A stretch of 61,662 nt of DNA, counting the filler, from Hausera hauseri (taxonomy: Eukaryota): the NCBI GenBank assembly GCA_046269625.1. It is 12 parts of 12 records of this genome, joined end to end, with 100 filler letters (N's around TTAATTAATTAA, not from the genome) between each part and the next. Parts side by side here need not be neighbours in the genome. Positions count along the whole stretch, not along the records: positions 21,556 to 25,912 come from JBJURY010619220.1; positions 26,013 to 30,087 come from JBJURY010778426.1; 10 more parts are not named here. The stretch is one strand, 5' to 3'. The notes below the pieces were generated by a model that was not told where the DNA came from, did not search any database, and worked only from the letters and a program-made list of their open reading frames with translations. The first letter of the stretch is position 1. Every line of letters starts with the position of its first letter. This document shows positions 1-61,662 of this stretch, piece after piece. The translations under genes and the position numbers were made by a program.

Positions 1-109
1 TTACCAAACCATGTCAACCATCTCACTAATTGATATGGGCTATACAAGTTGGAAGTTAATATTTTTTCTCTTTAAATATCGTTCTTGTTCATCATTGTTC
101 AAATCGGAT

Positions 110-2300
110 TAACCTTTTTAATTGAACCAATTCAGTGTTAGAAAGTGAAATTAAAAATGGAAAAAAAGTTGCAAATTGTGAATATATTATTAAGATGCTT
201 CAGTCGAATGTTTCACCGACTTTCTTAGACGATAACCCCGTGAAAATTCTTAATCTTTTGGATGAATGTAATGCTTTCGCATTTGAAAAAGCTTTATAAA
301 TGATATTATGTAATGTTAAATTATCAATTGCTGGAGTGAAGAATTTAAAGTCTGAAATAAAGGCGTTCATTGAAAATTGTTTTAAATCGTCCAGAGGATC
401 TTCAAGAAATTTATAGTGAAATTCTGCTAATATTTGCAGATAAATATCTCGCCGAAGTTGTTGACATTTTAGTTTCGTATTCAACGAATAATAAACCGAC
501 TATTGCTAATGGCGCTATTGAAACTTTGAAATTGTTCAGAAATTTAAAAATTTAACTATTAAAACAATTGCCACTGTTATTCCGACAATTCTTGAATCAA
601 GAGACAAACAAACTCGAGATATTGCAAAACGATTAGCCATTGAAATTAGGATGTTTCATGGTTATCAGAAAATAGGCTCGTTTCTAAAAGATTTAAAACC
701 TATACAGTTAAACGAAATTAAGACAGAATCGGAAAATCGTTTGACAAACCAACAGACGAAAGCTGCTGAAATCAATGATAGTAATCAAAATTATAATGAT
801 GGTGATGATGACATTGATCCCGTGGATTTTTTGAAGTTATTACCGAAATTAACAGACGAATTTTTCAAAAAATTAAATGGTTCCAGAAAAGACCGAAGAG
901 GCGTTGGAAGAAGTGGAAAATTTCGTCAAGGGACGACGACTCGTTCCTGGGAATTAAGGAGAATTTGTGAAGAGACTCCGTTACATTATCAACAAAGATT
1001 CCCAAATTAATTCGATTGTTCTTTCCCTGGAAATTCTGTGCAGTTTAGCTCTTGGATTGGGAAAAAGTTTTGCACCATTCACGGCATCTGTTTTCGAATG
1101 TTGTCTGGAAAAGTTCCGAGAGAAAAAAGCCCAGGTTTGAATACAAATCGAAAGTGCAACGATTTAGCCTTTAATCACTTCAATATTGACAATTTAATAA
1201 CGATCGTGTCGGAATCGCTAAAAACGAAAAATCCAACCATTCGATCGGAGTTGGCTCAGTTTTTAGTGCGTGTTTTAAAAGCCTCAAAAAGGAAATCGGC
1301 AGGTCAAAAGTTCGTTAAAAGTGTTATACCGTTGGCGAAGAACCTTTGCGGTGATGGCGATAAAGACGGCCGTGAACTGACGTTTCAGTTGATGGCGTGT
1401 TTCATCGAATTTGTCGGTAAGAAACCGATAATGGCATTTTTGGATTCCGTGGACAATTCGAAAATCCAACGAATCCAGTCGTTTTTGCCCGCAGCAAAGC
1501 CGGAAGCTACGTGTATTGTGATTAAGCAGGTGAATGTGACTGAACAGAAAGTTGCACCACAGAAGATCGAGAAAGTAAGGCCGGTAATAAAATCGACACC
1601 GTAGCACGTAAAATCCGTTCAAACCTGTCCACAGAATGATACCATGGACGAAAACTTTTGTGATGAGTTGCAGAGGGGTTTGTCCAGTAATCTTTGGAAA
1701 GATCGGCTGGCATCTATTGACCGACTAATGAGCTATTGTATGAAGATGACCATTAACAAAGCAATTCTACAATCAGCAATACGAGTCGTACTGACTAAAC
1801 CGAGCCTTAAAGATAGTAATACGGTCGTTGTGAAAAAAAAATTGGACCTGTTGCGATATCTGTTCGAGCAGTCCAATGGTCGAATATCGACAATTGTTGC
1901 CGATCCATGTGTCGTGGAATTGGTTGAAAAGGTCGGTTATGCAAAGATGTGAAGTTGCGCTCGAGAAGTATTCGATCTGCTGTTGCAGAAGTCTGTTGAT
2001 GAAAGTTTTTTGTAATGCGATCATTACACATGTGTGGTGAAAGTAAATCAGTTCGATCTTTGACCGAGACTCTGGATTGTATTAGTGTAGCGCAAAAGGA
2101 CGAGGAATTATATTTTCGAAAGAAGTCATTCCGATAATCAAGTTATTGCTGTCTTCGCCGAATCAAATGATAAAACAAAAAGCTATTTGCCTGATAGGGG
2201 CCATTTACAAAACAGCTGGTCATGATTTTCTAAGATATTTTGACACTGAAAAGGCTGGAACTATTGACTCGATTGAAAAAAAGTAATGAAAATTGATAAA
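110..2300 (+). pseudogene. CKAP5: XMAP215/ch-TOG family microtubule polymerase, TOG1 to about TOG3, disrupted; boundaries approximate
   Basis: Stitched frames read IPTILESRDKQTRDIAKRLAIEI (TOG1 end), DIDPVDFLKLLPK...EALEEVENF...LALGLGKSFAPF...LEKFREKK (TOG2), SLKTKNPTIRSE, DGDKDGRE and LSSNLWKDRLASI (TOG3 start). Several frameshifts and in-frame stops; no introns evident. Confidence 0.85.
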
Positions 2301-2769
2301 ATGATAGCAGAAGAAAAACAAGCCCACGATGAAAATATGAAAATAAACCAAGTACCCGTTGATAGAAAAGTTCCTTCTAGTTCTCCTGTTAAAAGAACTA
2401 TTTCAAATACAAATGAAACTAACAGGGCACAAAATAAACATGAAGAAATAATAAATCGTTTAAGTAACGTGAATAAAGACAGACATAGTTTTTATGAAAT
2501 TAAAGACGAAGCTCGCTATTTGGTATTGGAAATCTGTCAAAAACTTAAGAGTTGTATTGAACGTTACGGCAGAGCGGATTTGGAGAGAGAACTTGTTGAA
2601 ATATTTGGTCTTATAAAATCGATGGGCTATATGGATTCTGATCCATATGATAAGTGCCCATTGTTTAAGAATCGAATTGTTTAATCGCCATCAAAGTCCA
2701 TAATAAAGGGTGGAAGGTTTAAATTATACCGATGTAATAAATTATATATTCTTCCTTTTAAAGAAATAG

Positions 2770-3957
2770 TTATTTTGACCCCAACATGGTGCAGAGCACT
2801 AACCACGCTCTGCTACCATAAAATGGAAAATTTATATTGTAATGATATAATGAGTTACATAATTCTCCTTTTAAATAAATAGTTAGTCTAACCATCAACT
2901 CATTCCCCAACGTAAACTTTATTATCTTCCTCCTGGGCCCATTTAATTTCACTTTTAATATACACACACCTTTATTCTTCATTGAAAGATTTCGAATCGA
3001 ATAATAGTCTTTGATTTTAAAGTTCTCTACGGGATCATCTCTCTTTTTCATCAGAATACTATACACGCATGCATTCGTCTTACGATTACTTGCGTTTATT
3101 TCAGATTCGAATATCTTTGAGTCCGATTCAGGCTTTGTAAAATGCAATTTATAATTTTCTCCCAATACCCGAAATCCCCTAGACCCTTTATCAAATATAT
3201 AATTATATATAAAACTATTTAAATTAATTTCTTCAATTTTCGCAGCCATTGATAACGGAGTGCTGCTCTCCGGGGGATTATCTCCACCATTAATTCTGTA
3301 TCTGTAAACAAGCATTCTGAATTTATCATGCATACAATCATTCATTCTCATCACGCAAATCCCGGCAGGGTTCATCACACCAGAAAAACGAAAACAACCA
3401 ATAACGATACTATTTACACAACATTCAAATACCTTTTCAATATCATTGTTCTTTAACCCTGAGATTACTGGAGTTGACCACACCTTTTCAAAATGTTTTG
3501 AAATCATTTCAGGAACCTTTCCACCAAGTTTAAGCCAATATAGATGTCGATAATTAATCCGTCTTGGTACCATAATTTTTTGATGGTCAGACTTAGCGTT
3601 AATGAATTGCTTATATCCTTCTATCAGTTTGGCAATCTGTAAGCAATCTAGAACGTTTAATAACTCATGATTCTTTTGGATGAATTCTTCTAATTGGAAA
3701 GAATGTATTTGTTTTTGTAAATAAGACGATTGGGACAGTTTTGATCGTCTATATTTCTGAGGTCTCTTGGCCTGAGTTTTGCATCTTTTTTGTGAGGGAC
3801 CAGAGGCATGGCCCTCAAATTTACCTGCATCTACTGATGCCTTATTTTCCATAAAATTTTGTGTCTTTTCCATGAAAATCCGATTGTCTGTTTTTTTCTG
3901 TAAGAGGACTATTTGATCAGACGTTATATTTTCAAAATTCATAATATTTCCATACAA
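2770..3957 (-). CDS. Hypothetical protein, 395 aa, uninterrupted ORF, no recognised family
   Basis: Longest open frame in the window, in very AT-rich DNA. It has a basic NLS-like stretch (KRCKTQAKRPQKYRR) but no motif I recognise. Confidence 0.55.
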   Translation of the reverse strand: MYGNIMNFENITSDQIVLLQKKTDNRIFMEKTQNFMENKASVDAGKFEGHASGPSQKRCKTQAKRPQKYRRSKLSQSSYLQKQIHSFQLEEFIQKNHELLNVLDCLQIAKLIEGYKQFINAKSDHQKIMVPRRINYRHLYWLKLGGKVPEMISKHFEKVWSTPVISGLKNNDIEKVFECCVNSIVIGCFRFSGVMNPAGICVMRMNDCMHDKFRMLVYRYRINGGDNPPESSTPLSMAAKIEEINLNSFIYNYIFDKGSRGFRVLGENYKLHFTKPESDSKIFESEINASNRKTNACVYSILMKKRDDPVENFKIKDYYSIRNLSMKNKGVCILKVKLNGPRRKIIKFTLGNELMVRLTIYLKGELCNSLYHYNINFPFYGSRAWLVLCTMLGSK

Positions 3958-4438
3958 ATCCTAAATCAATTTCCGATTCAATTTAATGTAAACTTGTTTA
4001 TTTAATTAGCCTTCTTGATCGGCATTATAAAATACTAAATGTTCTTAAATTTCACACGTATCCACCATTTTTTTCGATGTATCAATGTATGTAGTTTCTA
4101 TACATCATTAAATTTTGTGGCATTACTTTAGTAGTAATTTGTTCTTTCCTTTATGATTCTTATTATTTTGTTAACAATTGATCAATAAAAAATAATCCTT
4201 AAATTCAACGCCGTACAAAATTTTGAATAATTCTAGTACAGGCAACATTGCAAAAACCAAAACATACGTAAGATACACTGCTAAAACAAAACTCTTATTA
4301 GCTATCAATAAATGACGGTATAGTTTTAATATGAAGTTTTACTTCTTGCAAGTAAATCAATGTGCATAAATCATAACAAACAGCTATGTAGAACATCAAA
4401 TAAATTCAACAGCCGCACTAATGACATGAAGTTTAAAA

Positions 4439-5160
4439 TCATTCACCTTCCTCGCTTTCTTCGTCTGCTTCTTTCAACCATTCAATCATTTTGACGCACC
4501 GATCCATAATGTTCTTAGAAACAACAAATGATACATTTGTTGAAGTCGGCCCTTTATTGTACCACTTCAAAATAGTATCTTCTTCGATAATATCATTGAC
4601 ATATAATTCATTCAAAAAATGGCACGACTTTTCCATTATATTAAGTGATTCAATCAATTTTTCCATGCCAAGAATACAATATTCCTGAATTTTAATCTTA
4701 TTTGGTCCACGTCTCGTAAAATATTGAAATACAGTTTATAGCGTTGTACATCTTCTAAAACAGTGTCTCGGTTACAAAAAACTACTTCCATCAAAATAAT
4801 AACAAAGCTTGGACCAAGAGAATGTTCATTCAACTTCTTCTCAATGGACTGTCGCTGGCAAATAATTTCTCTTTTATTAAATAACCTTTCAACGAACTCA
4901 CGAAATTCAATTGCCTTTTGTTTTTCCAAAGACAACATTCTATCGTCAAGTGATAAGCTACCTATTAGCGTGTCATTTTCCTCCTGTTCCTGTGATACAT
5001 TTACTTTTCCTTCAAACACTGCTTCATTATCTTCAACTGCGTTATTCTGTTCTACATAAGCTCCTTCAGCTTCGGTATCTGGTGGATTCTTAACAATATA
5101 TTGGGTTAATCGATGAGTAGCGTCAATTTGATCTGAATGACCACAAGCCCTGCATTTAAA
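4439..5160 (-). pseudogene. EIF5: Eukaryotic translation initiation factor 5, 5'-truncated and frameshifted
   Basis: CRACGHSDQIDATHRLTQYIVKNPP (second Zn pair of the eIF5 N-terminal domain) at about 5160-5080. W2 domain end LNELYVNDIIEEDTILKWY...MIEWLKEADEESEEGE. Frameshift near 4670. Confidence 0.88.
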
Positions 5161-5338
5161 TTATTATAAAACTTGTAATCTTTGTTATAGTTTGAGTGAT
5201 TGATTAGGGCCAACCGGAACATAACATAGTCGAGTAATTTTATCCGTTCTTTGTTCCATTAGTCCTTGTGAAACTGATGGTTTTCCGCTTGTTCATCTAA
5301 TCGGATTTCCAGTGTTTTTATCTTGTTTGACTTTTCTT

Positions 5339-5438
5339 NNNNNNNNNNNNNNNNNNNNNNNNNNNNNNNNNNNNNNNNNNNNTTAATTAATTAANNNNNN
5401 NNNNNNNNNNNNNNNNNNNNNNNNNNNNNNNNNNNNNN
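5339..5438. other. Artificial contig-joining spacer (44 N + TTAATTAATTAA + 44 N); first of 11
   Basis: The same 100-bp spacer recurs at 12718-12817, 17049-17148, 21456-21555, 25913-26012, 30088-30187, 36267-36366, 41315-41414, 46967-47066, 51447-51546 and 57042-57141. TTAATTAATTAA is palindromic and gives stops in all six frames. Adjacency across spacers is not biological. Confidence 0.98.
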
Positions 5439-5584
5439 GGGCTTGCGCCATTGTAAATAAATTGAATGGGTGTCACATTTGATATCCTGAAATAAATATT
5501 TTCTACGTTGGAATTATCATAAATAATATCATTCAATTTAACTTTGGTTATTGTCAACTTGGTAACCCCATTCTTGGTCATCAA

Positions 5585-5700
5585 TTCATTTTCAAAGAGG
5601 CAAATCGGGACCCGCCTATGTGTCCGACTCGCCGGCAGCGGAAAACCCAGCCGTGCCCAACCGAAAGGGTCGGAGGGTAATAGTTGGCGCTAACATTACA
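5585..5700 (-). repeat. Start of the 3' LTR of the Gypsy copy at 5701-10895 (diverged member of the TGTGG terminus family)
   Basis: Minus strand reads gccacgggttga|TGTAATG...GGTTGGGCACGGCTGGG...GTCGGACACATAGGCGGGTCCCGAT, similar to the termini at 22716, 26932 and 52672. It lies directly after the integrase 3' UTR. Confidence 0.7.
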
Positions 5701-8700
5701 TCAACCCGTGGCAAAGTTAGAACTATAAAGGATAAAAGAAAGAGAAAAGAACGCAAAACGAAAAGTGTGTGTGTGTTAGCTGAGCTTAGTGTGTATAAGG
5801 CGTTGAATACCTTTGATTGATTTTTCCCTACTATATTGGCTGAATGTGACTCTGTGTGTTGTGTGTTTGTGCATTGCTTATTTGCAGAGATTGAGGTTGG
5901 GGGAAAATATTTGTAGATTTTGGTGTAGGTGTTGTGTCGTGCCTAGATTAAGAAGAAAATGAAGAAGATGAAGAAGGATGTGAAGAAAGAAGAGTGATTC
6001 TTAACGAAGGATGGTTAAAGGTATTGGAAAGAGTGCTAGAAGACGAAGGACTGATGGAAGGTGTAGTGGTGGATAAAGGAAGAAAAGAAAAAGTTGGAGT
6101 AGAGATGGGAATTGTGTTAAGTGAAAGAGTGGAGGAGGAAGATAATATAGAAGGAGTAGTAGCGATAGGAAGAGTGGTAGGGATAAAAGAAGAAAGTATA
6201 GAAAATGATGAAGCAAGACTAAGCGCAGAAGAGGGAAGTGGAAGTGGTATAGTAATAGATGTAGGGATAGCAAGGAGTGGAGGAGTAAGAAAAGAAGTTA
6301 GCGTATCAGGCGGTAAGGTGTCGTCGACAAAGAAAGCTGGCTTTAGGTTGGTAATGTGTACTGTGAAGTCTTTACCGTCTTGGGAGATGATGGCGTTATG
6401 CGAGAGAAGCTGTATCAGTTTATAGGGCCCCAGGTAGCGAGGCTGGAAACCGCAAGGAGCCTGATTCTTCAGCCATACAAATTTAGCCGCATACAAATCT
6501 TCAGGTAGGTATGTTTTATCTTTGTGAAGTATCCTGCAGAATGAGTCTTTACTGACTTCGACGAAGTGATTTTGCGCCGCCCCTATCGTCTCATCCATGA
6601 GAGTGTCATCTAGGGCGGTTAGTTCAAATAATGAGCGAACAGGAGCTCTGAATAAGGCTTCAATAGGTGAGCATCCTGTTGAAGTGGACGGAGTGTTCCG
6701 CCAGCCGAGCAGAACTAAAGGAAGAAGATTGGTCCAACTACTGTTGGCCTCTGCAAGAATACTTAGTGCCGTTTTCAATGTTCGGTAGAAACGTTCTAGA
6801 AGGCCATTCGATTGGGGATGATAATGTGTAGTATGGATGTGGTGGATCCCCAATCGGTTAACAAGGGATTTGAACAGGTTGGATTCAACCTGTGGACTCT
6901 GGTCAATGATAATGAAGCAAGTGATCCAAACTTGCTAATCCATGTGCGGATGAAAACGTTAGCTATGGTGTCGGTGTTTCTGCTCCGCAGAGGGATGGCT
7001 TCTGGCCATCGCGAGGAACGGTCCATCATGGTGAGGGTGAATTGACGACTGTTGTCTGAAGGAAGAGGGCTAACGATGTCGATATACATGGACTCGAAAC
7101 GCGATGTGCAGGGAAAGTGGAATAGTGGTGGCTTTATATGTTTAGTTGTTTTGTATTTTGGCATGCCACACACTCCTTAACCTATGCCTGCACATCAGAA
7201 CGCATTGACGGCCATATTACTTGTCGATGGAGGCGACGAAAAGTTGCTTTAGCACCATGATGGTGTAATGAAAGCACGTGGTGAAATGCTTGCTTTGCAA
7301 TGAAGGTGCTAGAATTATTACTGAATGGCCAGGTTTGGAGGTGTCTAAAGCCACGCCATCAACGATTATGCAAGATTTAAAAGACTTAAGCATGTCTTGA
7401 GGTAGATGGTTCTGTTGAAGTTGTTCCTGCGTAAAAGTAGGAAAAAAACTAATCGAACTAACCGACCTAGATAAAAAATCTGCAACTAAATTGTTAACTC
7501 CGTTGATATGTTTAATATCGAAGTTAAATGTTGACAAGTATGATATTTGCCGTTCTTGGCGTGTGGAAGGGTGTTTCGTGGCCATGATGTTAAGTAAGGG
7601 TTTGTGATCGGTTTGTAGAGTGAAATGACAAGCGACAAGTAGATGTGAGAAGTGCTTTAAAATGAGAACTATGGCCAATAGTTCGCGATCGAATGTGGAA
7701 TAGCTGGTTTCAGGTGCGGTTAATTTGCGAGAGAAAAATTCTAATGGCTGGTTTTCTCCCTTGTAGATTTAGTGGAGTACAGCGCCTACATCAGTGGTTG
7801 AAGCGAATGTAGTGCAAAGGAGTTCTGCATCAGGCTAAGGAAGAGCAAGAATATGTACAGTTTTGATGCCTTCGCGTAGCTTGTCGAATTTGTCAACCAA
7901 ATCAGGTGTTTACTGGATTGGTTGATGTTTTTTGCCTCCATTTAGGTGTGCGAATGGTGCTGTCAATTCCGATCAATATAGTACATATTTATGTACAAAG
8001 TGGAGTGTGCCGAGGAAGCTACGCAACAGGATGTTCTTAAGAGCTTCAACTCGGTCGGATTGGGGAGAATGACCGTCTGGTGTGATAAAGTGGCCGAAAA
8101 AGTTAATACACTTTTTGAAAAATTGGAATTTGTCAAAATTGATTTGTAGATTATGATGGTTAAGACGTTGGAATATTGCACGAAGATGTTCCTCGTGTTG
8201 TTCGGTCGAAGATGAGACGACTAGAATATTGTCGATATAATGGTGTGCAAACGAGAAATCTGCAAGAACTGAATCAATGTGGCGCTGAAAAGTTTGTGCG
8301 ACATTCCGCGACCGAATGGCATAAATAGATATTCATAGAGGCCAAAAGGTGTAGTTACTGCGGTTTTTTAATGTCTTCAGGTGATACTGGTATTTAATGG
8401 TATGCTTTAGCTAGATCAATGATGGAATAAATGGTGTTGAATTAAGGTGATGCAAGATGTCCTTGATGAGTGGTAAAGGATATGCGTCCATGATGGTCAG
8501 ATTGTTTATCTGTCGGTAGTCACCGCATGGTCTAAAAGTACCATCCTTTTTTGTACCACGTGTAACGGTGATGACCAAGGCGATTTAAAACGGCGTATGA
8601 TGCAAGAACGTTCTAGCTCACAAAATTGGACTTCTACGGCCTGTCTACGGCGAGGCGACAGAAGCCGTACTTTTTGTCGTATTAGACGTTGGTGCTGTGT

Positions 8701-10895
8701 GACTATATGGTGTAAAATGTAGTTGGCGAGAGTAAAAATACAATATTTTTTAAGTACGCGTGGGCATAATGTGTTGATGAATTGTTGTAACGTCGCAGTT
8801 AGCTGTGAGAGATTTGATGAAAGTGATGAAACGGTTTGAGTGGTAGCGGATACAATGTGTGAGTTATTAGGTGATGTGCAGTCAAGTGGTATTCGGTGCA
8901 AGGCTGTTGAGTTGAAAATGGTGTTGGCTGAGGTATTTTCGTCGAGTGAGGTAGCGATGGTGGCAGTGCCACAATTATCGACATTAAACCTCGATCGAAT
9001 GCCAGTATTAGTATTTAAAATTTACGGATAGAATAATCGTTATAAAATATCAAATTATTCGCAGACTTTTTTAAGATAAGCTTCCGCATTCCGGTCGACT
9101 GCGCGGTAGTCCAAATGCTATTTACATGCTCAGAAATGCGGCCAGTGGTGCCGTTCCTGAGACATTGTTGGCTGCAGTCAACTAGTAGATTATAATGTGA
9201 AAGAAAATCAGATCCTAGAATTGCCGACTGGACGTTAGCGTCTGTAAACGTCCAGTAGAAGGACGAAAGAAAATTCGGCACAGTGAAAGATAATGTAGTC
9301 GTATCAGAAATGTGCAGCAGTTGGCCTGAAGCAGTATATAAAGGCTTAAGTTTGAATAAAGAATTTTGTGTACGAAAGGTTTGCGGTTATAAAGAAATCG
9401 TTGGACCTGTGTCAATAAGAAAGCCGACAGATTGCGTAGTAGGAGCAGCGATTGCAGCCTTTAAAGTGAAAACAGCAAAGGAGACATGTCAGCGTTCAGA
9501 ATGTGAAGGAGTGCCTTTTCCACAGTTTGCCGTAACTTCTGTCGGCGAACTTAGTTTTTTTGAAAAGGTGAATTATGACGACTATTACAAGGAAAGGCAG
9601 TACGTCCGTCATTTGTGTTGGATTTGAAAGTGCAGCCTGAAAGACATTTACAAGCTTGAGTTTTGAACCTTGCATGGTACATGCAGACAACGGTGTCCAA
9701 GGAAAACTTTTGATTTAAAACTTGCATCCAAGGCAGCACTTCTAAGCATTAGTGTTAAATCTGCTGTGGTCATAGCAGATTGACGCACGCATGGGCGATG
9801 GTGAGCGGTTTCTTGACGTAAAACAGGCGCGGTCAGCGGCAAAACCCCCTCGTCGGGACAAAGACAATTCATTTAATTTATTGTTGATGTTGTTGATAGT
9901 TGCCTGCAATGTCATATTTTCAGCACGTATCTGATTAAGCTGCTGTTCTGTAGACGAGTTAGTTGTTTGAATGTTGTTCGCGGCAACTGCTGCTAACACT
10001 ACTGGTTGAGAATTTATGTGTAGGACATCATATATCCTATCGGCCAATTCGGCCAATTTATCAAGCGGCGTGGAGTCTCCCACCACAGTAAGAAGGGTCC
10101 AGATGTGGATAGGTAGGGCGTTCAGAAAATAATGGAGTCGAAGATCAGGGTTATGCTCCTTAGTGACGCCAAGAGTACGCAAGTGTGCTAATGAGGTGCG
10201 TAAGAAGTCACTGGAATGTTGTGTGCCCAGTGCATTTTCGTTAATGAAATGCTGCATTATGGAGTCGACTGAAGGTTCGGTCTGTTTTACGACAGCGTCA
10301 AATAATTGGGTATAAGGGTCAGAATGTTGGAAGATGTCTAGCAAGTTATGTATGGAGGCTTTTATGGAGTTTGGGAGAAGATAGAGTAAGATGTGGGCTT
10401 TAGATAAGGAGTCTGTGATACCATTAGACTGTAGCCAGAGTTGATGAAAGTGAATCCACGTTTTACTGGACTTTTTATTATCTATAAAGTATTCAGTGCA
10501 GTGTGGAGTATTGGTAGGATTTTTATGGGGATTTGCATCGACTGAAGAAAGTAGAGGGTTTGGTTTGAAGTAAGAGAGAATGGGTATTGGCTTTTTGTGG
10601 TGGTTGTATCCGTGGTGTCAATAGTTGGTGGGGAGTTCATTCCACCACGGATACGGAAATGTATACTGAAGTAAGCGTGATTTGAAAAAGGAGGTAAAGT
10701 CTTGTTGAGATGTATGATGGTACCGTGATTGCTAAGATAGAAGTCAGAAGAACCAAGGATAGAAGAAAGGTGGGTCTGAAGGATGGGGATATACGGGTGT
10801 GATGTATGAAGGGTATATATGTGAATGTTATTATAAAAGAAGAGAATGGAGGTAACGGCAGTGGTGGGCCCGGGGGCGTGATTTAAGGCCGACAT
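5701..10895 (-). mobile_element. Ty3/Gypsy LTR retrotransposon internal region (UBL-gag, PR, RT, RNase H, IN), degenerate
   Basis: Gag (HYFLNALP...LDKLAELADRIY, two C-x2-H knuckles); protease (IDTG near 9410, SAILGSDFL); RT ([17 protein letters not shown]); RNase H (YSTFDRELLA, TDHKPL, NLVADFLSR); integrase (DIVSPLP, SRWPEAIPL, YHPQSNGLLERF). PR-RT-RH-IN order. Many stops and frameshifts. Confidence 0.95.
10641..10895 (-). CDS. Ubiquitin-like N-terminal domain of Gag (85 aa, ends RIRGG)
   Basis: MSAL...SILFFYNNIHIYTL...DFYLSNHGTII...YFSIHFRIRGG|MNSPP. C-terminus resembles ubiquitin LRLRGG. Equivalent domains occur in three other copies. Confidence 0.75.
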
Positions 10896-10999
10896 CGAAG
10901 GCGCAGGGTTTGCGGTCGGAACCTCCGCCTTGAGGTGGCGGGCAGAAAAATGCTGGTGGGCGGAATTTCCCTTCAGAAATTTAGCATAGACTGTTGATA

Positions 11000-11330
11000 T
11001 GACATTCAATAAGAACAAATTACTAACGCCATACGGTCGTGGGGATATCGATTTGAGAATCTTCTGCTGCTGCAAAAAGAAATCGTCCTGATTACCAATA
11101 CTGATGGTCGTTGAAGTGGATGGTATTGATGACACAATTGGTGCACCGATTTGTTGACCGGCACCAAACCCACCGAATGTCGACGATGTCTGTGCACCGA
11201 ATCCGTAGCATGTTGTTGATGAATAGTCGAATAATTCTGGTTTATTCGTCGCATTGCCGAATAAGTTCAATGTGGTATCAAGCGTTATATGTTGTGGCTT
11301 CTGTTGGTTAACAAACAAACTACCTTGTTG
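11000..11330 (-). pseudogene. NUP98: Nup98-like FG-nucleoporin fragment
   Basis: GSLF, NLFGNATNKP, GFGAQTSSTFGGFGAGQQ followed by LQQQKILKSISPRPYGVSNLF, which resembles the Nup98 post-FG motif LQQ...SPFGDSPLF. Confidence 0.65.
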
Positions 11331-11519
11331 AGGAAACACTCTGACACTCTGTGTCGTTGCTGGAGTCACACCAAAGCTGCTATGTGCAGGAAAAACGCTT
11401 GGCTTCGATGTGACTAATTTTTTATCTTCGTCGATTTTCACGGTCCACTTTGAAATGTGCGAATTTAAATCACTGATGAGCAGATGCTGACTGCTAAATA
11501 TGGAGTCGAACTACTACTA

Positions 11520-12266
11520 CTATATTGACGAACTACTCGCACTATTGTTGGTGCTACTAATGAGAGTGGGAAACATAGATGTAACTGGCACATGTGAATT
11601 GGAATGTTCGTTGCTAGAGGAGTGGCAGTTAGATGGTAGTCTACCAGGACCGGTGACAATGTGACGTTTTGAAAGCATTTCACTTGCAACTTTAGAAATA
11701 GTTTTGTAAATACATGACAGTTGGTGTTTGTCGTATAGTAAATTCTTTCGTTGTGACCACATTTTTATGAGAATGTTTTGAAAGTCAGGAAATACTCCAA
11801 CGATTTCCATTTGAACTAAGGCGGCAGTGAGCAAAATCAATACTTCGCAAACAGAGGAACCGTTTATGCGTGAAATAGCAATTGGTTTTGTCATACTCCT
11901 TTGCGGACGATAATAGCCGCATAATTCAGTAGCAAATGATAGAAAATCTTTATTGGATTTCTGAAGTTTATTTTCGTCATTGTTTACTTGAAAATGCCGT
12001 ACACTCTTTGACTGCTTAGTTTTTATGTTTCGCACAAAGTTGCTGTCTCGATGTTCCAACAATAATTCCAACAAAAACAATTTATAATTCTTTTCTTTTC
12101 CAACATCGTTTTGAATTACATCTGCTAGATGAAATCCAGATTTCAAAGTAGCAATTTTTGGATCTAATCTGTACGACTTTGGTTGCAAGCTCGGATAACA
12201 TACAATGATTTTTCTTACGTCAACTCGACCTTTCTCCAACAATATTTTAATTTCCTTGAATTCCAT
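11520..12266 (-). CDS. Hypothetical protein fragment (248 aa)
   Basis: ATG-initiated ORF with no recognised domain. Confidence 0.3.
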   Translation of the reverse strand: MEFKEIKILLEKGRVDVRKIIVCYPSLQPKSYRLDPKIATLKSGFHLADVIQNDVGKEKNYKLFLLELLLEHRDSNFVRNIKTKQSKSVRHFQVNNDENKLQKSNKDFLSFATELCGYYRPQRSMTKPIAISRINGSSVCEVLILLTAALVQMEIVGVFPDFQNILIKMWSQRKNLLYDKHQLSCIYKTISKVASEMLSKRHIVTGPGRLPSNCHSSSNEHSNSHVPVTSMFPTLISSTNNSASSSSI

Positions 12267-12817
12267 TTTCGCAAATCTTTAAAAAGCAGCAACGCCAAAT
12301 AATTTCCAACATTTTTCTTACAAATACTTATACATCTGTATTCTAATTTCAAAGTCAACATCTAATGAATAAATATGATAATATTCCTGATCAGTTAATA
12401 GTACGATTTTCTTTAAGCGTCTTTTTATAAGTCTTATTAGCCATTCTTTTAAACGATTCTTAACATCATATTTGGTTCTTATTTTCTGGCTCTTTGGATT
12501 TATAAAATTTTTTGAATTTTGATGAGGTACGTATTATGTTAATGTCTTCATCAAGTAATCTTTTTGATTCGAGATCAATTACGTTTTCAAATTCACCTTG
12601 GTCATTTAAGTCAGATGTATGGCTGACAGTATCTTTTGCCATTTCATGAATAATCGAGGATAAACAATCTGTAACAATATCATATTCGATTGAGTTTATG
12701 AAGCTCTTTTCGATACTNNNNNNNNNNNNNNNNNNNNNNNNNNNNNNNNNNNNNNNNNNNNTTAATTAATTAANNNNNNNNNNNNNNNNNNNNNNNNNNN
12801 NNNNNNNNNNNNNNNNN

Positions 12818-14420
12818 TTCCGGATTACTCAACTAGTCAGTCGGGTTCCAACATCCCATTTAGCTTGGTATCGAGTATCATCTACTACGGAGGCCATGAC
12901 ACGATTTAATTCATGTGTTCATTGTTGTGGAAAAGCAAAAAATTGCCTAAATGCTTCAATTTTCTTTGGTCTATATATACCTTTCGATGAGGTATCTTGA
13001 AACTTATCATCTGTTATTCCTTTTACTAGGTTAGTCCCTGTCAGCTTAATTGGAGTTGCAGTAATGCCTCCATTTGGCAAACTTACCCAATCTGTTTCAC
13101 TTCGTCTGAACATAGGTTCCCCTAAATTTGCGTTAAAATATTTAAAGATTGTTGGCTGCGTCACCCTGGTAAGTAGCATAGCCAATCGAGGGATATTTTG
13201 GTATATAACTGGAGGTTCTTGTATGCATCGTTTTCTTCTACATTGATTGACACATCTTTTCTCTCACATTCGTAAGTCAACAAGACTTTGCCAGTAACTC
13301 GACCGAAAATTCCTTCTCTCGTAGGAATTATTGGTGATGCTAACTCAGGGTTAGCATAAATGAGAGCCAATTTTGTTCTCATAATCTCCATATCCAATTT
13401 ACAATCGTTTGTTACCATCTCGTGGTATAGTTCGGCTATTCCAACTTGTCCTTTATGATAGAATTAGTCATCTCGATTCTTCAAGTAATCTTCAATACGA
13501 ATATCCTGCATCTCTAATTTGTAAATCTTCGCGCTTATCTTCGTGTCTGCGACGAAAAATTAGTGGCAAACATTACTACTTCGCAAAGGGAGATCATTTC
13601 TTTCTTAATAAACTTAAATCCATGAGGTCGGAAATTAATATAGTCGTCGTAGAGTGTTCAGCTACGTCTTCGCGCGTTTTTGATTTACTGTCGGACTTAT
13701 CCACATATCGCTTTCAGGTTGTTTCATTAAATTTCAATTCTGTGATTTTAATGAAATTACAATTCTTTCCCGCAGGAGGTTCCCATATTATAACCAAACT
13801 TCTGAAGGCACATGTTACATCTTGTAAATGACATCTTTGATTTTCTGTATATAGTTTAGTGACGCTATGAAACATAACTTTCTGTACTCGCAATTCCGAT
13901 TCGTAGAAGTCCACGACCACTACGTTCGATTCCAATCCTTTCCCGGTGTCGTACTCTGCTTCATTACAGTTCCCATTATGCATATTTTATCTTCCAGCCA
14001 CTATATGTTCTAATAATCTTTCCTGATTGCATTTCCAGTTCCATACTATCCCATTTTACTCTTCCTGTTTCTCTCGCTTGTTTACAATGTTGACGTTCTA
14101 GGCTCATTGGAATTAAGGGAGTTGTCGGCTTGATTATCAACGAATGTCCGTGTATCAATCCACAATAGAAAATGCTATGTGATCGCCGTAATATACATTT
14201 TATTCCATCCAGTGAGATTAGTTCTTGTTGTTGGTACAGGAAATAACATTTCCCTATTGTTTCCAATTTGTGCGGTCTAGCGTCTTCACATGCCTCTAAG
14301 TCCATTAAGGAATATTTCTGACCAATCTTAAATCTATCGCAATCGTATACGGCAACTGCTCCCATTTGTTTCACCAACACCATTAGAGTTAAAAAATTGA
14401 TCAACCAGCTCGATTCATTG
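12818..14420 (-). pseudogene. Chuvirus-like (Jingchuvirales-type) envelope glycoprotein, disrupted and truncated by the contig end
   Basis: Hydrophobic signal-like segment, then AVYDC...YSLMDLEAC...CILRRSHSIFYCGLIHGHS...C; WEPPAGKNC; CKLDMEIMRTKLALIYANPE...GKVLLTYEC; KGIYRPKKIEAFRQFFAFP. The Cys spacing and the YDC, YCG-x2-H, GIY and FP motifs match the chuvirus G family as I recall it. Confidence 0.75.
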
Positions 14421-17048
14421 CTTCTATTCGGGGTTGTTGCGGATAAATTTCGTATAACATCCTCAAACCTGTCGCTACTACTTGTAAGCAGTCTATTGCC
14501 ATCTTTTTTATCAAATATTTTTGCCCAGCTTATCTCACTGGGCAGCTTCCTAGCTGCTTTCCTAGCTGAGCTAATTGCCCTATTAAATTCATTATCCCGT
14601 GATAGATTTGTTTTTATTGCTAAATATAACAATATTTTCCTTAGTTCTTCCACTGCATTTTCCACCGTAATTTTCTCAATTAGTGTTTCGTCGGACAAGG
14701 TACTTTTAGACATTTTAAATCGAAAAGTTTTCATCATTCTCGCTGCCTCATATATTGCTTTTTCTTTAGGATCTAGTATATCGCCTTGAAGTCCAGTATA
14801 GTTTACTATTCGTATTAAGTCTTTCATCAGTTCGGTTAACTCTTCATTATCCGAACTTGGTGTCCGTATTGGCATTTTTCTTAACTCCCTAATAAGATTG
14901 GTATTATGATCTATTTCTTCACGTATTCTCCTCGGTCTTCTGACCGGTCGTTTGTGATTCGGAGGCATTGTCTTACTTATTAACATTAAATTTTTGTCGT
15001 ATTGTTCTTGGTCTACATCCGTCTGCAAATATTCAAAATATAAGGCAGCGTCTCGAATTCCCATGACTCGTCCAACACAATGTTCCGTTTAGCTATTCTC
15101 ATGGCTTCATCTTTAGTCTGCTCATTAGTAATTACGGCTATTATTCGATTTGTTTCGTCCGGTATAATCCCTGCATCTATCAAGAATTCCGGTTCGTCTA
15201 ATATTCTACCCCTAAAATATAATCGATAATTTACTTCGCTTCTCTCACTATTATCTATCCACCACTGTTTTATATCCTTAACCGTCGTTGATGTCGTACA
15301 TTGACATTCCTTTTCTTCCATTCCCTCAGATGATATTTTTACTTTATTTTTACTTCGAGCTCTTTCTCGAATTTCTTTCAATCGTGGTTGTATTTCTTTC
15401 ATTTGGTTGGTTCTAAAATTAACCCCATTTCCGCAAGCATGTTGTATCATTTTCATCAGTTCAAATAGCTCGTCCGATTGAATCAGCCTCTTTTCTTGAT
15501 AGCCGGTTAACTCTAATTGCGTCTCTTTGCCACCTTCGTGCGCATTCCAGTTGATTGTCCAGCTCGTATTCGGCGAAAACGTATTTATCTCAAACTTTTT
15601 AATTCTCTAACCAGCTCATTCAGCTCCGTTGCTCTTGACTTCGTACATATTCGAGATTCTTCGATATGTCGTAGTCTAGCAATTAGCTGTCTCATCTTCT
15701 GGTCGTTGATTTCTGCCATTTCTACTACTAATAATATTAGCTTGTGCACCTCTTCCAGGATTTTGGAGTTCGGGCGGATTTCATCGATTAATATATTTAT
15801 GAATTTGGCTTCCTCGGAAGAGAGTTGATGGTCACTTCTTATCTCGGTCAGTTCTGCATGCCAATTTTGGTCAGATCCTTGCATTCATTCATGTGGGTTA
15901 TGTAAAAAATTCAGTATTCCACTTAATGAAACTCTGTAGTCGGCACAGATGTCCAATTTTTCTATTTCCTGTATGGTAATTTCGTTTATAGGCTTTTCCG
16001 TCAATTGTTTGATTCCTTCCAATCGAATGTTTTTTAATCTGGGAAAAATATTACATGCCATGTCTCGTTTTAACTGAAAATCCGTCTCTTCGATCACTTT
16101 ATATATGTCTTTCAGTATCGTCAGTTCCTGATTTCGGCTCATAAATTTTAGCTGTCTCATCGAATTCAATTGAGTTCAAATCTCAATTTCGATTTGCATG
16201 ATTTCGACATTTCGTAAAATTTCTTCCAACTGCTGCTTTATTATTGGTTCGTTCCTTGAAAATTCCTTTAAGCGGTGATCTGTTACCCTAACCAACCTTG
16301 TTAACAATCTTGACCATTCTCTCAGTTGATTGTCTATTGCCGCTTTTGCATATATTGCCTCGTCTAACATCTTATAGCCATCCTTTAGCTTGTGATCGGA
16401 GCCTTTTATATAATCCATTATTTGTTTAATGTAATGGAATTCACTTTTATATTCGTCAAATTCTAAGTGGCAAGCTTTTATCACATTCTGCGTCTCCTCG
16501 TTGTCTATATGGACTATTACATTTTTCAATCTACCAGTTTCTGACCGTTTTTCATTTTCTACTTTTATGCGAACTTCTATATTCGCGTGTAATTTTGGTG
16601 CGGTAAACGCGATTTTGAACATCTCCATTAATTTAGGAACATCTGTTGGGTCTACGCACAATAGTCTTAATTGATTCTCGTCTCGTTCGTTCATTGGTTT
16701 TTGTTTAATATAGGATGTCATTACTTCTCCTATGTCGATCATCAGTCTATTTAAATTCTGTTTTGCTCGCTTGAGCTTTGAGTCTGTCTCTAACGTTTTT
16801 AATAACTTCTGAGCTTGCACCATCTTAGCTTCTATCTTTTCTTCATTCTGGCCATATATCTTCGACAGTTTAATTCCACTTTTTATCCAAGAGTTTAGTG
16901 TTTGTTTCCATTTTTCTAATAGTTCTTGTGGTGTCTCTTCTGATTCGTGCGAATCGCTTTGCTTTTTTGGTCTTCTTTTACTTAATTCCTTGTACATTCG
17001 TTCCGCGAACTGCTGTTCCTTGCCCGAGATGTCTATTTGCTCGGTTAT
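14421..17048 (-). pseudogene. Long N-terminal part of the same env-like polyprotein (helical/coiled-coil region plus an internal ubiquitin-like domain)
   Basis: ORFs 16176-16997, 15885-16169 and 15585-15884 are in one frame, separated by single TGA codons. Frameshifts then link to 15013-15456 and 13976-15064, and the latter runs directly into G. Confidence 0.6.
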
Positions 17049-18094
17049 NNNNNNNNNNNNNNNNNNNNNNNNNNNNNNNNNNNNNNNNNNNNTTAATTAA
17101 TTAANNNNNNNNNNNNNNNNNNNNNNNNNNNNNNNNNNNNNNNNNNNNGATGCAAGGTCTTGGCCAGTTTGTTGGTGCCTGGCCCTGACGAGATCGCGAA
17201 GCGATCTCACTTCTCACCGTCCCGTGATGTCATTTATGTACACAAAGAAAAGTGTGAGTGACAGTAGCCCCTCCCCCCCCCCCGTGAGACACCCTGTTCC
17301 AATGTCATCTTCTTGCTAGTCTGGCCCTGCACCTGTACTCTAGCAGTCCTATTCTCTAGGTAGTGGCTGATCCATTTGTTACGGAACCGTGAAACGAATT
17401 TAAAAATTGGTACTGGAGTCTTACGAGAATTGCGAAAAAGACAAAAACGACTGAGTTAGGACCAATAAGGTCTTTCTCAGGCACATCTAACACAGAAAAC
17501 GCGACAGACAACACACACTACAACTACATCGAGGGCGTAAGAAAGAGTCACATGGTAGATAAGTAAGACTCTGTTTCTGCGCAGTTTGATTTGACCTTCA
17601 GTCCATAATTCCGTAGCTTATCAAATGCTTTTTCAAGATCCACCTAGGCTGTAAGTGTGAGAGAATGTTTAAATCACAGAAATCCGTCTCTGGTGCTAGG
17701 AGTTAGTTTTAAATCCAGTCCAAAGCAATGGAGACTTTTTTTTTCCCTTCTGGATGCTCTGGTAAAGCTTTTCCCCCGAACTATAGGTAGTGAGTTTTGA
17801 CATCAGTGTACATAGTCGTGCACGTTAAAAATCCTTATGCAGTCGGAATTAAAAAATCGGAGTAGTTCTAATGGCTGTTTCCGGGATACTCCCACACAAT
17901 CCTCACTGCTTGTATTATATATATATCATGAGAATGTCACAATTATAAACACTCTCGTCCAACGCCGCACCCCTCTGTTTCACACTGCCACAGTTCCAAT
18001 ACTCAATGTTTAGATTCTTCAGCCTCTGCTTGTTCCGGATTTTCGTTTGCCTCCTCCCCTTCGCCATTTACCTTCTCTATGTCCTGGCTTTCTT

Positions 18095-18340
18095 GCAAAC
18101 CATCTAGGCACTTCATTCCTTGTCGTCCACTACTTCTATTTCCTGGTATTTTGCCTGTGGTGTCCAAGTTCTCCAGACATTGTCTTTTTCAAATATGGCC
18201 AATCATAGATGTTTGTCTCTTTCTGATTTTACTGATAAGGATTCCTTCTGTATCTGCTTCTTGTAACACATCTTCATTTGTTCTCTTTGCTGTCCGAGTG
18301 ATTTTCAACATTCTTCTGAAAAACCATAATCTCCTGTCAA
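18095..18340 (-). mobile_element. RTE-like LINE ORF2 C-terminal fragment
   Basis: LWFFRRMLKITRTAKRTNEDVLQEA...IRKRQTSMIGHI...TTGKIPGNRSSGRQ, the typical RTE C-terminal region. Confidence 0.75.
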
Positions 18341-19284
18341 AAATAATAATTACTCTGAATGGTTGAATGTACAGGCAAAGGTACCTCGTTTCCCCCAAAT
18401 AATCTGCCGAGATGTTATTATGACTACTAATATGACTAATGATATTTATATGAAGGAAGTACAAACATTCACGACACATTCGAAAATTTGTCAAAGTAGC
18501 TGTCTATATTTTGTTTAAATCTATCTGAATGTCAGTGGTGTTTGTCAGTGCTTGCCTCCGCTCGACAGTCCGTTCATTCGTCCATCTTTCTACCTTTTCG
18601 TATCTGTTTATCTGTCACAATTAACAAGGTAAGACATGTCTTTATCTCACCGAAGAACGTACAGAAAGATCGCAAGTCTCAGAAATCACACTTAACTGCG
18701 GATTTTAAACTCGAATGTAAAATCGATTTCACTTTACTTCTCAGAAACTTGGAAGAACACAGGTATAAACAAAAGCTTCAGACAAACACTCGGAATGAGA
18801 TGGGCAGACACTATTTTAAACGAAAGCCTACAACAAATGACAAGACAAGACACAATCGTGAACAGCGACAGAACAAGGAAAAAACATTGCCAGACATGTT
18901 TTACAATGAGGGAAACCCCCTTCCCACCCCCCACCCCCCCATACCCGACATGCAAGCACAGAGGAGTGCTATGAGGTCAGCAACAACATGGAGGCGAAAA
19001 CGTGACAAAGAATACGAATACACCATGGAACGAGCTAAAATCATAGCATCGCCAGAAATAAAGATATACACAGAGTGCCCTATGCTCCGACAATGGAATT
19101 AACAGAAATTAGTTAGCATTAGTAGTGCAGGAAAAACAATAAAAAGGAATGTTTGTCCCAGAGTTTCTGGGTCCTAAGTACAATATTTAGTTTCTATTTT
19201 CTATTTCATTTTAAAGAACGCGGAGAGACAGAGATGTCACCAAGAGCTGGCCGTTTGTATTTGTCATTTTCATTGTCTACATTA

Positions 19285-19520
19285 GATAGTGGCCGAGTAG
19301 TTAGTGCACTCGGATGCAGAGTCTAGCGGCGCGGATTCAATTCCGGCCGCCTGACCTCAGGTTTAACCAACCTGAAATGGGCACCAGGATAAAAATCTGG
19401 GAAATAAATGCAGCGAAAAAGGTGGTGGCTTCCCTACTCATAAAGCTGAAGCCTAGAAAAATGAAAGCACTAACACTTCATTCCCCTACGGAATTCATAT
19501 TGCTACGGGACAAAGGGCAC
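19285..19520 (+). mobile_element. tRNA-derived SINE-like element (3' boundary approximate)
   Basis: A-box-like TGGCCGAGTAG (19290) and B-box-like GGATTCAATTCC (19333) without a proper cloverleaf. Confidence 0.5.
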
Positions 19521-19989
19521 TAGATATAGGATACCTCCAATAGTTTTACGCTCAAAGGATGACTGAAAAAAGGTAACGATCTAACACAATACTGTATTCT
19601 TTTCCCCGACATAAGCGAATTTTACACCTCTTACTGTGCAACAGTACGAACTAAATAGTACGTTTTGGATCCATCCCAAACGGTGTTTTCGCGAGCAGTG
19701 TTTTTCAAATGTTTTATTTCCACGGAATTTCATTATGTTTTGTTAATTTACTGCCCTACTGAATACTGAGTGGGAGCGGCCCACAGCCGACCCGAATACA
19801 AAGTGCCAGGGCTGACGAATCAAAGTCTGCCAAAATCCTCTACCCACGTCTAAGTCTAGGCTACGGTAGGATAACATACCGGCAAATGGGCAGATGCTCT
19901 GGATGGTCCCCAAGTGAGTGGTAGATCACTTCTAGGAGGCGATAATGTGAGATGATTCACATCGATATTGTTAGTTAGTCTTTACTCTT

Positions 19990-20230
19990 GGGCCAAATTT
20001 GGCTCACAAGGCAGAGAGCGTTGTCTTCCATACTTGTCGGTTGGCCGCTATAAGATGTAGATTTTGTATAGGGCCCAAGTTCATGCTTACACATTCTCGT
20101 GTAAAGGTTCTTTTCAATGTATCTCTTGGTCTTCCTCTTTTTCTTTTCCCTGTTGGTGTCCATCGTAGAGTTTTATTTGGCAGTCTGTTACTTGTCATTC
20201 TTAACGCATGGCAAAAATACTTCCAGCGAG
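19990..20230 (-). mobile_element. RTE/RTE-X-like LINE C-terminal fragment
   Basis: RWKYFCHALRM...RLPNKTLRWTPTGKRKRGRPRDT...AANRQVWKTTLSAL. Confidence 0.8.
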
Positions 20231-20389
20231 GGCACATGGATAGTGTGCAAGAGTCCAAATTAAGGGACATAACTAAACCACTTCTAGCGTGACCTCAGAG
20301 ATTAAGTGTGAGACTGCACAGCTTACATTAAGTATAATTAAAAACCTAACGAAAGCGATAAATCCCGGCTATAAAAGGAACACCACTCA

Positions 20390-20655
20390 CGCCTTAAAGG
20401 TGTATAAGGGAACGTGGAATTAGTGTCCACATGTTTCATTGACCAATGGCACATAATTGGGCTTGTGATCTGTGATCAGCATAACGCCAGATCGCCTTTA
20501 TTTTCCCAGAGAATTTCTCTGGCATCCAATTTCTTAAGGCTGGGTGGACCACTGGAGCCGTTTTGGTCCGAATACCTTAACCCGCAACAACTGGGATCGA
20601 ACCCTCGACCACATGATCGAAAGCGAGCGCACTAAGCACTTCCCCCCATCGCGGC
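20390..20655 (-). mobile_element. tRNA-derived SINE-like element (boundaries approximate)
   Basis: Minus strand has a tRNA-like head GTGCTTAGTGCGCTCGC...GGTTCGATCCC (B box at 20593-20603). Confidence 0.45.
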
Positions 20656-20974
20656 TCCTCATCCCGGCTAGAGCTCAACTAAATATGTCAACTGCGAATT
20701 GTTAAAAAGCATCTGTAATTATATGCCAGACATACCCAGAGTTCGTGAAGATAATAATTAAACTACTGGTATCCGATAAAAACAATATCTTATATCAACA
20801 GTGATATTTATCAGAACAGAAAACTAGTTATTGTTATAGTTTACTGACTGTGCAATGAAGTGTTAGAAAGACATCGTTAAGGGAAGAATCGTTAAAGAGG
20901 ACAGTGGCTTTTGCAGTGACTACTTGTAGTACATAAGAGACAAACATCTATGATTGGCCATGTTTTAAGAAGAG

Positions 20975-21355
20975 AAGATCTGAAGCAAGTTTTTTCATGA
21001 TTGTCATGAATAGTTTTTCTCGTCTTTGGTTCTTCTCGATCTGGGCTTTCCACGTTTGACGGCGATCAAAAATTATGCCTAGATAGTTTGGATTCTTCTC
21101 CTGGCACAGGTATTTCCCACTGAGCATTATTAAACAGCTCTGTTGTTTATTTGAGATGAAGAATACTGTGTAGGCGGGTTTTGTTATCATTTATTTTGAT
21201 CAACCATGTTTTGGACCACTTGTCTAAAGAGGTTAGCGTCTGCTGCGTTCGATTGCTTGCTACGCTGAAATTTTCTTCAGAGATCCAGGTTTCCAAGTCG
21301 TCTGCGTACAAGGAGTAATGTGATCTCACTGGGGTGTTTTCTGTGATGTCATTTG
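20975..21355 (-). mobile_element. Non-LTR retrotransposon reverse-transcriptase fragment (I/Jockey-like)
   Basis: SLYADDLETW (RT active site), LDKWSKTWLIKIN, PNYLGIIFDRRQTWK...MKKLA. Confidence 0.8.
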
Positions 21356-21555
21356 TTGATGTTGTTGATCTCCTCATGGATGAGCGTCAGCTCTTGTTGA
21401 TGGGCCCTGAGCAAGGGCCGTGGCCCTAAAAAGGACCACAGGAGTGGTTTTGTTGNNNNNNNNNNNNNNNNNNNNNNNNNNNNNNNNNNNNNNNNNNNNT
21501 TAATTAATTAANNNNNNNNNNNNNNNNNNNNNNNNNNNNNNNNNNNNNNNNNNNN

Positions 21556-22715
21556 TGCCAAGTTCGTCTGGCTAAAGAATCAGACGCCGTGTGATTTTCA
21601 ACCTTAGTATCTTGGCCCTTACAAAGTATTTCGTTTACACTCTCGCAACATCATCATTCTCAAGGACGACAAAGAAGTAACAGTCCGCATCAACAACGCT
21701 AAGCCGGCTTTCTTCATTGACAACACGTCTCCCATTGAAACCACTTCTCCATCAACATCTTTACACCACGCGCAGCAATCCAACAATTCACCTTTCATCT
21801 CCGCTCAATTCTTCAACCCACTTTCATATACGTTTTCTCACAAGATTTCTACTTCCATTTTTTCTGACAGGTCATCTTTTTCCTCATCCGATTTTGCACC
21901 TTCAAGCTTTTCCACACCTCTTGCATCCCCTGAAAACAACCTGCATTCTCTTCTTACAATACCTCCTCCATCAAACACCACTTCGATTTCACCAATTTCT
22001 CCATCCACCCATTTCATCATTCCAGCCTCTTGCATACCACCTTCCAACTACTTTCCTTCTCCTTCTCCATCTTCTTGCTCTTTTACGCTTTGTCCCTCTT
22101 CGTCGTCTTTTCTCTCTCTCTTTCTCCTTCCACATTTTCCTCAGCTTCGGCGCTTTCGTCCTTCCTTTCTCTTTACACATCGCCTTCTACCCCTTTCATT
22201 TTCGCTTCGCAACTTCGCCTCTTTTTTCTTCAATCTGTATCTCTTTTCCTCTCTCCACACCACCTTTGTGTCATCTTCCACTTCCACTCTTTCGCCTTAT
22301 ACAATTCCAACTTCTACTCCACTAATCATCACTCATTTTTCATCTGCAACTACACCATTTATCGTTCCTTCGTCTTCTAACACTCTCTTGAATACCTTTA
22401 ACCATCCATCTTCGGCAATCTCTCTTTTTCCTTCACCTTCTTACTCTTTTTATTCTGACTCATCTTCGCACGACACAACACTTACAACAAAATCCGACAA
22501 TTTTTCCCCAACTTCAAGCTCTGCAAGCAAACACACAGCATAAAGACAAAACACGCAGAGTCATATTTAGCAAGTATAGCAGGGAAAAATCAGTAGAAGG
22601 CACCCAACGTCTTGTTCACACTAAGACCAACTGACACACACGCATTTTCGTTTAACGATTTTTTTTTCCGTCTGTTTTAATCTTCATAGTTTTCACTTTG
22701 CCACTGGGGGAATGA
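21556..22715 (+). mobile_element. Gypsy 3' end: integrase C-terminus, long S/T/P-rich tail, terminal peptide, PPT
   Basis: AKFVWLKNQTPCDFQP*YLGPYKV...VRINNAKPAFF matches the copy near 6340-6490. The tail ends RRVIFSKYSREKSVEGTQRLVHTKTN* (22554-22634). PPT GGGGGAATGA at 22706-22715. Confidence 0.9.
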
Positions 22716-22915
22716 TGTGGTGCCCACAGCGGCCGGTGCCCTTTGGCCCATTTGGTTGAACACGGCCGGGAGTCCATTGCCGCCGTGTCGGGCCATTAGG
22801 CGGGCCCCCAATCTTTTGCCTCGAAAGAATTCAAAGAACTACAACAAAATGGCCCGACATTCATGTTCGGATTTTATCTGCAGACGTATTAGTACATTTT
22901 GTATTTACGAATCGA
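22716..22915 (+). repeat. LTR 5' terminus (TGTGGTGCCCACAGCGGCC...)
   Basis: Begins with TG immediately after the PPT. About 200 bp aligns with 26932-27130, and the first ~100-120 bp with 52672 and 59017(-). Confidence 0.88.
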
Positions 22916-23553
22916 TTACATTTCAGTCAGTAAAAGTTTATGATTGAAGTTTACAATGAATTCAAAACCCATGTTTTCGTCTATTCTCATATTTTAAAGT
23001 TACTAAAAAACGAAGTAACAAACGCTTACAAAATTCAATCTTTTCCCATATTGAAAACATCTTACAGAAAATTATATCATTTATTTACTGTTTTCGACAA
23101 CAGAAATTCTCTGGTTGAAAATTTCAAATCCAGAAATTTGAAAAGTATTAAAGGAAAGAAGTCCAAGAATATTAACACAACAAATTCTATCAAACAAATA
23201 CGATCTAAAAACGACGTTTCTAAACTTTCCAAATGTGTCAAAAGAAACTCAAAATCGTGCGTTTCTTCGAGGAAACATCTAAATGAAATTAATGAATCCA
23301 GCAATATTCTGAACAAATTAACCGAACAGGCCCTTTCAACATAAAACAACAATGCTAATATTCTAAACGGAAGATGCCCTAGAAGTTATTTCCCAAAATA
23401 TTCGATGCAGTGCACAGATATAAATACTTCCAACAAAAAAATCGGTTTATCCAATACTCAATAAAATACGATATAAATACAATTGTATTTTCTGCTGCTG
23501 ATAGTTGAGTTAAATCTTTTACTGTCAATTTAACTTTATTTAATTTATAAAAA

Positions 23554-24180
23554 ATGTCCAATGATGTTGAAATGCAAGAAACTAAAATTCTTCTTTTGAA
23601 TAAACTTTATGAAAACAGAGAGACGAAACCAACTGAGAAATTAAAAGAATTAGACGGTGTTATTAAAGATGAAAAATCACACGCTAAAGAAGCTGAATTT
23701 ACCGGCTTAACAAAAGAAGAATTGGTGAAGTTTTCCAAAGATCCATTCTGGCGAAAATTACGTATTGCGTTGTTTATTTTGTTTTGGATCATCTGGATTG
23801 GTATGTTGGTTGCCGCCATATTAGTTGTTATGTTTAATGCGAAATGTCCGAAAAGAAAAATCTAGAACTTTTGGCAGGAAAAAAACGGTTACTGGGTTGA
23901 CACTGTCATTTATTGATTCTAATTACGATCGAGTTGGAAATTTTAAAGGTTTAATGTCTAAATTAGATTACGTAGAAAAATATCTCAAAGCTGGTTATAT
24001 CATACTCGATCCGATATTTAAAGAACATTACACGATTGGTAACGATACTATCGGTTTAGTAACGAATTTCAGTGAAATTGATTTGATATTTTGATCAAGG
24101 GCCAATTTGACAAATTTGTTTAAAGAATGTCGAAAACGAGACTTTGAAGTGATTTTAGCAATCGATATCAATGGATTAGC
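23554..24180 (+). pseudogene. SLC3A-type amino-acid transporter heavy chain (4F2hc/rBAT-like), N-terminal part, disrupted
   Basis: FTGLTKEELVKFSKDPFWRKLRIALFILFWIIWIGMLVAAILVV...AKCP (SLC3A2_N signature plus TM), then the amylase-like SFIDSNYDRVGNFKGLMSKLDY. Contains a stop and a frameshift. Confidence 0.88.
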
Positions 24181-24392
24181 AAAAGATAGTAACATATTTA
24201 CGGATATTGCCAATATTGCTGTGAAATTAAGTTCGGCAACAAATTGTAATTTTGTTTAAATATTCAATGAAGAATTTAGCGACTTTTGAAATTGAATTTT
24301 TAATTCGCCATTTTTTTGCTAAACGATTTACACGAATTTTGAAGGATATTAAATAGAGTTTTGATTGTTATTTGTTCTTTAAATGTTAGACT

Positions 24393-25143
24393 ATGGCCAA
24401 CAATAACAATAATAGTCTTAATGCATGCTTGCTCGTTTCATGTCCCAGTTGCCAATTGGAGATGTATTTTTGCCGGTTTGTTTCTTATTGTGAAAACGAC
24501 TGTATCTCGGATTATATTTACCGTATAATTAAATATTTCTGTTGTAACGCAGTTTTGAGTCGTCACATCATTCGATATCATTCGAAGAGTGAATGTTTAA
24601 TGCGGTTGAAATACAAATGTATATGTGGAGATCAAAAGCCAAACGACGACGATTGTAACGAATTTCAATTTGTTAATTGTCACAATCATTGTCTATCATG
24701 TTTGCAAAGAACATGCGATTATAACAATTGTACCATTGTGTCTTGTGACAATAATTGTGGTGCTGTTATGCACAAATGCAAATTGGACGATCATGTACAG
24801 TACATATGTGGAAAATCTCTCGTTATGTCTAAATTTTGCCTATGGCTGCAAGAAGTTAATTTTCCGGGACTCGATGTCTAAACATGTGGAGAAATGTGCA
24901 GGCAGCATTGTTATTTGTACACGGAAATGTGGTCGACACATGAACGGTAACAAAATTTACGATTCATCGTTGGACTGTTCGTCGTTTTTCGGAAATTGGA
25001 AAATGAATTTACTCAATGAACTGAAAATAAAGGCGAACCACGTTGTTTGTTTGCGTTACGGGGATGCACTTGCATTGAGTGATCAGTTGCGTTTATTTGA
25101 AGAATCTCAACGGGTTTGCGATGCTGATGTGTCAAACTATTGA
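24393..25143 (+). pseudogene. FBXO30/FBXO40-like TRAF-type zinc-finger N-terminus, frameshifted
   Basis: HNHCLSC...C...CGAVMHKCKLDDH...C...CLNFAYGC...MSKHVEKCAGSIVICT...DALALSDQLRLFE follows the FBXO30/40 N-terminal pattern. Confidence 0.8.
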
Positions 25144-26931
25144 TACGACTCTAACGTAATTAATGAAATTAAAATGGTTTCAAAAATGCAAAGACTTTTT
25201 CACAAAGGTAATATTCATAATATTCATAATAACATTCATAAAACGGAAACGGTATTTGGTGTTTACGAATTCGTAAGAAGAACCATTACTCGGTATTACT
25301 TTGCCAATACTCGACATGGGTGTATGAATTTGGATTCACCGAATTTCGATCCCGATGCAACAGTTGATGAAAAAACTGAATCGGCCTTTGAGGGATTCAT
25401 GTTCGGGGAATTTTTTCCACTTTCTACGAGAAGCCACCCGTTGCCGACAAGCGAAATTCGTTGACTGGGAATATTAGTTGCATCACAGATTATGAACAAA
25501 ATATGATTTATAAAGAGGGTGATTATCCATATCAGTTATTTTGGTGTGCGACAAGACAACATCAAACTAATGGCTTGATTTTTGGTGGATTTTATTCGAA
25601 GACTGTGACAAATCCTTTGACAAATTCACAGTCTTTTCTGGAAGGGTTCACGTCTAACCATTTTATTGATTCCATTTACTTTGTCTCTCGCCTGATCAGG
25701 GTCTGGCTTTAAAGGTGCCCCATTTTAGTGGATTATACACCAATGTCTTTGGTAATCCTTTGGCTGTGTCGAAATCCCTAGCAGATCACAAACAATACCC
25801 CGAAACATGCCCAATTTGATATACTAGTGTTTATATGTCTGCTGATAAAACCGTAATGCAGATGTTTGCTAAAATTATGTATGACCCGTGGGACATTGAT
25901 TTAAAGCTTAGTNNNNNNNNNNNNNNNNNNNNNNNNNNNNNNNNNNNNNNNNNNNNTTAATTAATTAANNNNNNNNNNNNNNNNNNNNNNNNNNNNNNNN
26001 NNNNNNNNNNNNGACAAAATTCGTCAGGAACCACAATGTATGTCATGCCCGTCAAACAAGAACTCAGGTTCACTGATTGGTCAAAAACAAACAGTCCGAC
26101 ATATGTAGTATATGCCGATATGGGTACTGTCTTACCACGGCATCATATATATGACCAAAAACATGTTCAAATCGCCATCGGTATGTTAGTTGTCTTAGTA
26201 AAAGCTGCAGGTCAACCTCAATATTATGCTTCCCACGGAAGGAATTGTGTACGCGATTTCATGCAGCAGTTTCAAACCCTAGTGGGAACTGAAATCGCAC
26301 CCTGGTACATTAGAAATAGCAATAAACTCTTGATGTGTACAAACAAAGATGAACGCCTGACGTTTGCAGTCACAGAGGAATATTACCTGTGCCACAAAAT
26401 GTTAACTTTTGACGCATTGGAACAACTCCTACCGGATCACGATCGTTTTGCGGATCGATATCTCGGAGCAGCATGTAATTTATGCAATTTGGCGAGGCCT
26501 GTGCGGCTATTCTTATTGGTGGTATTTCATAACTTCAGGGGTTATGATTGGCACCATATTTTGAAATGGGCAATAAACGGATTTCCGCACTGGGAACTAT
26601 CCATAATTCCGACTACGATGGAAAAATACCTGTCACTGCCTGTTTGTGTAAACCAGTTCTAGGTACGCTTCCTCGATTCATTGCAATTTCTCAACGAATC
26701 ATTGGCAAAGCTGGTAAATGCCTTGTCAGACTTGCCGATAGCACTGACACAGTTACCCGCATATATCGCACACAGAAAATACATATTTCCATATTACTTT
26801 GCAACATCGTATGAGCGACCCCGGACAGCACAGGAATTACCACCGTGATGGACAGGTATCTAAAAGGATGAAAACCGGAAAGCACAGAGGTGTTGGACAG
26901 AACTCGACGGTAGAAATATGTTGATTTCATG

Positions 26932-28365
26932 TGTGGTGCCCACAGCGGCCCGTGCCCTTTGGCCCATTTGGTCGGACACAGTCGGGCTTTCGCTACCTTC
27001 GCGTCGGGCCCATAGGCGGGCCCCCGATCTTCCGCCTTGAAAGAATTCAAAAATTACGACAAAATGGCCCAACATTCGTGTTCGGATTTCATCTGCAGAC
27101 GTAATAGTATATTCTGTGTTTACGAATCGAACATCAACGTAGCAAACAGTAAGAAGTTGCGTGTTCAATCTCAACGTACAACCAGTCCACCGCCGAGTAC
27201 CTTTTATTCAGTGTTTGAAAAGAATTCCTCATCGTCTTTTGTAGCCGTTCAGCATTCGAAATCGGTACCTATGCAATTATCGTTTCCCCAACAAAATATT
27301 AATAAATGCAAGCCATCGAATTTGGATGTTGTTGCAACACCGAAACGAGGTACTCGTAAGAAGGGTATATTGAACTGTTTAGTTTTCAGAAACCGATCTC
27401 ATTCCCATTCGAAATCAATCGAAGACAATTTCCTACTGCAGCAAAACAAAAAGCTTTTCCCGATCAGTTAAAGCAGATGATTATAAAAATCTCTCTGATC
27501 GAAGCTTGACTCTTCCAAATCTCAAATCCAGTGAAATCGACTTATCAGTTCAAATAAAAAATTCTCAACTTCTTAGTATAGACTTAATAAAAGATTATTT
27601 AAATCAATCAGATTATACACTGTCTTCCTCCGTTCATGGTAGACCACTTAACAAGTCTATTCAAAATACTCAAAATCAGTTTTGCATATCAGCTCAAAAT
27701 TTCCCGCTTTCGATATCAAACTGTTACTCGAACAGAATAACGAGCAGCAGAAAACAATGTAGAATCTATTGTGTCGCGCTTAATTCAAAATGCCGGATTC
27801 GTTGACCCTTATGTGTGTCATTTGTTGTGGTGCTTTTGTACATAAAAAAGAAATTTTTGTTTTAAAAAGAAAAAACAATATACGATTTGTTTTGATAATA
27901 AAAAAATTTGCACACTATTGAATTTATATTGATGATTTTCTTTCGCCATTTTTTGAAATTTTATTCTGGTCAATTCTGATATTGATATTTTGCAACAGTC
28001 GGTTATTGAGTAGATGTTGAATCTGGTTAATGATGCAGTTGATGAATTTTTTCCAATTGATAGCAAATTTCTGTGAGGAGTGCTCGTTATGCGATGCTGC
28101 CGATCGAGTTTACTACATGATGGAAATGTTCTGAATACGTTTGGATGCATTTTGGTTTTTCGCCTGCGATATTTGTCTTACGGTGTCATCTGGCATGTTA
28201 ACAATGGGAATTATTCCGTATTGATTTGCTGCAATGCCGATGCATCTCTCGTTATGCCACTGTTCGTTGTTTGCAAAGCGGAAAATCTGCTTGCATCATG
28301 GTGTCAGGATGATCAAACTGGTACTCAATATTCCATCAGTCCGATGGATTTGTTGACTTATAACA
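26932..28365 (+). mobile_element. Insertion beginning with the Gypsy LTR terminus (solo-LTR-like unit with cargo)
   Basis: Starts TGTGGTGCCCACAGCGGCC. PolB reading stops at ...TTC ATG (26931) and resumes CTC CAG TAT GTT AAA CTG GAT (28368), matching M|LYYLKLD in the other PolB copy. Imperfect target duplication CATG/CATA. Confidence 0.8.
28205..28360 (+). pseudogene. pogo/Tigger-like DDE_1 transposase fragment inside the insertion
   Basis: YSVLICCNADASLVMPLFVVCKAENLLASWCQDDQTGTQYSISP resembles the DDE_1 segment TVLxCCNAxG...P.VVYKGKNLxxSW...GTxY. Confidence 0.6.
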
Positions 28366-30187
28366 TACTCCAGTATGTTAAACTGGATGCGTACTTATTA
28401 GCTAATGAGTTCCAAGCATTTTGAATAAAAGTGTTGACTGAAGATAGGCTGTAGTCGCTCAACTTTTATCCCATACCGGGATTGAGTTGGGCATCAGCTC
28501 TAATGTCATTGTATCGAGACATTGAGCTGCTGCAAGACCCGAAAATGTACCGACTTTTTTGATCTTGGTATTTGATGCGGCATGACATTTGTCAACAAGC
28601 ATCCGGTCAGTGCTACCAATACCAGATCACTGCTGTATATTTATATTAATAACCTGTACGGTTTGGCGCTTTTGTAAACCTTGCCGTATGGTTAATTCGA
28701 ATAGGTTGTCGACAGACAAGATCTGGACGACATAATGGTAAATCTGCGACGAGCAGACATGGCGGGCTCAGTCGGATACATGATGATGGTCGATCTCCTG
28801 GTACCAGATGAGCTGCATGACGTTTTGCACGATTTACCGGTCACACCATTTAACCAATATCCAGAAACTTCTCATGACGCATGAAGCGAAGCTGAATTAC
28901 ATGGTCCATTTGCGTGTGTTACAGTTCTACATGCAGCTCAGTGTTCGCGTCATACAGCTGCATCGTGCAAGCCGATTTGTTCAGGCTCCCATATTCAAGG
29001 CGTACATAGATGGAAATTAGGAGAAACGAGCCGCAGCTTGTACAAAGTTCGAAAAGGACTACCACAAGCTGAAAAATAATTCTCTGTACGGAAAAACAGT
29101 GGAGAATCTGGAAATGCGGCTCAATGTACACCTATGCAATAGCGAAAAGCGGTTGGTCACGTACACAAGTAAGGCGCAATTTCGTCGATCAATGCATATA
29201 GCCGATGGATTGGTTGCGGTGCTGTTAAACAGAGAAGAAGTCGTTCCGGACCAGCCAAGTTACATCGGACAAGTGGTATTGGACCTGAGCAAGTTGCGTA
29301 TGTATGAGCTACAGTATCGCGACTTGGCACGTTGCCGGCAAATGTTTGACGGCTGTGACACTAGTATAATGCCGGTGACATACAGTTCTTTTCTGCGGCT
29401 GAAAAAAGTCAATCGCAAACAGCTACTGTAGCTAATGCAGTCAGGTGGATTACTGAACACGTCCAACTACCCAGCGGTTCACCCGTTGTACAGCAGCGCG
29501 ATTACCAACAAAATCGGCTGCTTCAAGGATGAAAGTGAAGGCAGGATTTAGTATCGGGAATGGATATTCCTACGCCAAAAGTGTTACAGTCTTCTGACGG
29601 ACTGTGGACCGAAAATGCGGGCAAAAGTAGTCCAGCTGAGACAAACGAAAATTGACCACGGTGATTATCGCCGTATACATGAAGAAGCGGCAGAAGGAGG
29701 ACAAACAGTGGCTGTTGTGTCTGAAATGATTATCAAATTAAATGAACGCCAGCTGTACACAATAACTAGTGCAAAAGTCCCTTTTTCATGTAACGATGAT
29801 AAGCGAAAGTGGATGGGGCGAAATAAGAGTTGGGCGTACGGACATTAGTAGCTGAAATAACCGCACGTCCAAACAATGGGTGCTCTGTCGGTTCAGACAA
29901 ATCGGTTCAGTTCAGTTACTGTGACAATCACTGACAATTATGCGATGTATATTGTGTTTTTATATTTCAATAACGTATTTTGTTCAGTGTCTTGTGTTTT
30001 GTTTTCGGTTACTTACTTAGCCTGTTATTTTTAAGTAAGATAGAAGTAAAAGTAATACAATAACCTTTCACGAGTAAACAAAATATGNNNNNNNNNNNNN
30101 NNNNNNNNNNNNNNNNNNNNNNNNNNNNNNNTTAATTAATTAANNNNNNNNNNNNNNNNNNNNNNNNNNNNNNNNNNNNNNNNNNNN

Positions 30188-33100
30188 CAGCAACAATCGC
30201 AAAAGTGTCCGGCATGCTACAACGACAAACAACTCTTGCTAATTTTCGCTTTAGTTTTAATGGATTTTTTCTCCGACAATTCGACATCATAACACGTTAC
30301 ACCCACACATCGTCAACATCTATACTGACTGTACACTATTGTCTGTTAGGTGGATCTGAGCCAAAAGGCACTTCTAAGGACCAACAAGTCTTTGCCGACA
30401 TTCCTACTATAAACGTACAGCTAAACTCACCTATACCTCCGTCTTCTACTGTAAATTTACCTTGCGTAGAATACTTTATTGACAAGCAACATTCCAGCCG
30501 GACGTGGTTGGACTTTCATGCGGCTTGGTTGAAGTCGAATAATATCGTCAACTCTTTTCTTAAAGCAAACAGCTTGCTTATACTCTTGCCTTCCAACAGT
30601 AAGTCGCAGCTTCCAAATTTGTCGGAAATTTTCTAAAGCAGTGACCCATACAAAACAATTTTAACTCGATTTTAGAAATCACGGAACCATCTCTGGATAA
30701 CATTATCTACATATATTTCAATGACAACACCATAGACACATTGAAACCGTCAGAATTTCTTCAAACCTCACTAACTCAATTGAGTATTTTAGGCGTTAAT
30801 CAAGCAAACAACGCCGATTTACTATAAAGATATTTTCTGCAGGCTTTACCTAGAGAAATACGGGCACTGTTGACCATAGTAAAGGACACATCGTCACTAC
30901 AAAAACTAGCACAACTGGCTCACAAAAGCCACGAGACATTACATACACATACAGCCCCATTAGTAGCCGATACGCTACAAACACCAACAACTCATCAAGC
31001 TAGCGACATAGCTAATTTGAACTCACATAAATTCTTTACGTTCTGGAAACGCCAACATACACCAAGCAATTTCTGCACTCACGTCAAAAATCGAAGCTTT
31101 GACCATGCCTAGACGAAATCGTTTCGATGCAAACCATAGCCGCACTTCATCTCAAATTTCAAGGCATGCGAGGTCACCTACACGATCAATGGTGTGTTTC
31201 TACCACACCAAATTCAAAAACAACTCCACTAAATGCTGCTTAGGTTTCAGATTTTATGCTCCCCATTTCAAACGATCCGATATTATCTGCATATACCATA
31301 ATAAATTCAATTATAAAGCACAGAACTGAGTTACAGGCTGCACATTCGTTAACCGATCTAATCCATCACATCCTACACCTTCCAACAACATAAATCCTGT
31401 GCCTCCAAAAAACTCTTAAAGCCGCCAGATGTTTTGGCACATGCTGGCAAAGGCAAACGTTTTCATCCTGATAGCCGTACTTTTGCCGTTTTCACATTAA
31501 AAGCCTCTTTAACTTCCAAATTCAATCAATCAATCAACTTCCCTATTGACTCTGGGGCAGCTGTTTCCTTGTTACCACCATCCATCAATACACTGTCCAT
31601 CTCATTATTTAACACCAAATTGTACACAGCTAACGGCCAAGCCTTACGCATTTTCGGCACGTCCAAGGTTTCATTCACTTTACCATCATTCTCCGACATT
31701 TTCAATTGGACTTTCATCGTTGCCGACACAATCTCCAATACTTGGGTCTGATTTCTTATCTTTCTACAACTTCCTTGTAGGTTGTAGACAACGTCGGATA
31801 ATTAAAAGCAGTTCAACAAAGCCAACCTCAACAAATAACCAACCGATCATGCAGCCGATCTCGACTATTAAATCAATATTAAAGAAACCATCAACCAATG
31901 TGAATAAAAACCGTATTAATACCAATATAAATAATCTTACGTTTCTGTTGAAGTCCGATTTCGGCAGCCCAATTTCTACCGTTTCTAACACTAAGTCCAA
32001 TCAAGCCACTGCCGTGACAACGACAGCCTTTACTACGCTTAGCCAAGAAATGCAACAATATTTAACCAAGTCTTGTTTTTATACAATAAAAGACCCAGCA
32101 TTTCGATTGGCTAACACGACGTTTCATTATATCACAGAAAATCCTAGGCCCGTTAGGCAAAAACTCCGCCCGCTTTCACCACGCCGTCGACAGAAGTCCA
32201 AGCGGAATTCTCTGCACTCGAGCAAGCTGGCATAATAAAACGGTAAAAATCACCGTGGGCATCACTCCACATCGTCCCAAAAAGATGGTACATTCCGTCC
32301 ATGTGGTGATTATCGCCAACTTCATAACGTCACTACCATGGATGCTTATTCTCTACCTTTGATTAAGGAAATATTACATTCTTTACACAAGACAACAATT
32401 TATTCGACCATAGATCTCGAAAAAGCCTACCACCAAATACCAGTAGCACCCGAAGCATCTAAAAACGGCCATAATAACACCTTTTGGTCTTTTTGAATAT
32501 GTATTCATGCCGTTCAGTTTAAAGAATGCAGCACAAACTTTTAGACGACACATTGATTCAGTCCTTTTAGGTTTGCCATTTGTATATCAGTACATAGATA
32601 ATATACTAATCGCATCTACATCACCCATACAACACGAAGAACATCTCAGACTAGTTTTCCAATGCTTACACAACTATAATTTGCAAGTGAACTTTTCTAA
32701 GTGTTCCTTCTTCCAGAAAAAGGTCAATTTCCTTGGCCACGTCATCACACCTGACGGTCACAGTCCACAGCCGGACAGAATATATCAGTTACGAAACATC
32801 GAGTTACCAAAAACCACTACTGACATGCGTAGTTTCCTTGGGACTTTACATTTTGTTCATAAATACGTCCCACACTGTATCCAGTTAACTTCTCCTTTCG
32901 CTCAACTAGGAGCAGAAGAAACCTTTATATTGTACGCCAGAACTTGAAAACCAGTTTCATGAACTTCTCGACAAGCTTAAAACAGTTGAAATCTTAGCTT
33001 ACCCAAAACATGATGCTGACCTCATTTTAACAACCGACGCATCAACCACAGCAGTAGGAGCGGTTCTTCATCAAATATCTCAAGGTATATATGATCCGTT

Positions 33101-34901
33101 AGAATTCTTTTCACGTAAGCTCCAGCCACAAAACGCGGTTATTCCACCTTCGATAGAGAACTCCTGGCCATTGTTTTAGCTCTCAATCAATTTTCACATT
33201 TGCTTATTGCTCGTTCCTTCGCCATTCAAACGGACCATAAACCTCTTGTTTACGTAATGAATATGAAGCAACCATCACTTCTACAAGAACGCCATATTTC
33301 ATATCTGTCAACACAACTTTAAAATTTGTCATATTTCTAGCACTGACAATTTAATAGCCGATTTTTTATCACGGTCAGTCGGTGCAATTAATCTCACACC
33401 AATATTCTCTAGGGAACAATTAATCCAAAATTCTCCTTCAGCTGAAATTCTTAAACAGTACAAATTTGTCCAAATTATCGATGGAATAGCCATGGACACG
33501 TCGACACCTGGGCAACATTTGGCAATCTTGGCATCTTCTCTACAACAAATAGCATTTAACCATATCCATTCGTTACATCACCCAGGTACGAAGGCTACAT
33601 TTCGCCTTCTTAAACGTCACGTTACATGGCCGTCGATGAGGTCTGACGTACAGAACTGGATTAGGCAATGTGTGGATTGCCAAAAATTCAAGGTAGCTAA
33701 ACATCTCAAGCCTCCTTTATTCCACTTTTCCTGCACGCCCCGTTTTGAATCTGTACATCTAGATATCGTTGGCCCATTACCTTCGGATAACGGCCGCCAA
33801 TTCATCTTAACAATGATGGACCTCGCATCTCTTTGGCCTGAAGCCGTTCCATTGCGCTCCATCAATATAGACTCCATAGCCGATACATTCAGAAGAATTT
33901 GGATTAGCCGGTTCGGTTCACCTCGCTATATAATTACAGACCAAGGTCCTCAATTTGAATCGAACCTATTCAAGTCTTTAGTTAATCGATTGGGAATAAA
34001 TCATATACACACAACTCCATATCACCTCCAGTCAAACGGCTTATTGGAACGCTTTTATCGCACTCTCAAGATCTCGTTAAAAATCCTGGCCGAAACTCCT
34101 AATAATTGAAACAAGCATCCTCCCTTTTGTTTTACTAGGGTGGCACAACACGCCTTCTACTACCACCGGTTGCACACCCGCTAGAGCACTTTTCGGTACC
34201 ACAATTAGCGCACTTTTTGAACTCACCGATTTGGACAACACACTAACTGACTAAACAATTAGGTCTGCACAAAGTCACTTCGTTCAGTTAAGCCAGGATT
34301 CTTTCTGCAAAATAGTACATGGTGACAAAACATACTTACCTGACTCGCTATTTAATGCAAAGTTCCTGTGTTTAAAAAACCCTTCACCCTCCGGTTTCCA
34401 ACCAAACTATTTAGGACCATTCAAAGTCCTCAATATTACCTCTCATACAGTTACAATAATAAAAAACGATAAAGAACCAAACGTTCACATAAATAATGTG
34501 AAACCTGCATTCTTCGTTAATGATACACCGGATCCCTCATCTGAGTCCTCACAAACCTTTCTTGACTCCTTCAATTCTTTTTCCACTCTACCTACACGAC
34601 AACCTGCTACTCCAAAACCCGCAGCAACTCAATCAGCTACACCAAGTGACATACCGACCAGTTCTCAACCTGCTGAAATGTCAAATCAAAAATTAATTTC
34701 ACGAAAACCTCTTCAACAGGCATTAAAGCAGCACGTCAAACAAAACAAGACAGTAACTTTCAGTAAATACAGCAGAGAACAAAATATCGATAAAATTCAA
34801 CGTCTTGTCCATACAAAGACCCAATAGTTCGCTTACACAGTTCTGCTTTGTCTTCTTACTTTCGTTACATTAACACAGCGTCATTTTCGTAACGGGGGTA
34901 G
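30188..34901 (+). mobile_element. Ty3/Gypsy LTR retrotransposon internal region (UBL-gag, PR, RT, RH, IN, PPT), degenerate
   Basis: UBL ending CLLGG (30354); Gag; protease IDSGAAVSLLP / ILGSDFL; RT IDLEKAYHQIP, MPFSLKNAAQTF, YIDNILI; RH TTDAS, TDHKPL; IN HSLHHPG...CVDCQ, VHLDIVGPLP, TDQGPQFES, NGLLERF; PPT GGGGGTAG at 34894-34901. Confidence 0.96.
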
Positions 34902-34922
34902 TGTGGTGCCGAGGACTCGGGC
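34902..34922 (+). repeat. LTR 5' terminus, second variant (TGTGGTGCCGAGGACTCGGGC)
   Basis: Directly after the PPT; 20/21 identical to 51805-51825, after which the two copies are unrelated. Confidence 0.75.
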
Positions 34923-35049
34923 GCCATCACAGCAAGTGTATACTAGTAATCACACAAACAATCAGATTCATGTTAAATCTTCCACAAATCAGAACAGCGA
35001 TGAAGAAACCTCAAAAGCCATAGGTCGAAATTATTTTCGTCAAAAGAAA

Positions 35050-35400
35050 CGAATGGCGATCGAGAAATTTGAAGATACTGACGAAAAGCCCTGTCAAATT
35101 TGTTTAGGTACTAATTTACCTGAAATGATTCTTTTATGTGATTCGTGTGATTTGGGTCATCATGCAATGTGTTTGAAGCCATCGTTGATGAATATTTCAG
35201 AGAGAAATTGGTATTGTCTCAAATTCCAAAATAAAAATTGCTCATATCTTGACCAAAAAAAATTATTGTCGAAATCGAACAGTGTCAGATTAAAATTGCA
35301 GCAAAAATTCGAATGCAAGAAAGATTAAATTTTGTGAATATATCTATGTCGAATATTTTGTCGAGTACTCGAACAAGAAAATCGCACAAGAAGTACGGCA
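35050..35400 (+). pseudogene. RSF1: RSF1-like PHD-finger fragment
   Basis: DEKPCQICLGTNLPEMILLCDSCDLGHHAMCLKPSLMNISERNWYC and downstream ERLNFVNISMSNIL resemble the RSF1 PHD finger and its following motif. Confidence 0.72.
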
Positions 35401-36366
35401 AAGAATCAGAAGAGTTTTTCTCTGAGAAGTCTTCAATGTCACCTTCCGTTTCCTCTAGTTCAGGATTGTATGATTCTTTAGAAGACTCTGACTCAATGTC
35501 TGAATCGAATTGTAAGCCATGGGGTCGACTGAGAAATTGGAATCTGTCAGAAAAAAAAATAAAACGAAATAGATAGAGGTGCATCCGATACCGAAAATCC
35601 GATCAGATTAAAAATTCCAAAAGTTGAGGATTGTACCGAGCCACTGCCGGTGTGCGTTGATAACAGACGTGCCGATTAGATACATGAAGAACCTGCCGAT
35701 CCGATCAATGACACGTTGGACAATATGTCTGATTCGTTATGCATCAAAAATCCGATGAGAACCAACGAAGATAATGATTACAATGTCGAAGATGAAGTAG
35801 ACTCAAAAACGGAATGTGAAATGACTTCTTCAATCTGTGTTTTGTAGATGCTGTACATATGTTTTATCCTAATTTTTGTGTCTTTGGACTATTGACTGTT
35901 TTCAATTAAATATAACAAAATATGGAAAATTGATTAGAATTTTTTATTGGTTTTAATGGAAATAAAGCTTGTTCAAGTATAGTTTTGTCTACTTAACAAC
36001 ACCCCTCCCGAGGAGAAAAAATTGATGTGGTTCGCAGATGAGTCATGCGTAGAAAAAACGATGCATACACGCACGATTAATAGGGCGTAGACAGGAGACA
36101 ATCGCAAAGTGGATACACACAAGGAAGTGTACTGCATGGTTTTTAGGTACGTGTAAAAATTTAAATTTCGCGCAAAATTTTTTTTGTTTTAATTTTGCTG
36201 ATTGGGTATAAATGTAGGTGTGCAAATAGCATGGCGTTGTTTTAAGGAATAGTACTACAAATGGTANNNNNNNNNNNNNNNNNNNNNNNNNNNNNNNNNN
36301 NNNNNNNNNNTTAATTAATTAANNNNNNNNNNNNNNNNNNNNNNNNNNNNNNNNNNNNNNNNNNNN

Positions 36367-37207
36367 AGAGCGCTAAGCTGCAGAATGACCGTTTGGAGAA
36401 AGTTGGATGGCTTTTGGCTTCATATCGCGTTGTCGTTAAAATACTTTTGTATTATATTGCCAATCAAAGGATCCGTGACATGCATTACAGCTTTACAGAG
36501 TGTCTCGTAAGGTGTCGAAGATTGTAGAAGCTCGGAGATATTATTAATCTGCTGCTTGACGTTGGCAGGCAGAAGAATTAATAGGCTATTGACTCGCACA
36601 AAAGAATCAGTGGTATTGTGCGATTTTAGCCACTGTTGGTGGAATTGGAGCCATGGTTTGCTGGAGTTGTTTCTGTCGAGAAAAAATTCCACACAAGGTA
36701 AATTTAATGACCTTCGTGACTGTTGGGAATGTGGCAAACAATAGACGTTGCCTGTATTCGTGGATTTATCATCCGAGAAGGATGGGTTTGAATCCGATCC
36801 ACCCGGAGGCGAAAATAAAGCATGAGATAGATGTCTGGACGTTCGAGGCATGCGAAAGACAAGAGAGAGTCCGAAGGGTGTATCATAAGCCCTCGATATG
36901 TGAAATGGAAATCCTAAGTGTTGTATGATAAGGACAGAGCGTTATATAAGAGCTGTGCTGTATTGTTGAGTGGAACTCTTATGGTTTTTACATGTTGATT
37001 ACTGCTAAAGACTTGGATAGAAAATTGTAGTGAGGCGATCCCAGGGGAACGATGAAATACACGGGGGGCTTGGGCGGTTACCTTTTGGGTTAAGAAGCAG
37101 CTTGATCGTACAGCCGGAAAAATAGTGGCAAGTATTGATTGTGATGAAAGAATATCACAGGTTTTTGAGCTCAAAAGGTGTTCAAAATTGAGATTGGTGT
37201 TGGCCAT
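36367..37207 (-). mobile_element. Gypsy 5' part: UBL-gag (same lineage), truncated by the contig end
   Basis: LQFSIQVFSSNQHVKTIRVPLNNTAQLLYNALSLSYNT*DFHFTYRGLMIHPSDSLLSF...YLMLYFRLR/GGSDS, with one TAG and a 1-nt frameshift (GG at 36798-36803). Then LNLPCVEFFLD...WLQFHQQWLK...NSLLILLP, matching the Gag at 30450-30600. Confidence 0.88.
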
Positions 37208-39629
37208 CAAAGATTTGTGAGAGCGCAAAAAATGGCCGCACTGGTGGGCGCAAACAAGTGAAAAAAACTTCACCCACCTGTGTCCGAATGTGGTTTTGCT
37301 GAGCTCAGTGACAGCATCTTCATTGTGACCAAACATCGACGGTGTGCTTGCAACATGGAATAATTGCGCTAAACTGAAATGGGCACCGTGTAAACTGATC
37401 TGTCTTTGCGGTAAAAGAATATCAGTGTCGGTAATGTCGTAGGACATTGGTGGACCCAGGCCTTTCTGAGATCGTCCAGCGTTAGTCATTCTGCCTTGAA
37501 CGTCAAAAACTGGCGTAGATCTTTTACTCATAACATTTTTTCTTAATTCCTGTATCATTCGAATAAGACTTAGTGACATAAGATACCGAAAACTCAAGAA
37601 TCTAGCCAAACTGTAGCATCGTCTGAGGTTTTATAATAAGCCATGCCTTATTGGGCTGTTCAAAATACACCATAATTAATTCTTATGGGTACTGATCATC
37701 TTCAATACCCGCCAAAATTTCCGAAACTTGCTCGTAGAACTTCACAATTAGGGACGAATTGAGGTTTGTTAGTCGAGAATCGATATTTTAAAGAGTTCCA
37801 CAAATGTTGTTTTTTAGTCTTATGTCGCTGACCCAGAAAATAATACTTATTCAAAACGCCCCATTTTCTAAAGCACTGCAGTGTATCATTTCCAAAAGTA
37901 AATATTCGGAATGGTCTTTTAAGCACAACTCTGGAGATCTAAGTGAAAATTGCCAAGAATGCTAAATGTACCGATCAAATGAACAATGCTACCGCAAATC
38001 GGTATTTGATCAATGTAAGTTAATATTTGATTTTGAAACGATAACAGACTGTTAAATGAATATCTAATTAACTCAATAAAAATTTTCAAAATTCGTAAAA
38101 CGTCGTTATTTTTAGGCGGTGACATGAGAGATAAATTCAATACCGATTTGAAAAGATTAACAAATTTCTCAGCAGACACTTTGCTCACTGGCATTGAATC
38201 CATATATTCTTCTTCGTCAGATAATTCGATAAAATAAAGTGGTTTGGGACATTTAGCAGCCCGTTCCGGCTGTCGGTTTATGGTTTGGAGCATCAGCGGC
38301 GGTCTATGTACATCTATTTCCCTGCCTTATAAAACACCATCAAACGCAGGAGATATGGGTGAGTTCCGGTGAGTAAGAGGTATGACGGTTTTCCTTCGAT
38401 AAAAATTGTTGAACTATGTCCAAAAACTTATGAGACGAAGACTTTGGATGATCACACACATAAGACATGTTAAGCCATGATGAGTTCTTTGGTGGAGGAT
38501 GCGAGCTTTTACTGTCGGACTCATTAAATAGTCTAAGTTTTTAGTCGTTATCGGACTACTGTTCTTAATGGTTTCGGGAGTAGGACATGCACTCAATTGA
38601 AATGATATAATCTCCTCATTCATGCTGTAGGTTAGTGAATTTGTTGTTTATTCGCCCTTAATACTTGTGAAACATTTTTGTCACTGTCCGTTTTTGACTT
38701 CGTTATTTGATCATTCTCGACTTCACTCTTTTTTTTAACGTCACTTATAACCTGCGAATTCTTTTTCGGCCTACCTCTGGGCTTCTTTGTGTGTACAGTT
38801 TCAGTGTCAAAATGCTTCGGTGCTTTGGATAAGGACTCGGTTTCTATCTTTTTTATATTACAAGCTTCATCAGTAAAATCCGCTTTTAAACATTTCAATC
38901 TTATTGAAAAATTATCACTTTCTTTTAATTTTCAACGCCTCAACTTTGGTTCAGGACTATTTAGAATTGTCGAGCTTATTGTCGAACCAGTGTCTCCAGA
39001 AACACGACGAACAAACACAAGTGGACATGACATAGGAAAAAGTTCACTGAGTCCAATCCATCGTAAAATGCAATTTCTAATATTAATATCCACCTATTCT
39101 TCCTTCTTCGTTAGCTTGCTTAATTGAGGTGGTTTCAAAATACGAGAGTATAACCGTTCCATTGCCAGAAATAAGGGAACACCCGTTTTCCTACTTGTAA
39201 CATAAGATGACAACAAGAATTTCGCAAAAGCAACCCTATTTGAAATTTTGAAACTTTCGAACGTTGACTTTCCTCGAAATACTGCTAAAGCTAAACCTTC
39301 CAACGGTAACGTTAATAGACTCGAATAAACAACAAATTCATTCGAATTTGGATAATAGTGGTAGCGTTTTTTCAAATCACACGTCACTTTGAGATTATGT
39401 CCATATTTCATTCGATTTGCAGGAAAATAAAATCGAATACTTGCAAATCGTGTAATGTCGAAATCATGATTTCGTAATTTTCGTCGAAAAAGATGCACGG
39501 GATAACAAATACAAAGATCTTTTGAATCAAAAATGAAATATTCAATTGAAGTGTTTGTCGAAATGACTGACATTTTTCATTCGTAATATTGGTTGTTCGT
39601 TTTGAAGTCATTGCCTTGTTATACTGACT

Positions 39630-41050
39630 TTTTAAAAAAATTTCTGAAACTGATGTTCACCAATACCTTCCCCAGATACGACCGTGTAATCAATTTCACG
39701 GCAAATCGGACATGCCCATTTGGACGTTAAAAGAAAATGCAAGTTACGACCATCACAAGTTTCAACTGGATATTTTGGAGATAGTTGTAATTTATCACCA
39801 GTCCATACCGGGTCTTATCTCAATGTAACAATTGTCCGACGACCTTTTGAACAGACATCCGTTTTCCGATTACTAATCATCTTTAAATGAAGATCCAAAC
39901 CAGTTTCGTCCTTAGGGAAACCATTTTTAATTAGGGAAATGTTCATCTCCATCCAAAATTCTGTGCTATCGTTGGGCTGCTTGAGGTATTCAAAGGATTC
40001 AGCTAAACTAATAGATTGAACGGCATATATTGTTCCGTTTTTGGCTGTAATTGAAAATGTGGTCAGACGACAGACTGGACCCATCTCCTCTAAAGAAGTA
40101 TCTTCTTTTCCAGTGATATTACCTAGGCAACGGGAAAACATTTCACTGTTGGTGGGAAAATAATTATATTATAGACGTGTCTACATTCGTGACCTTGAGC
40201 AGTAAATAATTCGCTACCTCGTAAAACAAGGTGTTGATTCAATGATGACAAAATATGCTGGTGATTCTCTTCTGACACAAAATATTGAATTTGCATCTGG
40301 AACACAAACGGATCCATTTAATGGATTCAAACCGGGGCCACATTTTTCACAAGCCTTTTTACTAAGACCGGGATAATGTTTCAAAATAGTCCCACTTGGA
40401 CAATTTTCACATTTCGTTGATTCACTTGCAAAATATCTACCTTTGCCACAATTAACAGTCATTAGACTTGATATCACAAACCTGACAACAACTCGCTTCA
40501 ATATCATTTAATTTTCCTAGTCTTATCGAATATATATTCATATAATCACTGTTCCTACGACTGAATAGCCAGCCTTCTACTTTCCGTCGTGAATTATATT
40601 TGTAAGTCTGAGTCTTTGTTGAATTGATCCAGATAAACATTCGTATCGTTTGAAAATCTGTATATCCCAAGAAAAGATGAAAAACACATTGCATTGAACA
40701 GTTCATGATGAAATCAAAAGTCAGTAAAGTCTCTGTTTCATCGTTATCAACGTCTCCGGATTTTGAGTCAGAATCTGATTTAGTGTTTGTATCAAAATTT
40801 AACTGTAATACATTTACATCAACCGATGAAGATGATCGCAAATGATCGCCATTGAATACCCAAGTCTCATCACTGTTACATTGATCATCTTCCTTCAAAC
40901 ACCGAACGAAGAGATTCGGTAATGGTCTAGTCCATTTATCATAAACCAATTGATACACAGGAACTTGATTTGGTTCACATTTTGAACATTTTTTCATCCA
41001 TTGAAACAGGCTGATTGGATGGACAAAAAACGCAAATATTAGTTGAATTC
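39630..41050 (-). pseudogene. ELAPOR/KIAA1324 (UPF0577) family, disrupted
   Basis: WVFNGDHL, CPSGTILKH...ACEKCGPG, FTAQGHECRHVYNI and ETCDG...FLLTSKWACPICREIDY match successive family motifs in the expected order. Several frameshifts; no introns evident. Confidence 0.82.
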
Positions 41051-41572
41051 GTAATCCCACTTCTGACACCAATGTGGTATAATAACTCCAACGAGAGGAA
41101 GATAAATCCAAATGGCAAGCAATTTACTTTACTATCACAATTCAAAATTCAACAAATCAATTTCTTTTATTTATTTTCTATTTACAGAGCAATAATTTTA
41201 TTACAAACGATATTACAAATGCAACTGTCCATATTCTGACACTGTTTGTTAAAGGAGAACATTGCAAAAATGTGAAATGACGTAGATTTTGATTTGAGAT
41301 GGATTGCACTGCTTNNNNNNNNNNNNNNNNNNNNNNNNNNNNNNNNNNNNNNNNNNNNTTAATTAATTAANNNNNNNNNNNNNNNNNNNNNNNNNNNNNN
41401 NNNNNNNNNNNNNNACCATAGAAGTAGTGTTTATTTTAATTTAAAGTATTAATAGGTTAATATATATTGCATTTTACGCTTACTTTAATTTATTTCTTAT
41501 TCATAATGCAAACATTATCCCGTGTATTGCGTATCACGCATACACGTAGATCATGAGCAGTGCCATTAGCAG

Positions 41573-42076
41573 ATGGCGAAGTATTACGCTGTGAGGTCCG
41601 ACACGTACGTGTGTCCAACATGCAGTATTTCAACGCAGTGCCCGCATGTTGACTTTTACGAGATGCACAAGCATCATCTCGGGCCGCTTACGCGGCCCAA
41701 GAAGATGATGCTTGCGCATTGCCCCACATATCCATACTACTGCACTAGTAGTGTGCACAAAGTTGATGGTTGCTATACTGCAATGGGCAGTACTATTGCA
41801 TCACCACAACGCTGTACAGTAAACGGACCTATGTTTCTTCCTGTTGTTGATGATGATTATGGTGAAATCAACTACGAACAATTCTATAATTTGCACAAGG
41901 ACCACGTAAACCAGTTTAACCGGTCGAAAAAACAAATATTTATGGACAACAACAGCGGCAACAGCAGGAGCAGCATCCCCTCAACAACAATAACAACAAC
42001 AACAACCAGCAAGAAACGTCAGGCCTCAACAAGTCTTGACGACTTAATCAGAAACAGTACACAGCAACAGCAGTAG
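41573..42076 (+). CDS. Hypothetical Cys/His-rich protein upstream of pPolB
   Basis: ATG ORF of 167 aa with CPTC..C..H / HCP...C...H motifs and a T/Q-rich tail; no family recognised. Confidence 0.4.
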   Translation: MAKYYAVRSDTYVCPTCSISTQCPHVDFYEMHKHHLGPLTRPKKMMLAHCPTYPYYCTSSVHKVDGCYTAMGSTIASPQRCTVNGPMFLPVVDDDYGEINYEQFYNLHKDHVNQFNRSKKQIFMDNNSGNSRSSIPSTTITTTTTSKKRQASTSLDDLIRNSTQQQQ

Positions 42077-42299
42077 CAGTAGAAGGAGAAACAGCATCAA
42101 CAAGAAGAACAGGAGGCCAATATTCTCAACATTACAGTCAAGTACGACCTAAACAGATCGTACGTAAACATGAAGGTGGACATGACAACGAAAACAGCAA
42201 CGCAGTTGAAGGATGTACCCGCTCATGTGCGTAACCGGTTGGAAATAGAGGTGGCCAAATTCCAATAACACCACTACAAAGTGCAATATTATGCACTTG

Positions 42300-45200
42300 C
42301 AGAATTTGAAAATTTTTAAGGTGACAAGAAACAATGGTACCTGTCACATTGAGCCGTACCGTATTTTGAAGATTTTATTGCCGACATAGGCGAAAAGCTC
42401 GAGGAGAAAATCGCCAACTACACCGATAATAGTGGTGGATGACGAATTATACGAAGTGTCACTCTCGGTTTTATCATAAAGTCGAGTGATATGATATATT
42501 TGTCTGGACGATCATTCATACCGATACCTGCAGTTCTGAATCAGTCTCTGGCGGTAGTGAATGTAGAAAATACCAACGATGAATACTGTTTTCTGTACAG
42601 TATTCTGGCGGTATTGAAATACGACGAAGTGGACAGACATAGTGCATCTCGTCCCAAACAGTATCAGAAATATTTTTCCGAATTGGATTTTGATGAAAGC
42701 TGGATGCCGATGAAACTGAAATCCATTCTGGTTTTTGAACGGCGTAATCCGACACCGACAATCAACGTGTTCTGGTACAACACAGTCGTAGAAATACCGG
42801 CGGATGACGAAATTTACAAAAACCCTCATGTAGATATACTCCATCGAAGTCGGAATCCAAATGGTCACTCAGTAGTAAATTTGTTGCTACTGGAGCAAGC
42901 AGATAAATTTCACTACGTGGCAGTAACCAACTTGGACAGACTACTTAACATGGTTCACCATCAGTTTGTCCTAAAGTGTATACCATGTAAATGGTGTCCT
43001 GTATGTCTGCATGGATTCAGGTCGGAAACATCACGGGAGAAACATGTGACTCTGTGCAGATGAAATTCATCGGGAACCACAATGTATGTCATGCCCGTCA
43101 AAAAGGAACTCAGGTTCACAGATTGATCAAAAACAGACAGTCCGGCATATGTGGTATATGGCGATATGGAGGCAATTCTACCACGGCACAACGTGTATGA
43201 TCAAAAACAAGTTCCAATTGCCGTTGGTATGTTGATTGTCCCAATAAAAGCGGTCGGTCAGTCGCAGTATTACGGCTTTCACGGCTGGACCTGTATGCGT
43301 GATTTTCTGCAGCGTTTGGAAACGATAGTAGAAACGGAAATCGCACCGTGGTATCGCAATAACAGCACAAAACTCCTGATTTGGACAGACGAAGATGAAC
43401 GCCTGACGTTTGCAGCCACCGATGAATGTTACCTGTGCCACCAATAAATATTACCGGAACGGCTCATACCGGATCACGACCATTTTACCGGTCGATACTT
43501 GGAAGCAGCATGCAACGCGTGCAATTTGGCAAGACGGGTGCGGCCATTCCTGCCGGTGATATTTTATAACTTCAGGGGTTAATACTGTCACCATATTCTG
43601 AAATGGGCCACAAACGAATTTCCGCACTGGAAGCTATCCATAATGCCAACAACGATGGAGAAGTACCTGTTTCTATCGGCACGCATAAACCGGTTTTAGG
43701 TACGGTTTCTTGACTCATTACATTTCCTCAATGAGTCTCTAGCAAAGCTCGTAAATGCCTTGTCCGATGTACCTCTAACACTGACGAAGTTCCCCACACA
43801 TTGCACGCAGCAAAGGCATATTCCCGTATGACTTTGCCGTGTCATATGAGCGACTCCGGACAACAGAGGAATTACCGCCGCGATGGACAGGTATCACAGA
43901 AGATGAATATCAGAAAGCACAGGAATCTTGGACAGAGCTCGGTTGTAGAAACATCTTGGACTACATGCTTTATTATCTAAAGCTAGATGTGTACTTATTA
44001 GCCGATGTGTTTCAGACATTTCGGGATAAAGCTTTGGAGGAAGATAGATTGGAACCGCTCAACTTTTACTCAATACCGGGAATGAGTTGGGCATCAGCAC
44101 TAATGTCACTGGATCAGGATATTGACCTACTACAAGACCCGGAAATGTACCGACTGTTTGACGTTGGCATTCGTGGCGGCATGACATTTGTCAACAAGCA
44201 TTACGTAACCAGTAATGACGATGATACAACGTCAATGTTGTACATAGATATTAATAACCTGTACGGATGGGCGCTTTCGCAACCCTTGCCGTACGGTTCA
44301 TTTGAATGGATAATGGACAAACAAGAACTGGATATATTGCTGGACAGTCTGCCAGCAGCAAACACGACAGAAAGCAGCTCAGTCGGCTACCTAATAGAAG
44401 TCGATCTCGTGGTACCAGATGAGCTGCATGAAGCTCTGGACGAATTACCCGTGAGACCAATCACAAATGTCCACCTAGCTCAAAAGTAAAGAAACTGCTT
44501 ATGACGCATAAACCCAAATCGAATTACGTGGTTCATTGGCCTCTACTGCAGTTTTACATGCAGCTTGGTGTACGCGTCACACAGTTGCATCGCGCAATCT
44601 GCTTCAATCAGGCGCCTATATTCAAGGCGTACATTGATGGAAATTTGGAAAAACGAGCCGCAGCTTGTACATAGTTCGTAAAGGATTATTACAAGCTCCA
44701 AAACAATTCACTATACGGAAAAACAGTGGGCAATCTAAAGAAGCGGCTCAATGTGCGCTTGTGCAAAAACGAAAAACGACTGGTCACGTAGACCAGCAAG
44801 GCTCAGTTCAGGCGGTCAATGCACATTGCCGATGGATTGGTTGCTATGCTGTTAAACCGGGAAAAAGTCATTCTGCACCGACCAAGTTACATCAGACAAG
44901 TAGTATTGGACCTGAGCAAGTTGCGAATGTACGAGCTCCAGTATCGCGACTTGGCGCGTTACCGGCAAATGTTCGACAGCTGTGAGAACCGTATCGTTGC
45001 CGGTGACACAGACAGCTTTTTTCTTGAGCTGAGAAACATCAATCAAGACCAGCTGCTCCGACAAATGATGTCAGATGGACTACTGCGCACGTCCAACTAC
45101 CCACAGAACCATCCACTGTACAGCAGCGCGATAACAAACAAAATCGGCTGCTTCAAGGATGAAAGCGAAGGCCGGGTTCAATACAGGGAATGGATATTTT

Positions 45201-45497
45201 TTGCGCCAAAAGTGCTACGGTTTTCTGACGGACGGTGGGCCGAAAATGCGTGCAAAAGGCATCCAGCTGAAACAGACGGAAATAAATCACGATAATTATC
45301 GCCGCACCTATGATGGACAAAAAGAAGACGGAGAAGAAGGAGGAAAGGCTGTTGTGTCTCAGACGACCATCCGATCGATTGAGCACCAGATGTATACCAT
45401 CACAAATAAAAAGTTTGCTTTGTCACGCAACGATGACAAGCGAAAGTGGGTGGGGTGAAATAAGAGTTGGGCGTATGGGCATTGGCTGTTGAAGTAA
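42300..45497 (+). mobile_element. Polinton/Maverick-type protein-primed DNA polymerase B pseudogene
   Basis: FIPIPAVL...AVVNVEN...YCFLYSILA, HYVAVTNLDRLL, CPVCLHGF...KHVTLC, DHDHFTGRYLEAACNACNL, YLKLDVYLLADVF, GIRGG, YIDINNLYGWALSQPLP, NNSLYGKT, GDTDSFF, FKDE, DDKRKW. Contains stops and frameshifts. Confidence 0.93.
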
Positions 45498-45726
45498 ATC
45501 GCATATACAGTCAGACATCTTAGACAAAGACAGTCAGACCAGTACAATTTATAAACTATGACACTCGCCGTTATTTGATTTTGTAAATAATATATATTTG
45601 TTCAACGTATTTTGTTTTGTATTTTTAATTTAACGTATTATTATTATGTAAGGTATTTAATAAAAGTAACGAATTAAGAAAAAAGTAAAATCAATAATTT
45701 ATTAATGACAAAACACAAAAGGCAAT

Positions 45727-46150
45727 TCAAATCAAACTAATTTTGCCCAATTTCCACATTGGCGACTTAACGCCACACAGTTCTTTGTAGCCTTTCAATT
45801 TCAGCGTCAGACAGCCTTTAGCACCTTCGAATGGCAACATCGTCGCTTCTTTTGTTGATGCTGTTTCGTCACCACTTGAAAGGAGAATCTTTTTCATATT
45901 GCCTTGAAAAAAATAGGCTGTATCCCGAATATCATTGGACAACACCAAATCACTGTCAACGTTTTTATCGTATGTTCCATCGTGTCCAAATCACTTTCGC
46001 TGATTTTTATGCCAACAAACCGTATTTCACCTGTTTGAGTTTGACCAGTTGCACCAATGACAACTAAATGTGCGTTCGTAAGTAGTTCAGTTTGTTGCAA
46101 CCGAGACGTTCTGACTGAATATTGATTGTATCATGGGTGACTTGTAGCAG
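45727..46150 (-). pseudogene. Small beta-rich protein convergent with pPolB, possibly an ssDNA-binding protein; frameshifted
   Basis: Two overlapping ORFs ending GCLTLKLKGYK...SPMWKLGKISL. The pattern is reminiscent of OB-fold SSBs and the position next to pPolB fits. Weak. Confidence 0.25.
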
Positions 46151-46459
46151 CAGCAGCATCATTGAACTTGGATGCTTCTCTAGAATTCATTATTGTTGTT
46201 GTTGTTGTTTTGCAGAGATAGAGAAAGAGAGAAGGATTGAAATGAAACTTGCACCTCTATATATACATGTCACGTTGGTTGAAACTGTCTTGTTTATATT
46301 AAACATTTGTGCGCGCTGAAAAATGGCCAATGAGCGTTTTGTTAGTAACAAGGTTTTCATTGTAAATAATAGACATTTACCTTATGAATATTGTCTCATA
46401 TCACAATGATACAAATTACCTCCACGTCATTGAAGTTCGTGACACTGTTTCGATCGACG

Positions 46460-46795
46460 TCATTCGTAATAAATGTTCACAATTTCCATTATAGCACATT
46501 TACATTCTGGACATTGTTGAGTTACTTTGGTGGTGGTGGTGGAACACTTTTGACAAACAACGAGATGGCCGCACATTAAGAATACTGTATCAACTTTTCT
46601 TTGTTTACATAGTACAAACATAAACTGACAGTCTCGTACTTTGTCCATTATTTTCTCTTTTAAGTTCTTTAATTCACCGCGTACCTTTTCAACAATATTG
46701 AAGTAATTTGTATCGTACAATCGGCAAATGTACATTTGATTTAATACAATAATTAGATTTTCTATAGAGCTGCAATCTGTTGTTACTCTCATCAA
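46460..46795 (-). CDS. C-terminal C3HC4 RING finger protein (IAP/MDM2-like RING), probably degenerate
   Basis: VLCKQRKVDTVFLMCGHLVVCQKCS...CPECKCAIMEIVNIYY. The first Cys appears lost, and there is an upstream in-frame stop near 46855. Confidence 0.75.
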   Translation of the reverse strand: MMRVTTDCSSIENLIIVLNQMYICRLYDTNYFNIVEKVRGELKNLKEKIMDKVRDCQFMFVLCKQRKVDTVFLMCGHLVVCQKCSTTTTKVTQQCPECKCAIMEIVNIYYE

Positions 46796-47257
46796 TGCTA
46801 TTGACTCGAAATCTTCTTCAAATCCAAATTCACCTGCTGTCCTCGCACCCAGCTAATTATCAAGTACTTGCCACCATCGTACCAAGTCTGCAATTGATAA
46901 TCCATCAAAATTTTGCAACGTCTTTAGTTGATTAACTATTTCCATGATGATGATTAATAGTATTTTNNNNNNNNNNNNNNNNNNNNNNNNNNNNNNNNNN
47001 NNNNNNNNNNTTAATTAATTAANNNNNNNNNNNNNNNNNNNNNNNNNNNNNNNNNNNNNNNNNNNNTGCTCCTTCTTTTGGTATTGCCGTTGATGAACAG
47101 TCTCAGTACAGCAGAAAGATGTTTAATGAAGAGACATTTTGTTCGTACAGATAACATTGTATATAGATTATTGCAAGATTGTATTATAATAAGAATTGTA
47201 AGAATGTATTATAGATTAATAGTTTGAATTATCAAAAAAATAAAAACAATCAATCTG

Positions 47258-49608
47258 TTGTTTCTTTATTCTTTCGTTATCTATCAAGTGGATATATATT
47301 CTCTATCAGATCAAATTGGTGTCAGATTTCCAGCAACAATGATATTCTTTAACCAATATGTTCAGTTTACTGATTCCATTACCAACACAAAATCGGTGAA
47401 AACGACTCTGGATAATTTCTATAAACTTAGTCAAACTATCCAGTTAAAATTTCGAGAACCAATAAAGGCAAATGATTTAGTTTCAAAATGCCATAATAAA
47501 GTAAAAAAGAAAATGGGGCAACAATTTCGCTTGGATTATGAAGATATACAGTTAAATTTGGAATCTTTAATTTTAAATCAATTGAAATTAGAGATGTCAG
47601 TTGTCGAATATCATTCGGTATATTCCAAGGTTATACTTGAAGAAATCATTTCTTGTAATTCCGATCAATCAGTCATGTTTTCGAAGCCGAATAAAAGTTT
47701 TCAAAATCTTCAGATGATCGAACCATTGGCTCTTGTTACGTGTTTATTTTCAAAAGGTGCAGTTAGTTCTGGTCTGTTATATGAATTCTTCCTGGTGTAC
47801 AGGGAAGTTTACACTCCACTTGAATTGATCAAAGAAATTTATAAAAATTTCACGTATATCGAACAAAAACTGAAAGTCTGCGTCATATTATCAACTAAAC
47901 TTCGACTTCGCCTATTTTTCATTTTGCTCTGTTGAATAGACGGATTTTATGACGTTGATTTCGACGAGGAAGTAATATCGGTGATATAGAATATCGTTAG
48001 TAACAAACTGAATCCTTTTGTCCGAAACGTTAACATGCTTATTGAAAGGGCACTGACAACCGCAAGATCCAATAACGTCTGTTCTCTGTCCTTCCAGTTC
48101 ACAGCTCTTAAAAAGAAGGCAATTTTGATGTATCAAATGTTTTATTCCGTATTACAAACAGTTTGGAGACGTCTAGAAAAATTGGACCATCAGCAATTAT
48201 ATTCTGTTCTTCTGAAAGACTACGCCAATTGCTATGAACATTATAACTATTGATCATTGACTAAGCACAGTCAAAATTTTTGGGATGATGTTTGTTTGCT
48301 ACACGATCTTGTTATTCTCTCCGATTATTATAATTTACGATAAGATCACTGGTCGATTGTCATCAAATTTAAGATAAGAAACATTGTTGGAATTAAAGAC
48401 TGGAATCCTAGAATATACTCGTTTACCACCATTGCTAAACTGGGAAGCAATGGTCCTGATAAACCCTTTATTCGAAGAAGAAGCCTGTTTAGAAGAGTTG
48501 AAACGTTTGTGTATCAATGAACAATGTTTTTCAGGGTTCGAGGTAACTGAACAGCGTTGTCTTGTTTCAACAAAATCATCGTTGTCTAATTGTCAGCAAT
48601 TATTTTCAGACAATCCGAGAAGTAAAAACATAATCAAACGCATGTTAAAATTCACTCAGAAAGTAGCAAACATGGTTGAATTACTTGTAACAATGATTAA
48701 ATTCTGTTGTTTTAAACCGGATTATTTATATGTACTGCGTGTCTGTTATAATTGTGCTAATGGCATCATTCAAACTGGCAAGCACAAAATGGCTCTGTTG
48801 ACTAAAGTTGCCGATTATTGTAAGGTTTTGCTCAAATGGAAAAGTCCTTATGCAGTTAAACTGACTGAAGAAACCGATCAGGTTAATCAACCGGAACTTA
48901 CCGTTGAGCAAACATCTCAGATTATATCCGACACAAAATTTTTTCATCCAATGAAGTACACATGTTTCACATCGTATTTTGACAGGCGGTGATATCCAAA
49001 ATAAACCGTTCCTAGGATTCTTTTATGCTATTCAGATGAATGAAGGACTTGAGGTTTTCTATGAGTGTGCCAGCAGGCTCATAGATACAATCAAATATGT
49101 TAAATATCTTGATTCAAATACAAACAGCGAAAGGTCGGTAAAAGTTATGCTCGAATGTTTCCTTATTACTGTTGATCGAATGACTCAGATTCGTCGAATT
49201 ACCAAAGAATTAGAAGAATGCAGTGATAATAAATTTTTCTCATTGGAAATTGACCTTCAAATTTTGAAAAGATTTACTATGGCTCAGAGTGCTCATAAAC
49301 AAGTGGTTGACGTTCTATAAAAATATCACTACTATTTATCATTCTGGCCTACAATGTCAAGACATATCATTAATTCAAACTGTGATTTAAAAAATTTTAT
49401 GCGAGATATTATTGATAATATTGAAACTATGCAAGCATGGCTATCGTGCTGTGAATGGCTTAATTGGAAGACACGTCAGGTTTGCCAAACGTATGCTGAA
49501 GTATTAAAACGAGAAATTAACATTGCCAAATTATTGGAAAATAATCTGAAATTTCCTACAATTCGCATTAAACAAAATTTAATTGGTTTGCGAACAGTTC
49601 AGTCGTGA
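47258..49608 (+). pseudogene. Large disrupted host gene with a possible RasGEF N-terminal (REM)-like segment
   Basis: Run of same-strand ORF fragments; YEFFLVYREVYTPLELIKEI resembles the REM motif FLLTYRxFxTPxELL. Confidence 0.35.
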
Positions 49609-49614
49609 AACAAA

Positions 49615-49790
49615 CAGAAAATAATTGATTTCTTGGTTAATAGAGGAGATATTGCCACTGCCAATATCAATGGTCTCAACGCACTTCACATCGCATCAAA
49701 GAAAGATTTAATTTATATTGTCAAATTACTTGCACGAGAAGCTGCTACAAAAAAGGTAACACTGATCCACATTGCTAGTCTGACAAAGTA
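49615..49790 (+). pseudogene. Ankyrin (ANK1/2/3-type) N-terminal repeat fragment
   Basis: DIATANINGLNALHIASK...IVKLLAREAATKKVTLIHIASL versus ankyrin NQNGLNALHLASKEGH...AATKKGNTALHIASL. Confidence 0.8.
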
Positions 49791-50333
49791 CATAAATCAA
49801 TCAAAATCAATATTTCAATTTCATGGCTGTGAAGTTGTATGAAATCAAATATCATCGGAGATTAGAGGATTTGAAATGTCCACCGAGCGGTTCAATTATA
49901 TTTCGAAATTTGAAGAAATCCTTCGGAAACTTAAAGAAACATTTACAGAATACATGGGTAAGATGTTAATTATATCAAATAGATGCAAATTTTTAATAAA
50001 GGAAATTCTTAAATATCAAAATGTATATTTCCACATATTTGTTGGCGAAATACCTCATATTTACTAAATGAACTTTTAAATACAATTTGGCAAACACTGA
50101 ATTTAGTTTCATAAAATGCCGTTTTATAACTGGTCAGAATAATTACAATTCTTCAATCAAAATGACCTATACCAATGTTCTAATCTCTACTTCAGTTGTC
50201 GAAGACATTTTATATATACCTGATTGTAACATTTACAAGATTTGATCCACCTCACGATCTTCGATCGTACATTCATTCGAAAGGGAGAAATGTTGAACCG
50301 CATTCAATAAACTGTGTATCTGAGGGAACGAGC

Positions 50334-51446
50334 ATGACCGCTCTTGCTGCGCCGCATCCCTTATCCTTGTCTGTTTCTCTCAATAACATAAATCTCTGCA
50401 CTCTCAGTGCCACAAACCAAGAGACTTTACATTGTCTTCACAGACATTTGGCCCTCATGATTCACATCTCGGATTTTTATTTATCATATCACGGCTTAAT
50501 ACTTCATATCTATGATCAATTTTCTGCATTTTCCTCCAAAATTATCCACCTCACTCTTCATCTTCGTATTCGTGGTGGATCATATCCTGACCCTTCTGCC
50601 GAAAATTTAACCAAAACCAAATCTGTTTGTCGTCCTGCCGACCCCACACCAACTACATCTCCAAATCTCCTTTTCACGGATTTTTTCTAGACAAAACGAA
50701 TGCTAGTGGTACTTGGTCGCACTTTCATTTGCAATGTCTTAAAGCCAATCATATCACAGACCCCTTTTTGCGGGCGAACAGTTTCCAGCTAACATCAAGC
50801 AGAAAATCAACAATCTTGCTGACATACTTACTTCTTCAAGTTCATATAATATGCCTCATGAATCAGTTCTACATATCACCGACCCTTCCATTGACAGCAT
50901 AATTCAAAAATGCTTAAATGAGCATGCCAGTGGAAATCAAAAACTATCGGGCTTCCTGAAAACTGCAATCTCTCAATTAAGTTCCTTAGGCGTCACTCCT
51001 ATAAACAATGCCGATCTTCTTTGTTGGTATTTTCTTTCATCTTTGATAACCTCCATCAGGGAGCTGATCATTGTAGTAGATGACTCTACTGCCCTTGAAA
51101 AGCTCGCCTTATTGGCAAACAAATGTTTTCATATTTTGCAGTCTAATAGTCCACAACAAGTAGCTGCAGCAACCGCTCACGCACCTTCACACACCTACAA
51201 CACTTCATTCTCACAACAATTGCAATTGATGCAGCGACAGTTTGAAGAGTTACAGCAGTCGATTCTAGCCATTACTATCCAACTAAATAATCTTAATAGG
51301 CCTCGAGAAAGCGAAACCAGACCTCTAAGGGAGAGAAGCATTTTCAGATACTGCTCGATCCATTTCACCTGGCGGACGCATGACTTGTTTTTATCACACG
51401 CGATTTCGAAGGGATACTAGGAAGTGTTTTTTGGGTTGTCGGTTCT
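50334..51446 (+). mobile_element. Gypsy 5' part: UBL-gag (same lineage), truncated by the contig end
   Basis: MTAL...DFYLSYHGLIL...IHLTLHLRIRGG| (82 aa, GG ends 50579), then Gag TDPSIDSIIQ...LSSLGVTP..NADLL..YFLSSL...LEKLALLANK and the knuckle CFYHTRF...KCFLGCRF. Confidence 0.9.
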
Positions 51447-51599
51447 NNNNNNNNNNNNNNNNNNNNNNNNNNNNNNNNNNNNNNNNNNNNTTAATTAATT
51501 AANNNNNNNNNNNNNNNNNNNNNNNNNNNNNNNNNNNNNNNNNNNNTTTGGACTTATTTCAATTATGATGGAAAATAAAGCCGACGAACTTCATGATTT

Positions 51600-51804
51600 C
51601 GATCCTCCGACTTTGCCGAGCAAAGTCTTCTTTACTGTGATCAACATTTTATCTGCAATATGTGTGTAGCCGACATTCTCAGTGCCTTATTTATTTTACC
51701 ACTGACTCTTCTGCAGAGCATCTTCAATGGTATGGTTGTTATTCATTGTTCAATTATAATCAATAATAGTATTTTGTACTGTTGGATTTATTTTTATTGG
51801 GCAC
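51600..51804 (+). pseudogene. Possible class A GPCR fragment (TM2-like), cut by an LTR terminus
   Basis: ILSAICVADILSALFILPLTLL resembles the TM2 motif LAxADL...P. Confidence 0.4.
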
Positions 51805-51825
51805 TGTGGTGCCGCGGACTCGGGC
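51805..51825 (+). repeat. LTR 5' terminus, second variant
   Basis: TGTGGTGCCGCGGACTCGGGC, near-identical to the post-PPT sequence at 34902. Confidence 0.6.
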
Positions 51826-52039
51826 CGGAAAAGCCGATTTGTCAAGAAAAATAATTCTTCAGACTAAATGTATTATTAGGTCATTAATCGATTGTTTTGG
51901 TATCAACTTTACGTCATTCTAAAAGTTAATGACACGAAAACGACATATAATTTAACGGGATCAAGCAAATTTATTCTCAAAGAAATTCTGGTCAACAATG
52001 ATAAATGGCATAGAACAACTCTATTACGAGAGGACTCAA

Positions 52040-52671
52040 AAAATAAGTAGAATTCTGGGCAACCAGATCAACGACAATGGTATCAAACTCATACCATCCA
52101 AAGTTACCACAATAACAAATTATAAAACACCCGATACAACCAAACAACTTAAACGATTCTGTGGCATAGTAAATTTCTACAATCGATTTATTCCACATGC
52201 GGCAGCAATAATGAGTCAACTTTACGAACTATCGAAGAAAAGAACAACGAAACTGATATGGTCATCCGAGGGAAGCGAAGCTTTCGAAAATACCAAACAA
52301 GCACTAATTAGGGTCTCGGAACGAACGACCTTCAACGAAAAGGCACCAATAATACTACGAACGGATGAGTCCGGAACAGCCATCGGGGCAATAATCGAGC
52401 AAAATGGGCGACCGATATCATTCTTCAGCAGACAATTATCATTGTGTCAAACGAAATATAGCACTTATGACCGAGAGTTGTTAGCTATTTACAAAGCTTG
52501 TGAACACTTTCGACATTTTCTAGTAGCGACTACAACCAAAATATATATTGATCACAGACCGTTGACCCACAAACATCAAAGGGAACCGTTGAACCGCCAG
52601 TGGAGACACTTGCAATATATCTCCAAATTCGACTGTAAAATAGAATACTATTCGGAACCCGATAATGCTGT
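52040..52671 (+). mobile_element. Fragment of a different Gypsy family (RT thumb/connection and RNase H)
   Basis: ILGNQINDNGI...LKRFCGIVNFYNRFIP...RTDESGTAIGA...YSTYDRELLAI...DHRPL...DNAV, cut off by the terminus at 52672. Confidence 0.9.
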
Positions 52672-52785
52672 TGTGGTGCCCACAGCGGCCGGTGCCCTTT
52701 GGCTTATGTGGTCGGGCACGGCCGGGCTTTCGTTGTCGCCGCGTCGGTCCCATAGTTGGTCCCGATCTTTCGCCTCAAAAATTTC
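52672..52785 (+). repeat. LTR 5' terminus inserted into the RNase H of another Gypsy
   Basis: TGTGGTGCCCACAGCGGCCGGTGCCCTTTGG is identical to the start at 22716. No PPT upstream; it interrupts the DNAV|ADxLSR motif. Confidence 0.88.
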
Positions 52786-54789
52786 TGATTCTCGCTCAAA
52801 TAGACCTCAGACACAGGAGTAATATCAAACTACTTAAGGTTGCCAATTTTTCCATATCATTCATCAACGTCAGTCAATCTCAGCTCAAATGTTTTACAGT
52901 AAAAAACATCAAATATCGTCACCAACGGATTCTCCAATTCTTCTCCATCCCCAATTCAGATTACCGCTCAGATTCAGTCATCAATGACTCATCAACTTCT
53001 CATTAGCAATTCTCAGCCGGTGCTCTTCATAAATGGATCTCTCCAGCCATTTTAAATCCATCTATTGATTAGACTAACAAAACAATTACTTCTACAGCAA
53101 ACCTTCCAAATGTGAAAAACGAATTTGTCAACATTACTGAATCAGATAAAGACAAATCTCAAAATCGAGAAGATAAAACCCTTTCGAATACAAAGGATTC
53201 CACGGTAGATTTCGTCGATCAACTCTGGCCCGCAGGTATACTTCATCCAGACTTTTCCGACATTACTAAAATATCGACATTCTACAGGGATTTAATCATT
53301 AAGAATGTTGCGACAGTCGAAAAATGTCATTCAACGAATAGTTTATTAAATCAACTTTATGTTTACAGCTGTCAAAATTTTGTTGCTAGTCTCCATGAAC
53401 TATGCTGGATAACATTGGGTAGATGTTGCTCTTTTTGGTTCGAGTCTATATTGCAAAAAATGGCCAATGTGTATTTTGGACTACTTGTTCTCGGATTTAG
53501 GGTCTCACCCAAATTTCAAACTCACATCATTGATAATAACCTTTTATAATTCCATTTGTTTCATGCTGCCCAACGCAATATGCTCCAGACGTTATCTATC
53601 CCACCGTAATTCCACTGATACAATATTTGTTTCAGAAATGAAATGACCAATGGCAAAAGATAAATAGTGACACATATTCTTCCGAGCTTAAGTGTGATTT
53701 TGATATTGAAGAGGAAGAAAATGATAAAAATGCACCGTGTAATGAAATCATTGAAGAGCAGTGTGGTGCCACGGTCGCAGGCAGCTTGGCCACTCACCCG
53801 GATGCTGGTTGTCAATGTAATGTTGCTGATTATAAAAAGCAACCGTTTCGTTTGAAATATCGATCTCAACCACTTTCCAGAAAAGAAGTTTCCACCACTA
53901 TTTGTTATCAACATACACAGTCATTGCATCCGTCTGTCAATAATTGTGATGGCAAATTAATAGAAGAAGGAAACGAAGGAAGTAATGATAAATGAATAAT
54001 GAATAAAGTTGAGGATATTCAGTTCATCAGTTGCTGATTTACAAATATGAATTTATCCAGAGTTTAAAGAATAAATTACGTCACCTCACACTTCTTCAAT
54101 ATTCCCTTCCGGCTCGTAGAAGTATTTGTCAACTACTATTCCTTTCCATCCTGGAATTTCGTCTGCCGACATCCAACATTTACAAATATTTAATAAAATC
54201 CTACTAGCGATTCTCCAGGAGAATTAGAAACTAGACAACATTCTAACTGATTATATATTAAATGTTTTTACTCCATCCGTTGATGAAAATAATTGCTACA
54301 TTCAATCTACAAATTGGATCAACGAACAAATCTTAGCAGTTTAAAATTTGTCGATTTTGTCTCTCATCTCTCTTCTTTGGTCATTTTATCTCATTTTATT
54401 TTAATTAGTCTACGTTGATCTCATTAACTGTATCTACATTTTATTTTATTCTTTCTGATTATGTGTAACACTTTGATTTCGACAATCGTTATTTTTGCGT
54501 TCGTTATTTTCTGATTTTGTGTTTGTTTTTGTATGATTGTTCTAATTGTTGTGTGTGTTAAGCTGTGCAATTTGTACATATATATAAAGACATGTGTGTA
54601 AATAGAAAAATGCTTCATGGTAGCAAGAAAATTGATTATGTAAATAGATTAACAATTTAAAATGTTGAACTAAAAATAAAAGAACATTTTTTATCGTTGT
54701 CTTACTTTTGGATTTATTTCTTTTACGGGAATAAAATTGGTGTCAAAAAAGAAAGTGATTTAAATTTGCAGTTTTAATTACATTTTAAA

Positions 54790-55050
54790 ATGTCGAGCAA
54801 CATTTCTAGCGATAATAAAAGTGAAGCAGTTGAAAACAATTTTGAAGGGAAATCTATCTCAGTTATCAAAATTATTCTCCCTAATGACGAATCATTGGAT
54901 TTGCAGGTTGATTCCTTGGAACTCGTGCAAGAAATACATTTTATTTTAACCGACCGAGAAGAAACTTGCCATCGCACATGTTTTTCATTGCGTATTAGTG
55001 GCAAAATTTTCGACAATTTTGCAGAGTTAAAGTTAATACCTGAACTTAAG
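54790..55050 (+). pseudogene. CLUH: Clustered mitochondria protein (CLU_N domain) 5' fragment fused to unrelated sequence
   Basis: LDLQVDSLELVQEIHFILTDREETCHRTCFSLRISGKIFDNFAELK is the CLU_N signature; similarity ends abruptly at about 55050. Confidence 0.88.
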
Positions 55051-57141
55051 CTGGAATTATCTACAAACGTTGACGAAAATCATCAAGGCCTTGTACCGAA
55101 AATTCGTCTTCGTCTAAGACCTCAAATTGATAAATCACCAAATGCTATTGAAACTAATTGTAATGACGTTTAGCAAAAGGGAGCTATTTCAGACGAAAAT
55201 TATGTTTCACCAAAATGCGGAACTTTATCAATTTCTGATGTCGAATTTAAACCGTATCAATTATGTAAGAAAGTCAACTACGACGTGATATCTGTTGATG
55301 ATAATCCAGTTATCCATAGTATAAATCTTCGTTCTCGACCTCATCGATTAGAAACATGTCAAAGACATTTTCCAGATAAAATAAATCGGAATTCTAAATT
55401 GTTGAGTCGAAAACTGTCATCGGAACTTAGTAATAATACAAAAGGGCCCCTCAAAACCGTCTGTAATAAAACATTTAAATCCTTCATCTTGAAATCATCA
55501 AGTGATTGGACTCAAACAAATTTATCTCATTCGAGTATCAAACGGATTGAGCAGTGTAACAAGCGTACATTTAATAAACCTCGTAATGAAATCTTATCAA
55601 GTATCAATTTTAAATAATGTACAAAAACAGAATCATTGGAATCAGTCATCGGGGATAATTGCATTAACGTCATCGACAATGTGAATTAAGATTCCATTGT
55701 TTTAGGTATTACAGATGCTCAACAGGAGCCTAATAAATCAGAGAACGTTAAACAAAAACGAAATAGAAAAAGAAGAACAAATGTTGATGACTGTAAAATT
55801 GCTCCCGTAAAGCGTTCAGATCGATATACCTCTGGCAAGAGACCGTCACGGTTGGACTCTGAATCTTCGTCAAAGCTTGTCGAAGGCATTGCTGTTGACA
55901 AAGCGACAATTTATAACAAAATAGAGCAGTTAAAGTCTGATGATAATATTCCTGGTGATTTGTACGTCATTACTGAATATCCCCAAGAAGATGGACACTT
56001 TATTACAATTACTGATCCATCAGGTGATACTATCTTTGAACGATTAGGTAGCATTGGAGACAAAATTCAAATTGAGATTATGGGCAATTCGATGAATTAT
56101 GAAATTGAGGGTCTTGATGTTGATGGAACTTGTCGACAGACCCGTGCGTACTTTCAGAATTCTGATACGTTCAAGTCTAACGAAGCGTTCGATGGTCAGG
56201 CGGTCCAATATATGATGGCAGCCTATAGGATTGGGCCGAACGCGGAACAATCTAATGGTGGCGGTAATGAAGAACAATATGACGTAGTTGAAAGAACCGT
56301 GCAAATCGATTCACGGAATACACAATTGGCATCATTAACCGAACAACCTCACAACCCACTATAGAATTAATCGGCAGTTATCCGCTGCCAAAAGAACCCA
56401 ATATTTGCGTGATATTTACGCTATGATTAAATGGGATCATGAATGGTAAGCACTGAGTCCCAAAAACAACCTGCAAAGCATTACAAGCCCAAATGAATTG
56501 AATTCTCAACACCGCAAGCAATTTCACCCATATTCTTTAATACGAATTGTGGAACCCAAAAAGAATAATAATATCCAAATTACAGTGTCAAATGAAGAAG
56601 AAATTATACATCCTAAATTAAGTTAAGTCACTTATGGATTTCAAGCGACCCACAAAAGTGAAAATAGATTTCAAGGAACACCGATCGAAAAGCCCAAATT
56701 AAAGAACCCATCTTCAGAAAAGAAAATGAATTCAATATTTGGATTTCTGAAGAATAAAGAAAAAGAATCGTCCCAAATTGAGCAAGTCAGAAAACATCCT
56801 ACCGAAAATATACCAAAGAAACTTATGGAAGTGAACGTTTTTAAAAAGGAAAAGAAGATAAGAAAATAACAGCAATGGCAAATCTAGAAGACACAAAAGA
56901 ATATCCCAGTATCCTAATAATGACAGAATATGCGAGTCATGGGAAGATCAAAGAAGCGGTATTTTATATCTATACAGTGCCAGTACTAGAAATACATGAA
57001 AATGCATATACTCGGATTGACCATAAGTTTCTTTGGTATATNNNNNNNNNNNNNNNNNNNNNNNNNNNNNNNNNNNNNNNNNNNNTTAATTAATTAANNN
57101 NNNNNNNNNNNNNNNNNNNNNNNNNNNNNNNNNNNNNNNNN

Positions 57142-57225
57142 TCACAACAATATTGTTTCAATCGAGTACCATTTGGCCTCGGGTACTTTTCAGCGACTGA
57201 TGAATACACTGTTCGAAGACTTATT
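57142..57225 (+). mobile_element. Short Gypsy RT fragment
   Basis: QYCFNRVPFGL..TFQRLMNTLF. Confidence 0.6.
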
Positions 57226-58924
57226 TATTGGATTATCTTCTGAATGGTATATTTTCTTATGACGAATTTAAATTCGAATAATATAAAAAACGTAACCAGA
57301 TTTGCCGGGAGTTTTATCCACTCCATCAACGGTTTTGGAACTCCCGACGCAACTAAAAAATGCCGTCAAGGGGGATTTTGTATCGGAACACATTTTGTAA
57401 TGAATGGAAATTTCCAGTCAAACAACTTCGAAGAAAGAAAATATATTGAAACCAAAAATTTTAATAAAAGCTGAATAAAATGGTGCGACAGAATCAATAA
57501 TAGAAGAAACCAATGTTTTTAACTAGTGTCTGACAATTTTGTTTTTTGTTTCCCAAAATTTTGTATGTACAAGCAATGCAAAATTTTATACATCTATATG
57601 TTCATAAAAGGTTAGGCAAACCCGGCCCTTGTTTGATACGACTCCCGGCAATCAATTTATTTAGACGATTATATTAACATTATTTTAAAAATCGTTCATT
57701 GTACAATAGAGGCCTCTCTCACAACCACCAATACGCAAAAGATATTTCATACTAAAATTGCATATGATAAAACGAAAGGGCATGCTTCGAACAGTTAAAA
57801 AATTAAAAGTGATAACAGACACAAACACTTGAAGGAAAATAACTCAAAGGTAAAGAAAATGATAGGTCTCTTCGAGATTTATTGATGCAAACTGGTACAT
57901 GAAACGTTTTTTGAGTAGGCGTAGTTTGGTCGACCAAAATAAAACCCATTTAGACTATCGGAATGGGCGGGAGTTTGGGTAAAATTTGATTGATCCATTT
58001 GACGCATGATGTTCTGATTAGACGATGTACCGTTATTGGAATAGACAGAATTTATTTCTCTGAAATGACTAAATAAAGCAGGGTTTTCGCAGTTCATAAG
58101 ACTAGAATTATCTGAATATGCGGATGAAACACTTCTCTCGACTGGTACGTTTAAAGGTTTCTTACTGGAAAGGCGGTTAATTGCATGAGGCAAAACGTGT
58201 AACTGTGTTAAGTTAATTGGGCGATAAAATGAAACGTTGGAATTCATATTAATATTCTCACAGTCATTATTGAACAATGAAATAAGAACATGTCCATTGA
58301 TTGAATGAGTAGCAGCAGTAGGAAATTAGACCGGATAGTTTCCTCTAGATGAATAGACTGGATTGACAGGAAACGCTGACTTTGAGGAGAACTGAAAGCA
58401 ACCAAAACTTTCATTCATATCAAGAGGAATCGGACTTTGTGAATCACAATTCGGATGTTTCATTAGTGAATTATCAGGCACCGGTTGTTGCTGTTGCGAC
58501 ATACTGTCACAATTATTAGATACCAACATCGTCGAAGGATCAATTTCGTTGGCTGAGGTGACTTCATTATTATCACTGTTTTCAACTTTGTTAATGGTTT
58601 GGACAACATTAGCACCATGTCCACTTACCTTAGCAGCAACGTGACCAGTTTTTGATATTAAATCAACGATTTGTTTCAAGACGCGACATAATTGAGATTA
58701 GTCAAGTAATAGGTTAAGGAAATTTAATCTACTGTCCACACTTTCCTGTAATTCGTCTGTAAAATTTTGAATATTCGTCCTTTCATTGTTTAAAAACTAC
58801 TCGTTTTTGTTCAGAGCAAATAGCGGACGCAATCTATTTCGCTAAATTATAAAGACTATCTTGAATACTTTTTGGTGCTTTACTTTTTAGAGCAAAGACC
58901 ACATTAGTATAGTAATGCTGCCAG

Positions 58925-59017
58925 AGGATCCAACTATGGATCCGACGCGACGGCAACGGACGCCCGGCTGTGACCAACCAAATGGGTCAAAGGGCGCTGG
59001 CCGCTGTGGGCACCACA
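58925..59017 (-). repeat. LTR 5' terminus (minus strand)
   Basis: Reverse complement TGTGGTGCCCACAGCGGCCAGCGCCCTTTGACCCATTTGGTTGG...GCGTCGGATCCATAG; about 95 bp shared with the other copies. Confidence 0.88.
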
Positions 59018-59649
59018 AGTTCATTTGATTGATACAATTTCATGCGTTTAGAAAAACAGACATATTCTGCTTCTATCTGCTGCTTAAATACAATCGTTTC
59101 TGACTTGTTATTATTCATAACTTCATAGGCTTGAATGGCAATATCTACATATTTTCGCAATTTTCAAAGTATCTATATCATTCCTTGGTCATATTTTTAA
59201 CTTTTTTCGTATGAAATTTCATCGATTGCTAATTGAGTTGAAATTTTTTTGATAATGTTAGAAGATAGACTTTTGTATATATTTCTGTTTCTTTAACGGT
59301 TGTCCTCTGTTCTGGGTCTGACAGATCCTTTTTAAATTTTGGCAGCAAAAATTTGTATGGTAGGATTGCCTGAGAGCGATGAAATTTTATGACTTCTTAA
59401 ATAACTGTCTTTATGCTTTCCTAAAATATAGTGTAGGTATCTGCAATTTAAGACACTTCTGTGGGAAATTCATGTTTGTCTATTGTCTGGGTCTGTCGAA
59501 TCCTTGAGGATTTTCATATATTTATTCATTTTTTGGAAAAATTCAGCCACCGTATGTCAGTATAAATAAAGAGACACATTCACGAACTCAGAGCGATACA
59601 GTTAACAGAAGTTGAATTACACAAATAGAGAACAAATTTCAAATGGCAG

Positions 59650-61375
59650 CAGTGTGGACAGGATTTCTTGAACAAGCTACTCACGTATCAGCTCTATGCA
59701 CGAAGGAGAAGGGTCGCTTGCATCGCGGACAAGCCCAAGATGTCTTTCTATCTTTAGAACGTGTGCAGTATGTACATCGATCTGTTTTCTCAAGCTTAAT
59801 TGACTTACTGTCATCCAGAAGTGTTGACAACATCATGTTCCAACAAGTTCCTTGCTAGCTTCGTACTCTCCTTTTGTCAACAGTCCTCAGTGCGACGCTT
59901 GATCTTCTGGTCAACAAGCTGATAGCCCGCATTCTTCAGAAACTCATAATGGGCTTCTTTTGGCCTGACACTGTGGTTACTCCGATCACTGAAGATGACA
60001 CATCCATTTTTCGCTGCTATATCAATGAGGTTGTAGAAAATGGCATAAGGCCAGCGTCTGCATTTTCTTTTGCATGAGTATCCACGGACACGATTATCAA
60101 ATATATCCACACCAAATTTCATGCGACTGTATTCCAATACTGGGACACACTTTCCATTTTCTTGGGGAACAGGCACCGTCCGGTGCAATGTGTCTATCAA
60201 CAGTACAGGTTTTATCCCCTTATCCCAGAAAGATATAAAACAGATTCCTTGGTCATTGTAATAGATTCAAGCGTCCATTCTTGCGCAGTTTATGGTTGAT
60301 CTGGCAAGGCGAGGAACTCCGCAGCTATTTCGACGCAATGTTCCAATGTAAGAGGTTTCCTAGATCTTTAACTCTTCGGCGAATTCAACAGAAGAAAACC
60401 ACTTATCGCCATTAAGGTGTTTACCCACGTTCAGATAGGGTTGCATCAAGTGCAGTGTCGTTTTCTCCTGGTGAAAGAGAGGCTTTCCCGATATAGATCA
60501 CAGCTTTGAGAACATAATAGTATTGAGCATCACACAGCCATATCAAATTAATTCCAAACTTACCAGGCTTGGTGCCGATATATTGTTTGAAAAGAACTCG
60601 CCCGTAGAACTCTAACAGCTCTTCGTTGATTGTCAACCACTCACTGGGCACATAGACTCTGGAAGCTTTTTGATAAATGCGCTCGTAATTTCTCTCACTG
60701 GTGCCAAAGGGTCTTGTTTGTCCCGTCTTTATGGGTTGTCAAATCGCATAGCTGATTTTATCTGCAGAAAGCGTTCCATTGACATTGTGGCATACAAACA
60801 GGAATTCCATCTCTTGTAGACCACATGTCTTCCAAATTTCGATACTACGCTCTAAATGCCCCTTTGACTATTAGGAGGCCAACAAAAGCTTCCACTTCCG
60901 CAAAATCCACCGTCTTCCAAACCTTGCGTTTACTTGGATTTTCATTATTCCATTTAAGAACCTGTCATTTTCCTTGTCAATTGGTATAATACATGACATC
61001 TTCAAGAATAATGTCCAAAAAGCTTCTCTTTCAGTTGGGGAATTAACCAAATTTCGTAGACCAGAACGGAAGTTCACGACATTTTTGTGGCTGTGCGACC
61101 TGGATTTGGTGGATGAGACGTGTACCAGATGCGTCCAGAAGCTGAAGTAAGATTTTCATTGGAAGGCGGGATGAGTTCATCATCCTCATCACTTTCATCA
61201 GAGTCAGAGCTAATTTCTATGGCAGGCAAACAGTCAACATCCAAGATATCATCGGGAGATGATGATGCTTCACTTTCTGTGGAATTGTCGGACATCTCGC
61301 TGGCATTTGATGAAGCATCATCATTTATCATCTTCGCTTTCGGATGAATCAGATTTTTCAAACACATAACCAATC
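59650..61375 (-). mobile_element. piggyBac-like transposase pseudogene
   Basis: Acidic N-terminus; TMSMERFLQIKSAMRFD; LTINEELLEFYGRVLFKQYIGTKPGKFGI; GDKWFSS; YIGTLRRN; MKFGVDIFD...YSCKRKCRRWPYAIFYNLIDIA; C-terminal Cys-rich remnant. No TTAA-flanked TIRs identified. Confidence 0.92.
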
Positions 61376-61662
61376 ATTTCATTAACGGAATTTCTGCATT
61401 TGGTTTTTGGACGAGTGCTGCAGTTAACCTTCTCAACGCATCTTCTCTTGCGTTGATGGCCGACCATCACAAATTGACCTAAAATAAAGACAGTTTAGTA
61501 ATTTCATATAGATAATATTCGCAAGTACCAATTAACTTCTTTAGTAGGGGGAAGTGAGCACACCGCACCAACCCCCCCCAGGATCGATAATCAATATTGT
61601 ATGGGAAATTTATATGGGGAAATTTAAAAATCAATAATTGATTTTGAAAATCAATATATTGA

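What the first reader, a model, noticed from the sequence alone, without database searches (positions are those of the whole stretch)
12818..17048. Very long env-like polyprotein: helical region, internal ubiquitin-like domain, then chuvirus-type glycoprotein
Seen: about 4.2 kb of same-strand coding sequence broken by isolated TGA codons and frameshifts. Region 15348-15127 reads KVKISSEGMEEKECQCTTSTTVKDIKQWW...YRLYFRGRILDEPEFLIDAGIIPDETNRIIAV, which follows the ubiquitin fold pattern but has no GG. A signal-like segment then precedes YDC of the glycoprotein. Established: chuvirus-type G genes have been captured as env by LTR retrotransposons (e.g. BEL/Pao elements in insects). Inference: a putative endogenous enveloped element with a very large cytoplasmic leader, and a second, independent UBL in a mobile element here. 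The parent element is not visible on this contig.
Basis: partly seen in the sequence, partly recalled or inferred. Interest (0 to 1): 0.7.

Follow-up and report, generated by a model that had tools for sequence, protein, structure and literature searches.

The report
Decayed Burro-like enveloped retrotransposon fragment
This is a broken piece of a repeated animal jumping element with a ubiquitin-like domain in front of a viral-type fusion glycoprotein; it likely comes from a retrovirus-like gypsy element that puts capsid, envelope and enzymes in one long protein, a layout already published for planarian Burro elements, so it is ordinary apart from an unexplained helical stretch.

Summary
Contig 12818-17048 is one minus-strand coding run: only 4 breaks in the 2.7-kb leader, against about 36 in shuffles. 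It contains a true ubiquitin fold at 15348-15127, a hydrophobic segment, and a PF24664 fusion glycoprotein cut off by the contig end.

The closest glycoprotein relatives I annotated are not chuviral or BEL/Pao-like. Nine of 14 carry retroelement domains in the order Gag-Env-protease-RT-RNase H-integrase. The same helix-hairpin + UBL module lies before Env in 7 of 10 relatives long enough to judge. Six relatives carry a Bcl-2-like domain just before Env.

Gag...UBL/SUMO-Bcl2-in-frame Env-Pol is described for planarian Burro elements (PMC6431247), and gB-type GAG-ENV-POL errantiviruses in PMC13524379. So the 'leader' is most likely the cargo region between Gag and Env, and the UBL is inherited, not a fresh capture.

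This copy is decayed, in a family with many diverged copies. Gag and pol are off the contig. No Bcl-2 was detected here, and about 750 helical residues stay unassigned. New member of a known kind.

The parts
16179..17048 (-). Helical, charged leader piece 1 (290 aa, open at the contig edge); no family, no CCHC knuckle; ends at a TGA (16178-16176)
   Evidence: no Pfam or PDB match when read by reference with X at the stops
15888..16175 (-). Leader piece 2 (96 aa), same frame; ends at a TGA (15887-15885)
15588..15884 (-). Leader piece 3 (99 aa), same frame; the frame changes in its overlap with the next piece (15606-15588)
   Evidence: only weak likeness to the helical region before the UBL of P0008 (E 0.077)
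15361..15477 (-). Helix hairpin directly before the UBL, shared with relatives
   Evidence: model helices 3-17 and 21-41; covered by the relatives-only profile
15127..15348 (-). Internal ubiquitin-like (beta-grasp) domain without C-terminal GG
   Evidence: Pfam E 0.0036; profile vs PDB 19 of 20 hits ubiquitin/UBL; AlphaFold pLDDT 80 and Foldseek ubiquilin/ubiquitin E 1.3e-4; family variants favour third codon positions, 12 of 18
14405..15088 (-). Helical spacer (about 228 aa) in the place where relatives carry a Bcl-2-like domain; Bcl-2 likeness not detected here; the frame changes in the overlap 15088-15016
   Evidence: negative for Bcl-2
14354..14404 (-). Hydrophobic internal signal or anchor segment before YDC (14347)
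   Evidence: highest Kyte-Doolittle 17-mer of the 8 pieces, 1.69; a like segment precedes YDC in relatives
12818..14349 (-). Ectodomain of a PF24664 (chuvirus/HSV-gB-type) fusion glycoprotein, broken by several stops and frame changes, cut by the contig end before the membrane anchor
   Evidence: PF24664 profile 7-126, 300-394, 392-506 of 653; 4 pieces align in order to intact relatives

Best explanation
This contig is a decayed, repeated stretch holding a ubiquitin-like domain, a hydrophobic segment and a gB/chuvirus-type fusion glycoprotein, and is likely the middle of a Burro-like Ty3/gypsy retrotransposon whose intact form would make one Gag-cargo-Env-Pol polyprotein. Shown here: the order helical region, helix hairpin + UBL, helical spacer, hydrophobic segment, glycoprotein; many diverged copies; decay of this copy; and the same UBL and glycoprotein in natural relatives that have gag in front and protease-RT-RNase H-integrase behind, in one frame. 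Inferred: everything before the hydrophobic segment stays in the cytosol. The segment acts as an internal signal that threads the ectodomain into the ER, a second anchor (off contig) returns Pol to the cytosol, and signal peptidase plus the element's proteases cut the chain, so that capsid, fusogen and enzymes are made together for enveloped particles. The UBL has no GG, so it is likely not conjugated or cut off by host deubiquitinases. It most likely works as an integral docking or degradation module for host ubiquitin-system receptors, beside the Bcl-2-like death inhibitor found in relatives (untested; about 50%). This copy itself is most likely non-functional.
For: G relatives: 27 hits among 1.84 billion proteins, all through the G start. 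Of the 14 scanned (of 27; the rest are 92-358 aa), all 14 match PF24664, 8 have retropepsins after G, 4 have RT, RNase H and integrase, 3 have a Pfam zinc knuckle before G, and none shows an RdRp, nucleoprotein, Polinton or BEL/Pao-specific family. The best hit P0001 reads capsid (dArc2 capsid E 0.007), CCHC, UBL, Bcl-2-like, G. Loci fetched through G alone carry the UBL as held-out positives: L001 E 1e-19, L002 E 2e-10. L002 is one frame of 3426 aa with UBL, Bcl-2-like, Env, proteases, RT, RH, IN. UBL-to-YDC distance is 333 aa here and 164-473 aa in 7 relatives. Family variants sit at third positions of the UBL frame (12 of 18, p 0.004) and of the downstream frame inside the overlap (3 of 3, p 0.04), while the best-supported differences between this copy and the other contigs, almost all in the G part, show no such bias (9 of 35). 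3742 contigs of X1 lie on the stretch, 3482 of them under 95% alike. Literature: PMC6431247 section 7; PMC13524379.
Against: No gag, knuckle, pol or LTR is on this contig, and no genome is held, so the link to pol rests on relatives at 26-38% identity. No intact copy of this family was seen. The Bcl-2-like domain was not detected in this copy. At least 567 aa lie before the UBL with no knuckle, against 199-335 aa from knuckle to UBL in 4 relatives, and the first 487 aa match no family, structure or fetched relative convincingly. L001 has a stop between its Bcl-2-like domain and the Env signal, so one frame is not universal. Three of 10 long relatives lack the UBL (P0010, P0015, P0023). Five of the 7 UBLs were first picked by eye. 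The G tree did not resolve the window's place.
Confidence: 0.78

Rival explanations
1. It is the same kind of gypsy element, but the helical + UBL part is one or more separate accessory genes, and Env starts on its own inside the overlap after the UBL.
For: A methionine codon lies early in the 15088-13979 piece (residue 9). L001 has a stop just before its Env signal. PMC6431247 says Burro cargo can be either an accessory ORF or part of the polyprotein. Whether other copies share the three upstream breaks was not settled: cover there is thin or only this copy.
Against: UBL and G are in one frame in 6 of the 7 UBL-bearing relatives (P0001, P0005, P0008, P0020, P0021, L002). The selected frame switches within about 90 bases after the UBL. 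One contig of another copy differs in length inside that overlap, which fits a lesion private to this copy but does not prove it.
Confidence: 0.14
2. It is an endogenised chuvirus gene block, or a BEL/Pao (Anakin-type) element that captured a chuvirus glycoprotein.
For: PF24664 is named after chuvirus-class fusion proteins. Such captures are known in mosquitoes (PMC7642597, passages).
Against: None of the 14 scanned relatives has viral N/L or BEL/Pao-specific families; their marks are Ty3/Arc capsid, gypsy-type RNase H and H2C2 integrase. No relative was found in the viral contigs. The UBL module is shared with pol-bearing relatives.
Confidence: 0.04
3. It is part of a Maverick/Polinton DNA transposon carrying a gB-like fusogen and UBL-bearing cargo, as in nematodes.
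For: Nematode Mavericks carry a gB-like fusogen and cargo with N-terminal UBLs (bioRxiv 2022.07.12.499685, passages). Polinton-type polymerase B lies on another contig of this window.
Against: There the fusogen has its own N-terminal signal peptide and the UBLs head proteases or kinases. Here both G and the UBL match gypsy-type polyproteins, and the contig shares no DNA or protein likeness with the other window contigs.
Confidence: 0.03

Closest known systems
Burro / GYPSM1 giant gypsy elements of planarians (PMC6431247, section 7 read whole; Grohme 2018 and Jurka 2007 known only through it)
   Same: One polyprotein with cargo between Gag and an in-frame Env, including a Ubi2/SUMO-like domain (PF11976; the window's UBL hits the same family at E 0.0085) ahead of BCL2 and Env; many copies; decayed fragments with stops and frameshifts are described in D. 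japonica.
   Different: No MATH, BIR, ankyrin or BCL2 domain was detected in this copy (Pfam scans; Bcl-2 profile). That paper likens the Burro Env to gypsy Env and mononegavirus fusion proteins, not explicitly to gB. No Burro sequence was compared, and the host here was not identified.
GAG-ENV-POL errantiviruses with HSV/gB-type ENV of Nematoda, Bryozoa and Platyhelminthes (Chary and Hayashi, PMC13524379)
   Same: gB/chuvirus-type Env placed between gag and pol in Ty3/gypsy elements; an ectodomain flanked by a signal peptide and an anchor, or by two membrane segments; multi-copy families.
   Different: The main text has 0 occurrences of ubiquitin, SUMO, Bcl or Burro, so the cargo is not described there. 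Gag and pol cannot be seen on this contig.
Anakin BEL/Pao elements of mosquitoes (PMC7642597, passages)
   Same: Chuvirus-type glycoprotein used as env by an LTR retrotransposon.
   Different: BEL/Pao backbone; the relatives here have gypsy-type domains with Env before pol.
Nematode Mavericks with MFUS-1 and UBL-headed cargo (bioRxiv 2022.07.12.499685, passages)
   Same: A mobile element joining a gB-like fusogen and UBL domains.
   Different: DNA transposon, separate genes, UBL at the N-terminus of enzymes.

Membership tests
GAG-ENV-POL gB-type Ty3/gypsy errantivirus | Env of the HSV-gB/chuvirus type (PF24664) | tested here: met
   Three pieces match in order, profile 7-506 of 653, best E 1.4e-10; the class III fold itself was not modelled
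GAG-ENV-POL gB-type Ty3/gypsy errantivirus | Gag (capsid + CCHC) upstream of Env | tested here: inconclusive
   No knuckle or capsid match on the contig, which is open at that end; present in relatives P0001, P0005, P0023, L001
GAG-ENV-POL gB-type Ty3/gypsy errantivirus | Protease-RT-RNase H-integrase downstream of Env | not testable with these tools
   Contig ends inside the ectodomain and no genome is held; present in P0002, P0008, P0015, P0023 and L002
GAG-ENV-POL gB-type Ty3/gypsy errantivirus | LTRs, primer-binding site, target-site duplication | not testable with these tools
   Both element ends are off the contig; no LTR pair in L001 or L002 either, both incomplete
GAG-ENV-POL gB-type Ty3/gypsy errantivirus | Multi-copy dispersed family | tested here: met
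   3742 contigs of one run lie on the stretch, 3482 under 95% alike; depth is no copy number
Burro-like elements | Ubiquitin/SUMO-like domain between Gag and Env | tested here: met
   UBL 333 aa before YDC; Gag side inferred
Burro-like elements | BCL2-like domain between UBL and Env | tested here: not met
   Profiles of 4 and 6 relatives and hhalign do not find it in the 15088-14400 piece; met in 6 relatives. A strongly diverged fold is not excluded; this piece was not modelled
Burro-like elements | Env in frame with the upstream polyprotein | tested here: inconclusive
   The 228-aa spacer is in frame with G; UBL to spacer is broken by a frame change in this copy
Burro-like elements | Giant size and RT phylogeny with Burro | not testable with these tools
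   No pol on the contig and no Burro sequence at hand; filed as Burro-like in layout, not as a Burro
BEL/Pao Anakin elements | BEL/Pao gag-pol domains linked to the glycoprotein | tested here: inconclusive
   Own flanks unseen; 0 of 14 scanned relatives show BEL/Pao-specific families
Chuvirus endogenous viral element | Chuviral N or L sequence beside G | tested here: not met
   2.7 kb upstream of G matches no viral N or L family and holds a module shared with pol-bearing retroelements
Conjugatable ubiquitin-like modifier | C-terminal GG after the last strand | tested here: not met
   Absent in the window and directly after the last strand in all 7 relatives; P0021 has a GG some eight residues later (alignments)

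The most novel reading that the evidence does not exclude
A helix-hairpin + GG-less UBL module, often followed by a Bcl-2-like domain, is an ancestral and widespread host-control cassette of Gag-Env-Pol gypsy viruses well beyond planarian Burro. This family has swapped the Bcl-2 slot for an unknown helical domain and added over 500 residues of unknown helical cargo, which would be new viral accessory folds.
Probability: 0.3. Interest if true: 0.45.

Novelty: new member of a known kind. Interest (0 to 1): 0.22.

Why it matters
Modestly. It extends a layout published for planarian Burro elements (UBL and Bcl-2-like cargo before an in-frame Env) to a set of unannotated relatives, and shows that the UBL frame varies mainly at third codon positions across this family, as expected under purifying selection. 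That makes the proposal in PMC6431247, that these elements meddle with host ubiquitin and apoptosis systems, easier to test on small isolated domains. The copy in this window is broken and adds no mechanism of its own.

Tried and rejected
Own-genome searches: no genome held. Word-index homolog searches with the 370-aa piece found nothing among 3600 longer and 2354 similar-length candidates; P0001 residues 400-780 found only itself among 5098; these searches are insensitive. Viral contigs gave no relative. ESM Atlas: the UBL piece gave only leads under 0.9 (CLU_N, Rad60-SLD, ubiquitin); the 370-aa piece gave no usable hit. The single-sequence fold of the UBL piece was uninformative (pLDDT 37.6). 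The wide VIA-align search had not finished when last asked and was not collected. Bcl-2 in the window's copy: not found; a by-eye likeness of two helices was rejected for lack of a score. G-start tree: 28 rows, 2 left out as too short; the P0005 row was cut at the wrong motif by my script and the bootstrap had not settled; the window fell in no starred set, so the tree is not used. No RNA holder listed. The other gypsy pol pieces in the window are only 25-49% alike to the relatives' pol in local stretches and cannot be tied to this element. Host taxon was not determined. Literature searches: 'Jingchuvirales + glycoprotein + ubiquitin' gave 0 papers; at least 4 of 'Burro, LTR, BCL2, SUMO, env' since 2018 gave 4 papers, of which only PMC6431247 is relevant; searches listed nothing else on UBLs in such elements, judged from listings only. 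Subscription papers, Repbase reports, figures and unread supplements were not seen and may describe more.
Full report
OBSERVATION. The window is a chain of small contigs joined by N spacers, and the finding is one whole contig, 12818-17048. On the minus strand it reads as eight main pieces. The 2.7 kb before the glycoprotein can be crossed with 4 breaks: two isolated TGA codons (16178-16176 and 15887-15885) and two frame changes (in the overlaps 15606-15588 and 15088-15016). Two hundred mononucleotide shuffles need 36 on average and never fewer than 27; the opposite strand needs 19. The glycoprotein part needs 8 breaks against 19.8 in shuffles. PF24664 matches three pieces in order and covers profile positions 7-506 of 653, so the membrane anchor is beyond the contig end. 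The most hydrophobic 17 residues of the eight pieces lie at 14404-14354, just before YDC. Contigs of run X1 repeat 14029-15829, 15801-17019 and 13427-13829 letter for letter. X1 may be the source of this assembly, so this argues against a chimeric join but is not independent support.

THE UBL IS REAL. Alone it scores Pfam ubiquitin E 0.0036 and Rad60-SLD E 0.0085, both below the curated cut-offs, and weakly hits ubiquitin and Mdy2 in the PDB. A profile of the window piece and 5 relatives gives 20 PDB hits, 19 of them ubiquitin, ubiquilin, Dsk2 or ISG15. AlphaFold on that alignment gives pLDDT 80, two helices followed by a beta-grasp at exactly 15348-15127. All 45 listed Foldseek rows are entries with ubiquitin, UBL, ISG15 or SUMO by title, best E 1.3e-4. 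There is no GG.

A MANY-COPY FAMILY, THIS COPY DECAYED. 3742 contigs of X1 lie on the stretch at 80% or more: 42 at 99% or more, 218 at 95-99%, 1130 at 90-95% and 2352 under 90%. Depth is high over G and around the UBL and low upstream of about 15800; it is not a copy number. Among places that vary between copies, 12 of 18 in the UBL fall on third codon positions of the UBL frame (p 0.004), and 3 of 3 in the overlap behind it fall on third positions of the downstream frame (p 0.04). The best-supported places where this copy differs from nearly all other depth show no bias (9 of 35 assigned, from the 40 of 495 rows shown). This fits selection on the family and neutral decay of this copy. One contig of another copy differs in length inside the UBL-spacer overlap. 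Cover at the three upstream breaks is thin, so whether they are private is not settled.

WHAT THE RELATIVES SHOW. phmmer of the 370-aa piece over 1.84 billion representatives gave 27 hits, all through the G start. I scanned 14 of the 27 (the longer ones) with Pfam: all match PF24664; 8 have retropepsins after G; 4 have RT, RNase H and H2C2/rve integrase after G; 3 have a zinc knuckle before G; none has an RdRp, nucleoprotein, Polinton or BEL/Pao-specific family. The best hit, P0001 (E 5e-21), begins with a capsid like dArc2 (E 0.007) and a knuckle, has a weak ubiquitin match at 473-522, and reaches G at about 793. By eye I found a similar helix + UBL stretch in P0001, P0005, P0008, P0020 and P0021. 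A profile of these five, without the window, finds the window's UBL piece at E 7e-5, the next of 281 window ORFs at 0.14. Loci fetched through a conserved G stretch alone served as held-out tests: L001 scores E 1e-19 and L002 E 2e-10, and the 7-sequence profile then finds the window at E 7e-9. L001 reads gag, knuckle, UBL (Pfam E 5e-5 on the piece), Bcl-2-like, one stop, Env. L002 is one frame of 3426 aa with UBL, Bcl-2-like, Env, proteases, RT, RNase H and integrase, followed by an exonuclease ORF. Of 10 relatives with 230 aa or more before YDC, 7 have the UBL and 3 (P0010, P0015, P0023) do not; P0022, whose front matches a mitochondrial ribosomal protein, was left out. UBL and G are in one frame in 6 of the 7. 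The UBL-to-YDC distance is 333 aa here and 164-473 aa in them.

BCL-2. Four relatives picked by their GGW motif (P0001, P0003, P0007, P0021) give a profile whose PDB hits are Bcl-xL or Bak in 55 of 56 cases (best E 0.003); P0003 hits Pfam Bcl-2 at E 0.001; L001 and L002 are held-out positives. The window's spacer in the same position does not score. This is a result against full identity with the Burro layout. The first 487 aa match no Pfam family, PDB chain or fetched relative convincingly, and at least 567 aa precede the UBL with no knuckle, longer than the 199-335 aa in four relatives.

MECHANISM. Shown: domain order, repetition, decay, and homology of both the UBL module and G to single-frame Gag-Env-Pol relatives. 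Inferred from general knowledge of membrane-protein biogenesis and retroelements: the part before the hydrophobic segment is cytosolic; the segment is an internal signal; a later anchor returns Pol to the cytosol; host signal peptidase and the element's proteases release the products; the class III-type fusogen would make particles infectious. Without GG the UBL is likely an integral domain. I favour a docking or degradation role toward host ubiquitin-system receptors (about 50%, untested); its best profile matches are ubiquilin-type UBLs, which is only a hint.

KNOWN SYSTEMS. Arkhipova and Yushenova (PMC6431247; section 7 read whole; other passages) describe planarian Burro/GYPSM1 elements as one polyprotein with Gag and CCHC knuckles, Smc and MATH motifs, a Ubi2/SUMO-like domain (PF11976), BCL2, Env in frame between gag and pol, then PR and RT, and note decayed fragments in D. 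japonica. Chary and Hayashi (PMC13524379; abstract, first parts of sections 5 and 6, word-found passages, part 1 of 34 and searched rows of supplement 1) report GAG-ENV-POL Ty3/gypsy elements with gB-type Env in nematodes, bryozoans and flatworms, and do not mention ubiquitin, SUMO, Bcl or Burro in the main text; five other supplements, the checklist and all figures were not read. Anakin BEL/Pao elements (PMC7642597, passages), nematode Mavericks (bioRxiv 2022.07.12.499685, passages) and bdelloid ORF3s (PMC5408684, passages) are more distant parallels. I read the first of five parts of PMC10084718 and PMC12440569 for background. Grohme 2018 and Jurka 2007 were not read. Three earlier notes of this scan reach similar readings on other genomes; I saw them after reaching this conclusion, and they are not independent evidence.

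VERDICT. It works like a Burro-type enveloped gypsy element and is most likely a decayed member of the GAG-ENV-POL gB-type errantiviruses (0.78 as one polyprotein, 0.14 with separate accessory ORFs). It is not filed as a Burro: BCL2 was tested and not met, and size, LTRs and RT could not be tested. What remains new is small: the wide sharing of the helix-hairpin + UBL module among unannotated relatives, and about 750 unassigned helical residues in this family. Novelty: new member of a known kind; interest 0.22.

Noticed in passing
L002 10617-12104 (+): A separate ORF after the polyprotein matches RNase_T (DEDDh exonuclease, E 1.4e-5). P0015 and P0021 seem by eye to carry exonuclease-like cargo before Env. 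DEDDy ORF3s are described in bdelloid LTR elements (PMC5408684, passages).
   Followed up: partly
L002 2-10279; P0002, P0004, P0005, P0007: Several retropepsin-like stretches follow Env (2-4 Pfam stretches in L002, P0002, P0004, P0005). By eye, L002, P0002 and P0008 have further hydrophobic segments between or after the pol domains, perhaps a second membrane protein.
   Followed up: no
L001 3058-3060: A single stop separates the gag-UBL-Bcl-2-like frame from the Env signal in an otherwise open element: decay or programmed read-through.
   Followed up: no
P0008 (HBK71150.1): A Gag-UBL-Env-Pol polyprotein labelled as a hypothetical protein of a Flavobacteriaceae MAG; probably animal DNA in a bacterial bin.
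   Followed up: no
window 15363-15402: A short stretch of the helix hairpin is covered by far more contigs than its neighbours; 63 contigs break off at 15363 and 25 at 15402, so subfamilies diverge sharply on both sides of it.
   Followed up: partly
window 41415-46966 and 26013-30087: Two contigs about 75-80% alike over several stretches hold Polinton-type DNA polymerase B pieces (PF03175 E 1e-10 at 43785-44486); a RING finger ORF lies at 46463-46852.
   Followed up: no
window 5439-12717, 30188-36266, 51547-57041: Decayed gypsy RT/RNase H/integrase pieces, with a DUF7041-type gag at 9745-10617; no env seen there.
   Followed up: partly
window 522-1601, 11523-12278, 24390-25140, 47228-47932, 54778-55170: Strongly diverged host genes (XMAP215 TOG, tyrosine phosphatase, TRAF zinc fingers, RasGEF_N, CLU_N) suggest a fast-evolving animal; taxon not determined.
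   Followed up: no

Follow-up and report, generated by a model that had tools for sequence, protein, structure and literature searches.

Copy-specific host-gene fragments in a CsRn1-like Ty3/gypsy lineage of Hausera hauseri point to probable repeated capture by template switching

Decayed copies of a CsRn1-like Ty3/gypsy lineage were found in genomic DNA of Hausera hauseri (GCA_046269625.1), and each readable copy carried a different load. Pieces of host mRNA were probably captured repeatedly in this lineage, its reverse transcriptase having switched templates to RNA packaged alongside. Such capture is a known process, but its extent and placement in these elements look unusual. The LTRs were about 1–1.4 kb or more in length, with conservation confined to the integrase motif and a 5′ block of 21–200 bp, and mixed host fragments totalling 3–4 kb filled the interval between the primer site and gag.

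Results

Sample and element class

The window (the whole stretch of DNA analysed, 61,662 nucleotides) consisted of 12 mutually unrelated contigs of 4.1–7.3 kb, separated by 11 identical 100-bp spacers. Position 25912 is a contig end, so the 3′ limit of the region 22716..25912 is arbitrary. With contigs of 4–7 kb, no element held both of its LTRs within the window. The earlier remark that no second terminus lies near gag is therefore in part an effect of the 12 short contigs and their artificial spacers.

The arrangement of the elements was that of Ty3/gypsy: gag, then PR-RT-RNase H-integrase, a purine tract and the LTR, as determined by Pfam and by tblastn of intact relatives. The Pfam domains RVT_1, RT_RNaseH, Integrase_H2C2 and rve were observed in that order on two contigs. 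In a tree of the integrase region without outgroup (37 rows, with 36 of 120 matches), the lineage formed a branch well apart from named insect and tapeworm relatives. The copies were filed as CsRn1-like, and not placed as members of the CsRn1 clade, because their primer site corresponds to tRNA-Leu and not to tRNA-Trp.

A scan of GTDB with the integrase frame returned one distant locus in 37 stretches, without similarity to this DNA, and no tRNA genes were found in the window.

Recurring LTR terminus

The 9-mer at position 22716 occurred exactly seven times, against 0.17 expected, which confirms the recurring terminus described in the first-pass annotation:

22716, 26932, 34902, 51805, 52672 and 53762, plus strand; 59017, minus strand: exact copies of the 9-mer

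The motif TGTGGYG is of the CsRn1 type (Table 3 of PMC3601003, which gives it as the CsRN1 integrase motif); the seven copies are exact, and that at 5700(−) is diverged. The motif is followed by a GC-rich block of about 110 bp (57–66% GC), common to five copies. Since several copies diverge at about nt 92–116, this block is probably U3, the promoter portion.

The shared length of about 21 to about 200 bp proposed earlier agreed with the alignments, which ranged from 20/21 nt (34902 versus 51805) to 174/203 nt (22716 versus 26932, where alignment stops at nt 206). Between these lay 22716 versus 52672 (92/112 nt) and 22716 versus 59017 (66/76 nt). The copies fell into two subgroups having just 9 nt in common. 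For the terminus at 5700(−), a match was present from nt ~24 to 116 (71/88), and the 9-mer is absent. The copy at 53762, previously considered weak, has the 9-mer and is probably a real, diverged copy because 17/21 nt are identical to 51805.

Beyond the shared part the copies diverged, as had been claimed. Past nt 230, local scores peaked at 22–36 against shuffle maxima of 27–37, with 2 of 20 pairs marginally above their 20 shuffles (22716/26932, 36 vs. 30; the other, 28 vs. 27). Upstream, the copies at 22716 and 34902 were preceded by a purine tract and by a 3′ region in common with the element ending at 5700(−), with local scores above 100/100 shuffles for all three pairs. By local alignment, this tract-linked 3′ region was absent before the remaining five terminus copies.

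A role of the terminus as a ribozyme or known RNA was rejected: no Rfam match reached the gathering score, the rest having E > 1, and folding stability was not unusual (z from −2.3 to +0.6 in eight copies). A second stem of the terminus showed paired changes in some copies, which are equally readable as a direct repeat.

The 3′ LTR at 22716 and the sequence behind it

The following features were delimited on this contig:

21556..22705, plus strand: 3′ end of a gypsy element from the contig start (integrase C-terminal part, pyrimidine-rich tail, 3′ untranslated region)
22706..22715, plus strand: polypurine tract, read from the sequence (9 purines among the final 12 nt)
22716..22827, plus strand: 3′ LTR start with integrase motif and GC-rich block, by 9-mer count and alignment
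22828..22921, plus strand: ~90 bp common only to this copy and the solo LTR at 26932, an older shared layer, by alignment
22922..23550, plus strand: copy-specific LTR interior with a 136-codon sense frame, stop, AATAAA at 23460 and a T-rich tract, by frame scan
23554..24260, plus strand: broken, 3′-truncated SLC3A fragment opening with a start codon, by Pfam and human 4F2hc
24393..25912, plus strand: disrupted FBXO30/40-like piece (zf-TRAF_2) by Pfam, followed up to the contig end by coding-like DNA

The relative P0002 matched 21557–21799 and 22506–22628 in tblastn, and the sequence leading up to the purine tract shared 73% identity with the element ending at 5700(−) over a 498-bp alignment. 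In the interior 22922..23550, the sense frame exceeded 300/300 shuffles, as did an antisense frame of 102 codons, and no Pfam match was obtained. The LTR end near 23550 is a candidate suggested by analogy with the other copies; TTATAA at 23550 was rejected as a conserved LTR end, being a candidate in AT-rich DNA.

The SLC3A assignment made earlier held (Pfam SLC3A2_N, E 5e-25; human 4F2hc, E 5e-13), as did that of the FBXO30/40-type piece (zf-TRAF_2, E 7e-8 and 2e-7). The breaks in both are stops and small frameshifts; the SLC3A fragment has an in-frame stop and a frameshift, with truncation near 24260. Sense coding was favoured in 12 of 15 windows over 23551–25912. None of 201 candidates proved homologous when longer proteins were searched with the SLC3A fragment. 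The two pieces start 840 bp past the terminus, directly after an AATAAA and T-rich tract resembling other LTR ends, and may lie either inside the LTR or directly flanking it.

Solo LTR at 26932

Comparison with an empty paralogous site at 43964–43967 delimited a complete LTR:

26932..28363, plus strand: solo LTR of 1,432 bp inside a Polinton-type PolB gene
26928..26931, plus strand: target-site duplication, left copy
28364..28367, plus strand: target-site duplication, right copy (1 mismatch in 4)

At this single site, a 4-bp duplication with one mismatch fits best; a 5-bp duplication with two mismatches fits too. The solo LTR was 85% identical to the 22716 LTR over ~203 bp and unalignable beyond. 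With only this portion shared in 1,432 bp, the LTRs are not short but long and specific to each copy, and the earlier claim of long LTRs differing among close relatives is borne out. The interior is unique, and a sense pogo-type DDE piece (DDE_1, E 2e-5, in agreement with the first reading) reaches its 3′ end. No recognisable host gene was matched by Pfam in this LTR, its content being the transposon piece and frames without a match.

The same site bears on the possibility that short contigs were mis-joined at the repeated terminus, creating false chimeras. The window is indeed a concatenation of short contigs, and an exact run of 32 nt is common to two termini. Identity among the termini is, however, 76–87%, and no other exact run exceeds 21 nt; the solo LTR matches an independent paralog on either side, and no repeat is shared at the junctions between leader and gag. 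Such an assembly artefact is hardly credible.

Other LTR copies

Further copies were placed as follows:

34902..35998, plus strand: second-subgroup 3′ LTR belonging to a decayed, nearly full-length element (PHD finger at ~35092–35217; AATAAA at 35961)
5439..5700, minus strand: beginning of a third element's 3′ LTR, truncated at the contig end (first 23 nt diverged, shared block to ~nt 116)
51805..51825, plus strand: terminus of the second subgroup, by 9-mer and alignment, without a preceding purine tract
52672..52783, plus strand: first-subgroup terminus that splits the RNase H region of a different gypsy element, by alignment and Pfam
53762..54737, plus strand: probable second-subgroup terminus through the LTR end (17/21 nt; primer site)
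57797..59017, minus strand: terminus at 59017 with copy-specific coding-like interior, by alignment and frame scan

The end of the 34902 LTR near 35998 is a guess from the change in sequence character there. Its PHD finger, about 190 bp after the terminus (E 1.5e-8), was recovered as first described, with ATXR5 and UHRF1 as the best PDB matches; the name RSF1 was not, the match being to a generic PHD. After the shared block, 5439..5700(−) continued into unique coding-like DNA. The LTR ending at ~54736 would measure 975 bp if begun at 53762 and ~2,065 bp if begun at 52672. Repeats of 4 bp offered 8 candidate ends for the copy at 59017 and 9 for that at 52672, and fixed neither end.

In five of six LTR interiors above 600 bp, the longest sense frame exceeded at least 298/300 shuffles; one of two control regions also held a long frame (7/300 shuffles). 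Four interiors had no database match in Pfam or Atlas, and for the frame at 57882–58325 Atlas gave low recognition and no usable match. Judged by their frames, the interiors look coding-derived and sense to the element. The 3′ ends of the LTRs are alike in composition and share no sequence.

Primer site, leader cargo and gag

A primer-site 10-mer was found three times against 0.14 expected, each copy co-oriented and 63–104 nt downstream of AATAAA, and the sites match the tRNA-Leu motif of PMC8905726. The fragments upstream of gag had been taken as part of the 5′ LTR. The two contigs with sufficient upstream DNA (36367–41314 and 47067–51446) each have an LTR end and tRNA-Leu primer site 3–4 kb before gag, so this cargo is internal, in a 3–4 kb 5′ leader, and not part of the LTR. 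The following leaders and gag regions were identified:

47317..50333, plus strand: 10-nt primer site and ~3.0 kb of leader cargo before gag (RasGEF-N-type gene beginning at its 5′ end; ankyrin piece); 18/18 windows sense
37096..41071, minus strand: tRNA-Leu primer site (12/12 nt of the published motif) and ~4.0 kb of leader cargo before gag (ELAPOR1-like and unmatched pieces); 19/25 windows sense
54738..57041, plus strand: 8-nt tRNA-Leu primer-site remnant and leader cargo, CLU-like gene 5′ end first (CLU_N, E 4e-5, slightly below the cut-off); 14/15 windows sense
10896..12717, minus strand: leader cargo truncated at the contig end, with a tyrosine-phosphatase piece and an FG-rich one; 8/11 windows sense
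50334..51446, plus strand: gag with an N-terminal part of ~80 residues ending in Gly-Gly (ubiquitin-like lead)
9700–10895 (minus), 30190–31330 (plus) and 36367–37096 (minus): gag equivalents, by tblastn and comparison

The ankyrin piece noted earlier was recovered (E 4e-5). The name Nup98 for the FG-rich piece found no match in Pfam or PDB, the likeness being one by eye. Extra primer sites close before gag (50131 and ~37833) and at 27967 were rejected, the short motif being common. The ubiquitin-like label for the Gag N-terminus was likewise kept only as a lead (Atlas 0.86–0.87, below 0.9; PDB SDE2, E 1.3; no Pfam match).

Cargo orientation and public chimeric proteins

A total of 306 frames on both strands were scanned, with cargo counted in the LTR, the leader and 3′-adjacent DNA. 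All nine recognisable cargo genes (E ≤ 0.004), in all seven contigs concerned, were sense to the element; the sign test gave about 0.008, with four of the nine matches below the Pfam curated cut-off and the SLC3A/FBXO30 block, which may adjoin the LTR, included. Antisense matches appeared only at E ≥ 0.009.

Two public proteins showed a similar layout. P0125 comprises an N-terminal part of DIS3L, a piece of CNOT1 and the same Gag, and P0127 comprises CARM1 and the same Gag. The search that yielded P0127 covered proteins of 547–1743 aa, a range favouring N-extended Gag forms, and both may be artefacts of gene models that bridge breaks. The CX2HX9CX3C Gag motif is intact in P0125 (one) and P0127 (two), and broken but recognisable in the copies of the window. 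In a profile search with five matches, four were dropped as unrelated repeat or membrane proteins.

The original claim that the family carries pieces of host genes is supported; the pieces lie sense to the element, and the two proteins show the same arrangement. Partial, multi-gene, sense host sequence was found inside the element, the kind of chimera that PMC5131818 gives as a signature of LTR-mediated retroposition.

It was also considered whether the LTRs are very short or eroded and sit in pseudogene-rich DNA, the fragments being flanking sequence from another process. Contig 1, where broken host-like genes lie on both strands and no element was seen in the Pfam scan, indicates that similar debris may have other origins, and the second terminus subgroup shares just 21 nt. 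Yet the solo LTR contradicts a duplication right after the conserved block, its own lying ~1.2 kb beyond it, and cargo lies between primer site and gag, every identified fragment is sense, and two external proteins have the same layout. This explanation is quite improbable.

Discussion

Proposed mechanism

Under the favoured reading, capture by template switching, leader cargo would arise late in minus-strand synthesis, when the enzyme would move onto an mRNA and copy it to its 5′ end; the plus-strand jump at the primer site would then rescue the mRNA-switched product. This step would account for the observed 5′ gene ends that bear a start codon directly behind the primer site, which is full length in one copy and reduced to 8–10 nt in two. 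Capture into the LTR would take place during the long minus-strand strong-stop step or the first jump, when the enzyme would switch to the RNA of another element or to an mRNA in its 3′ portion and then return near the LTR start. The resulting order would be conserved block, unique coding-like piece, stop, AATAAA and a short T-rich end. A borrowed polyadenylation signal could replace the old one in the LTR, and successive rounds would stack several fragments.

The template-switching model would require gag to be translated from behind kilobases of cargo.

A narrower account would limit capture to the internal leader, as in ordinary LTR-mediated retroposition, with LTRs of ~1 kb having their own fast-evolving U3, apparent LTR cargo derived from nesting in the cargo of other elements followed by deletion, and the SLC3A/FBXO30 pieces flanking an 835-bp LTR. 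Nesting is frequent (PolB, RNase H, and three termini within 2 kb of one contig), the best-identified host genes lie in leaders or past an AATAAA and T-rich tract, estimated LTR lengths cluster at 0.8–1.4 kb, and the pogo piece could be the remnant of a secondary insertion. U3 is, moreover, known as the most variable part of LTRs (PMC3601003). In contrast, R and U5 are normally better conserved, and the LTR 3′ ends are alike in composition only; similarity is lost abruptly after 85% identity, a PHD finger lies 190 bp within a 3′ LTR, and five of six LTR interiors have long sense frames. Restriction of capture to the leader is rather unlikely.

A more far-reaching version of the capture reading is put forward tentatively, as possible though on balance doubtful. 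The LTR would have no conserved R or U5 and would consist of the integrase motif and a short promoter block, the remainder, including the polyadenylation signal, being borrowed from host mRNA 3′ ends and swapped between generations. The 5′ ends of mRNAs would be inserted in the interval from primer site to gag, at times continuing in frame into a ubiquitin-like, possibly cleavable Gag leader. On this view the majority of copies would serve to shuttle gene fragments, as an autonomous retroelement equivalent of Pack-MULEs, and would be the chief origin of the processed pseudogenes in the genome.

LTR elements are known to capture genes occasionally, leaving retrocopies between their LTRs. If the present reading is true, routine capture with a kept gag-pol and a rewritten LTR would mean that little conserved LTR sequence is needed for replication. 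An invertebrate genome would also gain from it a steady supply of shuffled exons and processed pseudogenes. Annotators would be warned that what looks like a host gene, or a chimeric gene model, may in such genomes be cargo of a transposon.

Comparison with known systems

Among the open-access PMC and bioRxiv papers listed by searches on capture in or before LTRs or in giant elements, no description of this layout was found.

The CsRn1 clade (CsRn1, PwRn1 and AgCR; PMC2582038, PMC3601003) resembles the present elements in the LTR start TGTGGYG, the CX2HX9CX3C Gag motif and the order PR-RT-RH-IN with no env seen. It may also resemble them in an imperfect 3′ end (of AAA/ATA type and not CA in most copies here) and in a 4-bp duplication (the best reading of a single site here). 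By eye, the 3′ motif MSYYAMA was matched at 5/7 positions at three primer-site junctions, and by the solo LTR at 4/7 (4-bp reading) or 6/7 (5-bp reading). In contrast, the primer of the clade is tRNA-Trp, against tRNA-Leu here, and its LTRs measure 146–381 bp in the table rows concerned (mean 330 bp), against 1–1.4 kb or more. The 3–4 kb cargo leader and the N-terminal Gag extension ending in Gly-Gly also set the present elements apart.

LTR-mediated retroposition (PMC5131818), for which maize Bs1 and human FAM8A1 are cited there as cases, likewise leaves partial, at times multi-gene host fragments within an LTR element, open to re-copying. There, internal retrocopies flanked by discontinuous elements occur in a minority of copies, whereas here all readable copies have their cargo before a gag-pol that was kept, with further cargo apparently in the LTR. 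In the barley BARE-2 LTR chimera (PMC13317346), abnormal template switching put foreign sequence into an LTR; that was a single event with a retrotransposon donor, in contrast to the many copy-specific loads here, with at least one host domain.

As discussed in PMC6431247, among giant gypsy elements Ogre shares long LTRs with the present ones, and Burro shares host-like and ubiquitin/SUMO-like domains in an LTR element, fixed there in its polyprotein. Pack-MULEs and Helitrons are similar in having many copies with different gene fragments in each, but are DNA elements. The load described here is copy-specific, decaying and strand-biased.

Contigs, Termini and LTR Length

The window is cut into 12 contigs of 4,075-7,279 bp by eleven artificial spacers of 100 bp, all alike: a 12-base linker with 44 N on either side (the first is at 5339-5438). 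None holds a whole element, and adjoining contigs are uninformative about one another. Any first-pass finding that reaches across a spacer is a concatenation artefact. The region under study starts with the terminus at 22716 and stops where contig 5 (21556-25912) stops. The SLC3A-type and other animal genes, together with the kinds of transposon present, suggest an invertebrate source.

The 9-mer at 22716 occurred seven times in the window against 0.17 expected, and it is the CsRN1 integrase motif, given as TGTGGYG in Table 3 of PMC3601003. The recurrence proposed in the first-pass annotation was thus confirmed, with the copy at 53762 only probable. Elements ending at 5700-, 22716 and 34902 had a common 3' untranslated region and a purine tract ahead of the terminus; the remaining five termini had neither and are 5' or solo LTRs. 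The termini of subgroup 1 (5700-, 22716, 26932, 52672, 59017-) had a block of ~110 bp in common (57-66% GC), and those of subgroup 2 (34902, 51805, probably 53762) ~21 nt. Similarity ended near nt 76-92, 112-116 or 203, and the sequence beyond scored at about shuffle level (2 of 20 pairs marginally higher), in agreement with the earlier description of ~21 to ~200 bp followed by unrelated DNA. The ~110 bp block matched no known RNA family in Rfam and folded little better than shuffles.

The subgroup 2 termini (34904-34919, 51807-51822) resemble the tRNA-His primer site as given in PMC3253121 (eight matches, a 2-for-1 difference, seven matches). This stretch is possibly a second tRNA-binding site where the LTR begins, or a chance likeness; Rfam returned no tRNA match for it. 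The region 51547-54737(+) is heavily nested: it contains three termini spaced 867 and 1,090 bp apart, a GPCR-like scrap, and an RT-RNase H fragment from a gypsy element that is less closely related (35-37% to the intact gypsy relatives P0002 and P0003).

The copy at 26932 is inserted in a Polinton-type PolB gene that has an intact-site paralog on a different contig. When the flanks were aligned separately to this paralog, the left one stopped at 43967 and the right one began at 43964, giving a duplication of four bases (CATG left, CATA right; a 5-bp reading with two mismatches fits too). The insert measures 1,432 bp and lacks a purine tract as well as gag and pol, and a solo LTR is the best reading of it. 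The insert was identical to the 22716 LTR at 174 of 203 positions and unrelated afterwards, which supports the earlier view of long and variable LTRs. Inside it lay unassigned frames, an AATAAA accompanied by a T-rich tract, and, up to the LTR end, a pogo-type DDE piece in sense orientation. CsRn1-type LTRs listed in PMC2582038 include lengths of 146-381 bp, and PMC3601003 gives a mean of 330.

Estimated lengths of other LTRs
LTR 34902: ~1.1 kb
LTR ending at 54736: 975 bp or 2.07 kb
LTR 22716: perhaps 835 bp

The alternative first put forward, that short LTRs were inserted in pseudogene DNA, is contradicted in the case of this solo LTR, whose target-site duplication does not lie right after the conserved block. 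Random insertion also predicts a 1:1 strand ratio. Pfam scans of 93, 149 and 64 stop-free frames (at least 38 codons, both strands of LTR and leader regions) gave nine recognisable cargo genes at E ≤ 0.004, four of them below Pfam's curated cut-off, and all were sense, in 7/7 contigs. One further weak match was also sense; antisense matches appeared only at E ≥ 0.009. Contig 1, with broken genes on both strands and no element seen on it, speaks for pseudogene-rich DNA, an explanation that was nevertheless considered highly improbable.

On contig 1 (157-2684(+), 2773-3960(-), 4442-5338(-)), the broken and apparently intron-free genes are of XMAP215/TOG and eIF5 (W2) type; they converge on an unbroken frame, 396 codons long, for which Pfam gave no match. 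Other features were also noted:

26013-30087(+) and 42443-45497(+): two decayed Polinton/adintovirus-type PolB genes, 76% identical
46463-46852(-): RING-finger gene
59300-61600(-): decayed piggyBac-type transposase (DDE_Tnp_1_7, E 1e-14)
18190-20300 and 20930-21455: scraps resembling, by eye, an RTE-type non-LTR element
12818-17048(-): long decayed frames in which coiled-coil-like parts and others that look ubiquitin-like by eye precede a fusion glycoprotein of Monjiviricetes type (E 2e-9); the arrangement recalls Burro elements, as described in PMC6431247, or an endogenous viral gene

LTR Interiors and the Pieces Following 22716

In five of six interiors longer than 600 bp, the longest sense frame was equalled by at most 2/300 dinucleotide shuffles; the longest antisense frame was equally extreme in one of six, and one of two control regions reached 7/300. 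The codon model gave no clear strand (4/8 windows for solo LTR 26932, 5/12 for 52672, 4/7 for 59017). By eye, interiors ran from a frame through a stop and AATAAA to a T-rich tail, and their 3' ends had only T-rich/AATAAA composition in common. The interiors look copy-specific and coding-derived. Their recognisable content is one host domain, a PHD finger from ~nt 190 of the 3' LTR at 34902, and one transposon piece. The claim that LTRs carry captured host sequence is supported at 34902; no other interior showed a recognisable host domain. That capture was confined to the leader and the LTR content is nested debris was considered unlikely.

Beyond its 203-bp common part, the 22716 LTR continued with a 136-codon frame, AATAAA at 23460 and a T-rich tract. 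An SLC3A piece began at start codon 23554, with an in-frame stop and a frameshift, and was cut off at about half length; an FBXO30/40-type zinc finger gene, broken as well, followed. Both genes were thus present as originally noted. AATAAA stands 90 nt ahead of 23550, a spacing inside the range found at the three primer-site junctions (63-104 nt). The LTR may therefore end near 23550, with both genes outside it. If so, they resemble another element's leader cargo (5' gene ends, sense).

Primer Sites, Leader Cargo and Gag

A 10-mer with the primer-site motif at its end was present three times against 0.14 expected (47317, 41071(-), 54738), each co-oriented with its own contig's element and 63-104 nt past AATAAA. 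Two further 8-mer matches lacked this spacing and co-orientation. The 41071(-) site agreed at 12/12 nt with the tRNA-Leu primer site reported in PMC8905726, and the other two retained 10 and 8 nt. We infer that the Leu site belongs to this family, since no other gag lies behind it. Host fragments started directly behind the primer site and took up the 3.0 and 4.0 kb between it and gag. Pre-gag cargo is consequently internal leader, and the earlier proposal that it belongs to the 5' LTR was not supported.

Leader cargo, windows scored as sense coding
RasGEF-N + ankyrin: 18/18
ELAPOR1: 19/25
CLU: 14/15
Tyrosine phosphatase (contig cut ahead of the primer site): 8/11

Gag opened with ~80 residues ending in Gly-Gly (50334-50579(+), 10640-10895(-), 30190-30360(+), 36800-37096(-), and the public proteins P0125 and P0127), for which only weak ubiquitin/SDE2-like leads were obtained (Atlas 0.86-0.87; PDB E 1.3). 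If the likeness is real, host proteases could release Gag from in-frame cargo. A GC-rich short motif was common to two leaders shortly ahead of the gag start (~10960-10935(-), ~37252-37215(-)), not significant alone (33/200 shuffles). Behind integrase, a pyrimidine-rich, Ser/Pro/Thr-coding low-complexity tail was long in two elements (5950-6300(-), 21750-22500(+)) and shorter in a third.

A profile search with the Gag N-terminus gave five proteins, of which one, P0125, was relevant. It joins a DIS3L N-terminal part (E 2e-25) and a CNOT1 piece (E 7e-15) to a Gag of this family, whose identity with the copies in the window is 45-53%. P0127, the single further match to P0125 Gag in a length-selected search of 547-1743 aa proteins, carries CARM1 (E 4e-80) in front of its Gag. 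Both proteins were selected for length and may be gene models spanning breaks; even so, the host pieces that precede this Gag differ between the two. Mis-assembly as a general explanation was considered extremely improbable. Intact Pol relatives stood at 67-69% identity and, in a tree without outgroup, formed with the window element a long branch separate from named insect and tapeworm proteins.

Proposed Mechanism and Comparison with Known Systems

Published accounts describe reverse transcription with two strand transfers, via R and via primer-site homology (PMC6894440), switching of RT to co-packaged mRNA, yielding partial, multi-gene, re-mobilisable chimeras (PMC5131818), and entry of foreign sequence into the BARE-2 LTR through template switching (PMC13317346). 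Template switching onto mRNA probably loads both leader and LTR. A switch late in minus-strand synthesis would place mRNA 5' ends behind the primer site, itself sometimes shortened; a switch at strong-stop synthesis or the first jump would bring 3' pieces into the LTR, of which only the integrase motif and 5' block would then be retained.

The window family would work like LTR-mediated retroposition. It is like CsRn1 in end motif and Gag motif, but the tRNA-Trp primer given for CsRn1 in PMC2582038 was not matched, and it is therefore termed CsRn1-like rather than a CsRn1 member. Its apparent capture frequency, kept gag-pol and rewritten LTR body exceed the descriptions in the available sections of the papers cited here, PMC6431247, PMC3286476 and PMC3253121 included.
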